DNA of 64,000 nt from an uncultured Candidatus Saccharibacteria bacterium (GTDB lineage Bacteria; Patescibacteriota; Minisyncoccia; SW-4-49-11). The notes below the pieces were generated by a model. That model saw only the letters and a program-made list of their open reading frames with translations, did no database searches and was not told where the DNA came from. Within the stretch, counting starts at the first letter, position 1. Each line of letters starts with the position of its first letter. The stretch spans positions 2,352 through 66,351 of the forward strand of contig CAZWIJ010000001.1 of assembly GCA_964633865.1 (NCBI GenBank). Direction: 5' to 3'. Positions 1 to 64,000 of the stretch are shown piece by piece. A program made the position numbers and the translations under genes.

Positions 1-896
1 AAAAGAGTATTTTGGATAATATTTACCAAAGAATTTTTGATTAAATCTTGAGTATTATGTTTCCAAATTTGAAATCTGACTTTATTCGCCATGATTACAT
101 TTTTCTCATCCAAAGAAAGATTTTTTGCCAAACCTTCCGTATGTACTGTAGCCGACATATAAGATATTCCTATCTTATTATATTTTGCCAAACTAAGTGC
201 TAATTCAAAGCTTTCGGAAGTCTCTAAGGTTTTATGAGCCTCATCAATAATAATATGATTCCATATAGGATCAAAACTTTTATTATAAGACATAGCCTCA
301 AATACTCCAGTTGTTATGAATTGGATAGGAGCATTATTAAAGATAGAACCATTACCTGTTTTATATCCAAATAGATATGGGGGTAATTGTCCATATAATT
401 TTAACTCTTCTTGTAATGATTCGGTATCTGTAAACTCAGGCTTATAACCAGTTTTTTTCTTTTCATTTACCAAACATTCATGGAGGAATTTATGAAAACT
501 TTCATTTAAATGTAGGGCTTCATCTGTAGCAATTGGAATTGTTGGCACAACTACAAAAACCTTTGGTCCCTTAGAATGGTCGCATTTGAAAAAATTATTT
601 TGACTATATTTTGTAATCAAGTCTTGATTTCTTTCAATTAACCTTAATAAAACCAAAACAGGCAAAGTAACTGTTTTCCCAAGTCCAGTAGATGCAACAA
701 TAAAAAATGGATCTATTGTTATCTGTTCAAAATATGAATAAATAGATAATTTTCCATTTTGAACTAAATAAGCTAAGAAATAATTAATTAGTTTTTGGCT
801 AATAGAAAATTTCTTATTATTTACTTGATATTCAAAAGAAACTTCTGATAAAGAAAAGATTGGTAACTCAAACTTAAATTGTTCCACTTGGCTCAC
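1..896 (-). CDS. DEAH-box helicase (HrpA/HrpB-like), N-terminal part; gene continues past the window start
   Basis: Hand translation of the minus strand gives a Walker A 'IVASTGLGKTVTLP' (around 676-720) and 'HIIIDEAH' (around 247-270). The frame is open to the window edge. The only in-frame start candidate is GTG at 896, after an in-frame TAA. No six-frame ORF was supplied because the gene is partial. Confidence 0.5.
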   Translation of the reverse strand, partial: MSQVEQFKFELPIFSLSEVSFEYQVNNKKFSISQKLINYFLAYLVQNGKLSIYSYFEQITIDPFFIVASTGLGKTVTLPVLVLLRLIERNQDLITKYSQNNFFKCDHSKGPKVFVVVPTIPIATDEALHLNESFHKFLHECLVNEKKKTGYKPEFTDTESLQEELKLYGQLPPYLFGYKTGNGSIFNNAPIQFITTGVFEAMSYNKSFDPIWNHIIIDEAHKTLETSESFELALSLAKYNKIGISYMSATVHTEGLAKNLSLDEKNVIMANKVRFQIWKHNTQDLIKNSLVNIIQNTL

Positions 897-1062
897 CTTA
901 TATGAAAAGTACCTGATATTTATATCATTTAATTAACAATTTGTCAAAAATTAAGGAATATAAATAATTAGTAATAATTGGAAAAATATTTAACTTTAAA
1001 TCTCACAAAAAATCTATATTATGCTATAATTAATATAAATTAAGATTAATTATACTAATTCT

Positions 1063-3558
1063 ATGTATCATCATAAATCTATTGAAAAAAAGTGGCAACA
1101 AAAATGGCAAGATAACTTTGTCTCCTATAAAGCAGATCTAAAGTCAGAAAAAAAGAAAAAATATATTTTGGTAGAATTCCCTTTTCCATCTGGAGCTGGT
1201 CTTCATGTAGGACATACCAAAAGTTATATGGCGCTAGACATTTTAGCTCGTAAATACAGAATGCAAGGGTATGAAGTTATCTATCCTATTGGATTCGATG
1301 CTTTTGGACTTCCTACTGAGAATTATGCAATCCAAAACAATATTCACCCAAAGAAAGCAACAGATGATAATATAAAAAGATTTAAAGAGCAGATTCAGGC
1401 TTTAGGAATTTCTTTTGATTGGGAGAAAGAAATTAGAACAGATGACCCCAATTATTATAAATGGACTCAGTGGATTTTTTTACAAATGTTCAAGAAGGGA
1501 CTTGCCTATCAGGATAATACCAAAGTTTGGTGGTGCGAAGAACTAAAAACAGTGCTTGCGAATGAAGAAGTAATTGATGGTAAATCTGAAAGAGGAGGGT
1601 ATCAGTGCGAAAGATTATCTTTAACACAATGGATGTTAGCTATTACAAAATATGCAGATAGATTATACCAAGATTTAGACGAAGTAGATTATTTAGAGAT
1701 TATCAAAACTCAACAAAGAAATTGGATAGGCAAAAGTACAGGAGCTAGAATTAAATTCAAAATTCAAAATGTAGATGAATATTTGCAAGTCTATACTACT
1801 AGAGCTGATACAATTTTTGGAGTAAGTTTTATGGTGATAGCTCCAGAACATAGTCTAGTAGATAAAATACTTACACCAGAACACAAGCAAGAAGTAGATA
1901 AATATTTAGATTTAGCTAAGAAAAAGTCGGACCTCGAAAGACAACAACAAAAAGAGAAAACAGGAGTTTTTACAGGTAGTTATGTTATACATCCATTTAC
2001 TAAAGAAAGTATACCAATTTGGATAGCTGATTATGTTTTGGCTAGTTATGGAACAGGAGCAATTATGGCAGTACCAGCTCATGATGATAGAGATCAAGAA
2101 TTTGCAGAGAAATATAATCTAGGAATAGTAGAAGTTAATAATGGTGAAAAATTAATTAATTCACAAGAATTTGATGGACTTAGTATCAAAGAAGCTCAAA
2201 ATAAAATAGTGGAGAAATTATCTCATGAAGATTTAGCAAAATTTGAAACACAATTTAAATTAAGAGATTGGGTATTCTCAAGACAAAGATATTGGGGAGA
2301 ACCATTTCCTATTGTCTGGGTACAAGAAGAAGATTATACAAAAATTACTAATCAAGATTTATTGCCACCAGAAGTAATTACTAGAGACAAGAATGGATTA
2401 AAAGAATATGCTGTTACACTAGCAGAATCTGAATTACCAGTAGTATTACCTGATGTAAAATCTTATTTACCACAAGGACTTGGAGAAGGACCTTTGGCTT
2501 TGGCTAAAGATTGGGTGAATATTTGGTATAATCTTGAGACAGGAAAGACATTAAGTATATCAGAAAATCCAGAATCAGATAATTGGGTTAAAGCTACTAG
2601 AGAGACTGACACTATGCCAAATTGGGCAGGAAGCTCTTGGTATTTTTTGAGATATCTTGATCCTAAAAATAATAATATTTTTGCTCGGAAAGAAATTTTG
2701 GATAAATGGTTACCAGTTGATATCTATAACGGAGGAATGGAACATGTAACACTTCATCTTTTATATTCTAGATTTTGGCATAAATTTTTGTATGATATAG
2801 GAGTTGTAACGACCAAAGAACCTTATCAAAAAAGAATTGCCCATGGTATGATTTTAGCAGAAGGGGGAATAAAGATGTCTAAATCAAAAGGGAATACTGT
2901 TGATCCTTTAGAGATGTGTGAGGCTTTCGGAGCAGATGCGATGAGATGCTATATAATGTTTATGGGACCTTATAATGAAGCTATTTCTTGGGATACTAAT
3001 GGGCTTATTGGGTGTAATAGGTTTCTTACAAAATGTTATCATTGGGTAGAAAATTTTGTTAATAAGTCTACTCTTCCATTATCTAAAGATAGACTTGAGT
3101 TAGAAAGAGATCTAAATAATTTGATTAAAAAAATATCAGAGGATATAGAAACTCAAAAATATAATACTTGTATTAGTTCTATGATGGAATTTTTGAATAT
3201 TTACCAAAATCAAGATATAGGAATTAATAATATAAAAACTTTTGTAACTATTCTAGCTCCATTTGCTCCTCATTTATCTGAAGAATTATGGGAAATGTTA
3301 GGAGAAGATAATTCTGTTCATACACAAATTTGGCCAGAATATGATGAATCTAAATTATTATCAAGTACGGAAGATTATCAGATTCATATAAATGGTAAAA
3401 TGAGAGCTATTATTAATGTTGATAAGAATCTTTCTTTAGATGAAATAAAAAGACTTTCACTTAGTTGTGAATCTGTGTTAAAATATATAGAAGGTAAAGA
3501 TATAAAGAAACATATAGTATTGAAAGATAAAAAAATAGTAATTTTAATAGTAAAATAA
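1063..3558 (+). CDS. leuS: leucyl-tRNA synthetase
   Basis: 831 aa. Class I HIGH-type motif 'HVGHTKSY', 'KMSKSKGN', and LeuS-typical length and editing insert. Confidence 0.9.
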   Translation: MYHHKSIEKKWQQKWQDNFVSYKADLKSEKKKKYILVEFPFPSGAGLHVGHTKSYMALDILARKYRMQGYEVIYPIGFDAFGLPTENYAIQNNIHPKKATDDNIKRFKEQIQALGISFDWEKEIRTDDPNYYKWTQWIFLQMFKKGLAYQDNTKVWWCEELKTVLANEEVIDGKSERGGYQCERLSLTQWMLAITKYADRLYQDLDEVDYLEIIKTQQRNWIGKSTGARIKFKIQNVDEYLQVYTTRADTIFGVSFMVIAPEHSLVDKILTPEHKQEVDKYLDLAKKKSDLERQQQKEKTGVFTGSYVIHPFTKESIPIWIADYVLASYGTGAIMAVPAHDDRDQEFAEKYNLGIVEVNNGEKLINSQEFDGLSIKEAQNKIVEKLSHEDLAKFETQFKLRDWVFSRQRYWGEPFPIVWVQEEDYTKITNQDLLPPEVITRDKNGLKEYAVTLAESELPVVLPDVKSYLPQGLGEGPLALAKDWVNIWYNLETGKTLSISENPESDNWVKATRETDTMPNWAGSSWYFLRYLDPKNNNIFARKEILDKWLPVDIYNGGMEHVTLHLLYSRFWHKFLYDIGVVTTKEPYQKRIAHGMILAEGGIKMSKSKGNTVDPLEMCEAFGADAMRCYIMFMGPYNEAISWDTNGLIGCNRFLTKCYHWVENFVNKSTLPLSKDRLELERDLNNLIKKISEDIETQKYNTCISSMMEFLNIYQNQDIGINNIKTFVTILAPFAPHLSEELWEMLGEDNSVHTQIWPEYDESKLLSSTEDYQIHINGKMRAIINVDKNLSLDEIKRLSLSCESVLKYIEGKDIKKHIVLKDKKIVILIVK

Positions 3559-3567
3559 ATTAAATTT

Positions 3568-4173
3568 ATGAAGCAAAATCAATTAATAAGTATAGCAATG
3601 GTAGTTTTGTTTGTATCATTACCAATAATATATTTAGTCTTAAGTGATAATAAAGAACCAGAAGATTCATCAGATAAAAATCCAGGAACTCATATTATGC
3701 CAGATGGAACCGTTATGGATGATATGATGCACTCAATGGATATGGAAGAACAGTTAGACGATAGAGGTTTTATAAATTCTATGATACCTCATCACCAAGA
3801 AGCAGTGAATACTTCGGATATAATTATAACCAAAAGCAATAATCCAGAGCTAATAAAGTTAGCACAAGAGATAAAAGATACTCAGAGTAAAGAGATTGAA
3901 GATATGAAATTATGGTATCAAGAATGGTTTCAAGAAAAATTTGTAATAGGAGGAGAATATATGTCAATGATGAGAGATTTGAGTGCATTTGATGATATTA
4001 CAGAGTTAGAACAAGTTTATATAGAAGATATGATTATTCATCATCAAGGAGCAATTAGTATGGCGAATAATATTTTAGAATCAACAGAAAAGCAAGAATT
4101 AATAGATTTTGCGAATTCAATCTTAGAAGTGCAGACTAAAGAAGTAGATATTTTAGAGAGTTTGAAAAAATAA
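3568..4173 (+). CDS. secreted DUF305-family protein (duplicated HH-motif domain)
   Basis: N-terminal TM/signal. Two halves carry 'IPHHQEAV' and 'MIIHHQGAI', typical of DUF305. Confidence 0.5.
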   Translation: MKQNQLISIAMVVLFVSLPIIYLVLSDNKEPEDSSDKNPGTHIMPDGTVMDDMMHSMDMEEQLDDRGFINSMIPHHQEAVNTSDIIITKSNNPELIKLAQEIKDTQSKEIEDMKLWYQEWFQEKFVIGGEYMSMMRDLSAFDDITELEQVYIEDMIIHHQGAISMANNILESTEKQELIDFANSILEVQTKEVDILESLKK

Positions 4174-4186
4174 ATAACTAAAGCAT

Positions 4187-4747
4187 ATGTTAAAAAGTTT
4201 ATACAAAGATAGATTAAATAGAAAAGAGTATTGGTGGAGGGTAATTAAAATTTGGAGTTACTTCATTCCTTTTATTATAATTTTAATTGTACTACAAAAG
4301 AAAGGAGTAGATGATTATTCAGGGAGTGTGATGACAGTATTAATTGGAGTTCCTTATTTTTTAATTTGGTATGTAATCTATAATATTCATATTATAAAAT
4401 GGTCATATGCTAGAATAAGAGATAGTGGAATAAATAGTGGTTGGATATCAATTTTGTATATTATTAGCCTTACTTTAATAACACCATATTCAGTAATTAT
4501 AGTCCCATTTTTAATACTTATCCAAATAATCATATTTTCAAAACCAAGCATAGCGACAGAAAAAGAATCTATAGATCAAGTGCCTACAGATAATCCTAAT
4601 TCAGAAAAAGAATTACCAAAATCAGAAATAGAAATTTGGTTTGAGAAAAAATTATCACAAGGTTATGATAAAACAGAATTATTACAAGAAGTGAAGAAAC
4701 AAGGATACCCAGAAGACTTTGTACAGAGATTAGGAAAGAAGTATTAA
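4187..4747 (+). CDS. DUF805-like inner membrane protein with a C-terminal WFEKKLxxGYDK module
   Basis: The N-terminal 'RLNRKEYWWRVI' followed by TM helices resembles DUF805. The C-terminal 40 aa are shared with ORF 13447..13785. Confidence 0.45.
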   Translation: MLKSLYKDRLNRKEYWWRVIKIWSYFIPFIIILIVLQKKGVDDYSGSVMTVLIGVPYFLIWYVIYNIHIIKWSYARIRDSGINSGWISILYIISLTLITPYSVIIVPFLILIQIIIFSKPSIATEKESIDQVPTDNPNSEKELPKSEIEIWFEKKLSQGYDKTELLQEVKKQGYPEDFVQRLGKKY

Positions 4748-4760
4748 TAATAAAAATTAT

Positions 4761-6860
4761 ATGAATTTAGATTTAATTTTTTATCCAAAATCAATAGCTT
4801 TAATTGGATCATCTAGCAAACCTCAGTCTGTTGGGAATGATATCTTAAAAAATCTTTTATATCAAGGCTATCAAGGAAAAATTTATCCAATAAACCCTTC
4901 TTCCCAAGAAATTTTAGGTGAAAAATGTTATGCATCTATTTTAGAAGTAGAGTCAGAAGTAGAACTAGCTATTATTGCTGTTCCTTCAAAATTGGTTCTA
5001 AAAGTATTAAAAGAATTAGGATACAAAGGTGTAAAAGCAGTTATTATAATCTCATCAGGATTTAAGGAAACAGGAAATAGTTCTTTGGAAGATGAAGTTA
5101 TTGCTTTATGTCGTGAATATAATATAACTTTAATTGGACCGAATTGTCTTGGGGTAATCTCTCCTGAAATAAATATGAATGCATCTTTTGCTTCAATTAT
5201 GCCAGAATTTGGAAATATTGCTTTTTTATCACAAAGTGGGGCTATCTGTACTGCAATTTTGGATTATGCACCAAGTTTAGGAATTGGATTTTCTAAATTT
5301 GTAAGTTTGGGAAATAAAGCTTTGGTTGATGAGGCAGAATTATTAGAATATCTTTATAATGATAAGAATACCAAAGTAATAGCTCTTTACTTGGAAGAAT
5401 TATCCAATGTGAAAAATTTCTTAAAAGTAGCACAAAAAATCACAAGTTCAATAAATCCAAAGCCAATTATAGTTCTAAAATCAGGAAAAACAAAAGAAGG
5501 AGCATCAGCATCAGCTTCTCATACAGGATCTTTAGCAGGAAGTGATCAAGGTTATCAAGCTTTATTTGATCAAGCTGGTATTGTTAGAGCTAATACTATA
5601 TCTGAATTTTTCAATTATTTAAGTATTTTTTCAAAAATGAAATTACCAAAAGGAGATAGAGTATGTATTATTACTAATGCAGGAGGTCCTGGTGTTTTGA
5701 CAGCTGATTCTATAATAGAAAATGGCTTAAACTTATCTATTTTATCAGATGATACAATAGATAAATTAAAACAAGATTTAGCTATAAATTCTAATTTATC
5801 AAATCCAATTGATATCTTGGGAGATGCGAGATCAGACAGATATAAGAAGGCTTTAGAAATAGTTGTAGAAGATGAAGGAGTTGATAATATTGTAGTTTTG
5901 ATGACACCACAGTCAATGACAGAACCAGTTGAGACATCACAAGCTATAGTTTATATATCCAATAATACAGACAAGTCAATAATAGCAGTCTATATGGGGC
6001 AAGACCAGTTGTCAAAAGGTATAGATATTTTAAAAGATAATAATATCCCATATACAAATTTCCCAGAAGAAGCAATATTATCATTATCTAAATTGATATC
6101 AACCAAAATAAATCATACTGAACACGAACTAGAAGTTAAAGATTTTGTAATAGCTGAAAAGTCAGAAATCCAATCAATTTTAAATGGTTACCAAAAAGAA
6201 AATCATTTACAAATACCAGAATTTGAAGCAGTACCCATATTAAAAAAATATGGATTTGACACATTAGATTATAAAATTGCTACTAATGAGGATGAAGCCT
6301 TTATAATAACAAAACAAATAGGAAAGACTGTTGTAATGAAAGTAGTTTCAGAAGATATCTTACACAAGACTGATTTTGGAGGAGTTATCTTGAATGTGAC
6401 AGAATATAATGCTAAAGAATCTTATAATAAAATTTTAGATAATATTAAAAATAATGCTCCAAATGCAAGAATTCAAGGAGTCTTAATAGTTGAAATGCTT
6501 GATTTAGAAGAAGGATCGGAATTTATAGTAGGTTGTTCTACCGATCCAAATTTAGGACATCTTTTGATGGTAGGATATGGAGGAGTATTTGTAGAAGTAT
6601 TTAAGGATATAGCTTTCGGAGTCCCACCACTTAGATTAGTAGATATCAATAATATGATTAATTCTCTAAAATCAAAAGCAATTTTGGATGGAATCAGAGG
6701 ACAATTGCCTTTGAATAAGGAATTACTAATAGAGACTTTGGCTCGGTTATCACAATTATTGATAGACTTTCCAATGATAGAGGAATTAGATATTAATCCA
6801 TTATTTGTAACATCAAATGAAGTCAAAGTATTAGATGCTAGAATTTTGCTTAGAAAGTAA
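4761..6860 (+). CDS. acetate--CoA ligase (ADP-forming), fused alpha/beta (NDP-forming acyl-CoA synthetase)
   Basis: 699 aa. The N-terminal CoA-binding domain ('IALIGSS..SVGNDIL..GKIYPINP') plus a succinyl-CoA-synthetase-like flavodoxin domain and a C-terminal ATP-grasp domain give the typical ACD architecture. Confidence 0.7.
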   Translation: MNLDLIFYPKSIALIGSSSKPQSVGNDILKNLLYQGYQGKIYPINPSSQEILGEKCYASILEVESEVELAIIAVPSKLVLKVLKELGYKGVKAVIIISSGFKETGNSSLEDEVIALCREYNITLIGPNCLGVISPEINMNASFASIMPEFGNIAFLSQSGAICTAILDYAPSLGIGFSKFVSLGNKALVDEAELLEYLYNDKNTKVIALYLEELSNVKNFLKVAQKITSSINPKPIIVLKSGKTKEGASASASHTGSLAGSDQGYQALFDQAGIVRANTISEFFNYLSIFSKMKLPKGDRVCIITNAGGPGVLTADSIIENGLNLSILSDDTIDKLKQDLAINSNLSNPIDILGDARSDRYKKALEIVVEDEGVDNIVVLMTPQSMTEPVETSQAIVYISNNTDKSIIAVYMGQDQLSKGIDILKDNNIPYTNFPEEAILSLSKLISTKINHTEHELEVKDFVIAEKSEIQSILNGYQKENHLQIPEFEAVPILKKYGFDTLDYKIATNEDEAFIITKQIGKTVVMKVVSEDILHKTDFGGVILNVTEYNAKESYNKILDNIKNNAPNARIQGVLIVEMLDLEEGSEFIVGCSTDPNLGHLLMVGYGGVFVEVFKDIAFGVPPLRLVDINNMINSLKSKAILDGIRGQLPLNKELLIETLARLSQLLIDFPMIEELDINPLFVTSNEVKVLDARILLRK

Positions 6861-6906
6861 AGAAATAATGAAATATGTTGAATTACTAAAAATTATAAAC
6901 AAATCA

Positions 6907-6936
6907 TTGACAGATAAATAATAAAAGATGTATAAT
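6907..6936 (+). promoter_or_regulatory. sigma70-like promoter (TTGACA-18-TATAAT) upstream of 6984 gene
   Basis: TTGACA at 6907-6912, an 18-nt spacer, and TATAAT at 6931-6936, about 48 nt upstream of the ATG. Confidence 0.4.
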
Positions 6937-6983
6937 TGATACATACTTGAAAAAGTAATATTAACAATTAATAATTTAAAAAT

Positions 6984-7490
6984 ATGTTCGATGAATTTAG
7001 TCCTAAATATGAGTCTTCTTTTAGAGTGGTATTTGTTATATGGGTATTGTTTTGGGCAGTTGTAAATATATTTCAAATACTAAGAAATTATGCCGATTAT
7101 GCTAGTACGAGTAGCTTTATAGGTAGTGATTATGTGAATCTTGGTCATTGGTGGTTTAGTACATTTGGTATGATAATAGGATTTGCAATTGGGATATTTC
7201 TTTTATTTTGGACTGTATCTGTACCATCTAGAATAGAGAAAAATAAAAAAATTGGGAGTATAGGTATTTTGATGAGTGCTACAGTAGTATATTATTTTTT
7301 TACTACCATAATTGATCTAATGGGATCAGCTTTATTTAATCCAGAAAACTTTATTAATGATTTTGCTTTTGGTACATTATGGCTATTACCTAGTATAATT
7401 ATTTTGGTTTTTCATATGTTTTATTATATTAATTTACAAAAACATAATAAAGAAGTAGAAAGTAATCCTCTTGGGGTACCTAAATTATAA
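6984..7490 (+). CDS. hypothetical 4-TM membrane protein
   Basis: 168-aa ORF with four hydrophobic helices. No recognisable motif. Confidence 0.4.
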   Translation: MFDEFSPKYESSFRVVFVIWVLFWAVVNIFQILRNYADYASTSSFIGSDYVNLGHWWFSTFGMIIGFAIGIFLLFWTVSVPSRIEKNKKIGSIGILMSATVVYYFFTTIIDLMGSALFNPENFINDFAFGTLWLLPSIIILVFHMFYYINLQKHNKEVESNPLGVPKL

Positions 7491-7514
7491 ATATTAATAT
7501 ATAAAAATATTTAT

Positions 7515-8315
7515 ATGAAATTATCATTTTTAAAAAATAAAAGCTTTTGGGTAAAATTAGTAATAAATTTATTATTAGTTTGGTTATTATTATCACTTTA
7601 TCTAACAAGTCAATCAACTACATTGATTTTTAATAATACAATAAGTTGGGCTCCAATTCCTAACTTCGGATATGAGTTAGATTTTATAAGAAATAAAGAA
7701 AATCAAGCTATTAGTATTTGGACATTTCCTAATGATGATACTGATGAAGTCATCTTATATCTTCATGGTAATGCAGGTAAAATCAATGTTTTTTTCGAAG
7801 GTTTACAAAAATATGGAACTGTAGTAGCACCAGCCTACCCAGGATATCATGAATCCGAGGGTAAACCAACTCCTGAAAATGTTTATGAGACAGCTTTATT
7901 AACATTTGATTATTTAGTTAATGAAAAAGGAATATCTCCAAACAAAATTACAATAATGGGACATTCACTTGGAGGTTCTCCTGCTGTATATTTGGCTAGT
8001 GAAAGATCATCAGCTAAGCAATTATTGATTGTAAATACATTTAGTAGTGTTCAAAGTATGTGTTGGAATCAATATAGTATCCTTTGTGGATTCACTGGGA
8101 ATATCTTAAATACAGCTAAATATGCAGAGAAAGTAAATATTCCTGTAAAACAATTTATTTATGAAGGTGACTTAACTGTATCACCAGAAGAAGGTAAAAA
8201 GCTTTATGAATATTTTCCAGAAGGTAAAAAAGAAAAATTTATTCTTGATAAAAATTCAGAGAATACTCATGCTTATCCTGACATAGATTATATATTTAAA
8301 AAAATAGGATTTTAG
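7515..8315 (+). CDS. alpha/beta hydrolase family protein (membrane-anchored)
   Basis: N-terminal TM, the nucleophile elbow 'GHSLGG' (GxSxG) and 'LHGNAG'. Confidence 0.55.
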   Translation: MKLSFLKNKSFWVKLVINLLLVWLLLSLYLTSQSTTLIFNNTISWAPIPNFGYELDFIRNKENQAISIWTFPNDDTDEVILYLHGNAGKINVFFEGLQKYGTVVAPAYPGYHESEGKPTPENVYETALLTFDYLVNEKGISPNKITIMGHSLGGSPAVYLASERSSAKQLLIVNTFSSVQSMCWNQYSILCGFTGNILNTAKYAEKVNIPVKQFIYEGDLTVSPEEGKKLYEYFPEGKKEKFILDKNSENTHAYPDIDYIFKKIGF

Positions 8316-8390
8316 TTAGAAATAATTGTATAAATCTAACAAGTATGATATAAATAATATATATTTATTAAGTTAGTTAAAGATAATATT

Positions 8391-8984
8391 ATGATAAAAG
8401 AAAGAAGTTTAGTAATAATTAAGCCAGATGGAGTTCAAAGAAGTTTAGTTGGAGATATTATCTCTAGAATAGAGAGAACAGGACTTAAAATCATTGCTAT
8501 GAAAATGATTATGGCTAAAGAAGCTCCACTTTGGAAACATTATAATAAAGATGATGCTTGGTTTTTAGAAAAAGGTAATATTGTTATCAAAAATAGAACA
8601 GAACAAGGTATGTCAGTTGATAAAGAAGCTATTGAGTATGGAAAAGATATTTTGAGGGCTAATATAGATTTTATGACAGCAGGTCCAGTTGTTGCTATGG
8701 TTATTCAAGGTAATCAAGCTGTTGGTATAGTAAAAAAATTGGTTGGAGGAACAGAACCACTAACATCAGATGTAGGTACAATTAGAGGAGATTTGACAAT
8801 TGATACTTATGAGCTTGCTAATGCATCTGGAAGAGCTGTAAGAAATCTTGTTCATTGCTCTGATAAAGTATCCGAAGCCGAAAGAGAAATCCCACTTTGG
8901 TTTGAAGAATCTGAGTTGATTAGATATAGATTAGCAAATGAAAGAATACTTTATGATGTTAATTTAGATGGTATTTTAGAGTAA
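8391..8984 (+). CDS. ndk: nucleoside-diphosphate kinase (long form with ~45-aa insertion)
   Basis: 'ERSLVIIKPDGVQRSLVGDIISRIERTGLKIIAMK', 'TIRGDL' and 'NLVHCSD' match NDK. 197 aa versus the usual ~140 aa. Confidence 0.8.
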   Translation: MIKERSLVIIKPDGVQRSLVGDIISRIERTGLKIIAMKMIMAKEAPLWKHYNKDDAWFLEKGNIVIKNRTEQGMSVDKEAIEYGKDILRANIDFMTAGPVVAMVIQGNQAVGIVKKLVGGTEPLTSDVGTIRGDLTIDTYELANASGRAVRNLVHCSDKVSEAEREIPLWFEESELIRYRLANERILYDVNLDGILE

Positions 8985-9007
8985 ATTCAGCCTTATCATA
9001 AAAAAAG

Positions 9008-9037
9008 ATAAATCTATAAAAAGTAGATTTATTTTTT
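9008..9037 (+). terminator. rho-independent terminator after ndk
   Basis: A 9-bp perfect stem ATAAATCTA/TAGATTTAT with the loop taaaaag, followed by TTTTT. Confidence 0.55.
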
Positions 9038-9079
9038 ATTTATATGTTATAATTAATATAAATATAAATTTATAATTCT

Positions 9080-10372
9080 ATGATAGAAATAATTTTAGGT
9101 ATAACTGTAATACAAATAATTTTTATAATTTTAATATATGCAAAATTTTCTTCAAATGACGATAGTAAAGAGATTAACAATATCTTTAATTTACAACAAA
9201 AATCAGAAAAAATAATTAGAGATGATTTGAAATATTTACAAACTGAATTTAATGTACAATTTAAAGATATAAGAAAAGAGTTGTCATCTAATATGAATCA
9301 ATTAGGAGAGAGTTTGTTAAAAAGAATTCATGAATCTTCTATAATGCAAAAAAATCAATTAGACATTTTTTCAAAACAATTATCTGAATTGAATCAACAA
9401 ACTGAACTTAAATTAGAACAAATTAGATCTACGGTAGAACAAAGAATTACAGAATTACAGAAAGATAATAATCAAAAATTAGAAAAAATGAGAGAAACCG
9501 TTGATGAAAAACTACAATCTACATTAGAAAAAAGGTTATCAGAATCATTTAAAACAGTAAGTGAAAGGTTAGAACAAGTTCATAAAGGTCTTGGTGAAAT
9601 GCAAAATCTTGCTCTTGGTGTAGGTGATTTGAAAAAGGTTTTGATTAATGTTAAGACTAGAGGTACATGGGGAGAAATTCAATTAGCTAATTTATTAGAA
9701 CAATTTTTAACTAAAGATCAATTTGAAGTGAATGTAATTACAAAAAAAGAAACTAATAATAGAGTTGAGTTTGCTATAAAGTTACCAGGTAGAGATCTAG
9801 AAATAGAACATATATTACTTCCAATTGATTCAAAATTTCCAATTGAAGATTATCAAAGATTATTAGAAGCAGAGGATTTAATGGATAAAACATTAATTGA
9901 TTTAAGTAAAAAAGCATTAGAAAAGAGATTTAAAGAACAAGCTAAGACTATATCAGAACTATATCTAAATACTCCTTATACAACAGATTTTGCAATAATG
10001 TTTTTGCCTGTAGAGGGTTTGTATGCTGAAGCCTTAAGAATTCCTGGTTTGGTAGAGTTAATTCAGCAACAATATAGAATTATTATTACAGGTCCAAATA
10101 CTGTATCTGCTATATTGATGAGTTTACAAATGGGATTTAGAACTCTTGCTATTGAAAAGAAATCAAGTAATATATGGAAAATATTAGCTGAAGTAAAAAA
10201 TGAATTTGGTAAATTTGGTGATATATTAGAAAAAACCCAAAAAAAATTACAAGAAGCTTCTAATCAGATTGATCAAGGAGCAACTAGAGCAAGGTCTATA
10301 GAAAGAAAGTTAAAAAATGTAAGTACTGATAATCTTGTAGAGTCTCAATCTGAAATTAAATTTTTAGAGTAA
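9080..10372 (+). CDS. rmuC: DNA recombination protein RmuC
   Basis: N-terminal TM, a long coiled coil, then an RmuC-like nuclease domain ('VEFAIKLPG', 'LPIDSKFPIEDY'). Confidence 0.7.
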   Translation: MIEIILGITVIQIIFIILIYAKFSSNDDSKEINNIFNLQQKSEKIIRDDLKYLQTEFNVQFKDIRKELSSNMNQLGESLLKRIHESSIMQKNQLDIFSKQLSELNQQTELKLEQIRSTVEQRITELQKDNNQKLEKMRETVDEKLQSTLEKRLSESFKTVSERLEQVHKGLGEMQNLALGVGDLKKVLINVKTRGTWGEIQLANLLEQFLTKDQFEVNVITKKETNNRVEFAIKLPGRDLEIEHILLPIDSKFPIEDYQRLLEAEDLMDKTLIDLSKKALEKRFKEQAKTISELYLNTPYTTDFAIMFLPVEGLYAEALRIPGLVELIQQQYRIIITGPNTVSAILMSLQMGFRTLAIEKKSSNIWKILAEVKNEFGKFGDILEKTQKKLQEASNQIDQGATRARSIERKLKNVSTDNLVESQSEIKFLE

Positions 10373-10402
10373 TTGAAATGATATTTATATAATCTAAAAC
10401 AT

Positions 10403-11179
10403 ATGTCTACTAGTAAAAGAATAATAAAACAAATTGTAATAGCATCAATATATATAATTATATTTTTAGTTGTAGTTATATCAATATGGTTCTCTATATT
10501 TCCTCCACAACCAAAGGTAGAAGAAGTAAAACCAATTGAAATTTTACCACTTAAAATCTTGGAATTTAAATCTCTTGAAGTAGGAAATGGGAGAACTGAT
10601 CTAATAGCATTTATCGAAAATCCAAATATTAGTTTAGGTTTAGAAACATTTCAATATAGATTTATTTTGGAATCAGAGCAAGGTGCTGAAGAAAAATTTA
10701 TTAGTGGTAATAGTTTTATTGCTCCAGGAGAAGATAATAGAGCTATTGTTAGTATCAATAATGATATAAGAGGTTATAGACTAAAAGATTTTCAAGTATT
10801 TCCTAAAAGAGAACAATGGCAAAATTTAGAAAATTATGTTGAACCAAATATTTTAATTAGGGAAGTATCAGGAGTTGTTTCAGATTCTTTATCTAAACCA
10901 TTTTTACTAAGAGGAGTTCTTCGTAATGCAAGTGAATATCAAATAAGGGAAATAGAGTTAATTGCAATTCTAACTAATGATAGAGATGAAATAATTGCTA
11001 TTAATAAAACTATGGTTAATAATGTATCTAAGGAATCAACCAGAGAATTTAGTATGTTATGGGATAATAATATTATTTATTCAAATGAAACAATTCTTCC
11101 ATATACAAATGTTCTGCAAAAGAACTTGTTTAATGATGATATTTTAAAAAATCCAGAAATAGAATTACCTATAAAATAA
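10403..11179 (+). CDS. hypothetical membrane-anchored protein
   Basis: 258-aa ORF with an N-terminal TM. No motif recognised. Confidence 0.35.
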   Translation: MSTSKRIIKQIVIASIYIIIFLVVVISIWFSIFPPQPKVEEVKPIEILPLKILEFKSLEVGNGRTDLIAFIENPNISLGLETFQYRFILESEQGAEEKFISGNSFIAPGEDNRAIVSINNDIRGYRLKDFQVFPKREQWQNLENYVEPNILIREVSGVVSDSLSKPFLLRGVLRNASEYQIREIELIAILTNDRDEIIAINKTMVNNVSKESTREFSMLWDNNIIYSNETILPYTNVLQKNLFNDDILKNPEIELPIK

Positions 11180-11184
11180 TTTAT

Positions 11185-12306
11185 ATGAAATGGTTACAGA
11201 GTATAGATTGGTTGATATTTTTTCCTGTTATAGTTATGACTATTATGAGTCTTGTTACTTTGATAGGTCTTAGGAATTTGGGATTTAATATTGTTACAGA
11301 AGATTTAATATATAAACATATTTTTAGCATAGGATTAGGAGTAATAATATGTGTTATAGTATCAAATATTGATTATAGATCTTATAGTAACTATATATAT
11401 ATCATATTTGTTGTTAATATTATTATTTTAATAATGCTTTTACTATTTGGATCTACTATTAATGGAGCAAAAAGTTGGTTTAGAATATTTGGATTTAGTT
11501 TTCAGCCTGTAGAGATAGTTAAGATAACTATTATTTTAATTACAGCTAAATATATTTCGAATTATTATTATAAAATACAATCTTTGTGGATTATCGTTAA
11601 TTCACTTATTCCTGTATCTATTTTATCTCTTTTAATAATGTTTCAACCAGATTTTGGTTCTACAATGATTTTAATATTGATTTGGGTAGGAATGTTATTT
11701 TTAAGTGGTATAAATAAGTGGTATATAATTTTATTAGCTTTAGTAGGTTTGTTAATTATTATAACTATATGGTTTGGTGTATTTAAAGATTATCAAAAGC
11801 AAAGAGTAATAACATTTCTAAATCCTACTACAGATCCTTTAGGTAGTGGTTATAATGCTGTTCAGTCTATTAAATCAATAAAAAATGGGGGAGCGACAGG
11901 TATCTTAATAGATAAAAAAGAGGCAATATCAGTTCCTGAGATTCAAACAGACTTTATCTTTTCAGGTTTTGCTCAACTTTGGGGATTAGTTGGTGTAAGT
12001 ATATATTTTGTATTATTTATAACTTTGATTTTAAGGATTATGTTTTTATCTTTTTCTATAACAGATATTTTCCCTAAGATAATTCTAATAGGTATAATTA
12101 TTTTGATAACAGTTCAAAATTTGATTAATATATCTATGAATATAGGGTTAGCTCCAATAACAGGTATCCCACTATTGTTTATGAGCTCAGGAGGTAGTTC
12201 TATGATAGCTTCTTTTGCTATTATAGGATTAATATTTGCAATAAAAAATCATAGTAAAGATAAGGGAATATCTTATATGTCAGAAGATTATGATGTTTTT
12301 ATTTAG
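11185..12306 (+). CDS. SEDS family peptidoglycan glycosyltransferase (FtsW/RodA)
   Basis: Polytopic membrane protein. 'PDFGST', 'NGAKSWF' and 'QTDFIFS' are SEDS signatures. Confidence 0.8.
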   Translation: MKWLQSIDWLIFFPVIVMTIMSLVTLIGLRNLGFNIVTEDLIYKHIFSIGLGVIICVIVSNIDYRSYSNYIYIIFVVNIIILIMLLLFGSTINGAKSWFRIFGFSFQPVEIVKITIILITAKYISNYYYKIQSLWIIVNSLIPVSILSLLIMFQPDFGSTMILILIWVGMLFLSGINKWYIILLALVGLLIIITIWFGVFKDYQKQRVITFLNPTTDPLGSGYNAVQSIKSIKNGGATGILIDKKEAISVPEIQTDFIFSGFAQLWGLVGVSIYFVLFITLILRIMFLSFSITDIFPKIILIGIIILITVQNLINISMNIGLAPITGIPLLFMSSGGSSMIASFAIIGLIFAIKNHSKDKGISYMSEDYDVFI

Positions 12307-12317
12307 TTTGATAAAAG

Positions 12318-13022
12318 TTATTGTATAATTGAAAAAATACTTTCTTCTCCATTTAGATATGAATCTAAATTATTTAATGCTTCACCATTCATTATTGTTA
12401 CTTCTAAATTGAGTTTATCAGATTCTATGGAAGCTATTGGATCGAATGGGGCTGATGCTCCTGGATCCCATTTATCTCCTACCATGGCTCTAAAATTACT
12501 CCAAGATATTTCTTTAATAGGTTTTGCATCAGAATTTTTATATGGATCTTTATCATAAATATAATCTATATTTGAAAGATTAATTATGGATTTAACATGA
12601 TATTTTTGAGCTAATTTAACAGCAATATAGTCGGTTGAATTTCCTGGTTTCCATCCTCCAGCTATAGCTACAGAATAGTTGTCTATTTCATTATAATCAA
12701 GAGTAGGATCTTTTATTATATGGGGATAACTTAGTTTATTAAATAACATTTGCACCAAATGAGCATTAAGGTGAGTTACATATATACCTAGCATATCCAA
12801 ATCATATGGATCAGAGTTAAAAAGAGAGTTTCCAGCATTTTGATATTCTCGGGCTGTATTTCCTCCTCCAACTATAATAAAAAACCGCTTACCTTTATTA
12901 GTATGCGATTCAATTAATTTTTTAAATTCTAAAAGGTATTCAACATTTATTTCTCTAGTTTTCTTAGGGATTACGAGTGATCCTCCTAATGATATAATTA
13001 TTGGGTTAGATTTATTATTCAT
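12318..13022 (-). CDS. pyrH: UMP kinase, archaeal-type (amino-acid kinase family)
   Basis: 'ISLGGSLV', 'IVGGGNTAREY', 'AGGWKPGNSTDYIA' and 'NIDYIYDKDP' closely parallel archaeal PyrH. Confidence 0.7.
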   Translation of the reverse strand: MNNKSNPIIISLGGSLVIPKKTREINVEYLLEFKKLIESHTNKGKRFFIIVGGGNTAREYQNAGNSLFNSDPYDLDMLGIYVTHLNAHLVQMLFNKLSYPHIIKDPTLDYNEIDNYSVAIAGGWKPGNSTDYIAVKLAQKYHVKSIINLSNIDYIYDKDPYKNSDAKPIKEISWSNFRAMVGDKWDPGASAPFDPIASIESDKLNLEVTIMNGEALNNLDSYLNGEESIFSIIQ

Positions 13023-13446
13023 ATAAACTTTATTTAAATTTACTTAGTTTTAAGTATATCATATCTTGCAGATATATCCAATATTATTCTTTTGATCTGG
13101 AGGATGATTTTTTTTGTATATAACTTATAAACTTATAGTATTTTTTAGAAGATGTAGATATACAAGGTAATCTATATTCATAATCAAAGTCATCTAAAGA
13201 ATTCTTAGAATAGGATTTATTTATTGAGTTATTACTGAGTTTAGAATATTTCTTTTTGAAAAACATATTTATGATTTAATTATTACACACAATAGTAATT
13301 AAATCATAAATATATAAAAATGTCAACTTTAAATTACAAATAATTATGTACTGACATTATTTAAATACAGAGTTTATTATTGTAATAAATTAGATAATAA
13401 TATATAATAAAATCACTATAAAAACTTAATTTTAATATTATAAAAT

Positions 13447-13785
13447 ATGAAAAGTGACATAGAAATTTGGTATGAGAAAAAACTAAAAGAAGGTATTTCT
13501 AAGGAAGTACTTCTAGGTGCTTTGAGACAACAAAATTACTCAGAATCACAAATAGATAATTTATCTCATAAAATGGATCAGTATATAAATGAGATGTCTA
13601 ATATAAAATATAGTTCAGATAATATTAAGGAAGATGGCATACTAAATAGAAAATTACAAATAGAAGCAGATCTTACTAGCTGGTATCAAAGTATGTTAAA
13701 TGAAGGTTATGATAAGGATAAATTAATTCAAGAACTACAAAAACAAGGTTATGATTATGAAGTAATAAAAAGAATAACAAGATAG
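13447..13785 (+). CDS. hypothetical small protein with two copies of a WYEKKLxEGYDK..KQGY module
   Basis: 112 aa. Residues 4-38 and 76-112 are mutually similar and also similar to the C-terminus of 4187..4747. Confidence 0.4.
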   Translation: MKSDIEIWYEKKLKEGISKEVLLGALRQQNYSESQIDNLSHKMDQYINEMSNIKYSSDNIKEDGILNRKLQIEADLTSWYQSMLNEGYDKDKLIQELQKQGYDYEVIKRITR

Positions 13786-13809
13786 TTTATAAAAATAAAA
13801 CAAAATAAA

Positions 13810-13842
13810 AAATAGCGGAGAAATATTATTCATCTGCTATTT
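13810..13842. terminator. putative bidirectional terminator hairpin between convergent genes
   Basis: AAATAGCGGA / TCTGCTATTT stem with one G.U pair and a 13-nt loop, flanked by an A-run (5') and a T-rich tract. Confidence 0.35.
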
Positions 13843-13854
13843 AAATTTATAAGT

Positions 13855-15789
13855 TTAATTTTCTATTGAAGATTTAATTTGAATATTTTTGTTTAATATA
13901 TTTGATATATTTAAACTCTCAATTTTGTTTTGTGAAATAGTATATATATAGTTGTCTATATACAATTGTCTTTTTATTTCATTACCTATATCTATGGAAT
14001 ATGTTTGATTTAGTGTATTATTGTGAGAAGTTTTTCCTAGAATCTCAAATCCTTTTTCTAAATTGACTTTATAAAAATAAGAACCTTGGTACTGTTCTGA
14101 TCTACTAAATCTATCAGAAATATTTCCTGTAGATGTATTAGAGGATTCTGATATAGGAATAGTTAATAAATCATTTCTATCATCCCAAAGTAAGGCTTTA
14201 TGATCATTATCTACTTCACTATAGCTACCTGTATCACCAACCTTAATAACACCAACTTCTTTAGCTGTTTGTAGTCCTCTTACATCAAATAAACTTATTT
14301 TTACACCTTTTACTATACCATTATTATCAGAGTCTTTACCTACTCCAATCAAATAATCTCCATTTTTTATAGGATGTAAATAATTACTAAATCCTGGTAT
14401 CTTTAGTTCACCAACAGTTTTAGGATTTTTAGGATCAGATAAATCAAAAGTGAATAGGGGATCAGTTTCCCTGAAGGTTACTATATATCCTTTATCACCC
14501 ATAAATCTAGTCGAATAAATTTTTTCTCCACGAGCCAAACCTGTTATTTCTCCTGCCTTATTAAAATCTTTATCCAAAATAGTTATTGTATTATTAAGAG
14601 ATTCTTGACTTCCTGTGGTTGATCTTTTTGTCATCGCTACTCTAAAATTATCATTATACTCATCCATAGAAAATTGATTAATAAGATTTCCTATAAGAGT
14701 ATTTTGTTTATCAAAAATAGCTTTATTATTAGATAATTTAAATTTAAAGAAATCAGTTTTTTCTAAATTAGAATTGTAATTATAAATAGAATTAGCTAAA
14801 TATAAATTTTTATCTGACATATAAATATTCTCTCCTGAACCCAAAATAGATTCAGTAAAAATCTCTTGATTAAGATTATTTATATCAATTCCAACTATGG
14901 TTGTTATAGAATTTACATTTGTGATAGGTTCTATTACATTTATATCAGAACATTTTATTCTTTCACCATCTTTCTTAGGTAAGATATCATTAATAACAGC
15001 TGAATTAATTGGTTTTTTTATATAAGATCCAGATGATGGATTATTATTGTTAAAACTATAAAATAAATCCCAATAATCTAAATCATGATGAGTAACAATA
15101 AATAAATTACCATTAACAAGTCTAGTGTCATTAATATTCCCTTCAATAGAGAATGATTTTAATAATTTTATAGAGTTGCTTTCTATTGCCTGATCATTTA
15201 TGTCATAAATATAAACTATAACATTATTTTCATATCCATTACCCATTAAAATGAGTTTGTCTTGTGAAAGATGAATCTTTATATTATCAGCTATATCTTG
15301 ATCTGGGAAAATACTCTGTGATAAATCCATTTGTCCATTTGGTAATATTTTTGTTATAGAAACACTACCATTTATTGCTTTGAAAATATATTTACCATTT
15401 GTTTTTACAAAATCACCTTCATCAACATTTATAACTTGATTATTGGTGGATGAAAAATCAGGTGTGGAAGAAATAGATTTTTCTTGCCCACTTGGTACTG
15501 AAGAATCAGAATTAAGTGACATTTCTGGCATAACATTACTTCTCAATTCATATGGTTGATTACAGCCATTGTTTTGTTCACAATATTCCAAATATTCATA
15601 AATTTTATTGCTCATATCCTGACAAGATATAAATTTACTAAATTTTGCATTAGAATTTGGTATATTATTATCCCCACTAGAAGTAATGTTTCTAGTTTGA
15701 GATATAAAAAAGAAGGTTAATAATCCTAAGAAAATCAAAATTAATACAGAGCTAGTTATAATAAGCACATTTTTGTCAGTTTGATTCAT
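13855..15789 (-). CDS. secreted/membrane-anchored beta-propeller domain protein
   Basis: 644 aa. N-terminal TM, a Ser/Asn-rich linker, then repeated beta-strand-rich blocks resembling the Pfam 'Beta_propel' family. No catalytic motif seen. Confidence 0.4.
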   Translation of the reverse strand: MNQTDKNVLIITSSVLILIFLGLLTFFFISQTRNITSSGDNNIPNSNAKFSKFISCQDMSNKIYEYLEYCEQNNGCNQPYELRSNVMPEMSLNSDSSVPSGQEKSISSTPDFSSTNNQVINVDEGDFVKTNGKYIFKAINGSVSITKILPNGQMDLSQSIFPDQDIADNIKIHLSQDKLILMGNGYENNVIVYIYDINDQAIESNSIKLLKSFSIEGNINDTRLVNGNLFIVTHHDLDYWDLFYSFNNNNPSSGSYIKKPINSAVINDILPKKDGERIKCSDINVIEPITNVNSITTIVGIDINNLNQEIFTESILGSGENIYMSDKNLYLANSIYNYNSNLEKTDFFKFKLSNNKAIFDKQNTLIGNLINQFSMDEYNDNFRVAMTKRSTTGSQESLNNTITILDKDFNKAGEITGLARGEKIYSTRFMGDKGYIVTFRETDPLFTFDLSDPKNPKTVGELKIPGFSNYLHPIKNGDYLIGVGKDSDNNGIVKGVKISLFDVRGLQTAKEVGVIKVGDTGSYSEVDNDHKALLWDDRNDLLTIPISESSNTSTGNISDRFSRSEQYQGSYFYKVNLEKGFEILGKTSHNNTLNQTYSIDIGNEIKRQLYIDNYIYTISQNKIESLNISNILNKNIQIKSSIEN

Positions 15790-15966
15790 ATATTTATATT
15801 AAAGTTATTGTTATATAATTTATTATAACATAGAGGGAGAGAATAGTTAAAGGTTTATATTCTATCAATTTTAGACTACACAGAAATAAAAGGATAAGAA
15901 TAATGTTTATGAAAATTAACTTTCAATTTTATAACATTAAGTTTTTGGTAAATTAGAGGTAAATAT

Positions 15967-17223
15967 TTATAATTTATCTCTTAACTTTCTATGATAAGTC
16001 ACAGCAAATCTATGAGATTCGTCTCTTACTTGTTGTAGGATTTGCAGGGCTTTTGAATTTTTAGGTATAATAACAGGATATTTTTGATTTGGTAAATAAA
16101 CTTCTTCTAATCTTTTTGCAAGTGAAATTATAGGTATAGATTTATATTGAATTAACCCATTTTTCTGAGCTTCTATAGCCATACCTAATTGTCCTTTACC
16201 ACCATCTATTAAGATTAAATCAGGAATAGGCCAATCTTTACGATTGAATCTTCTAGTTAGTGCCTGATATAAGTTATAGAAGTCATCTCCACCATCAGGA
16301 GGATTTTTGATTTTAAATCTACGATATTCTGATTTGTCAGGTTTTCCTCCTACAAAAACTACCATAGATACAACCGCTTTATCTCCGTGAAAATGAGATG
16401 AATCGAATCCCTCTATTCTATTTGGTAATTTATCTAAGTTTAGCTTAGTTTTTAATTCTTCTAGATAAGTAATTTTTTTAACTTTACTTCTTTTGATTAC
16501 ATTTTTATGTAAAGCAATTTTTTCTATTGCGATTAATTGATCTCTGATTTTTCCAGCTTTTTCAAAATCAAGTTTATCAGAGTGGAGAATCATTTCATTA
16601 GATAATTTATCAATTATAGATTTCTTTTTTCCTCTCATAAAATCAATTATTTTTTGGAGATTTTCTAGATATTCAGACTCTGTAATCTTATCTACACAAG
16701 GAGCTTGACATAAATTAAGTTTATAATAAAGGCATGGATGTTTTGGTAATGTTTTACAAGATCTATAAGGAAATATTTTTCGAATTATTTTAAGCGAAGT
16801 TCTGAGTGATTCAGCACTTACAAATGGACCTAAAAAGTTAATTTTATCAGTATGTTTATCAAGAAAACTTTTATAAGTAATGAATAATCTAGGAAATTTT
16901 TCTTTTGTCCAAGCTAAATAAGCATAGCTTTTATCATCTTTCAGAAGTACATTATATTTGGGGTTATATTTTTTGATTAGATTTGATTCTAATATTAAAG
17001 CTTCAATTTCACTTTCACATGGTATAATTTCGATATCAACAATTTCTTTAATCATTGCTATTTTGGCTGAGTTTAATGTTGCATTTTCTCTAAAATACGA
17101 TTGTACCCTTGATTTTAATTTAAGAGCTTTTCCTATATAAATTATTTCTTTACTAGAATTTTTAAACTTATAAATACCAGGTATGGCAGGTATTTCATTT
17201 AATATATTTTTTAAATTAATCAT
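15967..17223 (-). CDS. uvrC: excinuclease ABC subunit C, short form (GIY-YIG + UVR + RNase H-like; no C-terminal HhH)
   Basis: GIY-YIG 'GIYKFKN..IIYIGKALKLKSRVQSYF', UVR domain 'LDFEKAGKIRDQLIAIEK', and a C-terminal 'DESHRFAVTYHRKLR'. Only 418 aa. Confidence 0.75.
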   Translation of the reverse strand: MINLKNILNEIPAIPGIYKFKNSSKEIIYIGKALKLKSRVQSYFRENATLNSAKIAMIKEIVDIEIIPCESEIEALILESNLIKKYNPKYNVLLKDDKSYAYLAWTKEKFPRLFITYKSFLDKHTDKINFLGPFVSAESLRTSLKIIRKIFPYRSCKTLPKHPCLYYKLNLCQAPCVDKITESEYLENLQKIIDFMRGKKKSIIDKLSNEMILHSDKLDFEKAGKIRDQLIAIEKIALHKNVIKRSKVKKITYLEELKTKLNLDKLPNRIEGFDSSHFHGDKAVVSMVVFVGGKPDKSEYRRFKIKNPPDGGDDFYNLYQALTRRFNRKDWPIPDLILIDGGKGQLGMAIEAQKNGLIQYKSIPIISLAKRLEEVYLPNQKYPVIIPKNSKALQILQQVRDESHRFAVTYHRKLRDKL

Positions 17224-17328
17224 AGTAATGTAGTTTGAATAAAATCAAAATATTTAATAATTAAAATCATTATACTTAAAATAATAATCAAAAAAATAGT
17301 TTTTAGAAATTTAAATAATATTTTTCTT

Positions 17329-18129
17329 TTATTCATATTGTTTTGGAACAGCTATTACTACAAATCTTTGGCTAGATGTCCATAGGGGGGTACAAGTATA
17401 AAGTGTTAAAATATGTTCTTTTGTAGGAGCTTCAATTTCAATTTGATCAGGATTAACTATTTTAGTTTCCACTACCTGGTAATTATAGTCCTTACCTTCC
17501 CAAGTTATAATTATTGTATCATTTATTTTTAATTTGGGTAGGTGATAGAATGTATCACTATTATTTGTATACATGAATCTATGTGCTGTTATTACCATAT
17601 TACTTTTTTTTATGGGATTTCCAGAATTAGATTTATGCCAAATTCCTTTATATAAAGATTTAGAATTATTACTAGAATGGATATTTGAATCTAGATTAAT
17701 ATTTTGGATTTGAATTTTTTTAATAGTTTTATTCAAATCAGTTTTTTTTAAAGAAGGATTAATTATTGAGCTCTCATCTTTTGAAATAATATTATCTACT
17801 GGAGATTGCTCTTTTAATTTATCTGAGAATTGTACAGATTTTGAAATGTTAGTTTTATTTATTTGCTCAGGTACAATGAATGATTCAGACGGATTTGTAT
17901 TATTTGAATTTAGATTAGAATATAAATTATTTACATTTATATTTTTCTTCATTATAAATGTAAATTCTGGTAATATAGGTTTGATTAGTATATATACAGC
18001 TAAAATAAATATAGATAATGTTAAAAAAAAATTTAAAATATTAAATAATTTTATAAATTTTAAACTATTAGGATAGTATTTTATAGTGGATATTAGAGGA
18101 TTAATATTTTTATTTTTATTATGATACAT
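17329..18129 (-). CDS. sortase family transpeptidase
   Basis: N-terminal TM. The catalytic triad sits in 'VITAHRF' (His), 'LTLYTCTP' (Cys, TLxTC) and 'RFVV' (Arg). Confidence 0.6.
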   Translation of the reverse strand: MYHNKNKNINPLISTIKYYPNSLKFIKLFNILNFFLTLSIFILAVYILIKPILPEFTFIMKKNINVNNLYSNLNSNNTNPSESFIVPEQINKTNISKSVQFSDKLKEQSPVDNIISKDESSIINPSLKKTDLNKTIKKIQIQNINLDSNIHSSNNSKSLYKGIWHKSNSGNPIKKSNMVITAHRFMYTNNSDTFYHLPKLKINDTIIITWEGKDYNYQVVETKIVNPDQIEIEAPTKEHILTLYTCTPLWTSSQRFVVIAVPKQYE

Positions 18130-18135
18130 TTATTT

Positions 18136-18648
18136 TTATTTAAAAGACAGTTCTTGCATATTTGATATTAAATTAGATAATCTATCAATATCCATATTAT
18201 GAGGATCTATAACATTTATTGCTGGCATTATAAAAGAATTTTTATTCCTTTTGAAAGCCATATATTCATGCAAAATTTGTACAGTTTGATGAGCTCCTTC
18301 TACGGATTTTCTGTTGCTGGAGATAAGTGCAATAATTTTATTTTCTAAAAGTTCAGATATATTTACTATATCAATAAAATTTTTTAGACTAGATGGGATT
18401 CCTTTATGATAAATTGGGATTACATATATCAAAGCATTGGCATCAATTATATTTTTTAGATCAATTTTTTGAGCTGGATTAGCATTTTCTAAAGTTATAT
18501 ATTCTCCTCTAAATAAAGTATCAAAGTTTTCCAAAGTTACTAAATAATTATCTATATTTTTTTCTAATAACATTTTCTGAAGTGTGTTTGAGATCTTCAT
18601 GGAAGAGTTATTTATTCGGTTTGTTCCATTTATTATAGTTATTTTCAT
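18136..18648 (-). CDS. NAD(P)H-dependent FMN reductase / flavodoxin-like oxidoreductase
   Basis: 'MKITIINGTNR' and 'IYVIPIYHKGIPSSLKNFIDIV' fit FMN_red-type proteins. Confidence 0.55.
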   Translation of the reverse strand: MKITIINGTNRINNSSMKISNTLQKMLLEKNIDNYLVTLENFDTLFRGEYITLENANPAQKIDLKNIIDANALIYVIPIYHKGIPSSLKNFIDIVNISELLENKIIALISSNRKSVEGAHQTVQILHEYMAFKRNKNSFIMPAINVIDPHNMDIDRLSNLISNMQELSFK

Positions 18649-18652
18649 AAAG

Positions 18653-20083
18653 TTATATCTTGATTAATTTACTTTCATTTTGTTCATCTTGGACTTCATA
18701 GCCCAGTTCTTTAATTTTATCTCTGATTTCATCGGATTTCTCCCAATTTTTATTGTATCTAGCTTGATTTCTTTCATCTAACAATAATAAAACTTCCTTT
18801 GGGAATTCATTTTGTACTGATAAATCTTTTTTTGCTATAACTAAATCTAAACCTAGAATTCTATCTAATTTAATAAAACTTTTGATAATATGTCTTTTTG
18901 GTATAGGCTCCTTTTTATCTAAAATTATATTTATATCTTTAATAAAATTAAAAATATAAGAAATGGCCTTTGGAGTATCTAAATCATTATTTATAGCATT
19001 TTTAAAATCTTTTTGTAATTTTTTTAATTTTACTTGTATATCTAAATTTTTACGATTCTTATTTATAGAGACTCTATCAATAAATGTTCGTATTCTTTTT
19101 AATGAATTTTTAGCTTGTATCATAGCTTCCCAAGAGAAGTCTAAATCAGTTCTATAGTGTCCCATTAAAATTAATAATCTGAACTCAAGTGGGGAAAATC
19201 CTTTTTTAATAATATCATCCAATGTTATGAATGAGCCTGATGATTTGGACATCTTACTACTTTTAACGGTAAGAAAATAACTATGTAACCAATAGTTAGC
19301 CATAAGGTTTCCAGTATCAGCTTTAAATTGAGCAATCTCATTAGTGTGGTGTATATTTATATGATCTTTTCCTCCTGTATGAATATCAAATGGAGCATGA
19401 AGAAGTGTATCTGCCATAACCACACATTCTGAATGCCAACCTGGGAATCCCATTCCCCAAGGACTATCCCACTCTTGTTGTCTTTTTTCATTTACTGAAG
19501 AGAATTTCCATAAAGCAAAGTCGGTTAAATTTAATTTCTCTTTTATATCAATTCTAGCACCAGCTTTTAAATTTTTGATATCTAATCTTGCAAAATCACC
19601 ATATTCGGGTAATTTACTCGTATTAAAATAAACTCCATCAGATATTATATAAGTAAAACCTTTTTTTTCTAACCTTTTTATCAAATTAATTTGTTCTCTG
19701 ATATAATCTGTTGCTTTTGGATAATGATTAGCAGGTATTATATTTAATCTATCTAGATCTGATAGCCATAAATTAGTATATTTGAGAGATATTTCTTTTG
19801 CAGATAAATTCTCTTTTTTAGAACCTTTCTCCATTTTATCATCACCATCATCAGAGTCGCTAACAAGATGTCCTACATCTGTAATATTTGTAACTGAATA
19901 GACAATATAGTTATTATAAATGAGAACTCTTTTTAATAGATCATCAAATAAACTTTTTCTTAAATTACCTATATGTTGTCTATCATATACTGTTGGACCA
20001 CAAGAATATATAGAAGCTCTTTTTGGAGTAATCGGTATAAATTTTTCTAAAGATTGACTAGCAGTATTATATAACTTTAACAT
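18653..20083 (-). CDS. cysS: cysteinyl-tRNA synthetase
   Basis: 'CGPTVYDRQHIGNLR' (HIGH region) and 'KMSKSSG'. 476 aa. Confidence 0.85.
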   Translation of the reverse strand: MLKLYNTASQSLEKFIPITPKRASIYSCGPTVYDRQHIGNLRKSLFDDLLKRVLIYNNYIVYSVTNITDVGHLVSDSDDGDDKMEKGSKKENLSAKEISLKYTNLWLSDLDRLNIIPANHYPKATDYIREQINLIKRLEKKGFTYIISDGVYFNTSKLPEYGDFARLDIKNLKAGARIDIKEKLNLTDFALWKFSSVNEKRQQEWDSPWGMGFPGWHSECVVMADTLLHAPFDIHTGGKDHINIHHTNEIAQFKADTGNLMANYWLHSYFLTVKSSKMSKSSGSFITLDDIIKKGFSPLEFRLLILMGHYRTDLDFSWEAMIQAKNSLKRIRTFIDRVSINKNRKNLDIQVKLKKLQKDFKNAINNDLDTPKAISYIFNFIKDINIILDKKEPIPKRHIIKSFIKLDRILGLDLVIAKKDLSVQNEFPKEVLLLLDERNQARYNKNWEKSDEIRDKIKELGYEVQDEQNESKLIKI

Positions 20084-20103
20084 TCATATTTTTCATTAAA
20101 TTT

Positions 20104-21747
20104 TTATTGAAGAGGATTAGTCACAACTTTATTTGGTGGTCTATAATTAGAGAAGAATTCATCTTTTCTTAATAATTGTCCATTTTCATAAATTTCACGA
20201 TAGGCGACAGTCTTCCTAGAACCATCTTTATTAGAAGATAAAGTAATAGGACCAATTATCTTAGAAGTTTTGGTTTGAGGAGCTCCATATATCTGGTAGT
20301 ATATTTTAGTCCCTACTATATAGTGCTGAATCAATATATAATTATTAGTTGTATTTTTAAATTTGAAGTCAGGTTTAGGAATATAAATAGTAGCATCTAA
20401 TCCAGGTGTACCATAATAGGGAACTATATATGAATGGTTTTGTCTTTCTGTAATATCAAGAGAAGCATTAAGAGCAGCTCTAAACAAAGTTGTGGAAACT
20501 TGACAGACACCACCTCCGTATTCTGGTATAGTTTGATTTCCTTTTATAACTAATTCAGGTACATATCCAGTACTTGCATTTACTGCACCTAGTCTTGTTA
20601 CAAAAGAAAACTCTTGATCTGGAGCTATCAAGTAACCAGATATTTTATTAGCAGCCACATTGATATTTTTTACACGACTAGCACTAGATCCTCTAAAATC
20701 AGATTCTCCAGTTCCTAATAAAGTTGTAATTCCAAGAGAATCTAAATTCTCAGAGTCAACATTTGCTTTTGTAATAGCAATGAACATATCAGTAGAATTT
20801 TTACCTTCCAAAATATTAGAAGATATTCTTCGGGCTGTTTCTTCTACCATCAAATCAAGTCCTTCCCTAGATGGAGTAGATGCTTCAAGTTTATTGGTAT
20901 TATTATTAAATCTTACCGTAGCATTCTGAGGTTTTTGTGAAACTTGACTAGATATTGTTTTTAGATATTCTATTATTTGTTCTGTGTTTAAATTTAATTC
21001 TTGATCATCATATTTGATCCAAGTAATAACTTTATCTTTTGGTATATCTAATGATATATGGTTTGCTGTTATCTTATGATCTTTGACTACAGACTTAATT
21101 TTAGCTAAATTTTCTTCCAAAAATTGTTGATTTAAATTAGCTTTCTCAATATTCATTTCTACATTAACTGTAAGATTTTCATTTAATATAGACTTTACAA
21201 TATCATTAGCTAAATTAGCGGAGTTAACAGTTTGACCATTTTTTTCAGGAATTACAATTATATCTCCATTTTTTATTGATAGACTAGCATCTTGTGATTC
21301 ATTTATAAACTCTGAAAAATATTCATTTATAACCTTAGTAAATTTTTCTTGATCTATATTATATTCCCAGGTTAGTTTTTCTTCTTTCCAGAATATTAAA
21401 ATACCTTTCAAAAATTCACTTCTTTTAGAGTTATAAGCTTTAACTAAAGTTTTATCTAATAAAAGTTCTATTCCAAGTTCTGGTAAAGTAGTTTCTTGTG
21501 TAAAATTTTCTTTGACCAAGTTTATTTTAGTTGTTTCAAGTTTTTCTTTTTCTAAAGTTAATTTTGTAAGACCATCTTTTAGTGTGAGATTACTTAAATT
21601 AGCTTTTTCTATAAAAGTTTGTGGGTAAATTTTTTCTTTATAACCTATTATAAAAATAAAAAATAATATTAATGCAATAGCTGTTATGAATATTAAAGTT
21701 ATGAGAATTATTTTAAGATATTTAATAATAAGTGTTTCAGAATTCAT
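20104..21747 (-). CDS. VanW-domain protein (membrane-anchored)
   Basis: N-terminal TM. The C-terminal 'GGGVCQVSTTLFRAAL' is the VanW signature. Confidence 0.65.
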   Translation of the reverse strand: MNSETLIIKYLKIILITLIFITAIALILFFIFIIGYKEKIYPQTFIEKANLSNLTLKDGLTKLTLEKEKLETTKINLVKENFTQETTLPELGIELLLDKTLVKAYNSKRSEFLKGILIFWKEEKLTWEYNIDQEKFTKVINEYFSEFINESQDASLSIKNGDIIVIPEKNGQTVNSANLANDIVKSILNENLTVNVEMNIEKANLNQQFLEENLAKIKSVVKDHKITANHISLDIPKDKVITWIKYDDQELNLNTEQIIEYLKTISSQVSQKPQNATVRFNNNTNKLEASTPSREGLDLMVEETARRISSNILEGKNSTDMFIAITKANVDSENLDSLGITTLLGTGESDFRGSSASRVKNINVAANKISGYLIAPDQEFSFVTRLGAVNASTGYVPELVIKGNQTIPEYGGGVCQVSTTLFRAALNASLDITERQNHSYIVPYYGTPGLDATIYIPKPDFKFKNTTNNYILIQHYIVGTKIYYQIYGAPQTKTSKIIGPITLSSNKDGSRKTVAYREIYENGQLLRKDEFFSNYRPPNKVVTNPLQ

Positions 21748-21869
21748 TTTATTTAGGTTATATAATCATATTAATATCTTATCATAAAAGTATTAATTTT
21801 AACAATTGTTTTTTAAAAAAATTAAAGGATAGAAAAAAAGTTCTTTAATTTTTAGAAAAAGTTTATATT

Positions 21870-22664
21870 TTATTTTCTATTAATAATAGTACTAAACACA
21901 AATAAAAATAAATTAACCATAATAATTGTTGCACCAGAAGGAAGATTAAATTTAAAAGAAATTAAGATTCCAATGAAAATAGAAAATATAGAGATGATAC
22001 CTGAGTTAATAAGAGTTTGCTTAAATCCACTAGATATTTGGAGAGAAGTATTCGCAGGGATAATTATTAGGGCAGATACAAGCATAATCCCAACCATACG
22101 AATTGCAAGTACAATGGTGATTGCTGTCAAGATAGAGAGAATTGATTGAATCAAATTAACTTTTACTCCGGAAACTTTGGCTTGCTCCATATCAAAAGTG
22201 ATATACAAAAGATCATAATAATAAAGATAAATGACAGATAGAATAATAACAGATAAGATAATAGAAAAAAATAATTCAGGTCTGGTAATAGTCAAAATAT
22301 TACCAAATAGATAACTAAATAAATCAATATTAAAACCTTTTCCAATACTAGAAAAAATTACTCCGGTAGAAATTCCAAAGGCACTGATAATCCCAATAGA
22401 GCTATCTCCATCTAGAAAAGATTTTTGAATCAAGAATTGAATTAGTAGTGAAGCCAAAATAACAATAGGAATAGCTATCCATAAAGGATAAATACCAAAG
22501 AATAAGCCAATAGCAATAGCTCCAAAACTTAAATGAGATAATCCATCACCAATCAAAGATAATTTTTTTAATACCAGAAAAACACCTAGAATAGCTGTTA
22601 GTAGCCCAATAAAAATACCACTAATTATGGCATTTTGGATAAAAGTATATTGAAAAATTTCCAT
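21870..22664 (-). CDS. znuB: metal (Zn/Mn) ABC transporter permease
   Basis: ABC-3 family polytopic permease, last gene of the 3-gene operon. Confidence 0.7.
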   Translation of the reverse strand: MEIFQYTFIQNAIISGIFIGLLTAILGVFLVLKKLSLIGDGLSHLSFGAIAIGLFFGIYPLWIAIPIVILASLLIQFLIQKSFLDGDSSIGIISAFGISTGVIFSSIGKGFNIDLFSYLFGNILTITRPELFFSIILSVIILSVIYLYYYDLLYITFDMEQAKVSGVKVNLIQSILSILTAITIVLAIRMVGIMLVSALIIIPANTSLQISSGFKQTLINSGIISIFSIFIGILISFKFNLPSGATIIMVNLFLFVFSTIINRK

Positions 22665-22667
22665 AAA

Positions 22668-23441
22668 TTAAATATTATGTTGTTTGCAAATTGAATGATG
22701 TTCTGAATCACTAAAATACATATTCATAGAATCATCTTGACAAAATTCTGATAAATCTCCCCAGAAAACTAGTTTTTTATTCAAGAAAAGAATTTTATTA
22801 GCAAATTCTTTGAGACTATTTATGTCATGAGTTATTAGTAAAATAGTTATTTTGTGATCAGTATTTAAAGATTTCAAAATTTCTAAGAAATCTTTTCTAA
22901 TCTCAGGGTCAAGAGCATTGGTTGGTTCATCTAGAATTAATAATTCAGGGTTAGAAACAATAGTTTTAGCTAAAAAGACTCTTTGTTGTTGTCCTCCTGA
23001 TAATTCTTTTAGTGAATAATCTTTTAAATCTGAAATTTGTAATTTCTGAAGAGCATCCATAACAGCCAAATTATCTTCCCTAGAAGGTATTTTAGGGAAT
23101 TTTAATAAAGATATTCTGCCAAGCATAACAATTTCAAAGACAGTGGATGGAAAATTTATAGATCTTATAGCTTGCTTTTGAGATAAATAACCTATTTTAT
23201 ACCAATTATTAAATTTAGATAATGACTCATCGAATAAATTTATCTCTCCAGTAAAACTTTGTAAACCAAGTAGAGCTCTTATCATAGTTGTTTTCCCAGC
23301 TCCATTTGGTCCAAATATTCCTACGAAATCTCCTTTTTCAATATTAAGAGATATGTTATTTAATATTATTGAATTTTGTATTGTAACAGATAAATTTTTT
23401 ATTTTGATAATATTTTTCATATATAAATTATTTACATCCAA
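22668..23441 (-). CDS. znuC: metal ABC transporter ATP-binding protein
   Basis: Walker A 'GPNGAGKTT', signature 'LSGGQQQRV' and Walker B 'ILDEPT'. Confidence 0.75.
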   Translation of the reverse strand: MDVNNLYMKNIIKIKNLSVTIQNSIILNNISLNIEKGDFVGIFGPNGAGKTTMIRALLGLQSFTGEINLFDESLSKFNNWYKIGYLSQKQAIRSINFPSTVFEIVMLGRISLLKFPKIPSREDNLAVMDALQKLQISDLKDYSLKELSGGQQQRVFLAKTIVSNPELLILDEPTNALDPEIRKDFLEILKSLNTDHKITILLITHDINSLKEFANKILFLNKKLVFWGDLSEFCQDDSMNMYFSDSEHHSICKQHNI

Positions 23442-24420
23442 GACCTAATTCTAGTTCATTTAGATTATTTCTCATTATATCAAAGAAAGTAATATTTTGT
23501 TCAAATTCGTTTCGGCTAATATTAGAAGCTGCGCTAATTGCTCTTACAGGAACACCTGTTTCACTAGATATTAAATTAGCTATTTTAGGGTCAACTAATT
23601 CTTCTGTAAAAACAGCTTTTGTGTTTGAGTTTTTAACAATCTCAACTAATTTAACTATATCTTGAGCTGTGGGCTCTGAATCAGGAGTAAATCCTTGAGC
23701 TGATGTATAAGCTAAGCCATACTTTTTAGCTAAGTATCCAAAAGCATAGTGTCCTCCATGAACCAATGACCTACTGGAGCAAGCATTCAGTCCATTTTGA
23801 AAATCTTGATCTAATTTAGTTAAATTATCTTTGTATAATTCAGCATTTTTTATATATAAAGCTGAATTTTTAGAATCTTTTTCTTGTAGCTTTGTAGATA
23901 TTGTATTTACCATAATTTTTGTGTTATCAAAATCTAGCCAAAAATGAGGATCTTTAGTATGAGAATGATCTTCTTTTTCTTCATCATTATGATCTTCTCC
24001 TTCATGAATATCTTTATCTTCTTCTATTTCTAATAAAGTAATTCCTTCACTAACATCAACTATTAAAGGAGGATTTTCTAAACTGTCTATGACTTTGGAT
24101 ACCCCAGGCTCCATCTCAGATCCGGTATAAATAAATATGTCAGCTTGATTTATCTCTTGTATATCAAGTGGAGTTGGTTCAAAAGAATGAGCTTCTACAC
24201 CAGGAGGTAATAATAGAGTAACTTGATTAGAGTTTGATACAGATTTAGCTATGTCATAAACAGGGAATAGGGTAGTGACAATTTTTAATTTGGTCTGATT
24301 AGAGTTAGAACTCAATGTAGAGGTCAAATCTTTATTTTCATCAGTTGAGATCAAATAGTAGCTTAAGCTAACAAAAGTAATTAAAGCGATACCTAAAAAA
24401 AATAGTTTTTGCTTACTCAT
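23428..24420 (-). CDS. znuA: metal ABC transporter substrate-binding lipoprotein with His/acidic loop (ZnuA/TroA-like)
   Basis: Cluster-9 SBP fold. The loop 'HEGEDHNDEEKEDHSHTKDPHFWLD' resembles the ZnuA His-rich loop. Overlaps znuC by 14 nt. Confidence 0.7.
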   Translation of the reverse strand: MSKQKLFFLGIALITFVSLSYYLISTDENKDLTSTLSSNSNQTKLKIVTTLFPVYDIAKSVSNSNQVTLLLPPGVEAHSFEPTPLDIQEINQADIFIYTGSEMEPGVSKVIDSLENPPLIVDVSEGITLLEIEEDKDIHEGEDHNDEEKEDHSHTKDPHFWLDFDNTKIMVNTISTKLQEKDSKNSALYIKNAELYKDNLTKLDQDFQNGLNACSSRSLVHGGHYAFGYLAKKYGLAYTSAQGFTPDSEPTAQDIVKLVEIVKNSNTKAVFTEELVDPKIANLISSETGVPVRAISAASNISRNEFEQNITFFDIMRNNLNELELGLGCK

Positions 24421-24530
24421 AAATTATTCTTTTAAATGTTAATATTAATTATTATAAAACATAAATAATATAAATGCAAGTTTTTTGCAAAAAAATAAGA
24501 TATATAGATATAACAATATATAATCATTTG

Positions 24531-24560
24531 ACAATATAATAATATATTGTTATCATTAAG
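24531..24560. promoter_or_regulatory. candidate Zur/Fur-box operator in the znuA upstream region
   Basis: 8-4-8 palindrome ACAATATA-ATAA-TATATTGT (24531-24550), followed by 'TTATCATTA', a Fur-box-like core. An ACAATATA half-site is repeated at 24513-24520. Lies about 110 nt upstream of znuA, between it and divergent small ORF 24593..24793. Confidence 0.3.
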
Positions 24561-24592
24561 GATGAACAAAATTTTATTTAAGAGGTCAATAT

Positions 24593-24793
24593 ATGTGTAT
24601 ACACACAGCAACTTTCAAAGGAAAAAATGTCAGAATAGTCTTGAGAAATGGCACGGTTTTTGAGGATAAGTACCTTGATACGAAATCAAGGTATATTCTT
24701 TTTCAAAAAAAAGGATGGGTTCTAAAAGAAACTATAAAGAACTTTAGTATAAGGCAGCTAAGATCAGGACAAAGGTATCCTAAAATGATTTGA
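24593..24793 (+). CDS. hypothetical small basic protein (66 aa)
   Basis: Good SD 'AAGAGG' 7 nt before the ATG. Divergent from znuA. No recognisable motif. Confidence 0.3.
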   Translation: MCIHTATFKGKNVRIVLRNGTVFEDKYLDTKSRYILFQKKGWVLKETIKNFSIRQLRSGQRYPKMI

Positions 24794-24801
24794 AAATAAT
24801 T

Positions 24802-25815
24802 TTAAATTTTTACTAGATTAGACTCTTCACCTGCAAGAGTCTTTTTTATATTATCAACTGTTGTTTCTAATATTCTATAATTAGCTTCGATTGAGTTAAA
24901 TCCATTATGAGGGGTTACTATGACTCGAGGATCTTTTATTAAATAGTGACTTTGTAGTACAGTATGTAGGTCACATTCACCCTTGAAATCTTTGGATAAA
25001 AGCATTTTGTGATCCTTTATATAACATTCTTCTTCTAGGACATCAAGTCCAGCCCCAGAAATAATATTATTTTCTAGTCCCCAGATTAATGCATCTGTAT
25101 CGATCAAACCACCTCTAGCAGTATTAATAATATAAACACCTTTTTTCATTTTTTGGATAGCTTCTTTGTTAATAATATGATGAGTTTCAGAATTATAATT
25201 TGTATGTAGAGAGATTATGTCTGAGGAATTTAATAGCTCATCTAATGATACATATTTAAATCCTAATTCTAAACCCAAATCTTCTCTTGGAAAAGCATCA
25301 AAAGCTTTAATTTTCATGTCGAATCCTTTTGCAATTTTAGCTGTATGATAACCAATTCTTCCCATTCCAATAATACCTAAAGTTTTTCCTTTTAAATCAA
25401 ATCCTAATAATCCTTCAGGTGAAAAATTTAATTCAGCAGTTCTTTCTAAAGATTCATAAATTCTTCTTGATAATGCTAAAATCAAAGCAAAAGTATGTTC
25501 TGCAACTGTGTTTTCTCCATAAAAAGGGACATTATGTACAGAAATATTTTTTGATTTACAATAATTGATATCAATATGATCAAATCCAGTAGACATTGTA
25601 AATATAGCTTTCAAATTTGGCATAGCATCAATTATCTCCTTGGTAACTTGTGAATAAACAAAAACTACTAAATATTCTGAATCACTATATTCTTTAGCTA
25701 AATCTAAATTTATAGATTCTTTTACATAATTTATTTTTGAATCTGATTTTAGGTTTTTTTCAAAGTATTCTTTTTGGAAAGATTCGATTTCAAATATAGT
25801 AATCTCATTTTGCAT
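24802..25815 (-). CDS. D-isomer-specific 2-hydroxyacid dehydrogenase (D-lactate/phosphoglycerate dehydrogenase-like)
   Basis: NAD-binding 'GIIGMGRIGYHTAKIAKGFDMKIKAFD' and a catalytic His in 'VIVTPHNG'. Confidence 0.75.
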   Translation of the reverse strand: MQNEITIFEIESFQKEYFEKNLKSDSKINYVKESINLDLAKEYSDSEYLVVFVYSQVTKEIIDAMPNLKAIFTMSTGFDHIDINYCKSKNISVHNVPFYGENTVAEHTFALILALSRRIYESLERTAELNFSPEGLLGFDLKGKTLGIIGMGRIGYHTAKIAKGFDMKIKAFDAFPREDLGLELGFKYVSLDELLNSSDIISLHTNYNSETHHIINKEAIQKMKKGVYIINTARGGLIDTDALIWGLENNIISGAGLDVLEEECYIKDHKMLLSKDFKGECDLHTVLQSHYLIKDPRVIVTPHNGFNSIEANYRILETTVDNIKKTLAGEESNLVKI

Positions 25816-25938
25816 ATATATTTTATTTAAATTTATAAATTCTAACTACAATTTTATTATATAATTAAAATTGTATATTTAAAAGAGTAAAAAAATATGT
25901 TAATATGAATTTATGATAAAAATATTAGGAAAATAATT

Positions 25939-26691
25939 ATGATAAATATAGATTTAGCTTTTATAATATCTAGTTTTATAGCTGGTATTTTGACATTTCT
26001 TGCTCCTTGTACATTCCCTTTGATTCCAGCATATATAGGGTTTATCACTGGTGAAGGCTCTATAGATAAAAATAAAAATTATAAAAAAGACATACTTTAT
26101 AATGGAATATTTTTTGTTCTTGGATTCACATTGATATTTGTTTTATTTGGATTATTTGCAATTAGCTTAGCTAAATTGATAGGTCCTAATTATAGGCAAA
26201 TACTTTCTCGTATAGGAGCTGTAATTATTATATTTTTTGGCTTAAATCTATTAGGTGTATTTAAATTAAAATTTTTACAACAAACAATCAATTTGAAATT
26301 TCCACGATATATGACCCCAGGAAGTAAAAGAAGTTCATTTTTGTTAGGAGTTTCACTTGCTTTTGGGTGGAGTCCTTGTATTGGTCCTATTTTGGGAAGT
26401 ATTCTTACTTTAACTTTCAATGTAAGTACAGTCTATTCTGGAGTGTTAATGATGTTAGTTTTTTCTATCGGATTAGCGGTACCATTTATTTTGACAGCAA
26501 TTTTTATAGGAGAATTTACGGGATTTATAAAAAAAATAGAATCTGCCACAGTATGGATATCTAAATTAAGTGGATTAATTCTAATCTTTATAGGTGTTCT
26601 TTTAATGACAAATTATTTTGGTTATTTTAGTAATAAAATTTTCAAGTGGTTTGATTTCTTTAATTATGATTCATTATTAGATTTATTATAA
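25939..26691 (+). CDS. ccdA: cytochrome c biogenesis / thiol-disulfide electron transporter CcdA (DsbD-family)
   Basis: Six TM helices. Cys in 'LAPCTFPLIPAY' and in 'WSPCIGPILG' are the CcdA signature pair. Confidence 0.7.
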   Translation: MINIDLAFIISSFIAGILTFLAPCTFPLIPAYIGFITGEGSIDKNKNYKKDILYNGIFFVLGFTLIFVLFGLFAISLAKLIGPNYRQILSRIGAVIIIFFGLNLLGVFKLKFLQQTINLKFPRYMTPGSKRSSFLLGVSLAFGWSPCIGPILGSILTLTFNVSTVYSGVLMMLVFSIGLAVPFILTAIFIGEFTGFIKKIESATVWISKLSGLILIFIGVLLMTNYFGYFSNKIFKWFDFFNYDSLLDLL

Positions 26692-26694
26692 AAT

Positions 26695-27447
26695 ATGAAA
26701 TACTTAATAAAAAACAAAATTTTCTTAATCTCAAGCATAATAATATTTTTTATTAGCTTTTTTCCTGTTTATTTCATTTTTAATCCAAATGATTTTCCAT
26801 TTGACATAAATATATTTATTGGAGTATCTGTTTTTAGTAGTATAATATTCTTTTTCCCAATTTTATATATATGTTTTAAAAGTTTTAAGAAGCACTTTTT
26901 TAGTCTGATTTTAATATCTTTTTATGCTATTTTAATAGAAAATATAGCTATATTAACAGGATTCCCTTATTCAAAATTTGTGTATTCTAATTTGATGGGC
27001 CCAAAATTTTTATTTGTTCCAATTACTTTGCCATTTGCTTGGATACCAATATTTTTTCTAGCTCTTATTATAGTTTATAAGATTAAAAATAAAATGACCA
27101 AAATAATTTCAGGAGGATTAATTATGACATATTTTGATCTTGTCCTAGATCCTGGAGCCACAAATATAGGTTTTTGGATATGGGAAATTAAATCAGGTTT
27201 TTATAATGTACCATATATAAATTTTTTTGGTTGGATCTTGACAAGTACATTAGCATTTATTCTTTGGGAATCAATTTATCCCAAATTCTCACCTAAAGTT
27301 CAAGACCAAAAATATTTACTTTTGTCAGGTATATATACCTTAGTATTCTTTATGGGAGTTAATTTTTGGTTAGGGCAAATAATTCCAGTAATATTAGGAC
27401 TAATTTTATGGATATATATTTATAAAAATTTTTTTATTAAAAAATAA
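26695..27447 (+). CDS. polytopic membrane protein (possibly PF04240 carotenoid-synthesis-associated-like)
   Basis: Seven hydrophobic helices. 'DLVLDPGATNIGFWIWE' and 'PYINFFGW' are reminiscent of the Caroten_synth family. Weak. Confidence 0.3.
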   Translation: MKYLIKNKIFLISSIIIFFISFFPVYFIFNPNDFPFDINIFIGVSVFSSIIFFFPILYICFKSFKKHFFSLILISFYAILIENIAILTGFPYSKFVYSNLMGPKFLFVPITLPFAWIPIFFLALIIVYKIKNKMTKIISGGLIMTYFDLVLDPGATNIGFWIWEIKSGFYNVPYINFFGWILTSTLAFILWESIYPKFSPKVQDQKYLLLSGIYTLVFFMGVNFWLGQIIPVILGLILWIYIYKNFFIKK

Positions 27448-27450
27448 TAT

Positions 27451-28068
27451 ATGAAAAAAATTTTAATCATAGATTTTAATAAAACATTACAAGATAGATT
27501 AATGTGGCAAAGTATAAAAGATCCAGAAAATCCCTTATACGGAAATTTTGACAGAATAGATAATTTTATTTTCAAAGAAAGAAGAGATTTATTAGAAGCT
27601 TGGCTGATAGGGAGTATCAATACTGAAGATGTTCATGAAGAAATAAGTGATAAATTAAATCTAGACTATAAAATACTTTTGGATAGCTTTATCTATGATT
27701 GTGAACAGATGATAGTGAATGAAGAGTTTTTATTTGTCCTAGAAAAATTACAAGAAAAATTTTGGTTAATCCTAGCAACTGATAATATGGATAGTTTTGA
27801 TAGATTTATCCTACCACAAAATCCATATTTGAAGGTTTTATTTGACGAAATCCATAATTCTTATAATTTAAGGATTAGAAAATCCACTAATAATGGAGAA
27901 TATTTTAAAAGAGTTTTATACAAGTATAATATTTTAGCAAAAGATATGATATTAGTAGATGATTCTACCAAAAGTTGTTTACCTGCAAAGGAGATGGGAA
28001 TAGAAGTCTATCAACCTAAAAGTATAAAAGAAACACTTGATATTCTGAATAAGTTATCAACATATTGA
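27451..28068 (+). CDS. HAD-superfamily hydrolase-like protein
   Basis: Motif I-like 'ILIIDFNKTL' (DxN variant), 'ILATDN', and motif IV 'ILVDDS'. Confidence 0.4.
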   Translation: MKKILIIDFNKTLQDRLMWQSIKDPENPLYGNFDRIDNFIFKERRDLLEAWLIGSINTEDVHEEISDKLNLDYKILLDSFIYDCEQMIVNEEFLFVLEKLQEKFWLILATDNMDSFDRFILPQNPYLKVLFDEIHNSYNLRIRKSTNNGEYFKRVLYKYNILAKDMILVDDSTKSCLPAKEMGIEVYQPKSIKETLDILNKLSTY

Positions 28069-28124
28069 CAATATATAATCAAATCAAGTATAATAGGTAA
28101 TATATATACATAAATTATAATTAT

Positions 28125-28532
28125 ATGATAAATAAATTAAGTAAAATAATTTTAGGTTTAGGTTTGTTTTCAATATTAGGCTTTAATTTCTATGGTCTGA
28201 ATCTAAGTTTTGTAGAAATAGCCTCAGCTGGGATAGAAGTAACACAAGATACTAGAAATGCTGGAGTTATTCCTGATGTAGAATTAAATAATGAAGAAAC
28301 AAGCTTCATTGAGACAGTACAAATTTTTATTAATTGGATCTTAGGTTTCTTAGGAATTATTGTGTTTGGATTATTCTTGATTGCTGGATTTCAATATGCA
28401 ACTGCAGGTGGTGATGAAGGTACAACCAAAAAAGCACTGTCTACAATGACAAATGCTGTTATTGGTTTGATAATTCTATTCTTTGCTTTCTCCGCTACCA
28501 ATCTTATTGTTGGATTTGCATTAAATGTGTAG
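28125..28532 (+). CDS. secreted TrbC/VirB2-like (T4SS-pilin-like) hairpin protein, paralog 1
   Basis: Signal peptide (…VEIASA|G), a short ectodomain, then the conserved module 'INWILGFLGIIVFGLFLIAGFQYATAGGDEGTTKKA…VIGLIILFFAFSATNLIVGFAL'. Confidence 0.55.
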   Translation: MINKLSKIILGLGLFSILGFNFYGLNLSFVEIASAGIEVTQDTRNAGVIPDVELNNEETSFIETVQIFINWILGFLGIIVFGLFLIAGFQYATAGGDEGTTKKALSTMTNAVIGLIILFFAFSATNLIVGFALNV

Positions 28533-28553
28533 TAATTCCTATATTAAAAAAAA

Positions 28554-29360
28554 ATGAGACCAAAACAAAAAATAATTATATTAATAGTAACTATATTTAC
28601 TATTTTAAATATAAATATAGTTCTAGCTAATACACCTTGTACTAATAATTCACAGTGTAATTCTAATCAAATTTGTGAAGATAGTAAGTGTAAAGGAAAA
28701 TCAGGAGCTACATGTACTACTAGTTCAAGAACACTTACAGAAGCTGAATGGGAATCTTATGAAAATAATCCAGATGGACCAACTATAAATACTAGAATAG
28801 ATCCATCTGATAATTGTGAAATAGGACTTTTTTGTGATAATAAGAAAAAATGTTGTACTTATGGAGCATGTGATTGGGAAGGAACTCAACCCAATGATCC
28901 TAACCCTCCATCAGATCCTGATACTGATCCAGATGATGATATAGATCCAACAAACCCTACTTTTGATGATGGAAACTCTCTTGATGACACAGAATTTCAA
29001 GGTGGAGTATCAGTATCCAGAGATGAAAGTATTGATAGTGGAGATTTATCTACAGGTGGAAGTGGAGCAGGCTCAGAAAATAGAACAATTTTACTACCAG
29101 ATACAGAATTAAATGATAGTAATTCTAGTCTTCTTGGAGAAGTAGAGAGACTTATCAATTGGACTTTGGGATTTTTGGGTATATTGGTATTTAGTATGAT
29201 GTTATTTGCAGGATTTGAATATGCAACTGCAGGTGGAGATGAAGCTAAAACAAATAAGGCTATTTCCAGAATAAAAGCAACAGTGATTGGTTTAGTCATT
29301 TTATTCTTTGCATTTGTCACAACCAATCTTATTGTAGGGTTAGCTTTAGGTAGAATTTAG
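28554..29360 (+). CDS. secreted Cys-rich (10 Cys), Pro/Asp-rich ectodomain fused to TrbC/VirB2-like hairpin, paralog 2
   Basis: Signal peptide (VLA|NTP). A Cys-rich block 'CTNNSQCNSNQICEDSKCKG..TCTT…NCEIGLFCDNKKKCCTYGACDW', the linker 'PNDPNPPSDPDTDPDDDIDPTNP', and the same C-terminal module as its neighbours. Confidence 0.55.
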   Translation: MRPKQKIIILIVTIFTILNINIVLANTPCTNNSQCNSNQICEDSKCKGKSGATCTTSSRTLTEAEWESYENNPDGPTINTRIDPSDNCEIGLFCDNKKKCCTYGACDWEGTQPNDPNPPSDPDTDPDDDIDPTNPTFDDGNSLDDTEFQGGVSVSRDESIDSGDLSTGGSGAGSENRTILLPDTELNDSNSSLLGEVERLINWTLGFLGILVFSMMLFAGFEYATAGGDEAKTNKAISRIKATVIGLVILFFAFVTTNLIVGLALGRI

Positions 29361-29426
29361 AAATAATAATATTACAAAAATATAATATTTATGTTAATAT
29401 AATACTATATACTTAATTCAATTCAA

Positions 29427-29828
29427 ATGTCTACTAAAATAAAAATATTTCTCAATATAATAATACTCTCAATTATATTATTATCATTGAATGTTATCAC
29501 TATTTCATATGTAAATGCTGATGGATATGTAGCACCAGATGCAGAGAGAATAGGAGCTACAACTTTACCTAATACAGATGTGTATCAGTCTACAAGTCTT
29601 ATTGAAACAATAGAAATCTTTATCAATTGGGTATTGGGATTTTTGGGAATAATAGTATTTAGTATGTTTTTATTCTCAGGATTTGAATATGCAACCGCAG
29701 GTGGTGATGAAGGTAAGGCTAAGAAGTCAATAGAAAGAATCCAAAATACAGTAATAGGAATGATAATCTTATTTTTTGCTTTCGTCTCAACCAATTTAAT
29801 AGTGGGCTTATCTCTAGGTAGAATTTAA
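29427..29828 (+). CDS. secreted TrbC/VirB2-like hairpin protein, paralog 3
   Basis: Signal peptide (VNA|DGY). The C-terminal module 'INWVLGFLGIIVFSMFLFSGFEYATAGGDEGKAKKS…' is about 80% identical to paralog 2. Confidence 0.55.
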   Translation: MSTKIKIFLNIIILSIILLSLNVITISYVNADGYVAPDAERIGATTLPNTDVYQSTSLIETIEIFINWVLGFLGIIVFSMFLFSGFEYATAGGDEGKAKKSIERIQNTVIGMIILFFAFVSTNLIVGLSLGRI

Positions 29829-29833
29829 ATTAT

Positions 29834-30808
29834 ATGAAAAAAATTATAATCAATCAATCAATCTTAGTAAATATTCTAAAAATAACTTTTTTAATGATAG
29901 TTTTTGTGAGTGGAGTAGGGGAGGTGAGTGCAGCAGCTCAAGATGAAGCTTGTAGAGGTAAGCAACCTTTTGAAAAATGTATATATGGTTCTGCTGATCC
30001 TAATACAACAAATTATGCATGTATACCAAAACAATCTGGTGATAATGGTATCCCAGGTAATTTATTTTGTGAAAATTCAGAATCCAACATAACAAAAGCT
30101 AAAGAATGTAAATGGAAATTGACAGAAGGAGTTGTTTGTATGAAAGGTACAACACTAGGTGAGTGTATAGAAGTAATTTCAGTTGGTAGAACTAAAACTT
30201 ATACATGTAAAACTACTGATCCAGAGTCAGACTGTACTACTCTAGCCTGTGATAAAAAGTCTCCTCCTCAGACCTGTAAGGTCACTAATGGAACAGCAGC
30301 TTGCGATGCTAAAGATTCTTGTAATGATGCTTGTAAAAGTGATCCTGATAAACCAAAATGTCAGATAACAGGAACTGGTGGAGCAGGCACATGTGTTGCA
30401 GAGGATGATTATAAGTGTAAAGATAATCCTTGTACTGGAGCTACACCACATTGTATTGTGAAAAATGGAACGGGTACTTGTTCTTCAGCTAATATCCCAG
30501 CTCCTGATCTAGTTGATCCCAATGATCCAAATACACCTACTCCAACCATAGAATATGTAGAGTTCAAAAATCCTATAAGATTCAATAATATAATAGAGCT
30601 ATTAGCAGGAATCACAAATGCATTACTTACACTTCTAGGAGTGATAGCGGTACTAGTAGTAATGTCTGCAGGATTTAAGTATATGACAAGTTCTAATCCT
30701 GGAGAAGTATCTCAAGCGGTGGGAGGAATCAGGAATGCTGTAATAGGAATAGTAGTTATTATGGGAGCATACTTAATAGTGAATTATGTAATAAGTTCAG
30801 TTTTATAA
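29834..30808 (+). CDS. secreted 20-Cys ectodomain fused to divergent TrbC/VirB2-like hairpin, paralog 4
   Basis: Signal peptide (VSA|AAQ). About 190 aa with 20 Cys at regular spacing (e.g. CKTTDPESDCTTLACDK). The C-terminal 'LLTLLGVIAVLVVMSAGFKYMTSSNPGEVSQAVGGIRNAVIGIVVIMGAYLIVNYVISS' is a diverged version of the shared module. Confidence 0.5.
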   Translation: MKKIIINQSILVNILKITFLMIVFVSGVGEVSAAAQDEACRGKQPFEKCIYGSADPNTTNYACIPKQSGDNGIPGNLFCENSESNITKAKECKWKLTEGVVCMKGTTLGECIEVISVGRTKTYTCKTTDPESDCTTLACDKKSPPQTCKVTNGTAACDAKDSCNDACKSDPDKPKCQITGTGGAGTCVAEDDYKCKDNPCTGATPHCIVKNGTGTCSSANIPAPDLVDPNDPNTPTPTIEYVEFKNPIRFNNIIELLAGITNALLTLLGVIAVLVVMSAGFKYMTSSNPGEVSQAVGGIRNAVIGIVVIMGAYLIVNYVISSVL

Positions 30809-30826
30809 AAATACTAAATAAAAAAC

Positions 30827-30853
30827 CGTATATTCATAAAATATACGATTTTA
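30827..30853. terminator. bidirectional rho-independent terminator closing the pilin-like cluster
   Basis: CGTATATT-cataa-AATATACG stem-loop followed by ATTTTAATT and preceded by an A-run. Lies between convergent genes. Confidence 0.45.
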
Positions 30854-30874
30854 ATTATTGTTTAATTTAAAAAT

Positions 30875-31597
30875 TTATTCATTAGCTTGATAAACTAATA
30901 TAGCATTAGGCCATTCTTGTTTTGTTTCACCACTCTCTTTTTCAATTCTCATCGAATCTTGAGAAGGTAATTCCCACTGTAAGATTAGTATATTTTCCTT
31001 CATTATTTTTTCTGGGTATTTCTTGCATTTGCTATTTTCTGTAGCAATAGCAAGAGAATCACCATTAATATATATTGATTGTACTAGATTGCCGCCATCA
31101 TTGTCATAAGCCCCCGTGAAGCAGATTTGGATTTTTCCAGTTTGGGGCATAGTAAATCTTACTTTAGAGCCATCACTTGGAATAATTCCAAGTTCAGTAT
31201 AACCTAATGGAATTACAGGAGGATTAGGATCAAAAAATCTACTCTGAGCCAATTGAACTTTAGGTCTAGGAATAGGCTTATTCACCTGAGCTTTTAAGTG
31301 ATCTGGAAGTGTATTGTAATACCTTTCTTTTAAATGATCAGGCAGATTATTGTAAGTCTGCAATTTAATTCTTTGGGAATTCTGATTAATTTGCATAATT
31401 ATCCAGAATGTAGGAATTCCTATTAATATTAATGTAATTATTGTCCAAATTAAACCCCAATTAAACTTAGAAGCTTCTTTTACATCAGCTTTAGGAGTAG
31501 CAGTCTTAGAGCTAGTATTTTGCTTTGTTTCAGATTTAGTATCTGAGGTGGGAGTGGGGTTTGAATCACTTCCTTTAAGGTTGTTTTGAAATCCCAT
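30875..31597 (-). CDS. hypothetical membrane-anchored protein with Thr/Ser-rich N-terminus and duplicated 'YNxLPDHLK' motif
   Basis: 240 aa with one TM. The internal repeat is 'YNNLPDHLKERY / YNTLPDHLKAQV'. Confidence 0.4.
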   Translation of the reverse strand: MGFQNNLKGSDSNPTPTSDTKSETKQNTSSKTATPKADVKEASKFNWGLIWTIITLILIGIPTFWIIMQINQNSQRIKLQTYNNLPDHLKERYYNTLPDHLKAQVNKPIPRPKVQLAQSRFFDPNPPVIPLGYTELGIIPSDGSKVRFTMPQTGKIQICFTGAYDNDGGNLVQSIYINGDSLAIATENSKCKKYPEKIMKENILILQWELPSQDSMRIEKESGETKQEWPNAILVYQANE

Positions 31598-31723
31598 AAA
31601 TTAAAAATTGTAAATATGAAAGAACTAGAAGATTTTAGCATAAAAACAACATTTTGTCAATATTTATTATCAATAAATAAAAAAGGCAGATTATATAATC
31701 TGTCTTGGTATTTTGATCGAGAA

Positions 31724-32914
31724 TTAGCCATCTTTAGAACTATCTAAGGCAGCTATGATTTGACTAACTATATTGAGACCATCACCACCTCCTTGGAAGA
31801 AAAATTTAGCTTTATCACCAAGTACTTCTGCTACAGCTGGGTATTTAGATAAAATATTAAATAATTCTTGTTCAGAGATTGAACCACCAGAACCAGTATT
31901 TTCTTCTAAAATAGCTTCGATAATACCTTTAGATTGTATTAGTAGAGCTTTTGCTTCACCAGTTCTTTGGACTCTTAGAGCTTTTGCTTCACCAAGTTTT
32001 TGGGTTCTTAGAGCTTTTGCTTCTCCAATTCTTTGGGTTCTTAGAGCTATTGCTTCTCCTATTTTTGATTCAATCAAGTTTTTATTCTGTTCTTTAACTA
32101 TCTCGTACTGAATTTTAGTAGCATCTAACTTAGCATTTTGCTCAGCTGATAATCTTCCTCTTTCTTCTCTTGCTTTATCTATAGATTCAGGTGGATTTAT
32201 GTCTACTATGAAAAGCTCCATCAAACATAATCCAGATTCTCTCAATTTATTCACAATTTCAGAACCAATTTGTGATCCAGGTGTTGGTACTAAGATGTTA
32301 TTAACTTTCTGTAATCCTAGTTCTTTGTAAAGCCTATCTTGTTTGATATTAGATATACCGGTAACTTCAAAGTCATCTGCTTGATAAGAAGGATTGTTTC
32401 TCAAAAACTCTGCTTGCTCATTTTTGTCTCTTTCATATATTTGTCCTTGAAAGATAGTCTTAACATAAGAATTAAGAATTAATTCTGTCTGTTGGACATA
32501 ATCTTGTTGAGCAGCAATATAGTGAGCTTTCCAATAATCTTCTAAGTTATTGGAATTATCTGAAATCTTTGCGATAGCAGTTGCTTTCAAGGTGATAATC
32601 ATATTCTGAAGTTCTACCTTTGCCATATCCTTTCCTTCTACTGATCCATCATGTCTAAATAAATAGGAATTAAAAGGAACAGAATGCATGGGTTCTATGA
32701 ACTTATGGAGAAAGTTTTTTAATAAAAACCAATGTGGTCCTGATGTTAAAAATCCTGAGCCTACAATATGTTGAGGATTAACTCCTTTTTGTGGTCTATT
32801 ACCTAGAAAAGAAATTAACCACACTTGATCATCAGGAACAATGAAAAATCCTTGTATTAATAATACTATTATAAAAATCAAGATTAATAAAAAAGATAAT
32901 AGGGAGATTCCCAT
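31724..32914 (-). CDS. SPFH/Band-7 (flotillin/HflC-like) membrane protein with C-terminal EA-type repeats
   Basis: N-terminal TM, an SPFH core ('VDINPPESIDKAREE'), then 'IGEAIALRTQRIGEAKALRTQKLGEAKALRVQRTGEAKAL'. Confidence 0.65.
   Translation of the reverse strand: MGISLLSFLLILIFIIVLLIQGFFIVPDDQVWLISFLGNRPQKGVNPQHIVGSGFLTSGPHWFLLKNFLHKFIEPMHSVPFNSYLFRHDGSVEGKDMAKVELQNMIITLKATAIAKISDNSNNLEDYWKAHYIAAQQDYVQQTELILNSYVKTIFQGQIYERDKNEQAEFLRNNPSYQADDFEVTGISNIKQDRLYKELGLQKVNNILVPTPGSQIGSEIVNKLRESGLCLMELFIVDINPPESIDKAREERGRLSAEQNAKLDATKIQYEIVKEQNKNLIESKIGEAIALRTQRIGEAKALRTQKLGEAKALRVQRTGEAKALLIQSKGIIEAILEENTGSGGSISEQELFNILSKYPAVAEVLGDKAKFFFQGGGDGLNIVSQIIAALDSSKDG
31944..32075. repeat. 4 x 33-bp in-frame tandem repeat inside the SPFH gene
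   Basis: The units agagcttttgcttcaccagttctttggactctt / …accaagtttttgggttctt / …ctccaattctttgggttctt / degenerate fourth unit encode 11-aa 'KALRTQxxGEA' repeats. Confidence 0.7.
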
Positions 32915-33063
32915 TTTTCACCTCATTTCAATGTACATTTACTAAGTCAGAATATCATAACTGATATATTTTGTCAATATCTTATAATAAAAAAAGACAG
33001 ATTAGGTAATCTGTCTTGGAAATAAATAAAACTTAGTTTTAATTATTGGTTTTACTATAAGCA

Positions 33064-33297
33064 TTAATTTTTTTCAAGAGTAAGGTTTATTTTTGCTATA
33101 ATTTCCATTACATTTGCACCTCCTTTAAAATCAGGTATAATTTTATGCAAGGCTTTTTTTAGTAAAGTATATTTATTTAACTTATCAAAAATATCTTGTT
33201 CTGAGATATTTCCATAAGAATCTCTCTTTTTGATAATAGTTTTTATAAAAATATATCTTTCTAAATTAATAACTTTTCTTAATTTGTCTCTTTCCAT
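33064..33297 (-). CDS. hypothetical small protein (77 aa from the SD-supported start)
   Basis: The ORF track gives 89 aa. The internal Met 'MERDKLRK…' is preceded by a strong SD 'GGAGGTG' 7 nt upstream, so I trimmed the start to 33297. Confidence 0.35.
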   Translation of the reverse strand: MERDKLRKVINLERYIFIKTIIKKRDSYGNISEQDIFDKLNKYTLLKKALHKIIPDFKGGANVMEIIAKINLTLEKN

Positions 33298-33444
33298 GAA
33301 ATTCACCTCCCTTTGAATCATAAAAAAGTACAATACAATTATACAGATAGTATACTTTTTCTTAGATTTTTTGTCAATTCAAAAGCTCATTTTTATAATT
33401 AAAATTATAAATTAGAATAGATGTCAAAAAAATATATTATATTA

Positions 33445-33473
33445 TTGACTAAAACTATTTAATAGATTATAAT
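33445..33473 (+). promoter_or_regulatory. sigma70-like promoter (TTGACT-17-TATAAT) for the V-ATPase operon
   Basis: TTGACT at 33445-33450, a 17-nt spacer, and TATAAT at 33468-33473, about 30 nt upstream of the 33505 ATG. Confidence 0.45.
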
Positions 33474-33504
33474 GAATCTGTATGTAATTTAAAATATTTT
33501 TAAT

Positions 33505-33789
33505 ATGAAAAAACTTATTAAGCTTATTGATTTAGAAAAATCCTATAAGAAAAGTAAAGAAGCTTTAGAAAAAGAGTATTCAGATACTAAAGAAAAACTA
33601 GAAAAAGAATATCAAGATAAAGTTTTATCCATTAATAATAAAATACAAAATAAAGAGTCTATTATTAAAGAAAAATTAAAGGATAGTATTGATAATATAG
33701 ATATAAAAAATAATAAGGAGAAGGAGATAGAATATACTTTAGATGTAGAGAAGGTTAAGAATATTATCAGACAATTTTTAAATAATTAG
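33505..33789 (+). CDS. small coiled-coil protein, putative V-ATPase peripheral-stalk subunit (G/H-like)
   Basis: 94 aa, Lys/Glu-rich and entirely helical. It is the first gene of the V-ATPase operon. The assignment rests on position and composition only. Confidence 0.35.
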   Translation: MKKLIKLIDLEKSYKKSKEALEKEYSDTKEKLEKEYQDKVLSINNKIQNKESIIKEKLKDSIDNIDIKNNKEKEIEYTLDVEKVKNIIRQFLNN

Positions 33790-33804
33790 GTATAAAATAA
33801 TTTT

Positions 33805-35853
33805 ATGAGTGTAAAATTAGCTAGTCAGTACAAAATTTCAATAAATAATGAAGACAAAATATATCTTTTGAGACACTTACAAGCAATAGAGTCTGTAGAA
33901 ATTGTTACTAATGATAATCCAGAGAGTTTAGGAGAAGAAGAACTTTCATTAAAAAATGAACTGTTGGATAAATTAGATAGAATTGATAAATCTATTGATA
34001 TATTCCTTAAAATTAATCCTATTAAAAAAAATATTTTATCTGGATTACTTGACTTTAGAGTAAAAATTAAAGAAGAAGAGTTCAAAAAAATTTCTTCGAA
34101 TCAAGATGATATAATCTCAGAAGTAGACTATATTAATAAAATATCAGAAGAAAAAGAAGATTTATATCTTAGAAATAGAATTTTAAAAGATATTATAAAA
34201 AAGGTAGAACCTTTGAAAAATATAGAATTAGATATCTTTGATGATTTTAAGTATATTGATTTTATACCTTTTATGATTGGAGCTAATAGATCTCATTATG
34301 TGCTAGATCAAATTGAGAATCTATTCCCTAATACTATTTTTGAATCTATCAAAAAAATAGATAAAGAATATGTATATTTGATTGCTTTCCAAAAAAATGA
34401 TTATAAAGAAATTTATGAATTCATATCTAGTCAAGCAACAGTCTTTAACTTTAGATTAAATAATCTAGGGAATTCTTTTTATGAGATTTATAATAGAGCT
34501 TCTGATGAAATAAAGTTAAATCAAGATAAAATAGAATCTATTTCCAAAGATTTAAGTAAAACTAAAATTAATTTAGAACAACTTTATACTATAAAAGATA
34601 TTTTGAAGTCACAAATTAATATTATAGATGAATTACATAATTTCAATTCTATTAATAATGAAATGTCTTATATAAGGGTTTGGGTATCTGAAGAAAATAT
34701 TCATAAAATTTCTGTTAAGATTAAGAGATTGTTCAAAAACTATACCTTTATTGAATCTTCAACTATAAAAGGAGATGCTCCTGTAATTATGACAAATAAT
34801 AAGCTTGTCTCTAATTTTGAATCAATAACTAAAATTATGGGTATGCCTAAAGGTGGTTCTATTGATCCCACTTTCTTTGTAGCATTTTTCTTTACCTTTA
34901 TGTTTGGGTTAGCTTTATCTGAGGCTGGATATGCTGTGGTCTTAATTTTGATCGTTGGATTTTTATTAACCCTCAAAAATCTAAAAGAATCTATCAGGGC
35001 ATTTATGTTAGTTATATTATTCTCTTCTATTACTACTTTGATAGTTGGAGCTATGTTTGGTAGTTGGTTTGGAGTAGTTCCTGATGATGTTATTATTTAT
35101 GAAGATGCATTACCTCATATGAAGTTTTTGATAGATATTGGATTAATTGGTGTATTGCAAAAATTACAAGTATTGAATCCTATGAGTACTGTGGTTTCAT
35201 TAATGGTATTTACTGTAGTAATTGGTTTAATTCACTTGTTACTAGGACTCATTTTGGGGTTTGTCCGAGAATATTCTAGAGGGAATGCTCTTAATGGTGC
35301 ATTAGATTCATTGTCGTGGTTTTTCTTAATTATACTTGGATTATTTACTACTCTTGCTAGGCAAAATTTACTAGGGGAAGGATTATATTATTTATCATCA
35401 ATAATGATTTTGATATTGATTGGATATAGTGTAATTATGATATTTGTTTTGGGTCGTGATGCAGGTAAAAATATTTTTCTTAAATTTGGAAAAGGTTTAT
35501 ACGATATGTTCTTTGGTATTATAGGTTATCTTTCCGATACTTTATCTTATACTAGGTTGATTGCTCTTGGTTTGGCTACAGGTATTATTGCTGGAGTTGT
35601 GGGTACTTTAGCTAGATTAGCTGGAGAGGGATTAGTAGATAAAGGTGGAGTTTATATTATTATAGGTTATATAATTATGACTGTGATATTCATATTTGGG
35701 CATATCTTTAATATTGCTCTTAATGTTTTGGGTACCTATATTAATGTAGGAAGACTTCACTTTGTAGAATTTTTTAGTAAGTTTTTTGAATCTGGAGGAA
35801 GAGAAATATCTTATCTAAAAAGATCTCAGGAATTTATTAAGATAGAAAAGTAG
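33805..35853 (+). CDS. ntpI: V-type ATP synthase subunit I (a)
   Basis: 682 aa. A ~350-aa hydrophilic N-terminal half is followed by a polytopic C-terminal half, and it is encoded directly upstream of the proteolipid. Confidence 0.75.
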   Translation: MSVKLASQYKISINNEDKIYLLRHLQAIESVEIVTNDNPESLGEEELSLKNELLDKLDRIDKSIDIFLKINPIKKNILSGLLDFRVKIKEEEFKKISSNQDDIISEVDYINKISEEKEDLYLRNRILKDIIKKVEPLKNIELDIFDDFKYIDFIPFMIGANRSHYVLDQIENLFPNTIFESIKKIDKEYVYLIAFQKNDYKEIYEFISSQATVFNFRLNNLGNSFYEIYNRASDEIKLNQDKIESISKDLSKTKINLEQLYTIKDILKSQINIIDELHNFNSINNEMSYIRVWVSEENIHKISVKIKRLFKNYTFIESSTIKGDAPVIMTNNKLVSNFESITKIMGMPKGGSIDPTFFVAFFFTFMFGLALSEAGYAVVLILIVGFLLTLKNLKESIRAFMLVILFSSITTLIVGAMFGSWFGVVPDDVIIYEDALPHMKFLIDIGLIGVLQKLQVLNPMSTVVSLMVFTVVIGLIHLLLGLILGFVREYSRGNALNGALDSLSWFFLIILGLFTTLARQNLLGEGLYYLSSIMILILIGYSVIMIFVLGRDAGKNIFLKFGKGLYDMFFGIIGYLSDTLSYTRLIALGLATGIIAGVVGTLARLAGEGLVDKGGVYIIIGYIIMTVIFIFGHIFNIALNVLGTYINVGRLHFVEFFSKFFESGGREISYLKRSQEFIKIEK

Positions 35854-35976
35854 ACTAAATATAATTTATGTTTTCTTTTCCAATGATATTTAGGTTGATA
35901 TTATTGGAAAGGAAACCAAAATAAATTTGTTTGGATTGCCTTATATAAAAATTTATTAGCTTATCAAAATATTAAT

Positions 35977-36453
35977 ATGGAATTATTAGGAATTAGTTTA
36001 GCAGTTTTAGGTGCAGCTTTATCTGCTGGTCTTGCTGGAGCTGGATCAGCTATGGGAGTTGCTAAATCAGCTGAAACTGGCGCAGGTCTAGTCTCAGAAG
36101 ATGAATCGCAATTTGGTAATGTTCTTTTGTTATCTGCATTACCTGGATCCCAAGCTATTTATGGTCTTTTAGCATCTATTATAATCTTACAAAATACTGG
36201 AGTTTTAACAGGTGAATTTGTAAATCTTCCTTGGCAGAATGGTTTATTATTAGCTTTTGCTGGAATACCTGTTGGGGTAACTTGTTTGTTATCTGGTAAA
36301 TACCAGGGAAATGTTATTGCTAGTGGGATGCAAGTTATCGCTAAAGATAAGAGTAAAATTGGACAAGTGATTATTTTAGCTGCTTTGGTAGAAACTTTCG
36401 CGGTCTTTGGATTATTGGTTTCTATTTTGATGATAAATGGAGTAAAAATCTAA
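35977..36453 (+). CDS. ntpK: V-type ATP synthase proteolipid subunit K (c)
   Basis: 158 aa, four helices, Gly/Ala-rich 'LGAALSAGLAGAGSAMGV'. A duplicated c-ring hairpin. Confidence 0.8.
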   Translation: MELLGISLAVLGAALSAGLAGAGSAMGVAKSAETGAGLVSEDESQFGNVLLLSALPGSQAIYGLLASIIILQNTGVLTGEFVNLPWQNGLLLAFAGIPVGVTCLLSGKYQGNVIASGMQVIAKDKSKIGQVIILAALVETFAVFGLLVSILMINGVKI

Positions 36454-36466
36454 TATATAAATTTAT

Positions 36467-37006
36467 ATGTCTATTCAAAATATAGTTAAAGCAAAGATTG
36501 AAAAAGATTTAGAAGAGTTAGAATTGTATTATCAAAAAGAGTTGAAGTTAATTTCTGAGAATTTTGAGCTTAAGACTAAAAACTTAGAAAGAAAATATAA
36601 TAGTGAAATTTCTAATGTGATTGATTCTGAGTTAAATATGCATAAGTTTTTGAATAAAAGAGATTCAAAATTTAAAAATGAATCAAATTTTAATAAATCT
36701 CTAGATAAGATTTATTCTGATATGATAATTGAAATAATTGAAAGTAAGTTTGGTAAGAATATTTTGAATAAATTTGTAAAAGATTTGGATAAAAATAGTG
36801 AGTTTATAGTTAAGGGTAAATTATCTGACAAATTAATTTCTGAATTAAAAGCTTTAGGTTACTCTAATTTCGAAAAACACCAAGATGAATCTATTCTTGG
36901 TATAGTTTTGTATCAAGAAGAAGATAGATATCTAGAATTTGATTTAGAAGATATTATAGAGAATGTAAAGAAGTTAACTTTAAATAAAGTTATTGAATCA
37001 TTATAA
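36467..37006 (+). CDS. ntpE: V-type ATP synthase subunit E
   Basis: 179 aa. A long N-terminal helix plus a C-terminal globular part 'GIVLYQEEDRYLEFDLEDII'. Position in the operon also fits. Confidence 0.6.
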   Translation: MSIQNIVKAKIEKDLEELELYYQKELKLISENFELKTKNLERKYNSEISNVIDSELNMHKFLNKRDSKFKNESNFNKSLDKIYSDMIIEIIESKFGKNILNKFVKDLDKNSEFIVKGKLSDKLISELKALGYSNFEKHQDESILGIVLYQEEDRYLEFDLEDIIENVKKLTLNKVIESL

Positions 37007-37008
37007 TT

Positions 37009-37941
37009 ATGGCTATGCAAATACCAATAGCTAGCCTATCAGCTAGCTTGATAGTAAAATTTCACAAGATACCAAAGTATCAGGAGCTACTTACAATTAT
37101 TTCTGAGAGTAGTTTTTTTGATGATATTGATTCTTTTTTGAAGAAATATCTAGTAATTGATAATACTCAAAATTTAAATCTTTCTTATTTTAATGAATAT
37201 TATGAAAAAGAAATAAATTATATCATTAATAGATTGCCAGATGAAAGTTTCTCTAAGATGTATTTAGTGTTACAAAAAGATTATGAGACATTAAAAGGTA
37301 TTGTATTATTTTTAAAACAAAATAATCAGGAATTTGGTAAAGATAATTTTGTAAAGGTGATGTCTGAGATTTCAGATAAATTAGTTTATAATCAAGATTT
37401 TAAGAAATATTTATCTAAAAAAGAATATGCTATAGAAAGATCAGTAGAGGTATATGGTTTAATCGCTTATTTAGAAGAAATTTATCTTACAATTTTGTCA
37501 GAGAAATTTAAAGATGCTCCTAAATTTTTTCAAAATTATCTGGAAGCAAAAATAAATACATATTATTTTATGTCAGCGATAAAGAGGACAGAACTTGGTC
37601 AATCTAAAGATCATATCCTAAATCATATTATTTCGATTCCTGGAGTTTTCTCTGTTTTAGAAAAGATGACATTTGGAGATATTGTGGGTGAGATTGGAGA
37701 ATATCTAAGATTGCCTATAGAGCAAATAAATGTAATTAATATTGAAAAAACTTTACTTATGAATGAAGTTAAAGCTATTAATCAAGCTAATTATCTTGGT
37801 CTTCATGATGAGAAAATTTTGCAATATATAGTTACTCTCAAATACTTTGGTAATAATATTAAATTAGCTTATCTCAAAAAAAGCATTAAACTACACGATA
37901 CTGAATTATTTGCTCGTATGATAGATTATAATTTTATATAA
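37009..37941 (+). CDS. ntpC: V-type ATP synthase subunit C (d)
   Basis: 310-aa helical protein in the canonical position between E and F. Confidence 0.6.
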   Translation: MAMQIPIASLSASLIVKFHKIPKYQELLTIISESSFFDDIDSFLKKYLVIDNTQNLNLSYFNEYYEKEINYIINRLPDESFSKMYLVLQKDYETLKGIVLFLKQNNQEFGKDNFVKVMSEISDKLVYNQDFKKYLSKKEYAIERSVEVYGLIAYLEEIYLTILSEKFKDAPKFFQNYLEAKINTYYFMSAIKRTELGQSKDHILNHIISIPGVFSVLEKMTFGDIVGEIGEYLRLPIEQINVINIEKTLLMNEVKAINQANYLGLHDEKILQYIVTLKYFGNNIKLAYLKKSIKLHDTELFARMIDYNFI

Positions 37942-37945
37942 ATAT

Positions 37946-38266
37946 ATGAATTCAAAAAAGTCGATATTTATAGGAAAAAAAGAAACAGTGACCTTGTTTA
38001 GAATTTTTGGTTTTGAGACAATTTCTTTAGATGAATTTGATGAGAAAGAAATCTTTGATAAGATAATTTCTGATAAAGATAATATAGGTTTAATTTTAAG
38101 AACAAATCAATTGGTTTTTTCTAATAAACAAAATGAAACTATTTTTGAACTTAATATTCCAATTATTGAAATTCCTATTGCTGAAGGTGAATCAGAATTA
38201 CAAATTAATGATTTACAGAATTTAATAGAAAAAGCTGTCGGAATGAAATTAGACTTTTTGAAGTAA
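37946..38266 (+). CDS. ntpF: V-type ATP synthase subunit F
   Basis: 106 aa. 'IFIGKKETVTLFRIFGFE' matches subunit F N-termini. Confidence 0.6.
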   Translation: MNSKKSIFIGKKETVTLFRIFGFETISLDEFDEKEIFDKIISDKDNIGLILRTNQLVFSNKQNETIFELNIPIIEIPIAEGESELQINDLQNLIEKAVGMKLDFLK

Positions 38267-38316
38267 AGATTTTGTTTTTGGATATATATTTATAATTCTT
38301 ATTGTAGGTATATATT

Positions 38317-38333
38317 CGAGAATAAAATTCTCG
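38317..38333 (+). promoter_or_regulatory. intra-operon stem-loop between ntpF and ntpA
   Basis: Perfect 7-bp stem CGAGAAT-aaa-ATTCTCG in a 128-nt intergenic gap, with no T-run after it. Confidence 0.3.
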
Positions 38334-38394
38334 CCAAGTTTGTTTAGCTTGGAATCAAATTAGTTTTATAGGTTGTATTAAAATAAATTGTTAT

Positions 38395-40209
38395 ATGATT
38401 ACAGGATTTATTATTAAAGTATCAGGTCCACTGATTGTGGCTGATCAGATGAAAGGAGCTAAGATGTATGATGTTGTACATGTTGGTCCCCAAAAATTGA
38501 TGGGGGAGATTATTGAAGTAAAACAAAATACTGTTTCCATCCAAGTCTATGAAGAAACAACAGGTTTGATGGTTGGTGATCCTGTTATTTCTACTGGAGA
38601 ACCTTTATCTATAGAATTAGGGCCTGGTCTTTTGACTACTGGTTTGTTCGATGGAATCTTGAGACCTCTTAATTTGATAGCTCGTGAAGTAGAAAAACAA
38701 GGATTTAATTCAGGATATATTAGAAGAGGTATCCAAATTTCATCTCTTGATCGTAATAAAAAATGGGCCTTCAAAGCTATTCTAAAAGAGGGTGATTTTG
38801 TGGTAGCAGGAGATATTTTAGGAACTGTACAGGAAACTGATTTAATACAACATAAAATTTTGGTTCCATTTGGGATAGAAGGTGAATTATCTATGATAAA
38901 AGATGGGGAATTCACTATTTTAGATACAATAGCTAAAGTTGGTGATAGAGAAATAAAAATGATGCACAAATGGCCAGTAAGAAAAGAAAGACCTAAAGTA
39001 AAAAAACATTTACCAACTGTCCCTTTAATTACACAACAAAGAATTATTGATACTTTTTTTCCTATCCCAAAAGGTGGTGCGGCCGCTGTTCCTGGACCTT
39101 TCGGTGCTGGTAAGACGGTTATCCAACAACAATTAGCTAAATGGTCTGATGCGGATATTGTGATTTATGTTGGTTGTGGTGAGCGAGGAAATGAATTGAC
39201 AGATATTTTGGTTGAATTCCCTCATTTGAAAGATCCAAAATCAGGGAAACCTTTAATGGATAGAACTATTGTGATTGCGAATACTTCCAATATGCCTATC
39301 GCTGCCAGGGAAGCATCTGTTTATACTGGAATAACTTTGGCTGAATACTATAGAGATATGGGATATAATGTGGCTATGATGGCTGATTCCACATCTAGAT
39401 GGGCTGAGGCTATGAGAGAAATGTCAGGTAGATTAGAAGAAATGCCAGGAGAAGAAGGTTATCCAGCTTATCTTGGATCAAGAATTTCATCTTTTTATGA
39501 AAGAGCTGGTTTGGTAACATGTCTTGGAAAGGATCAAAGAATGGGATCAGCAACTATAGTAGCTGCTGTATCCCCAGCTGGAGGAGATATGTCAGAACCA
39601 GTTAGTCAAGCAACCTTGAAAGTGACAAAAGCTTTTTGGGGATTGGATGCTGGCCTCGCTGCAAAAAAACATTTCCCATCTATCAATTGGCTTAATAGTT
39701 ATAGTTTATATGTAAATTCTGTTGAAGATTATTTTATAAAAGAAGCTGGAGCAGATTGGGGAGAACTTAGAGATTTAGCTATGTCAATTCTACAAAGAGA
39801 GAATGAATTAGACGATATTATCAAGTTAGTAGGAATGGAAGCACTTTCATTACAAGAAAAAATTCTTTTGGATACTGCTAAAACTTTGAGAGAAGATTAT
39901 TTGCAACAAAATGCTTTTGATGATGTAGATGCTTTTTCCTCAACTCAAAAAATGTATTTGATGTTAAAATGTATTTTGACTTTCCATCAAGAAGCTATTA
40001 ATTTGGTTAACAAAAATAAGGATGTAGAAATAAATGATATTATTGATTTAGAGTTGAAGAATGATATTTCTCGTTTAAAACAGATAAAAGAATCTGATTT
40101 AGATCAAATGGAAAATATTTTATCTAGAATTACAGAGGAATTACCTTTAGTTAAAAATGATGGAGATAATCAAGAATTTGGTTTAAATAAAGTTGTAAGT
40201 GGAATATAA
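38395..40209 (+). CDS. ntpA: V-type ATP synthase catalytic subunit A
   Basis: Walker A 'GPFGAGKTV', the A-subunit non-homologous insert, and 'MADSTSRWAEA'. Confidence 0.9.
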   Translation: MITGFIIKVSGPLIVADQMKGAKMYDVVHVGPQKLMGEIIEVKQNTVSIQVYEETTGLMVGDPVISTGEPLSIELGPGLLTTGLFDGILRPLNLIAREVEKQGFNSGYIRRGIQISSLDRNKKWAFKAILKEGDFVVAGDILGTVQETDLIQHKILVPFGIEGELSMIKDGEFTILDTIAKVGDREIKMMHKWPVRKERPKVKKHLPTVPLITQQRIIDTFFPIPKGGAAAVPGPFGAGKTVIQQQLAKWSDADIVIYVGCGERGNELTDILVEFPHLKDPKSGKPLMDRTIVIANTSNMPIAAREASVYTGITLAEYYRDMGYNVAMMADSTSRWAEAMREMSGRLEEMPGEEGYPAYLGSRISSFYERAGLVTCLGKDQRMGSATIVAAVSPAGGDMSEPVSQATLKVTKAFWGLDAGLAAKKHFPSINWLNSYSLYVNSVEDYFIKEAGADWGELRDLAMSILQRENELDDIIKLVGMEALSLQEKILLDTAKTLREDYLQQNAFDDVDAFSSTQKMYLMLKCILTFHQEAINLVNKNKDVEINDIIDLELKNDISRLKQIKESDLDQMENILSRITEELPLVKNDGDNQEFGLNKVVSGI

Positions 40210-40232
40210 TTTAGTAATTAATTTATTTTTAT

Positions 40233-41627
40233 ATGAAAATATGGAATCAAACAATTAAAGAGATAGCAGGTTCTCTTGTAATTGTAGAAAAAGTTAAAAA
40301 TGTTGCTTTTGAAGAGATTGTAGAGATAAAAGATAGTGAAGGTAATATTCGTAGAGGAAAGGTTTTAGAGGTAGATAGAGATATTGCTGTTGTCCAATTA
40401 TTCACAAGTACACAAGGTTTGGAAAATAAAGATGCTCAGGTAGCATTTTTGGGTGAAACACTAAAATTCGGAGTAAGTGAAAAAATGTTAGGAAGAATAT
40501 TTACAGGTTCAGGTGAAGTCAAAGATGGAGGACCTAAGATTTTAGCTAATGAATATTTAGATATTAATGGATTTCCGATTAATCCAGGTATGAGAGCTTT
40601 TCCTAGTCAATTTATTCAAACTGGAATTTCTACAATTGATGGCTTAAACTCTTTGGTTAGAGGTCAAAAGTTACCTATTTTTTCTGGATCAGGATTACCT
40701 CACAGCGAATTAGCAGCTCAAATTGCAAAACAGGCAAGAGTTGTAAAAGTAGAGAATGGAGAAAAAGTTGTAGAGTCAGATGAAAAATTTGCAGTTATTT
40801 TCGCTGCTATGGGTGTCACATTTGAAGAAGCAGAATTTTTTATCAGTTCTCTTGAATCAACTGGAGCTATGGAAAGAGCAGCTGTATTCCTTAATCTAGC
40901 TAATGATCCAATTGTGGAAAGAATAACTTTACCAAGATTAGCCTTGACTTTAGGAGAATACTTAGCTTTTGAGAAAGATATGCATGTTTTGGTAGTTATG
41001 ACAGATATGACAAATTATGCGGATGCACTAAGAGAAATATCAGCTTCCAGAAAAGAAATTCCTGGTAGAAGAGGATATCCTGGTTATATGTATACAGATC
41101 TTGCAACTTTATACGAAAGAGCAGGATTAATTCAAGGAAGAAAAGGCTCTCTTACCCAAATCCCTATTTTGACAATGCCAGATGATGATAAACAACATCC
41201 AATCCCTGACCTTACAGGATATATTACAGAAGGTCAGATTATGGTAGATAGAAAATTACATAATCAAGGTATTTATCCCCCAATCCAACCGATAGGATCC
41301 CTATCTAGAATAAAAGTAGATAAAAAAGAAACAAGAGAAGATCTGTCAGCAGTTCAAGATCAAATGTCATCCTCATATGCAAAAGGTATGGAGATAAAAG
41401 AACTTGCTTTGATTTTGGGTGAATCTGCTCTTTCTGATACAGATAAAGCTTATATGAAATTTGCTGATGAATTTGAAAAGAAATATATTAATCAAGCTAA
41501 ATCAGAAAATAGAAGTATAATAGAAACTCTAGATATTTCTTGGGAATTGTTATCTATCTTACCAAAGAAAGAATTAAAGAAAATCAAGCCTGAATTTATA
41601 GATAAATATTCTAAAAATCTAGCTTAA
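40233..41627 (+). CDS. ntpB: V-type ATP synthase subunit B
   Basis: '[15 protein letters not shown]' and '[22 protein letters not shown]' are B-subunit signatures. Confidence 0.9.
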
Positions 41628-41636
41628 ATTAAATTT

Positions 41637-42248
41637 ATGTTGATAAAACCAACTAGACAAGAATTATTAAAATTTAAGAAAAAACTTAAAACAGCATCTC
41701 GAGGACATAGACTTTTGAAGGATAAAAGAGATGGGTTAATTCAAAAATTTTTGGCTATCATAAAAGAAGTAGTCACTATAAGAAAAGAAATTAATAAAGA
41801 TTTATTAAAATCAATTGAGCTTTTTTATTATGCAAAAGCTAAAATTTCTAATTTGGAGTTAGATGAAATAGAAGAAAAATCTAATTCTGAAATAAAAGTA
41901 ATAAAAACAGATTCTAACTTTATGGGAGTTAATATTCCAAAGCTTGACTTTAATGTTGAAGGAGACCCATTTAATTATGGTGTTTTGAATATTCCAAAAG
42001 ACTTAGATCAATCAATCCTAACTTTTTATAAAGTCCTGCCTAAATTAATCAAACTGGCTGAACTAGAATATACATCCAAAAAATTAGCTGATGAGATAGA
42101 GAAGACCAGGAGAAGAGTAAATGCTCTTGAATATGTTATTGTTCCCGAGTTAAAAGAAAATATGAGATTTGTAGCTGGAGTATTGGAAGAAAGATCCAGA
42201 CAAGAAAAAGTTACAATTATGAAGGTAAAAGAGATTTTGGGATTGTAG
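41637..42248 (+). CDS. ntpD: V-type ATP synthase subunit D
   Basis: 203 aa, N-terminal 'MLIKPTRQELLKFKKKLKTASRGHRLLKDKRDGLI'. Confidence 0.8.
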   Translation: MLIKPTRQELLKFKKKLKTASRGHRLLKDKRDGLIQKFLAIIKEVVTIRKEINKDLLKSIELFYYAKAKISNLELDEIEEKSNSEIKVIKTDSNFMGVNIPKLDFNVEGDPFNYGVLNIPKDLDQSILTFYKVLPKLIKLAELEYTSKKLADEIEKTRRRVNALEYVIVPELKENMRFVAGVLEERSRQEKVTIMKVKEILGL

Positions 42249-42250
42249 AA

Positions 42251-42283
42251 ATAAAAAACCTCTTTGAATAAAAATTAAAGAGG
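42251..42283 (-). terminator. rho-independent terminator (reads as such on the minus strand) shared by the convergent ntpD and 42309..42932 genes
   Basis: Stem CCTCTTT/AAAGAGG with an 11-nt loop. ATAAAAAA on the plus strand gives a U-run for the minus-strand transcript. Confidence 0.45.
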
Positions 42284-42308
42284 CAATATATTAATTTAAG
42301 AGTTTAAT

Positions 42309-42932
42309 TTAGATATATAAATCTAATATTTTAATGTCTCCAATTGAACCAGTAACTTTTGATTTCATAAAGCGACTAAATTTATATTTCTTTATGCAAT
42401 AGTTAAAGACATCTAATTTAGTTGTGATATCACAAGGTATTTCTAATTTAAAATTAGAATTTGTATCAAGTTTTTTAGCAAAATTTTTTGAGATTAAAAA
42501 TTCTGCATAGGCATTATCTAATAATACTTTATTTTCATCTGTAAATGGATTTTTAGTTTTGCCTTGAATAAATTGATCAAAAAGTATCTTATTAATTATT
42601 AGGTAGTGAAAAGATACAATATACTCATTAAAAACAAGACCCATTTTTTCACAGAACTCTTTACTCCCTATAAATTCAGAATACTTATTTATCTTAGTTA
42701 AGTGTTCAATAAAATTAATTGCTCTGTCTAAATCTCGAATATAATCTTCTTTTTGATACATAATATATATAGGGCTTTTTACATCACCCAAACCAATTCC
42801 TGGAATAAGTAATTGTCCTAGAACTACTAATTCTCGTTCATTCATACTTAAAATTTTTGGCATTTCACTGTCCAAAAATTTATTAAAAGGTTTTTTTTCT
42901 GAAAAAAGATCAAACTGAATTAAATTAGCCAT
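42309..42932 (-). CDS. hypothetical protein
   Basis: 207-aa ORF. No motif recognised. Confidence 0.4.
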   Translation of the reverse strand: MANLIQFDLFSEKKPFNKFLDSEMPKILSMNERELVVLGQLLIPGIGLGDVKSPIYIMYQKEDYIRDLDRAINFIEHLTKINKYSEFIGSKEFCEKMGLVFNEYIVSFHYLIINKILFDQFIQGKTKNPFTDENKVLLDNAYAEFLISKNFAKKLDTNSNFKLEIPCDITTKLDVFNYCIKKYKFSRFMKSKVTGSIGDIKILDLYI

Positions 42933-43131
42933 AAATAACTTATCTCATAAGCTAAGTTTACTGATATAAATTATCATAATAATAAGTTTTTGTCAATATA
43001 GGTTGGCATAAAATTCTGTGCCTATTGATTTTATTGAATTTATAAGGTATAATGCTCTCAAATGAGAAAATATAAAATAAATACTTTAAAATATTGTCTT
43101 AAATTTTGTACAAGTTTTATTTTAATTATAT

Positions 43132-44670
43132 ATGTATTTTTATCAAAATAAACCATCTCAAAGGCCAGCAACTATTTTTCTTGTTATATTTTTTGCTGCT
43201 TTAGGAGGATTTTATTATATATCATTTTTACTTAATCCTAATAATATAGGGAATTTATTACCTTATATTCTTGTTCTGATTGCTGAACTTTTTTTTGTTA
43301 TACAATCATTGATTGTATTTTGGACTATGTTGGTTGGGGAAGAAGACCCTAGAGATTATAAATATTTTGACACTCAAAAGAAAATTATAAAATTGAGTGG
43401 ATTGAAAATAAATAAAAAAATAGCGAAAGTAAATGTTTTTATTACGGTTTATGGAGAACCTTTAGAAGTTATAAAAAAGACTGTTAAATCTGCTAGAGAT
43501 ATGAAAGGTAAGCACCAAACATATATTCTCGATGATGGTAAATCAGATGAAGTGAAAGATTTAGCAAAAAAATTGAAAGTAGAATATATAAGAAGAGATA
43601 ATAATGAAGGAGCTAAAGCTGGAAATATCAATCATGCATTGAGTATTACAGAAAGTGACTTTTTTGTTATATTTGATGCAGATCATGTTCCTAATAAAAA
43701 TTTTTTATTAGAGACTCTTCCTTTTTTTTATGATGATAATCTTGCTTTTGTACAGACACCACAACATTTTGAAGAAATGGCTAATTTTATATCAAAAGGA
43801 AGTGGTTATGCTCAAAGAGTTTTTTATACTTGGATAAATAAAGGTAAAAATAAATTTAATTCGGCCTTTTGTGTAGGAACTAATGTTATATTTAGAACCT
43901 CAATAATAAATGATATGGGAGGTATTTATCAAAAATCTAATTCTGAGGATATATGGACTTCTATTTTGATTCATGAAAAAGGATATAAATCTATATTTAT
44001 TTCTGATATTTTAGCTGAAGGACAAGCTCCAGAAACAACTAAAGCTTATGTAAAACAACAACAAAGATGGGCTACTGGAGGGTTAGAGATATTTTTTAAA
44101 CACAACCCTTTATTTGCTAAATTGTCATTAGATCAAAAAATACAATATCTTAGTACTTCTATGTTTTATTTTAGTGGTGTAGCAAGTTTATTTTTATTTA
44201 TTTTACCTTCAATTTATATATTTTTTGGTTTAATTCCTATACAAAGTGAATTTGGTATTATAGATTGGGCTATCCGATATTCTGTTTTCTACATATTACA
44301 GATTTGTGTGGCATTTTATTTTATGAAAGGATTCCGTTGGGAGACTATGATTGTAGCTTTTGTTTCTTTTCCTATATACCTAAAATCTCTTTGGAATGTA
44401 ATTACAGGGCAAGATGAAAAGTGGAATGTTACCAACCGTAAAGATGAAGATAGTCCTTTTAATTATATTGTTCCTCAAATTGTATTGTTTTTATTTCTTA
44501 TAATCACAACTGTTATAGGTGGGTTTGATTTGTTTTGGTATAGAAATAGTGGGATATTGGCTGCTTTCATTTGGAATTTAATAAATACATTTATATTCGG
44601 GTTCTTTTTATGGATAACATATAAGGAAAAAAGACTTATGTCTATACAAGATAATCAAATAATCAGATAA
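43132..44670 (+). CDS. processive family-2 glycosyltransferase (cellulose/curdlan/chitin-synthase-like, QxxRW type)
   Basis: N-terminal TMs. 'ILDDGKSDE' (DDG), 'FVIFDADH' (DxD), 'FCVGTNVIFR' and 'QQQRWATGG' (QxxRW), then C-terminal TMs. Confidence 0.75.
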   Translation: MYFYQNKPSQRPATIFLVIFFAALGGFYYISFLLNPNNIGNLLPYILVLIAELFFVIQSLIVFWTMLVGEEDPRDYKYFDTQKKIIKLSGLKINKKIAKVNVFITVYGEPLEVIKKTVKSARDMKGKHQTYILDDGKSDEVKDLAKKLKVEYIRRDNNEGAKAGNINHALSITESDFFVIFDADHVPNKNFLLETLPFFYDDNLAFVQTPQHFEEMANFISKGSGYAQRVFYTWINKGKNKFNSAFCVGTNVIFRTSIINDMGGIYQKSNSEDIWTSILIHEKGYKSIFISDILAEGQAPETTKAYVKQQQRWATGGLEIFFKHNPLFAKLSLDQKIQYLSTSMFYFSGVASLFLFILPSIYIFFGLIPIQSEFGIIDWAIRYSVFYILQICVAFYFMKGFRWETMIVAFVSFPIYLKSLWNVITGQDEKWNVTNRKDEDSPFNYIVPQIVLFLFLIITTVIGGFDLFWYRNSGILAAFIWNLINTFIFGFFLWITYKEKRLMSIQDNQIIR

Positions 44671-44682
44671 TTTTTTAATTTT

Positions 44683-45366
44683 ATGAATAGGAAATCAATT
44701 GTTCAGTTTGCTAAATGGTTTATAGTAGGTACTATGATTACTACTGTAGCTTTATTTTGGAAGTTAGAAAGACAATCTTATATTGTCTCAAGTCAAGGAT
44801 CATTACAGTCTAATTTATATACTATCGGAATAGATTATACTGGCGTTATTCTAAATATATTAGTTAAAGCGGGAGATAGAGTATCTAAAGATCAACCTTT
44901 AGTTGTTTTGAAGAGCTCAACTCTGATTGATAGACTAAATGAATCTAAAATATCAAAAGATGATTTGATTTATGATCTTACTAGTGATAATAATATATTA
45001 TTAAAAGCACAAAATTCAGGTGTGGTAGATAAAGTTTTGTTTACACAAGGGTCATTTATCCCTGCTAACTCAGAGATTTTAAATATTGTAGATGAAGGTT
45101 ATTTTGTTACCGCTAAATTTACAATACCAGAATCTGACTTTTATTTGATAAAAAAAGATATCCCTGCTATTATGTCTATAGGAAATGATACTTATAAAGG
45201 ATCTTTACAAGATTTTGAGATTTTGGAATCTGAAGATTCATTGATTTATATTGAAGCAACAATTATACCTGAAAATGTGCAAGAGTTTCAAGAGTACCGT
45301 ATAGGTAGCCCAATTACAAGTAGATTATTGATAAAATCCAATCCATTTAGAAATTTTTTTAAATAA
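44683..45366 (+). CDS. membrane-anchored HlyD/biotin-lipoyl-like adaptor protein
   Basis: One TM. 'YTGVILNILVKAGDRVSKDQPLVVLKSS' is a lipoyl-like hairpin as in membrane-fusion proteins. Confidence 0.4.
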   Translation: MNRKSIVQFAKWFIVGTMITTVALFWKLERQSYIVSSQGSLQSNLYTIGIDYTGVILNILVKAGDRVSKDQPLVVLKSSTLIDRLNESKISKDDLIYDLTSDNNILLKAQNSGVVDKVLFTQGSFIPANSEILNIVDEGYFVTAKFTIPESDFYLIKKDIPAIMSIGNDTYKGSLQDFEILESEDSLIYIEATIIPENVQEFQEYRIGSPITSRLLIKSNPFRNFFK

Positions 45367-45387
45367 ATATATTATTATACCACACAT

Positions 45388-47367
45388 ATGAAAAACAAAT
45401 TTTTTATATTTTTAACATTAATTTTTCTAGGAACTATAGTTTATTTAGTTGTTTCTAATAAGGATTATAAGAATGACTTTAGTAGTAATAATAATGAATC
45501 TTATTCTATTGATAAAAGCAATATGCCTGAAAAGATATTTTATACTGAGAAAATTTTTTCAACTTTAACTCCCAAAACTAATAGTTGGATGTCCTCAGCA
45601 TTTTTTAAAAAAGATTCAGAGCCACTATTTGTTTATCCTTATAGTCTTGATTTTACTGAAAAAGGATTTACTTTAAATATCCCTAATATTACATCAACTA
45701 ATAATACAATTTTTGGTTCTCATAATCCAGAAATTGAAATTTCTTTTGGAGAAAATTTAGAAACACATGTTATTGATTATGGAGATATAGATGCTACATT
45801 TGAATTAAGAGACAATTCTCAGAAAAATATAGCACAAATTAGAACTATAAGAGGAGTTCCTTATATTTATATAAAGGTTATTGAAGGGAATAAAATTAGT
45901 ATTAAAGCTAATTCTATAAAAAAAGATGACGATATATTTCAAATAAATAATCTTTTCAGAGTATATAATATAGATAATATTATATCTGAAGACTCAGGGA
46001 ATTTATCTTTTACACCAAATAAAGATCAAAATATAATATTTGGAGCTATTCCAACAAACAAAAAACACTCTTATATTGATAAATATTCAGATACTGTTAT
46101 TTCTGACATATCTGTAGAAACTAGTCTTAGTGATTCTGAAGTGAAAACTAAATATATTTTTGATACTGTAGATAATAAAGAAATATTATTTGGTCAGTTA
46201 AATGATGCCGAACCCATAAATGAGAATATAATTCCAGCAGAAATATCTTATAAAAGTATTAAAGGTAATTTAATAAATTATATAGGAAAAGAATTTGAAT
46301 TTAAAGATAAATTATTTGATCCTATAACCAAATTAGATCCAACAAAATATAATGATGATCAAAAAAATCTTATCAAAGCAGCTCTTTTAGACGATTTGGC
46401 AACAACTAACTTTAAAGATGATACTTATTATGGCGGTAAAACAATGGCACGACAAGCTTATCTGTATGAAATAGCTAGAGATTTTGGTTGGACAGATATA
46501 TACCCCTCAATTATGAATCCTCTAAAAAAAGAATTAACTAGCTGGTTATCTGATAATGGTTCCAGAGGATTCTTCTATGAACCTAATATTAAGACTTTAG
46601 TAGGTGTTCCAAGTTCTTTTGGATCTGAATTAGCTAATGATCATCACTTTCACTATGGATATATAATCTATGCATCATCTGTTATGGCAGAATATGATCA
46701 AGATTTCCTGAATACATATAAGGATAAAATATCTTTGATTTTAGATGATTATGGATCTTTAAAAAGAGACTCTGAAACTTTCCCATATTTGAGAGTATTT
46801 GATCATTATGAATTACATAGTTGGGCTTCAGGTTTCGCTTTGTTTCAAGATGGTAATAATCAAGAATCAACTTCAGAAGCTATAAATAGTTGGTATGCTA
46901 TGTATAGATGGGCACTTTTAACAAAAGATACTGAAAAACAAAATATGGCTAAATGGCTATATTCCCAAGAAATTAATTCAACATTATCTTTTTGGCTTGA
47001 TATAGAAAATATAAAAGAAGATACACTATATGAGGCACCTATTGCAGCTCTTGTTTGGGGAGGTAAGATAGATTATGCAACTTGGTTTAGTGCTACAGAT
47101 GAAGCTAAATTAGCTATACAGTTATTACCTTTAAACTTCGCAACAGAATATTTAAAAGAATATCCATCTATGATAGAAAAAAATATTGATTATATTAAAT
47201 CTAGATCTAGTAGTGGAGAATATACAGAGTTTAACGATCTTTTATTGACTTATGAATCAACCATAAACTCAGATGTAATATCCAAAATTCAGAATATAAA
47301 TTCCTCTAACTTTGATGATGGGAATTCTAAAACAGCATCTCTTGTATGGGCATTACAATTTAAGTAA
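45388..47367 (+). CDS. secreted glycoside hydrolase, GH81-like (endo-beta-1,3-glucanase family) candidate
   Basis: Signal/TM. 'NDHHFHYGYIIYA' and, about 75 aa downstream, 'QESTSEAINSWYA' (an ExxxE pair). I recall both as GH81 catalytic-region motifs. ~660 aa fits GH81. Confidence 0.45.
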   Translation: MKNKFFIFLTLIFLGTIVYLVVSNKDYKNDFSSNNNESYSIDKSNMPEKIFYTEKIFSTLTPKTNSWMSSAFFKKDSEPLFVYPYSLDFTEKGFTLNIPNITSTNNTIFGSHNPEIEISFGENLETHVIDYGDIDATFELRDNSQKNIAQIRTIRGVPYIYIKVIEGNKISIKANSIKKDDDIFQINNLFRVYNIDNIISEDSGNLSFTPNKDQNIIFGAIPTNKKHSYIDKYSDTVISDISVETSLSDSEVKTKYIFDTVDNKEILFGQLNDAEPINENIIPAEISYKSIKGNLINYIGKEFEFKDKLFDPITKLDPTKYNDDQKNLIKAALLDDLATTNFKDDTYYGGKTMARQAYLYEIARDFGWTDIYPSIMNPLKKELTSWLSDNGSRGFFYEPNIKTLVGVPSSFGSELANDHHFHYGYIIYASSVMAEYDQDFLNTYKDKISLILDDYGSLKRDSETFPYLRVFDHYELHSWASGFALFQDGNNQESTSEAINSWYAMYRWALLTKDTEKQNMAKWLYSQEINSTLSFWLDIENIKEDTLYEAPIAALVWGGKIDYATWFSATDEAKLAIQLLPLNFATEYLKEYPSMIEKNIDYIKSRSSSGEYTEFNDLLLTYESTINSDVISKIQNINSSNFDDGNSKTASLVWALQFK

Positions 47368-47437
47368 AAATTTAAAAAATACACAAAAATAAAATTTATG
47401 ATATAATATAGAAGATAAATCTAAAAAATATATTCAT

Positions 47438-48562
47438 ATGAAATTATTATTAATACCAATAGTTATTGCATTAGTAGTATTTATAGCGACTGCTATTACT
47501 TTTGTTTTGCCAAGAACTCTAAATTTAGCTAATAGATCTAATACAACAATTAGTGAAACAGCTTCAGTCAGTAACTTAAAACTAGGAGGAGTTTTAAAAT
47601 CATTTAATAGGGGAGAGACCTTTGATATAAAGGTTAATATTCCAAATCAAGATAAGATGATTTTAGATCAACCTATTCAAAACATGTACTTTGGTGCAGA
47701 TAACAAAACTCTTTATGCCATTACTCCAATTGGAATATATTATTCTAAAAGTAAAGCTGAGAGCTGGGAGTTAGCTTTTGATGCAACAACTTATCCAATA
47801 GATTCATTTCAATTTAATCTTAATAATAATGATGAGATCTATGTAGGAACATCTTTTGGAGGAAAAGCTAGATTAATAAAATATAATATAATAAATAAGA
47901 ATTATGAAGAGTTATATCTAGAAGCTAGTCAAGGAGTTTTGATTAATTATATCTTTCTAGATAAAAATAATACTAATTATATTAAAATAATTTTGACAAG
48001 CGGAGCTACTTTAGTAACAGATAATAATGGATTAGATTGGCGATATGAAGGTGTTTTTCCTGATACAATCCAAAGCATATATATTGATTTCAAGAATCCA
48101 AACAATATTTACTTTTTAGGAGGAACGGGTTTATATAGATCAATAGATGCTGGAAGAAATTTTACACTACTGACTCCAGGAGCTAATCCTGATCCTAGAA
48201 ACAAGAGATATAAATTTACTGTTTATTCTTATGCTGTAAATCCAAACAATAATAATGAGATTTATGTTGGTGGAGTCTCTCAAATATTAAGGTCTATTGA
48301 TGGAGGGGCTACTTGGGAACCAATTAATATTTTGACTCCAAATTCAAATATTTTGATTCGATCAATACAAGTTCATCCTTCCAATTCAAACATTATTTAT
48401 TATTCAGGGGCTTCTGTTCTGTATGTATCTACTAATAGAGGAGCAAATTGGACCCCTCTAGAATTACCCTTAAATTTATATGTCAATAAAATCTTAATAG
48501 ATTCAGAAAACAGTGATATAATATACTTAGGTACAACAGTACCAACGACTAAGAAAAACTAA
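47438..48562 (+). CDS. membrane-anchored BNR/Asp-box repeat beta-propeller protein
   Basis: N-terminal TM. Asp-box-like repeats 'YRSIDAGRNFT', 'LRSIDGGATWEP' and 'YVSTNRGANWTP'. Confidence 0.5.
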   Translation: MKLLLIPIVIALVVFIATAITFVLPRTLNLANRSNTTISETASVSNLKLGGVLKSFNRGETFDIKVNIPNQDKMILDQPIQNMYFGADNKTLYAITPIGIYYSKSKAESWELAFDATTYPIDSFQFNLNNNDEIYVGTSFGGKARLIKYNIINKNYEELYLEASQGVLINYIFLDKNNTNYIKIILTSGATLVTDNNGLDWRYEGVFPDTIQSIYIDFKNPNNIYFLGGTGLYRSIDAGRNFTLLTPGANPDPRNKRYKFTVYSYAVNPNNNNEIYVGGVSQILRSIDGGATWEPINILTPNSNILIRSIQVHPSNSNIIYYSGASVLYVSTNRGANWTPLELPLNLYVNKILIDSENSDIIYLGTTVPTTKKN

Positions 48563-48572
48563 TTATACTATT

Positions 48573-49127
48573 ATGGTAAATTCAACTGAACTAAAAAACT
48601 CATTACAAAAAACGATAGACTCATTTCGTAAAGAGTTATCAGGTTTAAGAACAGGTCAAGCTAGTATAGATTTGGTAGAAGATATTTTGGTAGAGTATTA
48701 TGGAGTACCTACTCCTATGAAGCAAATTGCTGCAATTAGTATCCCAGAGCCAAGAACTATATTAATTACTCCTTGGGATAAATCAGCAATAGCTCCAATA
48801 GAAAAAGCTATCTTAAAAACAACTCATTTAGGAATAAATCCTGTATCTGAAAGTTCTAGTGTTAGATTAAATATTCCTACTCTAACAGAAGAAAGAAGAA
48901 AAATTTTAGTAAAAGAAGCTTCTACTACAACAGAAAAATTTAGAGCAGAAATTAGAGTTATAAGAGATGATTATAGAGGAAAAGTTAAAGATCAATTAAA
49001 GAAGAAAGAAATCTCTGAAGATGAGCAAAAAATTGATTTTGATAATATTGAAAAAATGATTAAGGAATATAACAATGAGTTAGAGGTTATTTTTAAACAG
49101 AAAGAAAAAGATATTTTAGCAATATAG
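48573..49127 (+). CDS. frr: ribosome recycling factor
   Basis: 'SFRKELSGLRTGQASIDLVEDILVEYYG' and 'RLNIPTLTEERRKILVK' are RRF hallmarks. Confidence 0.85.
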   Translation: MVNSTELKNSLQKTIDSFRKELSGLRTGQASIDLVEDILVEYYGVPTPMKQIAAISIPEPRTILITPWDKSAIAPIEKAILKTTHLGINPVSESSSVRLNIPTLTEERRKILVKEASTTTEKFRAEIRVIRDDYRGKVKDQLKKKEISEDEQKIDFDNIEKMIKEYNNELEVIFKQKEKDILAI

Positions 49128-49131
49128 TAAT

Positions 49132-50217
49132 ATGGATATATCTACAATTTTGATATTTATTTTGATTTTGTTTGTGGTTGTAATTGGTCATGAGTTTGGT
49201 CATTTTATTGTTGCAAGGTGGTGTGGAGTAAAGGTTGAAGAATTTGGGTTTGGATTACCTCCTAAATTATTTGGATATAAGCCTAAAAAAAGTGATACAG
49301 AATATACTTTTAACTTATTACCTTTAGGAGGATTTGTGAGACTCTTTGGAGAAGAAGGTGAATTTAAAAATGATTCTAGATCATTTGCATCCAAAACAAA
49401 GTTACAAAAAATAGCTATTTTAGTCGCAGGAGTAACTATGAATCTTATAATTGCTATCATAGTATTTACTATTGTTGGTATGATGGGAAGTGTAACACTA
49501 ATAGAAGATACTGATATTGGTAAAGTAAAAGATCCTGCTATATATGTAGTTGATGTTGCAAAAGAATCACCAGCTGGTGAAAAAGAAATTATGTTAGGAG
49601 ATAAAATAATTTCTATTAATGGAACTGTTATATCTAATAACTCTGATTTACTTAATATTATCAATGATAATAAAGGAAAAGAAATTGATTTAGTTCTAGA
49701 AAGACAAGGGGAATCTCTATCTAAAACACTTTTAGCAAGAGAAAATCCACCAGAAGGGCAAGGTTCTATGGGAATAGGTTTTTCTTTAGGAGGATTATTG
49801 AAGCTTAACTTTTGGGATGCTTTTGTTAGTTCACTAACAAGAATATACTTCATTTTTTATATGACATTTTATACTTTGTGGCAATTATTTATTGGTATTT
49901 TTGTTGATACTCAATTACCAGCAGGAGCTAGTTTCACAGGTCCAATTGGAATTGTAAAAGAAGTTGGTAATGCTCAAGCTATGGGAATTTCTTATTTATT
50001 GATGATTACAGGAATGATAAGTACTAGCTTAGCTTTCTTTAATATATTACCTATACCTGCATTAGATGGAGGGAGAATTTTATTTATATTAATAGAAATG
50101 ATAAAAAAATCTCCTATAAATAAAGAATTAGAAGCTAAGTTTCATTTGACAGGGTATCTATTATTAATAGGCTTAATGTTATTTATAACATTTAGAGATA
50201 TAATTAATTTATTTTAG
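49132..50217 (+). CDS. rseP: RIP site-2 zinc metalloprotease RseP
   Basis: 'HEFGHFIVAR' (HExxH) in TM1, a PDZ domain and a C-terminal LDG motif 'ALDGGRIL'. Confidence 0.8.
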   Translation: MDISTILIFILILFVVVIGHEFGHFIVARWCGVKVEEFGFGLPPKLFGYKPKKSDTEYTFNLLPLGGFVRLFGEEGEFKNDSRSFASKTKLQKIAILVAGVTMNLIIAIIVFTIVGMMGSVTLIEDTDIGKVKDPAIYVVDVAKESPAGEKEIMLGDKIISINGTVISNNSDLLNIINDNKGKEIDLVLERQGESLSKTLLARENPPEGQGSMGIGFSLGGLLKLNFWDAFVSSLTRIYFIFYMTFYTLWQLFIGIFVDTQLPAGASFTGPIGIVKEVGNAQAMGISYLLMITGMISTSLAFFNILPIPALDGGRILFILIEMIKKSPINKELEAKFHLTGYLLLIGLMLFITFRDIINLF

Positions 50218-50219
50218 GA

Positions 50220-51896
50220 ATGAATAGTCTTAGGAGTATAAAATTAGATTTAGAAAATGAATTAAATAAACTATTAGATTTAAATCAAGATATAATTTTT
50301 GAATATCCAATATTTGAATTTGGTGATATTGCTCTTCCTTGTTTTCAATTTTCTGCAAAACTAAAAAAATCTCCTAATGAAATTGCTAATTTTATTAAAG
50401 ATAATTTACTTTTAGATTATATTGAAAAATTTGAGGTAAAAGATGCTTATCTTAATATTTATCTTAAATCTGATATCATATACAATATTTTAAATCATAT
50501 AGAAATACAGCAAGAAGATTCTATCAAGAAAAAAGTTGTGATTGAATTTTGTTCTCCTAATACTAACAAGCCTCTTCATCTTGGTCATCTTCGCAATATA
50601 GCTTTAGGAGAATCTATCTCAGCAATTATAAAATCACAAGGTCATAAAGTTGTAAAGACTCAAATTTTTAATGACAGAGGAATTGCTCTTGCAAAAATGA
50701 TGTTAATTTATGATAAGTTTTATAAGAATAAATCTAATTTAGATTATAATATAAAAAAAGATCATTTCACAGGCAAACTATATACTGAATTTGAACAAAA
50801 AGTTTTTGATAATCCAGAATTTGAACAGGAAGCTCAAGATATTCTGAAGAAATGGGAAGAAAAAGATCCTTATTGGCAGGATATTTGGTTAAAATTAAGA
50901 AATTGGACAGTGCAAGGACAAAGAGAGACTTTTGATAGATTAGGAACAACTTTTGATGAAGAATTATTTGAGTCAGATATTTATCAAGATGGTAAACAAG
51001 AAGTAATTAAAGGGTTAGAGGAAAATATTTTTAAGAAAGATCAAGAAAATGGTTATATTTATGCTGATTTAGAATCATTTGATTTACCTAATAAAATTCT
51101 AATGCGGTCAAATGGTACAAGTCTTTATATTACTCAAGATATTAGTTTATTGAAAAAAAGATTGCAAGGCGAATCAAAATGTTATGGTTTTGATAAAATG
51201 ATTTATATAACAGCATTAGAACAAAATTTACAATTCCAACAGTTATTTGCTATTGTTAATCAATTAGGAATAAAAAATAATGGACTTTATCATATAGGTT
51301 ATGGATTTATGAGAATCCCAGAAGGAAAGATGAGTTCTAGAAAAGGAACGGTTGTTAATATAGATAATTTATTAGATTCTATTGAAAATGAAATATTACA
51401 AGAATATTTTATAGAATCAGATTTGTCATTAGAAGAAAAAACTAAAAGGATAAAAGTTATTGTAAAAGCATCTTATTTATTTTATTTATTACATATTAAT
51501 TCAAAAAAAGATATTGTCTTTGACACAAAGTCTTCAATCAAATTACAAGGAAAAACAGGACCTTATATACTGTATACTGTTGCTAGATTGAATTCAATTT
51601 TAGAAAAATCTAATCCTAAATTAGATAAAGAATATAACTTTGAAACAGAAAAGGAATTAATTATGCAGACTATCAAATTTTGGGAATATAGAGATATGTC
51701 TGCTAAAAATTTTGATCCTTCTATTTTAGCTCAATATTTATATGATTTGTCTGTTATTTTTAATACATATTATCATCAGACTAAGGTTGTGGGAGATAAA
51801 AATGAATTAGCTAAAGCTTATATATTAGAAAAAGTTAATATTATAATAAAATATGGTCTTTCATTATTAAAAATAGAAACATTAGATACAATGTAA
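50220..51896 (+). CDS. argS: arginyl-tRNA synthetase
   Basis: 'EFCSPNTNKPLHLGHLRNIALG' and a DALR-type C-terminal domain. 558 aa. Confidence 0.8.
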   Translation: MNSLRSIKLDLENELNKLLDLNQDIIFEYPIFEFGDIALPCFQFSAKLKKSPNEIANFIKDNLLLDYIEKFEVKDAYLNIYLKSDIIYNILNHIEIQQEDSIKKKVVIEFCSPNTNKPLHLGHLRNIALGESISAIIKSQGHKVVKTQIFNDRGIALAKMMLIYDKFYKNKSNLDYNIKKDHFTGKLYTEFEQKVFDNPEFEQEAQDILKKWEEKDPYWQDIWLKLRNWTVQGQRETFDRLGTTFDEELFESDIYQDGKQEVIKGLEENIFKKDQENGYIYADLESFDLPNKILMRSNGTSLYITQDISLLKKRLQGESKCYGFDKMIYITALEQNLQFQQLFAIVNQLGIKNNGLYHIGYGFMRIPEGKMSSRKGTVVNIDNLLDSIENEILQEYFIESDLSLEEKTKRIKVIVKASYLFYLLHINSKKDIVFDTKSSIKLQGKTGPYILYTVARLNSILEKSNPKLDKEYNFETEKELIMQTIKFWEYRDMSAKNFDPSILAQYLYDLSVIFNTYYHQTKVVGDKNELAKAYILEKVNIIIKYGLSLLKIETLDTM

Positions 51897-51897
51897 T

Positions 51898-53286
51898 ATG
51901 GCTGAAAGGAAACCAAAATTTGTTAAAAATGAGCCACCAAAAGAAGCTATAATTAATAGAATTCCTCCTCAAGCTCTAGAGATGGAAGAATCTATTTTAG
52001 GTGCTATTTTGATTGATAAAGATTCTATTTTGAAAGTAGTAGATATTTTGAATATAGATGACTTTTATCAAGAAAAAAATGGTCTGATATATGAGATAAT
52101 GTTACATTTATTTAATAACAAAGAGCCAATTGACATATTGACCGTATCTCAAAAATTAGATATAAAAGATCAATTAGACTCAATTGGTGGAGAGGAATAT
52201 TTAGCATATCTTGCAAGTCTAGTACCATCATCAGCTCATCTTTATCATTATGCAAATACTGTAAAGCAAAAATCTACTTTGAGAAAATTAATTTCTGCGG
52301 GCTCTTCTATTGTAGAAATGGGGTTTGATGAAGCAACAGAAATAGAAACTTTATTGGATCAATCAGAACAAGAAGTCTTTAAGATATCTCAAAAAATTGT
52401 TAAACAAGATTATGTTAAGATGTCAGATGCACTTAATGATGCCTTTGATAGAATAGATGAAGTTCATAATAATGGTGTCTCTATGAAAGGAGTGAAAACT
52501 GGATTTAAGGCTCTTGACAATGCTCTTGGAGGATTGCATCCTGCCAACTTAATTATACTTGCGGCTAGACCTTCAGTAGGAAAAACCTCTCTAGCTCTTG
52601 ATATTACTAAAAATGTATCCCTTCATTCTGAAAAAGCTGTGGTTTTCTTTAGTCTAGAAATGTCACAGGAAGAAGTCGTAGATAGGCTTATAAGCTCTGA
52701 GGCAAGAGTAGATTTATTCAAGATGAAAACAGGAAAACTAAGTGCAATGGATTTTGAGCTTTTAGCACCAGCAATGGATTCCTTATCTAGATCAGAATTA
52801 TTTATAGAAGATACACCAGGAACAAGTGTGATGAGAATGAGAGCAATTTTGAGGAGAGTTTTGACAGAGACAAAATCACTAGGATTAGTAGTAATTGACT
52901 ATTTACAGTTAATGGAGTCTTCAATCAAAAATGATAATATTGTACAACAAGTATCAGATATATCTAGATCACTAAAAGGATTAGCAAGAGAATTTGAAGT
53001 CCCTGTAATAGCTTTATCTCAGTTATCTAGATCAGTAGAGAATAGATCACCGCAAATCCCAAGATTATCTGACCTAAGGGAATCAGGGTCTATCGAGCAA
53101 GATGCTGATGTAGTAATGTTTATTTATCGTGAAGAAAGAGAAAATCCAGATACCGAAAGAAAAGGTATTGCAGAAATTCATATAGCCAAACAAAGAAATG
53201 GTCCGATTGGAAAAGTTGATTTAGGATTTAGAAAGGAATATGCGACATTCACCAACTTAGATTATCATCATAATGAAAATAATTAA
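51898..53286 (+). CDS. dnaB: replicative DNA helicase DnaB
   Basis: 'PPQALEMEESILGAILID', Walker A 'ARPSVGKTSLALDI', and 'LSQLSRSVE'. Confidence 0.85.
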   Translation: MAERKPKFVKNEPPKEAIINRIPPQALEMEESILGAILIDKDSILKVVDILNIDDFYQEKNGLIYEIMLHLFNNKEPIDILTVSQKLDIKDQLDSIGGEEYLAYLASLVPSSAHLYHYANTVKQKSTLRKLISAGSSIVEMGFDEATEIETLLDQSEQEVFKISQKIVKQDYVKMSDALNDAFDRIDEVHNNGVSMKGVKTGFKALDNALGGLHPANLIILAARPSVGKTSLALDITKNVSLHSEKAVVFFSLEMSQEEVVDRLISSEARVDLFKMKTGKLSAMDFELLAPAMDSLSRSELFIEDTPGTSVMRMRAILRRVLTETKSLGLVVIDYLQLMESSIKNDNIVQQVSDISRSLKGLAREFEVPVIALSQLSRSVENRSPQIPRLSDLRESGSIEQDADVVMFIYREERENPDTERKGIAEIHIAKQRNGPIGKVDLGFRKEYATFTNLDYHHNENN

Positions 53287-53289
53287 TTT

Positions 53290-53889
53290 ATGAGTAAAAT
53301 AAAAATACCAGATTCATTAGAGGATTTGATTTTAGATTTGAAAAGGTTCCCATCAGTCGGAAAAAAAACAGCTACGAGATATGCTTATTGGCTTATATCA
53401 CAAGATCAAGAATATTTAACTGCACTTGCAAAAAAAGTACACTATATAAAAAAGTTGATCAAAGTTTGTAAGATTTGTGGGAATAAATCAAAGGCAGATA
53501 TCTGTGAGATTTGCATGGATAAATCAAGAGAAAATGGAGTTTTATGTATTGTAGAGCAAGCAGAAGATATTTTACAAATAGAAAAAACCGAAGTATTCAA
53601 AGGAAAATATCATGTTTTGGGAGGAATTATTGACCCTTTGAATAAAACGAATTTTGAAGATTTATCCTTTGATAAATTATCTCTTAGGATCAATAATGAA
53701 AATATTCAGGAATTAATTATTGCCCTTGGGAATACTGTACAAGGAGATGTAACAACTCTAGCTATTAGAGATTTGTTCAGAGATAGAGATCTAAAGATTT
53801 CTATTTTGGGAAGGGGATTATCTACAGGAGCTATGATAGAGTATATAGATACGGATACTCTAAGAGAGGCTTTTCAGAATAAGAGGTAG
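53290..53889 (+). CDS. recR: recombination protein RecR
   Basis: HhH 'FPSVGKKTATRYAYWL', Zn finger 'CKICGNKSKADICEIC', and a Toprim domain. Confidence 0.85.
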   Translation: MSKIKIPDSLEDLILDLKRFPSVGKKTATRYAYWLISQDQEYLTALAKKVHYIKKLIKVCKICGNKSKADICEICMDKSRENGVLCIVEQAEDILQIEKTEVFKGKYHVLGGIIDPLNKTNFEDLSFDKLSLRINNENIQELIIALGNTVQGDVTTLAIRDLFRDRDLKISILGRGLSTGAMIEYIDTDTLREAFQNKR

Positions 53890-54035
53890 GGAATTATGAT
53901 TTTTTATAGAGTATTCAGGATAAATAATCATTTCATATGAAACTGAATACCTTCTAAAATATAGACACTATAATATTCATATGTTATCATTATCTCATAT
54001 TAGAAAACATTCTCTGAGAGAATATAAAAATTAAT

Positions 54036-54752
54036 ATGAACCTAGAATCTAGATTTTTAAATGAAATATTAAATTTATTTTCTAAAGATAGAATTATCTG
54101 TATTTTGTTTTATGGAACAAATGCTTTTAATAGAAGTGAGAGCAAATTTAGTGATTATGACTTCTATGTGATGTTTGACAAATTCTTAAAAGAAGATGAT
54201 ATTTTGATTAAACAACTGATAAATTTATTCCCAAATCTAAATATAGATATAACATATCAATATTTAGAAGATTTAGAAAAAATAGGTTGGCAAAATTATC
54301 AATTGGGGAATCATGGATTATTTTATATGTTAAATTTTGCTCAAGCTATATTATTATATGGATATAATATATTTCAAAGAAAGTTAATTTTGATTGATAA
54401 TGACAAGTTAAGAGAATCTATCTTGTTTCAGATACAAGAATATTTTTGGCGACTTGACAATTGGTTTTTAAAAGAAGATGAAAATGAATTATTGTATTCT
54501 AGATATAAAAAATATGTAATTAGAATATTAGTAGATATTCTTTTATTCAACGGAGATATTTCATTTCAAGAAATAAATGTGAAATTGTATAAGGAAATTA
54601 TTCAATTAGTAAACATAAAACCCTATATATCCGATGAAACAAAACAAAAATTAAAAGAAATATATATAATTAATAATAAACCGAATATATATGAATTTAG
54701 AGAACTAAAAAGACTTATTTATGAAGATTATTTAATAATTTTACAACAATGA
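54036..54752 (+). CDS. Pol-beta-superfamily nucleotidyltransferase (ANT/KNTase-like)
   Basis: Minimal NTase motif 'YGTNAFNRSESKFSDYDFYV' (G[ST]-x10-SDYD) plus a C-terminal helical domain. 238 aa, similar in size to aminoglycoside/lincosamide nucleotidyltransferases. Confidence 0.45.
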   Translation: MNLESRFLNEILNLFSKDRIICILFYGTNAFNRSESKFSDYDFYVMFDKFLKEDDILIKQLINLFPNLNIDITYQYLEDLEKIGWQNYQLGNHGLFYMLNFAQAILLYGYNIFQRKLILIDNDKLRESILFQIQEYFWRLDNWFLKEDENELLYSRYKKYVIRILVDILLFNGDISFQEINVKLYKEIIQLVNIKPYISDETKQKLKEIYIINNKPNIYEFRELKRLIYEDYLIILQQ

Positions 54753-55495
54753 TAATTAGAATTTCATTAAACCAATCACTTAGCGGAGATATTTATTTAC
54801 CTGTTAATAGCAATAATAAAACTATTATATTTTTGGGAGGTATGCCTTCTTATTTTTATAAAAATTCTATTTCAGAAAATTTATCACAAGTTGGCTTTAC
54901 AGTTATACAACCTTTTTATTATGGCTCATGGGTATCTAATGGTGATTTTTCAGCTAAAAATTGTATACAGACAATTACTGATACAATACAAGCTATAAAT
55001 AATAATACTATAATCAATTCATACAATAATCAACTACTAAATTTAGATTCCAAAGAAATTTACTTGATGGGAACTAGTTTTGGGTCTACTTTAGTACAAA
55101 TTTATAAAGATTCAGAATATAAATTAGAAAAAAGAATTTGCCTAGCTGGAATACCAGTTTTTGAACAAAAATATAATCAACAAATTCATTTTAATCATTT
55201 AGAATTTATAGATTTTATCAAAAGAGGATTTAAAAATTTATACCGTTCAGATTCTTGGCAAGAATGGGAGAAAGAATTATCAGGAAATGGAGAGTTTTTT
55301 CATGATTTAAATTTAAACCCAGATTATTTATTTTTACAAGCGAAAGACGATAATATGGCAAATTATAGTCTAATCAGCTCTTATGCACAAGAAAAACAAA
55401 TTAAAGCAAATATAGTTGAAATAAATGGAAAGCATTCTTTAGAATCTTTTGATACTTTACAAATAACTAAAAATATTATAGAATTTACATCGTAG
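54749..55495 (+). CDS. alpha/beta-hydrolase-fold protein
   Basis: 'LMGTSFGST' (GxSxG). The start overlaps the upstream stop by 4 nt (ATGA). Confidence 0.4.
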   Translation: MIIRISLNQSLSGDIYLPVNSNNKTIIFLGGMPSYFYKNSISENLSQVGFTVIQPFYYGSWVSNGDFSAKNCIQTITDTIQAINNNTIINSYNNQLLNLDSKEIYLMGTSFGSTLVQIYKDSEYKLEKRICLAGIPVFEQKYNQQIHFNHLEFIDFIKRGFKNLYRSDSWQEWEKELSGNGEFFHDLNLNPDYLFLQAKDDNMANYSLISSYAQEKQIKANIVEINGKHSLESFDTLQITKNIIEFTS

Positions 55496-55527
55496 TCAAT
55501 TTTAATATCTTGAGGATATAATTTAAA

Positions 55528-56661
55528 ATGATTAATTGTACTAGTACTTTACCAATTCGCCCTAGAAACAATCCCTTTATAGGTTATTATAGTATTCATG
55601 TAATAGCTGATATTATTTCTAGAATTAACCACATGCCTTTTCTTTATCCTATTAATTTATTAGGAATGATTGCTGTTCAAGAAAAAGATGTAAAAATCCA
55701 TTTAGACAATATTATGGATTTAAAAATAATTCCTAATAAAATTATAAAAGACTCTGACCTTCTGAAAACTAATATAGTAGAGAAAGTTATTAAAAAAGGT
55801 TTGGAAGAAGGTTGGATAATTGAAGAGTCTAGAAGATTTTATTCTTGTAGTTGTGGAAAGACTGAGTTTATAGAAGAAATGGAAAATCTTTTTGAAAGAA
55901 AGTCTAAAAGGACTGTCTATAAAATAATTAATAATACTCCTATTTGCAATTTTTGTAATAGTGAGGCTGTTATGTATGATGAGATAGTGCTGCTATTAAA
56001 AATCCCAGTTGATATTTTACTTTTTAATCAAATTATTTTTATACAAGATTATTTTGAAAAAGATTTAAAAAATCAATTGAAAGAATTGAGAGGAAAAGAT
56101 ATATTAATAAGTAGAAAAAGAAGTAGAGGGGTTTCTATTTTGCTTTATAATAAATTATTTTATATGGATATAGATTTCATATATATGATTTATTTATACT
56201 ATCTGTATGAAATGGGGTTTTATGTTGATACATTTATAATTGGATCAAAAATAGCCAAACAAACTGCTATGTCATTAATTGTATCTTCATTAATGAATAT
56301 ACAACTTCCTAATAAAATTGTTGCTATACCTTATCTTTCTTTTACTAATGATCTAAACATTAGTACATTTGAATTTCTAACTTTGTATGGAGGTAAAAAC
56401 TTACGGCTAATTCTTTCTACTAGTTTTGGAGCTAATAAAAAAGAGTTGAATTTGAACTCAAGTTTTATATATCAGGCTAAACAATCTTTGAATAATAAAA
56501 ATTATGATTTAACTTGTAAAAAGTATTGCCCGTTGGATTTTATATCCTTGTGGCAAGGATATTCAGTAGATAAAATTATGAGATTAGTTTCTAGTTTAAG
56601 AAAGCCATCCATAAATCTTAGTGAAAAAGACAAATTACTTCTAGAATATTTAATAGGTTAA
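55528..56661 (+). CDS. hypothetical protein with C4 zinc-ribbon (CSCG…CNFC)
   Basis: 377-aa ORF with a clean terminator after it. Cys pairs 'CSCGKTEF' and 'CNFCNSEA'. Confidence 0.35.
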   Translation: MINCTSTLPIRPRNNPFIGYYSIHVIADIISRINHMPFLYPINLLGMIAVQEKDVKIHLDNIMDLKIIPNKIIKDSDLLKTNIVEKVIKKGLEEGWIIEESRRFYSCSCGKTEFIEEMENLFERKSKRTVYKIINNTPICNFCNSEAVMYDEIVLLLKIPVDILLFNQIIFIQDYFEKDLKNQLKELRGKDILISRKRSRGVSILLYNKLFYMDIDFIYMIYLYYLYEMGFYVDTFIIGSKIAKQTAMSLIVSSLMNIQLPNKIVAIPYLSFTNDLNISTFEFLTLYGGKNLRLILSTSFGANKKELNLNSSFIYQAKQSLNNKNYDLTCKKYCPLDFISLWQGYSVDKIMRLVSSLRKPSINLSEKDKLLLEYLIG

Positions 56662-56669
56662 TTTATTAT

Positions 56670-56704
56670 AAGGATATATATTATTTGATATATCCTTTTT
56701 TTTA
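56670..56704 (+). terminator. rho-independent terminator
   Basis: 10-bp stem AAGGATATAT/ATATATCCTT, an 8-nt loop, then TTTTTTT. Confidence 0.55.
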
Positions 56705-56748
56705 TTTCTACTCAAAACTATACATCCATTTTTTCTACTTATCAATAC

Positions 56749-57546
56749 TTATATATCTTTCACAATCTCCCCATAAACTGATTGAATAGCTTTTTTATTC
56801 CCATCATATTTTACTCTGTCTATAGCTTTTTCTACAGATAAAAATTCAAATTCTGTATGCTCATCACTTAGGATAATTTCATTGTTTTCTTCTAATTTAT
56901 AACCAAAAACATATTCTGAAAGCTCATATCCTTCACTTCCAATATACCAAAAAACACAATTTGTTTTGATTAAATTTTCTAATTTTGTATTTAATGAAAG
57001 TTCTTCTTGTAATTCCCTCAAAGCATTTTCTGCAAGTAATCCTTTCATATGAACTCCACCTGTAATAGTTTGCCAAAAAGATCCTTTCTTTGGACTTCTC
57101 TTTAAAACAAGAAACTTAGGTTCATTATTTATAATTCTATAACAAACCACATTCGCCTGACAAATTCTATCATTTGTAATAATAGCTTGTATTTTTTGTT
57201 CCACTCCTTTTTTCTTTAAATATATATCTTTGTTTTTTACTTGAATAAAATTTATAACTATACCAAATTCTAAAGGCAAAATTTCTCTAAAGAATTTATG
57301 ATATAAATCAAAAAATTCTTTTGTGTACTTATTTTTTATTTCTGTTGATAATAATTCGTAATTAGTATATGAGAGTATAATCAAAATTTCTTTGGATTTT
57401 CTATAATTCTGAATATCTTCCAAATGATTTATATATAGAGAGATATCTTTATCTTTAGCATATTGATAAGCAATTGAAGATAGAGCAATATTGTCTGATT
57501 GTAAAAATTCTTCTTTCCAAAATCCTTCAATTATGATTATTTCCAT
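56749..57546 (-). CDS. NUDIX hydrolase with N-terminal domain of unknown function
   Basis: Nudix box 'GGVHMKGLLAENALRELQEELSL' in the C-terminal half. Confidence 0.6.
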   Translation of the reverse strand: MEIIIIEGFWKEEFLQSDNIALSSIAYQYAKDKDISLYINHLEDIQNYRKSKEILIILSYTNYELLSTEIKNKYTKEFFDLYHKFFREILPLEFGIVINFIQVKNKDIYLKKKGVEQKIQAIITNDRICQANVVCYRIINNEPKFLVLKRSPKKGSFWQTITGGVHMKGLLAENALRELQEELSLNTKLENLIKTNCVFWYIGSEGYELSEYVFGYKLEENNEIILSDEHTEFEFLSVEKAIDRVKYDGNKKAIQSVYGEIVKDI

Positions 57547-57691
57547 ATTTTTAAGGGTTATTTAAAGTTAATTATAGAATATTTTCTTTTTTATGTAAAG
57601 AATCAATAATATATCCATAATTCTTTTTCTTGATAAGAATCAATTAATATACTATAATATAAATATCATAATTAATCTAAATTTTAAAAAT

Positions 57692-58615
57692 ATGAATATA
57701 TTAGTAACAGGTGGAGCTGGATTCATTGGATCACATATCGTTGACTCTTTAATTTCTAAAGGTCATAATGTTATAATCATAGATAATATGTTAACAGGTC
57801 AAAAAGATTTAATTAATCCAGAAGCTAAATTTTATCAAGAAGATATAAGAAATTTAGAAGAATTAAATAAAATTATTAAAGAGAATAAAATAGAAAGAAT
57901 TTGTCATCAGGCAGCTCAACTAGATGTTAGGAAATCTGTGGAGAATCCACAATTTGATGCAGAGGTAAATATTATAGGAACTATTAATATCTTCGAATCA
58001 GCTAGACAAAATGGAGTTTCTAAGGTGGTTTTTGCTTCATCAGGTGGAGCAATCTATGGAGATACTGATATTATGCCTACCACAGAGACTCACCCAGAAG
58101 AACCAATTTCTCCTTATGGAATAGCTAAATTGGTAATGGAAAAATATGCACACTATTACAAAGAGATTTACAATTTAGATTATACAGCTCTTAGATATTC
58201 CAATGTTTATGGCCCAAGACAAAATGCTCATGGTGAAGCTGGAGTAGTCGCTATATTCACAGATAGAATGTTGAGAGGAGAGCAGTGCTATATTAATGGA
58301 GATGGAGAAAATACGAGAGATTTCGTATTTGTAGATGATGTTGTAGAAGCAAATGTACAAGCTCTACTAGGAGATTTGACAGGAAAATATAATATTTGTA
58401 CAGAAAAATCAATCTCTATAAATCAGGTATTTGATATTATAAATCAATTATCAGGTGCAAATTTAGAAAGATTATATAGGGAAGCTAAATTAGGAGAACA
58501 AAAACATAGTTGTCTTTCTTATCAAAAAATAAATCAAGCTATCAATTGGCAACCTAAAATTGAAATCACTGAAGGATTAGCTAAAACCGTAGAGTATTTT
58601 AAAAATAAATTATAG
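57692..58615 (+). CDS. NAD-dependent sugar-nucleotide epimerase/dehydratase (GalE-like SDR)
   Basis: 'ILVTGGAGFIGSH', and YxxxK in 'PYGIAKLVMEK'. Confidence 0.8.
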   Translation: MNILVTGGAGFIGSHIVDSLISKGHNVIIIDNMLTGQKDLINPEAKFYQEDIRNLEELNKIIKENKIERICHQAAQLDVRKSVENPQFDAEVNIIGTINIFESARQNGVSKVVFASSGGAIYGDTDIMPTTETHPEEPISPYGIAKLVMEKYAHYYKEIYNLDYTALRYSNVYGPRQNAHGEAGVVAIFTDRMLRGEQCYINGDGENTRDFVFVDDVVEANVQALLGDLTGKYNICTEKSISINQVFDIINQLSGANLERLYREAKLGEQKHSCLSYQKINQAINWQPKIEITEGLAKTVEYFKNKL

Positions 58616-58621
58616 TAAAAT

Positions 58622-59032
58622 ATGGATTTAAAGTTTGATCAGATTATACAAGAAAGTAAAAAAAATCGATTAACTGATAAGACAAAATCTATATTTTTGA
58701 TACTGAAAGAAGAAAATCATCCAATAACTGCTAAATCTATATTAGAGAAAATGAAATCTAAGGATAATAAGGTAGATTTATCTACGGTTTATAGAGCTTT
58801 AAAAAGATTAGTTTTACTTGATATAATAACAAAAGTTATTAGAGAAAATGTGGTTTTGTATGAATTATCAAATCAATTTATCAAACATCATCATCATTTC
58901 ACATGTAATAAATGTCATACAACTTATATATTAGATAATTGTATTGTGGATAAAATTACAAGCGAAGATATAGCAAAATTAGAATCACATTCAATAGAGT
59001 TATTTGGAATTTGTGTAAAATGTAATATTTAG
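58622..59032 (+). CDS. Fur-family metalloregulator (Fur/Zur)
   Basis: A winged helix ('STVYRALKRLV') and metal-site motifs 'HHHHFTCNKCH…CVKCN'. Confidence 0.6.
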   Translation: MDLKFDQIIQESKKNRLTDKTKSIFLILKEENHPITAKSILEKMKSKDNKVDLSTVYRALKRLVLLDIITKVIRENVVLYELSNQFIKHHHHFTCNKCHTTYILDNCIVDKITSEDIAKLESHSIELFGICVKCNI

Positions 59033-59069
59033 CCAAACTGTAATTTAGAGTTAATAAAATGAAAAACCA

Positions 59070-60194
59070 ATGAATCTTATCTCAACATATATATATTTTT
59101 TATTGGAATATTCAGTAGTATTAATAGGCACATTTATATTAATTTTTATTCCAAGATATAATAAATTATTTTGGAATATAGATGATAATACAAAGCCTTT
59201 AGCTAAGAGCAGAATCTCTACGATTGATTCTCTAAGAGGGATTTCAATAATAGGTGTTGTAATTATACATTCATGCTATTTATTAGCTAAAACAGAAATC
59301 TCGGTTTATGAAATTATAAATTTAAGTCTGATAAATAATCTATTTCGATTTGTTATACCTTTATTTTTATTTACATCAGGATTATTATTAAAACTATTTA
59401 TTTGGACTAGAAAATCAATATTTGAATTTTATAAAAGTAAATTTATTCGTATTGTAATACCTTATTTTTTAGTAACATTAATATTATATTTAATAGGGTA
59501 TATTGAAAATAAATCTTTACTTGATTTATTAATAACTGGAGAAGCGGCTATACCTCTATATTTTGTACCGCTTCTATTACAAATGTATTTAATATATCCT
59601 ATATTAGACTACTTTCGTAAAATTAACCCGAATTATTTAGTAAAAATTTCTATTTTAATTTCCGTTATTTCTTATCTTCTCCCATTTACCTGGAATTTCT
59701 TTGGAATAACTTCATTTTTCCCTTATTTAATATTTTTTGTTTATGGTATGGTAAGAAAAAATATTTTATACGATAAAATTTCACCCAAATGGAAAGAACT
59801 TATCTACATATACTTTATAATACAAATTTTTATTATTTATAGAATATTATCTATTAATATTGACAATAAATTTTTTGATAATATAACTTTATCATTTTAC
59901 AATACTCAATTTTATTTTGGTTTTGCTATGATATTTACTTTATATAAATATTTAAATGGAAAAAATTGGATTTCTAAAAAGATTAATCATAGTATGTCAT
60001 CAATAGGAAAAATTAGTTTATGGATATTTTTGATTCACTTTCCTATACAAGAATTTATATTTAACTTTATTAAATTTTCTAATCAAATAATATTTATCCA
60101 AGTAATTATAAATACTATATTAACTTTGATTATTACAGTTCCTATTTCTTTTTTACTTAATAGAGTATATAGTTATTTTACTAGAAATATCTAG
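59070..60194 (+). CDS. acyltransferase family 3 membrane O-acyltransferase
   Basis: About 10 TM helices. The N-terminal 'IDSLRGISIIGVVIIHS' is the AT3 signature with the catalytic His. Confidence 0.55.
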   Translation: MNLISTYIYFLLEYSVVLIGTFILIFIPRYNKLFWNIDDNTKPLAKSRISTIDSLRGISIIGVVIIHSCYLLAKTEISVYEIINLSLINNLFRFVIPLFLFTSGLLLKLFIWTRKSIFEFYKSKFIRIVIPYFLVTLILYLIGYIENKSLLDLLITGEAAIPLYFVPLLLQMYLIYPILDYFRKINPNYLVKISILISVISYLLPFTWNFFGITSFFPYLIFFVYGMVRKNILYDKISPKWKELIYIYFIIQIFIIYRILSINIDNKFFDNITLSFYNTQFYFGFAMIFTLYKYLNGKNWISKKINHSMSSIGKISLWIFLIHFPIQEFIFNFIKFSNQIIFIQVIINTILTLIITVPISFLLNRVYSYFTRNI

Positions 60195-60327
60195 TGACTT
60201 TTTATATCATACATAAATTTGCCAAAATAAAAAATATATGTTATAATGGAATCTCATTAATGGTTATAGGTTGTGCAAATTTTTTATATGGTGCTCTTTC
60301 TATATCATCTAGTGACTTTATATTAAT

Positions 60328-61857
60328 TTGCATAAAACTTATATGGCATATAACAATTCTAAACCCTCTTTTAACAGAGGTTCATTTAATAGTAATTCTA
60401 GATCTAACAGTAGTGGATTTGGAGGAAGAAGACCATCAAGAGGTGGTAGAGGAGGAAGATTTAAAAAATACATTGATCCAGCTTTATTCGTAAAAGTTGC
60501 TGATATCAAAGAAGATGTAGTTATTGAAGAAAACAATATCAAATTTACAGATTTAAACCTAAATCCAATTATAATCGAGGCCCTAAAAGAAAAAGGTTAT
60601 GAAAAACCTACTCCTATTCAAGCAAAAGCAATTCCTCATATATTAGAAGGAAAAGATGTTATTGGACTTGCTGATACAGGTACAGGTAAGACTATGGCTT
60701 TCTTATTACCTTTATTAGATGCTACTTTGAAAGAAAATAAAACTAAAACATTGATTTTAGCTCCTACAAGAGAATTAGCTTTACAGATTGAGCAAGAGCT
60801 CAGATCTATCTTAAACTATTCTATGAAAATATTTGTTACTTCTTGTATAGGAGGTACAAATATTAGAAAGCAAATGTTCCAATTAAATAGATATAATCAA
60901 TTTGTGATAGCAACTCCAGGAAGATTACAAGATTTAGTAGATAGAAAAGCTATTAATTTATCTGAGTATAAGCATGTTGTTTTGGATGAGGTTGATAGAA
61001 TGCTTGATATGGGATTCATAAATGAAATCAAAGCTATCTTAAGTATGTTACCAGAAAAAAGACAATCTTTATTTTTCTCAGCAACAACAGAAGGTAAAAC
61101 ACAAGATTTAATGAAACAGTTTTTGAAAGATCCTGTTACTATTGAGATCTCTAAAAATACTTCAAGTGAAAATGTTCACCAAGACATTGTTAAAGTGCTA
61201 GATAATGAAGTAAAGTTAGATAAATTGATTGATATTCTAAACCAAGAAGTAGTTGCTAAAGCTCTTATCTTCTGTGGGACAAAAATGGCAGTAGACAGAC
61301 TATGGAAAAATTTGAAAGAAAGTGGATTTTCTGTAGAATCAATGCATGGAGATAAAACACAAATGCATAGACAAGTTGCTTTGAAAAAATTTAAATCAGG
61401 TGAAGCCTGGATTATGATTGGAACAGATGTAGCTGCAAGAGGAATTGATGTTAAGGATATTACTCATGTTATTAATTATGAAACACCACAAACTTATGAA
61501 GATTATATTCATAGAGTAGGTAGAGCTGGTAGAGGAGGAAATATTGGATGGGCTTTAACTTTCATTGATGATGCTGTAAAAAAAGGTTATGAGCAAGATA
61601 GAAAATCAGAACCAAAATATGGAAGATCTTCTAGTCAAGGTTCATATTCTGGAAGAAGATCTTCTAGTGGGGGAGAAAGAGGATATTCTTCATATGATAA
61701 AAACCCATCTACTAAAGAAGGTTCTTCATCTGACAGAAAACCTTATAGTCAAGGTGGATACTCTAACGATAAAAAACCTTATAACAAAAATTCTTCTTAT
61801 AAATCTAATAGATCAGGATCTACTTCAAACTCAAGTTATAGAAGATCTGCTAAATAA
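60328..61857 (+). CDS. DEAD-box ATP-dependent RNA helicase with RGG/Ser-rich tails
   Basis: Q-motif 'PTPIQ', 'ADTGTGKT', 'DEVD', 'SAT' and 'HRVGRAGRGG'. The start could be 60346 (MAYNN). Confidence 0.8.
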   Translation: MHKTYMAYNNSKPSFNRGSFNSNSRSNSSGFGGRRPSRGGRGGRFKKYIDPALFVKVADIKEDVVIEENNIKFTDLNLNPIIIEALKEKGYEKPTPIQAKAIPHILEGKDVIGLADTGTGKTMAFLLPLLDATLKENKTKTLILAPTRELALQIEQELRSILNYSMKIFVTSCIGGTNIRKQMFQLNRYNQFVIATPGRLQDLVDRKAINLSEYKHVVLDEVDRMLDMGFINEIKAILSMLPEKRQSLFFSATTEGKTQDLMKQFLKDPVTIEISKNTSSENVHQDIVKVLDNEVKLDKLIDILNQEVVAKALIFCGTKMAVDRLWKNLKESGFSVESMHGDKTQMHRQVALKKFKSGEAWIMIGTDVAARGIDVKDITHVINYETPQTYEDYIHRVGRAGRGGNIGWALTFIDDAVKKGYEQDRKSEPKYGRSSSQGSYSGRRSSSGGERGYSSYDKNPSTKEGSSSDRKPYSQGGYSNDKKPYNKNSSYKSNRSGSTSNSSYRRSAK

Positions 61858-61872
61858 ATATTAGATAAATTT

Positions 61873-61918
61873 AGCTTAAAGATTATTTCAATTATTGAGA
61901 TTGCTTTAAGCTTTTTTA
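61873..61918 (+). terminator. terminator hairpin after the DEAD-box helicase gene
   Basis: 9-bp stem AGCTTAAAG/CTTTAAGCT (22-nt loop) followed by TTTTTT. Confidence 0.4.
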
Positions 61919-61977
61919 TTTTAATAAGTTAATATATATGTTATAATTTAGACTATATAATATAACTAATAATAAAA

Positions 61978-62844
61978 ATGTTGTCTAAATCATTTTTAAA
62001 ATCTATCTTAGATTTTTATTTAAAACCCAAATTCAATAAAGAGAATAAATTCAATCTAAAGTTTATATTACATGGGATATCTTTAGCAGGATTTATGTCT
62101 TTTTTTTCTATAATTTTAATGCAAATTGTAATTTCTAATTCTAATATGGAAATTAATAATTCTGTAGAAAATCTAGTCACATCAGACATTTCTATTTGGC
62201 AAATTTTACTATTAGTTTCTATTCTAGCTCCTCTTCTAGAAGAAACACTTTTCAGGTTATTTTTATCTGATAATAAAAAAGTTTGGTCTATATGGTTAAT
62301 TTTTCTTCCATTTTTAACATGGTATTTTTTTAGATTTGAATCACTTTTAGTTTGGATCTTGATTGGGTTAATCACAATCTTAATCTTTGTTTTATTATTG
62401 AGACCAAAAAGAGAAATTTTTATAAAAAGATATGAGATAATTTATCCTTACATTATATATCTATCAGCTCTGATTTTTGGATTGATTCATTTAGGTAATT
62501 ATCAAGGCTTATCTTTATCAGGAACATCTCTCGTATTTGTATTACCACAAATAAGTGTGGGCTTTGTTTTAGTTTTTATTAGAGTTAGATTAGGATTTTG
62601 GTTTGCAGTGTTATTTCATTTCTTATGGAATACAGCTATAGCCCTTATCTTAGTAATTTTGTTTCCAATTTTGCAAAATTTTCCTGCTGAAGAATTAGAA
62701 AAGCTTACACCAGATAATTTGCCACAAGATTTACAGATAAGACTTATTACAAGTGGTGGTTTGATGATATTATATTTTGGGTTTATTTTGATTGGAATGA
62801 TCTGGATTATATATGATTATATCAAATACAAAGATTATAAGTAA
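61978..62844 (+). CDS. CPBP-family intramembrane metalloprotease (CAAX protease/Abi)
   Basis: Motifs 'LEETLFRLFL' (EExxxR), 'FGLIHLGN' (FxxxH) and 'HFLWN' (HxxxN). Confidence 0.65.
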   Translation: MLSKSFLKSILDFYLKPKFNKENKFNLKFILHGISLAGFMSFFSIILMQIVISNSNMEINNSVENLVTSDISIWQILLLVSILAPLLEETLFRLFLSDNKKVWSIWLIFLPFLTWYFFRFESLLVWILIGLITILIFVLLLRPKREIFIKRYEIIYPYIIYLSALIFGLIHLGNYQGLSLSGTSLVFVLPQISVGFVLVFIRVRLGFWFAVLFHFLWNTAIALILVILFPILQNFPAEELEKLTPDNLPQDLQIRLITSGGLMILYFGFILIGMIWIIYDYIKYKDYK

Positions 62845-62846
62845 AT

Positions 62847-62882
62847 AAAAAAGTGTACTATATTATTTCAGTACACTTTTTT
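62847..62882. terminator. bidirectional terminator between convergent genes
   Basis: AAAAGTGTACT / AGTACACTTTT stem with a 10-nt loop, flanked by A-run and T-run. Confidence 0.5.
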
Positions 62883-62886
62883 AATA

Positions 62887-63309
62887 TTAATCTTTTTTAA
62901 GAGAAATAATCTTTTTATTAGAATCATTTTTCAGGGTCATTTTTATTGAGATTATACCATCTTTATAATCAGCATCAAAAGATTCTTGATCTATATTATT
63001 TGGTAATTGAATAGATCTTTGGAAAGATTCTTTTTTAATTTCTCTGAAATAATATTTCTTGCTTTTATCTTCTTCGTGGACTTCTTTTGAGGTATTCCCT
63101 TCAATAGTTAAAATACCATTGTCTAAGCTGATTTGTATATCATCTTGATTAAAGCCTGGAGCTTCAATTTTGACGAACAAATCATCTCCTTCTTGATACA
63201 TATTTAAGTCTCCATTAACTCTGGTTTTAGATAACTCTGGGATAAAATCATCAAAAATAGAGTTAAATAATGGAGAACTAAATCTTGTAGGTAAGTTTCT
63301 ATATTTCAT
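62887..63309 (-). CDS. Hsp20/alpha-crystallin small heat-shock protein
   Basis: 'LFVKIEAPGFNQDDIQISLDNGILTIEG' and 'SFQRSIQLP' form the alpha-crystallin domain. Confidence 0.75.
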   Translation of the reverse strand: MKYRNLPTRFSSPLFNSIFDDFIPELSKTRVNGDLNMYQEGDDLFVKIEAPGFNQDDIQISLDNGILTIEGNTSKEVHEEDKSKKYYFREIKKESFQRSIQLPNNIDQESFDADYKDGIISIKMTLKNDSNKKIISLKKD

Positions 63310-63489
63310 AGTAGTAAAAATTTAAATTAATAAATTATGTACTAAATTAATTCCAAATTTTATATATTATTTTAGTACACTATAATTATATAATAACTTT
63401 TTGGCAGTGTCAAGAGTTGATTGCTAAAAATTGTATTTTATTATAAAACAATATATACTTATAATAATAAATAGCTATTTTTTAATAAT

Positions 63490-64000
63490 ATGGACAGTCA
63501 AATTAAAAAAGATATACTAAATACAGCATTAAGTAATAGGAATTTAGATAAATCTATTCAAATGCAAAATTATATGCGAAATAAGTTTAAATTCTTAGGA
63601 ATTCAAACGCCTCTTCGTAAAAGTATAATTAAGCCTTATTTAAAAAAATTTAAGCAGCTCACTTATGATGAGCAAATTTCCTTGGTAACAGATATTTTTC
63701 TAAAAGGTCAATACAGAGAGTTACAATATATAGCATTAGATTTATATGAAATAAAATCTGATTTAAAAGAAGAAGACATTAAAACTATAGAGATTCTTGC
63801 TACTAATAATAGTTGGTGGGATAGTGTAGACAGTCTTCATAATATATTAGGAAAATACTTTAAAAAATTTCCTGAAAAAAGAACGATTATAACTGAAGAA
63901 TGGATATCCTCACAAAATATCTGGCTTATTAGGCTATTAATTGATCATCAACTTAATTTCAAAGATAAGACAGATTGGGATTATCTAAAAAATATAAGTT
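63490..64000 (+). CDS. DNA alkylation repair (AlkC/AlkD-like HEAT-repeat) protein, 3'-truncated by window
   Basis: 'LRKSIIKPYLKK' and 'YRELQYIALDLY' resemble the DNA_alkylation family. The ORF is open at the window end. Confidence 0.45.
   Translation, partial: MDSQIKKDILNTALSNRNLDKSIQMQNYMRNKFKFLGIQTPLRKSIIKPYLKKFKQLTYDEQISLVTDIFLKGQYRELQYIALDLYEIKSDLKEEDIKTIEILATNNSWWDSVDSLHNILGKYFKKFPEKRTIITEEWISSQNIWLIRLLIDHQLNFKDKTDWDYLKNIS

Follow-up and report, generated by a model that had tools for sequence, protein, structure and literature searches.

The window, as we call the whole 64,000-nt stretch of DNA analysed here, contains a tandem array of four paralogous genes, P1 to P4, whose products we interpret, with a probability of roughly 0.55, as VirB2-like pilins of the Patescibacteria type. 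P1 and P3 would be structural subunits, and P2 and P4 minor subunits with cysteine-rich binding heads. The organism that carries the array is a tiny, probably host-dependent relative of the Paceibacteria (Parcubacteria; candidate phyla radiation).

The four ORFs are co-oriented on the plus strand, occupy positions 28125–30808 and are separated by gaps of 21, 66 and 5 nt. They share one plan, in which a signal peptide leads into a variable outer segment and a conserved module of two helices stands at the C-terminus. The original prediction had proposed this layout, and both the ORF coordinates and the hydrophobic segments bear it out. P1 (28125–28532, 135 aa) is a short VirB2-like pilin paralogue consisting of the signal peptide, an outer segment of about 25 aa and the module, and P3 (29427–29828, 133 aa) is a second short paralogue; neither contains Cys. 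P2 (28554–29360, 268 aa) is a pilin paralogue with a Cys-rich head, and P4 (29834–30808, 324 aa) is a pilin with a large outer domain; their Cys counts, 10 and 20, are as predicted. In each protein an N-terminal hydrophobic segment leads to an A-x-A-type site (ASA↓G in P1, VLA↓N in P2, VNA↓D in P3 and VSA↓A in P4), and two hydrophobic helices lie at the C-terminus. The AF2 model of P3 had a mean pLDDT of 80, with a helical hairpin (residues 58–89 and 95–129) at pLDDT >90. The inter-helix loops of P1–P3 contain two to four K/R residues and the outer segments of all four proteins are acidic, a distribution that fits a topology with the N-terminus outside and the loop inside.

In a Pfam profile search, P1–P4 scored 35, 28.6, 30 and 43.4 bits against T4SS_pilin (PF18895), all above its gathering score of 26.6 bits. 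This supports the proposed T4SS_pilin-type module. TrbC (PF04956) aligned with P4 below threshold (18 bits, profile positions 37–97). NF045849 aligned with all four proteins over nearly its full 80 positions (39.6, 31.1, 34.5 and 34.5 bits for P1–P4; E = 1e-7 to 3e-10), with every score under the equivalog cut-off of 40. When the module was compared with Agrobacterium tumefaciens VirB2 using hhalign, the probability was 4.8%, with the alignment placed on mature residues 56–108. No solved pilin was found in the PDB with the module profile, and a Foldseek search with the helical hairpin yielded no match with an E-value under 0.6 and none to a pilin. Judged by these profile comparisons, the kinship of P1–P4 to canonical VirB2 is remote. 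The loop residues Y, T, G, G and D are near-invariant among 50 sequences. We found 89 homologues of P3, nearly all of 106–180 aa, and homologues already carry the NCBI name "Type secretion system pilin".

The outer domains of P2 and P4 are modular. P2 has a 10-Cys head (aa 29–106, nt 28638–28871), an acidic Pro/Asp-rich linker (aa 107–195) and the pilin anchor (aa 196–268). In P4, an 8-Cys N-terminal subdomain (aa 34–133) is followed by three 4-Cys modules (aa 134–216), a Pro-rich linker (aa 217–250) and a diverged anchor (aa 251–324) with the loop KYMTSSNPGEV. The original prediction could have failed on Cys residues that are not conserved in homologues; instead, 14 Cys are invariant across 17 P4 orthologues, and all 10 Cys of P2 are kept in its single full-length homologue cluster beyond its own 90% cluster (P0037/L009). 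The anchors of the P4 orthologues are on average 80% identical and their outer domains 42% (37% without the Cys columns); between P2 and P0037/L009 the anchor is 91% and the outer domain 56% identical. By these identities, divergence is much faster in the outer domains than in the anchors.

Searched alone against 1.84 billion representatives, the P4 outer domain returned only itself. Its modules matched the CREMP profile as two CREMP module pairs with E = 2.8e-5, in a match that is short, driven by Cys and of high bias, and P4 had no Pfam EGF or FOLN match. The orthologues have an exact Cx4Cx5Cx8C module spacing, whereas the window's own modules are looser (4/8/8, 3/8/10 and 4/6/8). AF2 placed beta hairpins at the 4-Cys modules, between Cys3 and Cys4, with pLDDT of about 80, in a whole-protein model that was poor (pLDDT 56). 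The P4 outer domain is thus modeled to include 2-disulfide beta-hairpin modules resembling truncated-EGF/CREMP modules. Tandem small 4-Cys modules are common to P4, CREMP (PDB 9pgb), follistatin-N-like/truncated EGF and Dumpy DPY. In the solved CREMP module, C1–C3 and C2–C4 pair across a beta hairpin, and CREMP modules form an extended, rod-like chain (PMC12723725). Common descent of the P4 modules with those of animals is unlikely; the likeness is one of design, not of membership.

A 233-nt direct repeat (D1) occurs in three copies on the plus strand (28302–28534, 29127–29359 and 29595–29827; 67–76% identity), the first of which corresponds to the P1 pilin module. Within D1, a 26-nt motif occurs exactly three times (28394–28419, 29219–29244 and 29687–29712), with none expected by chance; the original prediction had located all three sites, with end coordinates one base too far. 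The P1–P3 modules are 59–70% identical to one another and the P4 anchor is 24–29% identical to them, which agrees with its description as the most diverged. An origin by tandem duplication holds for P1–P3, which form a lineage-specific clade, but not for P4. Six PF18895 genes form an array of conserved order in nine Paceibacteria relatives, with positions 1, 2 and 6 fixed for the Cys-rich members, and sequence comparison indicates that P4 is the orthologue of this old "position 6" pilin and not a product of the P1–P3 duplication. The position-6 protein has no outer domain at all in two relatives (L015 and L017), so the P4-type head appears to be an add-on to the anchor. One segment of P4 is also mosaic between close strains. 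Compared with relative L022, the variable module segment (aa 134–216; 30233–30481, plus strand) had dS 0.60, dN 0.19 and two 3-aa indels, whereas dS was 0.016 in the neighboring N-terminal subdomain. Since dN/dS in the variable segment is only 0.32, positive selection is not demonstrated.

The array has its own sigma-70-type promoter (TTGACA-18-TATAAT, 28065–28094, plus strand), which matches the consensus at 12 of 12 positions. L022 and L009, the latter more diverged, both retain the two hexamers despite differences in the surrounding spacer. Between P4 and a convergent gene for a 240-aa protein lies a terminator-like hairpin with an 8-bp stem (30827–30847), flanked by an A-tract (30820–30825) and a T-tract (30849–30852). 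Its folding energy is −8.9 kcal/mol (z = −2.07), and L022 retains it, one pair longer; a consensus terminator scan overlooked it because it has only two G-C pairs. The "clean bidirectional terminator" of the original prediction is therefore plausible as a hairpin, though too AT-rich to be called clean. The array is chromosomal, and these predicted signals indicate that it is transcribed separately, with a conserved promoter and terminator of its own. On the minus strand beyond it (30875–32914) are the genes for the 240-aa membrane protein (70% identity to L022, dN/dS 0.44) and an SPFH/Band_7-like protein, conserved beside the array in Paceibacteria relatives; a Band_7 homologue lies downstream of it in L010, L013, L014 and L017.

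Upstream, outside the array, three plus-strand genes are packed with 3-nt gaps (25939–28068): ccdA (25939–26691), whose predicted identity was confirmed by a DsbD_TM match, a gene for a CruF-like membrane protein (26695–27447; PF04240 match) and one for a HAD-like hydrolase (27451–28068; weak HAD match). We considered whether ccdA and the pilin genes form one functional unit, in which CcdA would provide the reducing equivalents with which the Cys-rich heads fold, and regard this as very unlikely. The gene is on the same strand, no terminator was detected from there to P1, and the order ccdA, CruF-like, HAD-like, array is kept in L009 and L022. However, ccdA ends 1.4 kb before P1, so the operon does not begin right after it as first proposed: the interval holds two unrelated genes as well as a promoter that is perfect and conserved in relatives. 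The ccdA-side neighborhood is retained in these two close relatives only; in more distant ones, with even more Cys-rich pilins, the array is preceded by gyrA and an SBP_bac_1 gene. In addition, CcdA passes reducing, not oxidising, equivalents, so at most isomerisation would be served.

A more serious competitor, though still a tentative one, is that the PF18895 hairpin is, in this Paceibacteria lineage, a mere two-helix anchor that needs neither polymerisation nor a T4SS, in which case the array would encode membrane-anchored surface proteins, some short and some Cys-rich adhesins. As originally stated, T4SS machinery is missing nearby: a Pfam scan of 44 window ORFs, including all of at least 500 aa, detected no VirB4, VirB6, VirD4 or other T4SS gene, and in seven relatives the 10 kb flanking the array contained none. 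On either side, at least 28 kb separate the array from any T4SS gene, and in the window and these relatives it sits in housekeeping surroundings (gyrA ... rpsL-rpsG-fusA), so it is family membership that links it to a T4SS. The long Pro/Asp/Thr linkers resemble wall-spanning stalks, and the headless position-6 proteins also suit simple anchoring. In the relatives' position-1 proteins the module is internal, with a Cys-rich domain on either side, which would be hard to fit into a filament. Against this, conservation of the loop and anchor exceeds what a passive anchor needs, and P1 and P3, almost without an outer domain, would have nothing to display. Moreover, PF18895 pilins are essential in Southlakia epibionticum, and such genes lie near virB4 in 1135 of 1948 assemblies. 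The suggestion that DNA is taken up through a type IV pilus or a competence pseudopilus has even less in its favor, and we give it next to no credence. It can draw only on general facts: the proteins are hydrophobic, secreted, of small size and encoded in an array, and Patescibacteria are naturally competent (PMC10633639). However, P1–P4 have ordinary Sec signal peptides and not the class III signal peptide/N-methylation motif (G↓F/M-xxx-E), two C-terminal helices instead of one N-terminal helix, and no Pfam match to type IV pilin families; no PilB, PilC or ComEC gene, nor any other competence gene, was found nearby.

Under our preferred reading as VirB2-like pilins, each protein would be exported by Sec, lose its signal peptide and insert as a helical hairpin whose conserved Y-A-T-A-G-G-D-E/basic loop faces inward while the N-terminus and the short C-terminus both lie outside. 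P1 and P3 would then be assembled as structural subunits by a VirB4-type machine encoded elsewhere. P2 and P4 would be minor subunits or membrane-anchored proteins. A 200-aa domain at the N-terminus of every subunit is probably incompatible with VirB2-type filament packing, and P2 and P4 may never polymerise. Their putative heads, 2-disulfide modules combined with a subdomain of 8 or 10 Cys and carried on Pro/Asp/Thr-rich stalks, would be displayed at the cell surface or outside a T4SS-associated filament and bind host-cell surface structures. Use of the pilin hairpin as a display scaffold for such predicted binding heads is plausible.

Arrays of this kind are not new. Published work describes VirB2-like pilin arrays in Patescibacteria, including one that proved essential (PMC12102498, PMC10633639, PMC12857230); 383 Patescibacteria assemblies are reported to contain tandem arrays, and Quinonero-Coronel et al. 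(2025) catalogued 441 arrays of 2–11 genes. No pilus has yet been seen in any Patescibacterium, and PMC12857230 treats one as a possibility. The original description of the family as uncharacterised is therefore right only in part, and homologues have already been named at NCBI. As in other Patescibacteria arrays, a Sec signal peptide precedes a helical hairpin, the tandem paralogues are divergent, and the lineage is monoderm, ultrasmall and host-dependent. S. epibionticum ML1 has six essential pilins (SEML1_0014–0019; 126–185 aa) that also belong to PF18895, but they lie within a T4SS cluster, whereas our array lies away from T4SS genes. Unlike the described arrays, two of four members here, and three of six in relatives, have disulfide-rich outer domains of 175–220 aa, of which the literature searched makes no mention. 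The newer elements are these heads, the 14 invariant Cys of the P4 group, outer domains that diverge fast and include one mosaic module segment, and the distance from VirB4.

VirB2, TrbC and TraA of diderm T4SSs share with P1–P4 a long leader, two hydrophobic helices and a short polar/basic loop, but the scores here are sub-threshold, no virB3–virB11 genes are adjacent, and the organism is probably monoderm. Those proteins are not known to carry large outer domains at the N-terminus. NF045849 represents the Mbov_0395 family pilin-like conjugal transfer protein of Mycoplasma ICEs, and the alignment of all four modules with it ties the family, at the level of profiles, to monoderm (MPF-FATA-type) conjugation systems, although there is no ICE context here. 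Finally, the multi-paralogue VirB2 loci of Bartonella and Anaplasma (cited in PMC12102498) are likewise T4SS pilin genes that were tandemly amplified and diverged in host-associated bacteria, and they are linked to antigenic or host-range variation. In those loci the pilin itself varies, whereas in our array it is the appended outer domains that vary, on conserved anchors.

The array consists of four tandem genes on the + strand, P1 (28125-28532, 135 aa), P2 (28554-29360, 268 aa, 10 cysteines), P3 (29427-29828, 133 aa) and P4 (29834-30808, 324 aa, 20 cysteines), separated by gaps of 21, 66 and 5 nt. Direct reading and hydropathy of the N-termini revealed, in all four proteins, a basic segment and a hydrophobic stretch leading up to an A-x-A-type site, and hydropathy also placed two hydrophobic helices at each C-terminus (hereafter the module, or anchor). 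Every cysteine of P2 and P4 falls between the signal peptide and these helices, in the segment we call the outer domain or head. A 26-nt motif occurs exactly three times in 64 kb, where none would be expected, and lies inside a 233-nt direct repeat over the modules of P1-P3 (three copies, 67-76% identity). The ORF layout, the placement of the cysteines and the motif and repeat counts therefore establish that the observation is real, and bear out the original account of four co-oriented genes with a signal peptide, two-helix architecture and a motif present three times.

All four proteins match the Pfam family PF18895 (T4SS_pilin), P1 to P4 scoring 35.0, 28.6, 30.0 and 43.4 bits against a gathering threshold of 26.6 bits, so the family originally named was the right one. 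P1-P4 also show the family's typical layout: after a predicted signal peptide come two hydrophobic helices, arranged as a hairpin around a short conserved loop. Across 50 sequences, the loop residues Y, T, G, G and D are nearly invariant, and an AlphaFold2 model of P3 built with 50 homologues folds, at pLDDT above 90, into a helical hairpin of helices 58-89 and 95-129. NCBI annotation already calls homologues 'Type secretion system pilin'. The TrbC/VirB2 profile PF04956, also put forward, fared worse: none of the four reaches its gathering threshold of 27.9 bits, and only P4 was listed, at 18 bits (E = 0.0035). With NF045849, the Mbov_0395 pilin-like conjugal transfer protein of a Mycoplasma ICE, scores were 39.6, 31.1, 34.5 and 34.5 bits, under the NCBIfam equivalog cut-off of 40 bits; judged by these scores, P1-P4 are relatives of those proteins and not members. 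Aligning the module profile with the genuine VirB2 of the Ti plasmid by hhalign paired the correct region at a probability of 4.8%, without significance, hmmsearch of PDB sequences with that profile found no pilin, and Foldseek of the P3 hairpin model returned generic helical hairpins only, with no conjugative pilin and nothing below E = 0.6; helical hairpins are too simple for these three tests to decide kinship with VirB2. The PF18895 scores thus establish membership in that family; no direct link to a solved or canonical VirB2 pilin could be shown, and membership in TrbC/VirB2 proper is not established.

The array had been thought to be coupled functionally to a CcdA thiol-disulfide transporter. 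The ccdA gene (DsbD_TM by Pfam; 25939-26691, +) is not adjacent to the array: genes for a PF04240/CruF-like membrane protein and a weak HAD-family hydrolase come next, spaced by gaps of 3 nt. The 56-nt spacer between the HAD-like gene and P1 contains a promoter with a perfect consensus match, TTGACA-18-TATAAT (28065-28094, +), and both hexamers persist in two relatives, the close strain L022 and the more diverged L009, while the spacer around them is altered. The ccdA-cruF-like-HAD neighbourhood is retained in close relatives only. A gyrA gene, a methyltransferase gene and an SBP_bac_1 gene precede the array in more distant ones, and the linkage to ccdA is absent in loci L010-L017. CcdA coupling is therefore not supported, and the separate promoter of the array together with the lack of conserved linkage led us to reject a CcdA operon; read-through transcription may occur. 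At the other end, P4 is followed by an AT-rich 8-bp hairpin with an A-tract on one side and a T-tract on the other, retained in L022.

Several neighbours deserve mention in their own right. The PF04240 homologue (26695-27447, +) resembles CruF of the carotenoid pathway, a bisanhydrobacterioruberin hydratase, below NCBIfam cut-offs and in a reduced CPR genome. Downstream of the array lies a convergent gene pair whose synteny holds across the lineage; it encodes a small membrane protein and an SPFH/Band_7-like protein. The membrane protein (240 aa; 30875-31597, -), convergent with P4, is only 70% identical to its L022 counterpart, against 94-98% for neighbouring genes, with a dN/dS of 0.44 and a hypervariable C-terminal outer part containing indels; a gene of similar size occupies this slot in all relatives. 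The SPFH/Band_7-like protein (31724-32914, -) has a repeated 'GEAKALR(T/V)Q' segment and is syntenic with the array in L010, L013, L014 and L017. Further cell-surface functions are encoded by a sortase gene (17329-18129, -), a large secreted beta-propeller gene (PF09826; 13855-15789, -) and a VanW/PG_binding_4 gene (20104-21747, -). An apparent V/A-type ATPase operon (33805-42248, +) encodes catalytic subunit A, subunits I and c with other small subunits, and probably also B and D. An endo-beta-1,3-glucanase-like protein of glycoside hydrolase family 81 (GH81; 45388-47367, +) is followed by a BNR/sortilin-type repeat protein (47438-48562, +). GH81 is uncommon in bacteria, and this enzyme could be tied to host or fungal cell-wall glucans. 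An Rfam scan of the window returned no RNA family.

Relatives of P4 are encoded in metagenome-assembled genomes (MAGs) of Paceibacteria/Parcubacteria. Divergent paralogues in tandem, also typical of PF18895, number four here and, in nine relatives, six in a conserved, ordered array. Position 1 of the six-gene array encodes 330-500 aa with 10-30 cysteines and an internal module, and a non-pilin gene for a membrane protein of about 230 aa separates it from position 2, whose products are mostly about 215 aa (range 142-279) with mostly 8-9 cysteines, and shorter and Cys-poor in L015 and L019. Positions 3-5 are short pilins of 111-162 aa with no or one cysteine. Position 6 encodes about 250-320 aa or 146-153 aa, with 16 cysteines in most relatives, 8 in L012 and none in the short form of L015 and L017. 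In a neighbour-joining tree of modules, P4 is the position-6 orthologue, and P1, P2 and P3 group with the corresponding L009 proteins in a lineage-specific clade beside positions 4 and 5. The proposed origin by tandem duplication thus fits P1-P3 and not P4; P4 being an old paralogue, we rejected a recent four-fold duplication.

Four position-1 proteins (L010:6155-7492, L011:5624-7033, L014:4973-6472 and L017:5107-6432) carry 16-30 cysteines within 330-500 aa and have the PF18895 module in mid-protein (about aa 184-260), flanked on both sides by Cys-rich domains. The start of the position-1 gene overlaps the stop of the SBP_bac_1 solute-binding gene by 4 nt; the window has no position-1 equivalent. 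The window strain itself was found again, at 99.96% nucleotide identity or above, in more than ten metagenome assemblies, and many groundwater metagenomes contain it. Many independent assemblies of the strain (L005, L007, L008, L029-L032) break within or beside the P1 and P2 modules, at window positions 28285-28400, 28563 and 29223, likely an effect of paralogous repeats at low coverage. In L022, loss of 1 nt within the pilin module (ATTAATTGGA-CTTAGG) splits the P1 gene (L022:3755-4161) into ORFs of 72 and 60 aa; this is either a pseudogene or the product of an assembly error.

The cysteines of the outer domains are conserved, as had been anticipated. Across 17 P4 orthologues (34-91% identity), 14 cysteines are invariant and the anchor loop KYMTSSNPGEV is almost so, with a mean pairwise identity of 80% in the anchor but 42% in the outer domain, falling to 37% when the Cys columns are left out. 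Outside the window's own 90% cluster, the P2 outer domain has one other cluster only (P0037, the L009 homologue), in which all 10 cysteines are kept and identity is 56% in the outer domain and 91% in the anchor. Pfam and NCBIfam assigned no domain to either outer domain. When the P4 outer domain alone was searched by phmmer against 1.84 billion representative proteins, it returned only itself, and this search therefore traced the head to no other protein context.

The second half of the P4 outer domain is made of 4-Cys modules. Their spacing in relatives is exactly Cx4Cx5Cx8C, and the two copies within a protein are identical or nearly so while differing across species (L010:10197-11159, L011:10421-11320, L013:10350-11315, L014:9515-10429), a pattern suggestive of gene conversion within the gene or of recent, repeated duplication. 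The window P4 has three such modules, more loosely spaced, and hence 20 cysteines where most relatives have 16. Like the position-2 proteins, P2 opens its head with one 4-Cys module right after the signal peptide. With the P4 family profile, the solved CREMP structure 9pgb, which has four modules, gave a high-bias match at E = 2.8e-5. CREMP modules are two-disulfide (C1-C3, C2-C4) beta hairpins forming an extended chain, akin in design to truncated EGF and follistatin-N modules (PMC12723725). No EGF/follistatin-N-type Pfam match was found in P1-P4. AlphaFold2 with the 17 orthologues gave a poor whole model of P4 (pLDDT 56) with hairpins at places matching CREMP modules (pLDDT about 80), and a Foldseek search of the PDB with that model found no meaningful match (best E = 0.22).

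Comparison with L022, about 96% identical in nucleotides over the locus, showed P4 to be a mosaic. Its N-terminal subdomain has a dS of 0.016, its module segment (aa 134-216) a dS of 0.60 and a dN of 0.19 with two 3-aa indels, and its anchor a dN/dS of 0.04. Positive selection was not seen in the variable segment between the window and L022 (dN/dS 0.32). Since dS is high there too, the values argue for recombinational replacement rather than demonstrable positive selection, and the sequence comparison indicates that the module segment was exchanged by recombination.

The suggestion of a DNA-uptake pilus did not survive. Direct reading of the P1-P4 N-termini found no class III signal peptide (G↓F/M-x-x-x-E), none of the four matched a type IV pilin or N_methyl Pfam family, and the hydrophobic helices are C-terminal (as in the P3 model), unlike the single N-terminal helix of type IV pilins. 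We rejected a type IV or competence pilus because the signal peptide is of the wrong class.

In the mechanism we favour, P1-P4 would be exported by Sec, with the signal peptide cut and the hairpin inserted N-terminus out and loop in; the outer segments are acidic in P1-P4 and the loops basic in P1-P3, which fits this topology. In solved VirB2/TraA-type pili, the pilin N-terminus is on the outer surface, and an N-terminal head is therefore topologically compatible, although such heads would probably be tolerated at low stoichiometry only. By analogy with the Southlakia epibionticum array, P1 and P3 may be the structural subunits. P2 and P4 would show disulfide-stabilised heads on Pro/Asp/Thr-rich stalks. 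These heads, placed on the exterior of a T4SS-dependent filament or on the membrane itself, would bind host surface structures. We give a tentative probability of roughly 30% that the Cys-rich pilins are undescribed pilin-adhesin fusions acting as T4SS host-recognition subunits, or else a T4SS-detached use of the VirB2 hairpin for surface display in Paceibacteria.

In the main rival reading, the hairpin serves this lineage purely as an anchor, free of any T4SS. No T4SS Pfam match was found in 44 scanned window ORFs (including all of at least 500 aa), and in seven relatives (loci L001/L010-L017) the 10 kb around the array contain neither a VirB4-like gene nor any other T4SS gene, so neither the window nor these flanks place pilins within about 20 genes of virB4/virB6/trsD. 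This consistent distance, like the internal module of position-1 proteins, favours a pure anchor, but the strong conservation of anchor and loop, like the short paralogues that lack a head, speaks against it. If the fusion reading is true, it covers P2, P4 and the position-1, -2 and -6 proteins of relatives; their heads would fill the role of the missing VirB5/PrgB-type adhesins on a Patescibacteria T4SS-like filament, and host range would be set by exchangeable EGF-like modules that recombination shuffles. Published surveys report no PrgB-type adhesin.

No adhesin is known so far by which ultrasmall Patescibacteria recognise and attach to their hosts. The conserved pilin-family proteins with fast-diverging, recombining, presumably disulfide-rich heads are concrete host-binding candidates in Paceibacteria, the largest class, and a PF18895 anchor preceded by 4-Cys modules is a simple marker for comparative work.

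Finding an array of T4SS_pilin genes in a CPR genome is not new: published work and public annotation already contain it. VirB2-like pilins (PF18895 and PF04956) occur in 1,948 VirB4-bearing Patescibacteria assemblies, proximal to virB4 in 1,135, and 383 assemblies hold 441 arrays of 2-11 pilin genes (PMC12102498). A 2025 review calls a pilus from the monoderm Patescibacteria T4SS an 'intriguing possibility', not fact (PMC12857230). The array itself is thus ordinary for Patescibacteria, and its description as uncharacterised stands only for the Cys-rich fusions: within the searchable library we found no publication on them in CPR pilins, which is absence of evidence only. The T4SS-like system and its pilin array are essential in the one species tested, S. 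epibionticum, where the array (SEML1_0014-0019) lies inside a T4SS cluster and is required for epibiotic growth (PMC10633639); its proteins belong to PF18895 and are 126-185 aa long. The window array, in contrast, is remote from T4SS genes, and we regard its conserved Cys-rich EGF/CREMP-like heads, their rapid and mosaic evolution and its chromosomal site in Paceibacteria as what sets it apart within this known kind.

Follow-up and report, generated by a model that had tools for sequence, protein, structure and literature searches.

Four consecutive genes on the plus strand of the window, the 64,000-nucleotide stretch of Saccharibacterial DNA analyzed here, raise the question of whether they serve the production of an extracellular glucan, and if so, which of them take part and what polymer results. 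An earlier note, made from the letters of the sequence, had read all four as a single locus for the synthesis, export and trimming of a curdlan- or cellulose-like beta-glucan. The four open reading frames were all found with the motifs claimed for them and at exactly the coordinates given below, together with one promoter-like site.

43132-44670, plus strand: GT2 synthase gene, 512 aa
44683-45366, plus strand: HlyD-family adaptor gene, 227 aa
45388-47367, plus strand: GH81 gene, 659 aa
47438-48562, plus strand: BNR propeller gene, 374 aa, judged to lie outside the module
43025..43053, plus strand: promoter-like site (TTGATT-17-TATAAT) within the 199 bp that precede the GT2 gene (weak evidence)

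The reading frames are separated by gaps of 12, 21, and 70 bp in this order. The DNA has a GC content of 27%, and both the lengths of the reading frames and the E-values of their matches lie far beyond chance. A promoter scan returned 55 sites against 52 expected from shuffled sequences; the site upstream of the GT2 gene is by itself not significant, and its position about 80 bp before the ATG is plausible. The host looks monoderm: the window encodes a sortase (17329-18129), and the host is of Patescibacterial/Actinobacterial type.

The genes from 43132 to 47367 form a three-gene functional unit, GT2-adaptor-GH81, hereafter the triad. This order is kept in 80 of 80 assessable loci of Actinomycetota and Patescibacteria, a linkage far stronger than a reader of the window could know; these loci are the ones with the highest similarity to the query, out of at least 590 species that carry the synthase family. 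In 80 of 84 loci the GH81 gene follows the GT2 gene downstream at a distance of about 1 kb, the four exceptions being broken by a contig end, and the gap between the two genes holds an adaptor homologue in 82 of the 84 hit loci; the remaining two also have the adaptor in the gap, plus a second copy upstream. The triad is found in Microbacteriaceae, Demequina, Propionibacteriaceae, Cellulomonas (genome L050), Nocardioides, Saccharibacteria, and Parcubacteria, and the genes that flank it vary from locus to locus. In Actinobacteria the stop codon of the GT2 gene overlaps the start codon of the adaptor gene (ATGA). Inspection of related loci found no transporter or downstream catabolic genes beside the triad.

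The fourth gene does not share in this linkage. Its product is indeed a membrane-anchored Asp-box/BNR propeller, as had been noted: it matches the BNR/Asp-box, Sortilin-Vps10, and PSII_BNR families of Pfam, and an AF2 model (pLDDT 86, pTM 0.81) predicts one seven-bladed propeller of about 325 residues. Foldseek relates this model, with TM-scores of about 0.6, to DAIP, to Ycf48, and to one half of GH74 enzymes, of which it covers approximately 0.3 (TMt 0.27-0.34) as against 0.7 of Ycf48. A four-gene locus, in which the propeller would trim the glucan in GH74-like fashion or bind it as a lectin does, could appeal to the position of the gene 70 bp 3' of the GH81 gene on the same strand, to a membrane anchor like those of the other exported proteins of the locus, to a weak similarity in sequence and fold to GH74 propellers, and to a sub-threshold match to the 'F510_1955 family glycosylhydrolase' model. 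However, no BNR gene follows the GH81 gene in any of 86 related loci, among them relatives with 81% and 63% GT2 identity, while distant Patescibacterial homologues of the propeller lie in a block, holB-BNR-frr-rseP, made up of the same genes that occur downstream in the window; they are fixed upstream of frr-rseP and have no adjoining glucan genes. The 70-bp gap also contains a promoter-like sequence whose -10 element is extended, which argues weakly in the same direction. A GH74-type enzyme was considered for this protein and rejected, since the catalytic cleft of GH74 takes two tandem seven-bladed propellers and only one is present. We thus regard a part for the propeller in the glucan locus, as the earlier note envisaged it, as very improbable, and judge the gene to be an unrelated conserved neighbor, Ycf48/DAIP-like, that goes with the downstream frr-rseP block.

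The first gene of the triad has all the marks of a processive enzyme. It contains the motifs DDG (residues 134-136), DAD (182-184), SED (271-273), and QQQRW (309-313), as well as FCVGT at 246; the first four align with the motifs of BcsA, and the motif residues are invariant across 12 diverse homologues. Two N-terminal transmembrane helices (four in BcsA) are followed by a cytosolic GT domain and a C-terminal transmembrane channel region with segments at 340-372, 441-470, and 474-496. Pfam assigns the protein to GT2 families and to Cellulose_synt (4e-15), and the alignment with the BcsA structures 4hg6 and 5ej1 (E 3e-47) reaches residue 497 (574 in the 4hg6 chain) and so takes in the last transmembrane helix. 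It includes a gating-loop-like W-x-V-T segment, in which WNVTNRK is aligned with FAVT-AK of the BcsA loop (FxVTxK). The best NCBIfam match is TIGR03030 (CelA); with 246 bits against a cut-off of 699 it stays below the BcsA equivalog threshold, as does the match to NF008558 (199 against 992). BgsA of Sinorhizobium meliloti is 33% identical over the catalytic core (E 2e-55), and matches to plasmid gtf-like proteins are about 25% identical. Judged by its sequence, the protein is a processive, membrane-embedded GT2 beta-glucan synthase that resembles BcsA and BgsA, but is not BcsA proper; the NCBIfam and structure matches set it apart from DPM-like and polyprenol-sugar transferases. GT2 is a very broad family, and weak matches to PgaC (5e-15) and NodC (3e-8) could suggest a non-glucan product (chitin-like, PNAG, or hyaluronan-like) or the glycosylation of a lipid carrier. 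Such a function is highly unlikely, because BcsA is matched at E 1e-47 to 1e-73, better by tens of orders of magnitude, PgaC, NodC, and MdoH are far weaker than CelA among the NCBIfam models, the alignment with BcsA takes in both the acceptor site and the channel, and the partner hydrolase is a glucanase.

A PilZ or other c-di-GMP domain, which the earlier note had considered for the C-terminus of the synthase, is not present there: Pfam detects no PilZ at E-values up to 0.1, the protein stops about 15 residues past the last transmembrane helix, and the precomputed Pfam column gives PilZ for 0 of the 120 homologues listed. Since the synthase has no c-di-GMP module, its control is probably transcriptional or constitutive. 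Neither was a BcsB-like family found at the window locus or at eight related loci with gene calls and Pfam matches.

In place of BcsB the triad has the small protein encoded at 44683-45366. It exceeds the Pfam cut-offs for HlyD_D23 (31.9 bits against 30), HlyD_3 (27.5 against 22.2), and Biotin_lipoyl (28.6 against 22.1), and 26 of 26 orthologues match the same families. Profile searches of the PDB retrieve TriAB (6vej, 5.7e-10) and EmrA (8zar, 1.2e-9), as well as MacA, MexJ, and HlyD structures. According to the profile alignments, on which the architecture rests because the AF2 model is of low confidence (pLDDT 55.6), the protein carries, behind an N-terminal transmembrane anchor, a lipoyl domain that is split in two and a beta-barrel; they include no membrane-proximal domain. 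Membership of the HlyD family therefore stands, whereas the hairpin that had been ascribed to the protein does not: only about 20 residues lie between the lipoyl halves in the alignment, where the model places a single 10-residue helix, and the hairpin of EmrA (about residues 123-217) has no counterpart.

The third gene, 45388-47367, is a true GH81. It matches PF17652, the (alpha/alpha)6 catalytic domain of the family, with 188.8 bits (cut-off 25.6; 2.2e-55) over profile positions 2-348 of 349, and among structures 6fop (2.6e-55) and BhGH81 (5t49, 1e-46), in both of which its motifs NDHHFHYGY (417-425) and NNQESTSEA (490-498) have aligned equivalents. Residues D418, E493, and E497, the catalytic candidates in the light of studies on RmLam81A and BhGH81, are unchanged throughout the 78-81 triad-linked sequences aligned at these columns, and the comparison with characterized GH81s thus bears out an intact active site. 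The N-terminal beta-sandwich PF03639 reaches 19.7 bits over residues 63-119 (cut-off 25.6), next to a weak alignment of residues 54-168 with the N-domain of 6fop. The protein had been taken for a secreted one; its hydrophobic N-terminal stretch (residues 3-25) appears to be an uncleaved anchor, and GH81 is surface-tethered throughout the family of loci, by a transmembrane anchor in Patescibacteria and by lipobox-like N-termini in Actinobacteria. The gene product is therefore an N-terminally membrane-anchored homologue of GH81 endo-beta-1,3-glucanases, as predicted from these alignments. Both a glycoside hydrolase profile match and a processive synthase, on which the earlier note had made its reading depend, were found.

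Papers on Actinobacterial genomes usually assign GH81 to foraging or antagonism, with beta-1,3-glucans of other organisms (fungal walls, algal laminarin) as its targets, and the authors of a Frigoribacterium genome suggest an antifungal role (PMC12823222); the nearness of the GT2 gene would then be fortuitous. Strict gene order in two phyla between unrelated flanks is hard to reconcile with chance, the enzyme is tethered to the membrane of its producer and not released, and in the loci inspected it is unaccompanied by transporter or downstream catabolic genes, so that we give this explanation very little credence.

We consider the triad to be a synthase-dependent beta-glucan module of a single-membrane cell, the product of which is probably a linear beta-1,3-glucan that forms a curdlan-like capsule or matrix (probability roughly 0.6). 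Operons for synthase-dependent polysaccharides as a rule include the gene of a hydrolase that acts on the polymer they make, and all characterized GH81 enzymes that we know of are endo-beta-1,3-glucanases; because the dedicated hydrolase is always GH81, we infer the beta-1,3 linkage and thereby the curdlan-like nature of the polymer. The earlier proposal of synthesis, export and trimming of a beta-glucan accordingly holds for three genes and not for the share assigned to the propeller. By homology with BcsA, the synthase polymerizes UDP-glucose at the cytoplasmic face and passes the growing chain through a transmembrane channel of its own. The adaptor, held by its one-helix anchor, may assemble around the outer exit of the synthase, stabilize or activate it, and steer the chain to the wall zone, a role analogous to that of BgsB, XcsB, and Alg44 in diderms; we propose that it has no hairpin because there is no TolC with which to dock. 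If it works as BcsZ and other hydrolases encoded in such operons do, the tethered GH81 might cleave beta-1,3 links of the emerging polymer, which could serve release, length control, clearance of stalled chains, or later recovery of carbon.

The same module could instead make cellulose or a mixed-linkage (1,3;1,4)-beta-glucan, with a GH81 that cuts only the 1,3 links or has shifted in specificity. The top-scoring named relatives of the synthase are cellulose synthases, the mixed-linkage synthase BgsA is likewise paired with an HlyD-type adaptor, RiGT2 is BcsA-like and yet yields a mixed-linkage product (PMC10374906), and no sequence feature distinguishes beta-1,3, beta-1,4, and mixed-linkage synthases. 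On the other hand, the active-site motifs of the GH81 are fully canonical, and bgsBA has no associated hydrolase gene, whereas the triad has GH81. We know of no cellulose operon with GH81; those known to us encode GH8, GH6, or GH5-type endoglucanases such as BcsZ and CslZ. On balance a product of this kind is unlikely, though it deserves serious consideration, and the curdlan-like polymer remains the preferred reading.

A description of the triad was not found in the literature searched, and we rate it as a synthase-plus-adaptor beta-glucan system akin to Xcs and BgsBA, in a form suited to cells that have no outer membrane. XcsA has a PilZ domain. The cyanobacterial Xcs system, correctly adduced in the earlier note, combines a BcsA homologue with an HlyD-like partner and TolC; like the triad, Xcs of Thermosynechococcus uses this HlyD-like partner where other systems have BcsB, and it has a glucanase dedicated to the system (PMC8892547), but it belongs to a diderm, with a TolC-like exit duct and a hydrolase of BcsZ type (beta-1,4), in contrast to the GH81 of the window locus, which has neither an outer-membrane component nor PilZ. 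BgsBA of S. meliloti, which makes a mixed-linkage beta-glucan together with TolC, shares with the triad a BcsA/CrdS-like GT2 encoded beside an HlyD-family adaptor, and this adaptor is required, since production is lost when a transposon inserts into bgsB (PMC13438883). It differs in gene order (bgsB precedes bgsA), in the c-di-GMP-binding C-terminus of BgsA, which has no counterpart in the window GT2, and in the adaptor: BgsB has 410 aa with the full adaptor architecture, in a diderm, against 227 aa and no hairpin in the window, and pairwise similarity between the two is not significant. With BcsA-BcsB-BcsZ the triad has in common the catalytic motifs, the interface helix with QxxRW, the gating-loop-like segment, the C-terminal channel, and an operon-encoded endoglucanase that acts on the product; it departs from that system in having no BcsB, no PilZ, and a GH81 as hydrolase.

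Other systems are alike in part. Agrobacterium crdASC matches the triad in the predicted class of product, a linear beta-1,3-glucan capsule, and in a GT2 synthase with about seven transmembrane helices that needs accessory genes for production (PMC10819609), but its host is diderm and CrdA and CrdC are not reported to be HlyD-like or GH81. Alg8-Alg44 likewise pairs a GT2 polymerase with a protein that crosses the membrane once and has an outer domain similar to MexA/HlyD adaptors; unlike the triad, it has a cytosolic PilZ in Alg44, makes alginate, and exports it from a diderm cell via AlgK/AlgE. RiGT2 of Romboutsia and Gtf/Tts of lactic acid bacteria and pneumococcus type 37 are, like the triad synthase, monoderm membrane GT2s for 1,3-containing beta-glucans (PMC10374906), but their sequences are far more remote and they stand alone, with neither adaptor nor GH81, and RiGT2 depends on a PilZ domain of its own.

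Cellulomonas, a known Gram-positive curdlan producer, carries two CrdS-like GT2 genes, reported to be 35-39% identical to CrdS, and two GH81 genes per genome; the genome paper of 2013 called the re-use of curdlan 'unclear' (PMC3544764), and in 2026 the role of GH81 in Frigoribacterium was still called 'undetermined' (PMC12823222). We tentatively suggest, as a possibility to which we give less than even odds, that the triad is the genetic basis on which Cellulomonas and other Gram-positive bacteria produce curdlan-type beta-1,3-glucan, that it represents a new monoderm class of synthase-dependent secretion in which a hairpin-less HlyD-type adaptor replaces BcsB or TolC, and that in the ultra-small Patescibacteria it lays down a glucan coat for host attachment or an external carbon reserve recoverable by GH81. 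If true, there would be testable candidate genes for both the synthesis and the re-use of curdlan in Gram-positive bacteria, and HlyD-type adaptors would serve polysaccharide synthases where there is no outer membrane, which bears on the roles of the adaptors in BgsBA, Xcs, and Alg44. The triad would also be a compact, c-di-GMP-independent three-gene cassette that might be transferred to hosts for beta-1,3-glucan production. For the Patescibacteria, in which the biology of cell-cell attachment is poorly understood, it points to a surface polymer.

Profile searches recovered the four plus-strand ORFs of the earlier note exactly, with the motifs quoted there, and upheld all of its domain calls:

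43132-44670, plus strand: GT2 synthase, 512 aa, matching GT2 family and Cellulose_synt profiles
44683-45366, plus strand: HlyD-family adaptor, 227 aa, matching HlyD_D23, HlyD_3 and Biotin_lipoyl profiles
45388-47367, plus strand: GH81, 659 aa, matching the profile of the GH81 C-terminal catalytic domain
47438-48562, plus strand: BNR gene, 374 aa, matching BNR, Sortilin-Vps10 and PSII_BNR profiles

The ORFs are separated by 12, 21, and 70 bp. Of the four-gene beta-glucan locus proposed for them, the GT2-adaptor-GH81 unit is strongly supported, while the BNR gene drops out, as no homologue of it was found anywhere in the 84 related loci searched; the earlier interpretation thus stands in part, with a beta-1,3-linked glucan as the likely, predicted product. 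GC content is 24-33% over the whole window, and the glucan locus does not differ from its flanks. A promoter and terminator scan was uninformative, since in DNA this rich in AT its counts equalled those expected from shuffles, and no Rfam family, tRNAs and riboswitches included, reached its gathering score in the whole 64 kb. Directly upstream of the module lies a complete V/A-type ATPase operon (33805-42248; subunits I, c, F, A, B, and D detected), followed by a minus-strand ORF of 207 aa (42309-42932) that has neither a family match nor a homologue in the related loci. About 10 kb downstream, an NAD-dependent sugar epimerase/dehydratase (57692-58615) and an Acyl_transf_3 membrane acyltransferase (59070-60194) could serve surface-glycan modification. 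Elsewhere in the window, two adjacent plus-strand genes (28554-29360 and 29834-30808) encode proteins whose C-termini match T4SS_pilin (E 1.5e-6 and 3.8e-11); they may belong to the monoderm-type machinery for conjugation or type IV secretion that has been described in Patescibacteria.

The GT2 carries DDG at 134, DAD at 182, SED at 271, and QQQRW at 309, and has two TM helices at the N-terminus and a TM bundle at the C-terminus. It matches the BcsA structures 4hg6, 5ej1, and 7lby with E ~1e-46 to 3e-47, in an alignment that extends from the GT core as far as query residue 497 and includes the QxxRW of the interface helix; the acceptor-site segment reads FCVGT against FFCGS in BcsA, and W-N-V-T-N-R-K stands opposite the BcsA gating loop F-A-V-T-A-K. 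The top NCBIfam match is TIGR03030 (CelA), at 246 bits well under the 699-bit cut-off, and matches to PgaC, NodC, and MdoH are weaker by tens of orders of magnitude. Because of the structure matches and a best profile hit that is nevertheless far below its cut-off, the protein is best classified as a BcsA-type processive synthase rather than a BcsA orthologue. The protein shares 33% identity (E 2e-55) with BgsA, the GT2 of the mixed-linkage glucan system BgsBA of Sinorhizobium meliloti, whose sequence was extracted from pSymB along with that of the adjacent HlyD-family protein BgsB; a plasmid search returned BcsA and BgsA homologues only. The C-terminal PilZ/c-di-GMP domain raised in the earlier note was found neither by profile search of the window GT2, because the protein ends about 15 residues past its last helix, nor in any of the 120 homologues listed.

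The adaptor consists of an N-terminal hydrophobic helix, two lipoyl (barrel-sandwich) halves only about 20 residues apart, and a beta-barrel. In an alignment of the window protein with the genes between GT2 and GH81 of 25 other loci (alignment A2), all 26 adaptors match HlyD_3, HlyD_D23, and Biotin_lipoyl, and the resulting profile finds TriAB (6vej, 5.7e-10), EmrA (8zar, 1.2e-9), MacA, MexJ, and HlyD. BLASTP detected no significant pairwise similarity between the adaptor and BgsB, so that the family assignment is made from profiles. The alignment to EmrA covers the TM helix and the first lipoyl half and then resumes at the second half, leaving the ~95-residue EmrA hairpin without a counterpart; the adaptor therefore belongs to the HlyD family proper but is missing the part that docks to TolC. 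An AF2 model, poor (pLDDT 55.6) because it was built from only four close homologues, has a single 10-residue helix at the hairpin position; this model was used for secondary structure only and not for fold search.

For the third gene, the GH81 identity proposed earlier is borne out by a catalytic-domain score of 188.8 bits (cut-off 25.6) and by structure matches to 6fop (2.6e-55), BhGH81 (5t49 and others, 1e-46), and RmLam81A (4k35, 1.6e-14). The motifs NDHHFHYGY (417-425) and NNQE-S-x-S-E, with ESTSE at 493-497, align residue for residue with solved GH81 enzymes. D418, E493, and E497, which we take to be the catalytic residues, show no substitution across the 78-81 triad-linked GH81 sequences aligned at those columns. 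Residues 3-25 form a hydrophobic N-terminus that recurs in the Patescibacterial orthologues, and several Actinobacterial orthologues have lipobox-like N-terminal ends (...VTGC, ...LTGC); these N-termini indicate that the enzyme is probably tethered on the surface of its own producer. In a 2026 Frigoribacterium paper, GH81 was considered a possible antifungal enzyme, its role being left undetermined (PMC12823222).

The GT2 belongs to a large set of ~50%-identical proteins, with carriers in at least 590 species in a scan in which each GTDB species was represented by a single genome. Synteny counts were drawn from the best 80 loci of that scan, which are mostly from Actinomycetota (Microbacteriaceae, Demequina, Propionibacteriaceae, Microlunatus, Cellulomonas, Sanguibacter, and Nocardioides) and otherwise from Saccharibacteria and Parcubacteria MAGs, together with four loci from look-ups (84 in all) and, later, two window relatives (86). 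In 80 of the 84, GH81 follows the GT2 at a distance of ~1 kb, and the other four all stop at a contig edge. The adaptor was surveyed in the 86 loci by single-sequence phmmer with the window protein and domain coordinates, an iterated HMM profile having been discarded because over-extended ORFs of high-GC genomes drew GT2 sequence into it. A match was present in 84 of 86 loci and fell inside the 1-kb gap between GT2 and GH81 in 82 of these 84; the remaining two, both Demequina, also have an adaptor in the gap, and in addition a second GT2-adaptor pair upstream of the full triad. These tandem pairs (3112-5582 and 7920-10459 in one locus, 3114-5584 and 7920-10471 in the other) are reminiscent of Cellulomonas, for which two GT2 and two GH81 genes have been reported in each genome. 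The genes flanking the module vary among loci, and in the Actinobacterial loci the stop codon of the GT2 overlaps the start codon of the adaptor as ATGA. In one Actinomycetota MAG (7746-10496 of locus L055), GT2 and adaptor form a single 917-codon ORF; if natural, such a fusion would speak for physical contact between the two proteins, but a frameshift introduced by assembly in the variable C-terminal tail, shortly ahead of the usual ATGA overlap, would look the same.

The 15 Patescibacterial GT2s group together in a neighbour-joining tree with BgsA as root, in a single clade whose sister group is made up of the Actinobacterial GT2s. On this topology, and on a locus GC equal to that of its surroundings, a recent transfer from host to epibiont was rejected, and the module is taken to be old in both Actinobacteria and Patescibacteria. 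The GT2 of a contig labelled Terriglobia (CAVPME010000002.1) sits beside that of Cellulomonas sp. URHD0024, which points to mis-binning of an Actinobacterial contig or to transfer in the very recent past.

The BNR gene lies outside this module. The nearest two relatives of the window, with GT2 identities of 81% and 63%, have other genes behind GH81, and the nearest non-identical BNR homologue, at 32% identity, belongs to a diffuse family annotated as photosystem II stability/assembly factor-like. In two distant Patescibacteria a BNR homologue stands in the order holB-BNR-frr-rseP, and in the window frr and then rseP directly follow the BNR gene, so that the triad is the close upstream neighbour of a conserved housekeeping block. 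The shared string, in which holB codes for DNA pol III delta' and the BNR propeller is membrane-anchored, is located at 47438-50217 of the window and at 4935-8827 and 4910-8927 of the relatives' loci L093 and L094, where the BNR protein is only 24-27% identical to that of the window. An AF2 model of the BNR protein (pLDDT 86, pTM 0.81) is a single seven-bladed propeller whose best structural matches, with TM ~0.6, are DAIP, Ycf48, and a single half of GH74 enzymes. The GH74-like idea raised earlier was rejected on this model, since GH74 catalysis requires two propellers. A second large surface-type propeller within the window is a 644-aa minus-strand protein (13855-15789) that matches Pfam Beta_propel (PF09826, E 2e-131) over almost the full length.

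Homology indicates that the GT2 polymerises and translocates a beta-glucan. Because its partner hydrolase is always a GH81, the product is likely beta-1,3-linked. The main caveat is that linkage type cannot be read from sequence, as RiGT2 illustrates, since this BcsA-like enzyme of a Gram-positive bacterium makes a mixed-linkage glucan (PMC10374906). Indirect support for a beta-1,3 product comes from Cellulomonas, a curdlan maker with two GT2 genes resembling CrdS, the Agrobacterium curdlan synthase, and two GH81 genes per sequenced genome, whose re-use of curdlan was left unexplained by the genome authors (PMC3544764); the triad was found in one Cellulomonas genome.

Strict synteny and precedent suggest that the adaptor may be an obligatory outer-face partner of the synthase. 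In BgsBA, bgsB insertions abolish production and TolC is needed too (PMC13438883), in a cyanobacterial system an HlyD-like protein and TolC stand in for BcsB and BcsC (PMC8892547), and the outer domain of Alg44 is MFP-like. The window organism looks monoderm, given its sortase (17329-18129), and the loss of the adaptor hairpin fits a role free of an outer-membrane duct. The tethered GH81 would trim, release or recover the polymer, as do BcsZ-type enzymes. A literature search of partial coverage found no description of a GT2-adaptor-GH81 cluster, although a prior one is possible, and none of curdlan or cellulose synthases in Patescibacteria, the Southlakia Tn-seq paper included. On the evidence found, we rate the module as a newly described variant of the synthase-plus-adaptor beta-glucan systems, from which it differs in lacking a c-di-GMP receptor and in combining a monoderm host, a hairpin-less adaptor, and a GH81 partner.
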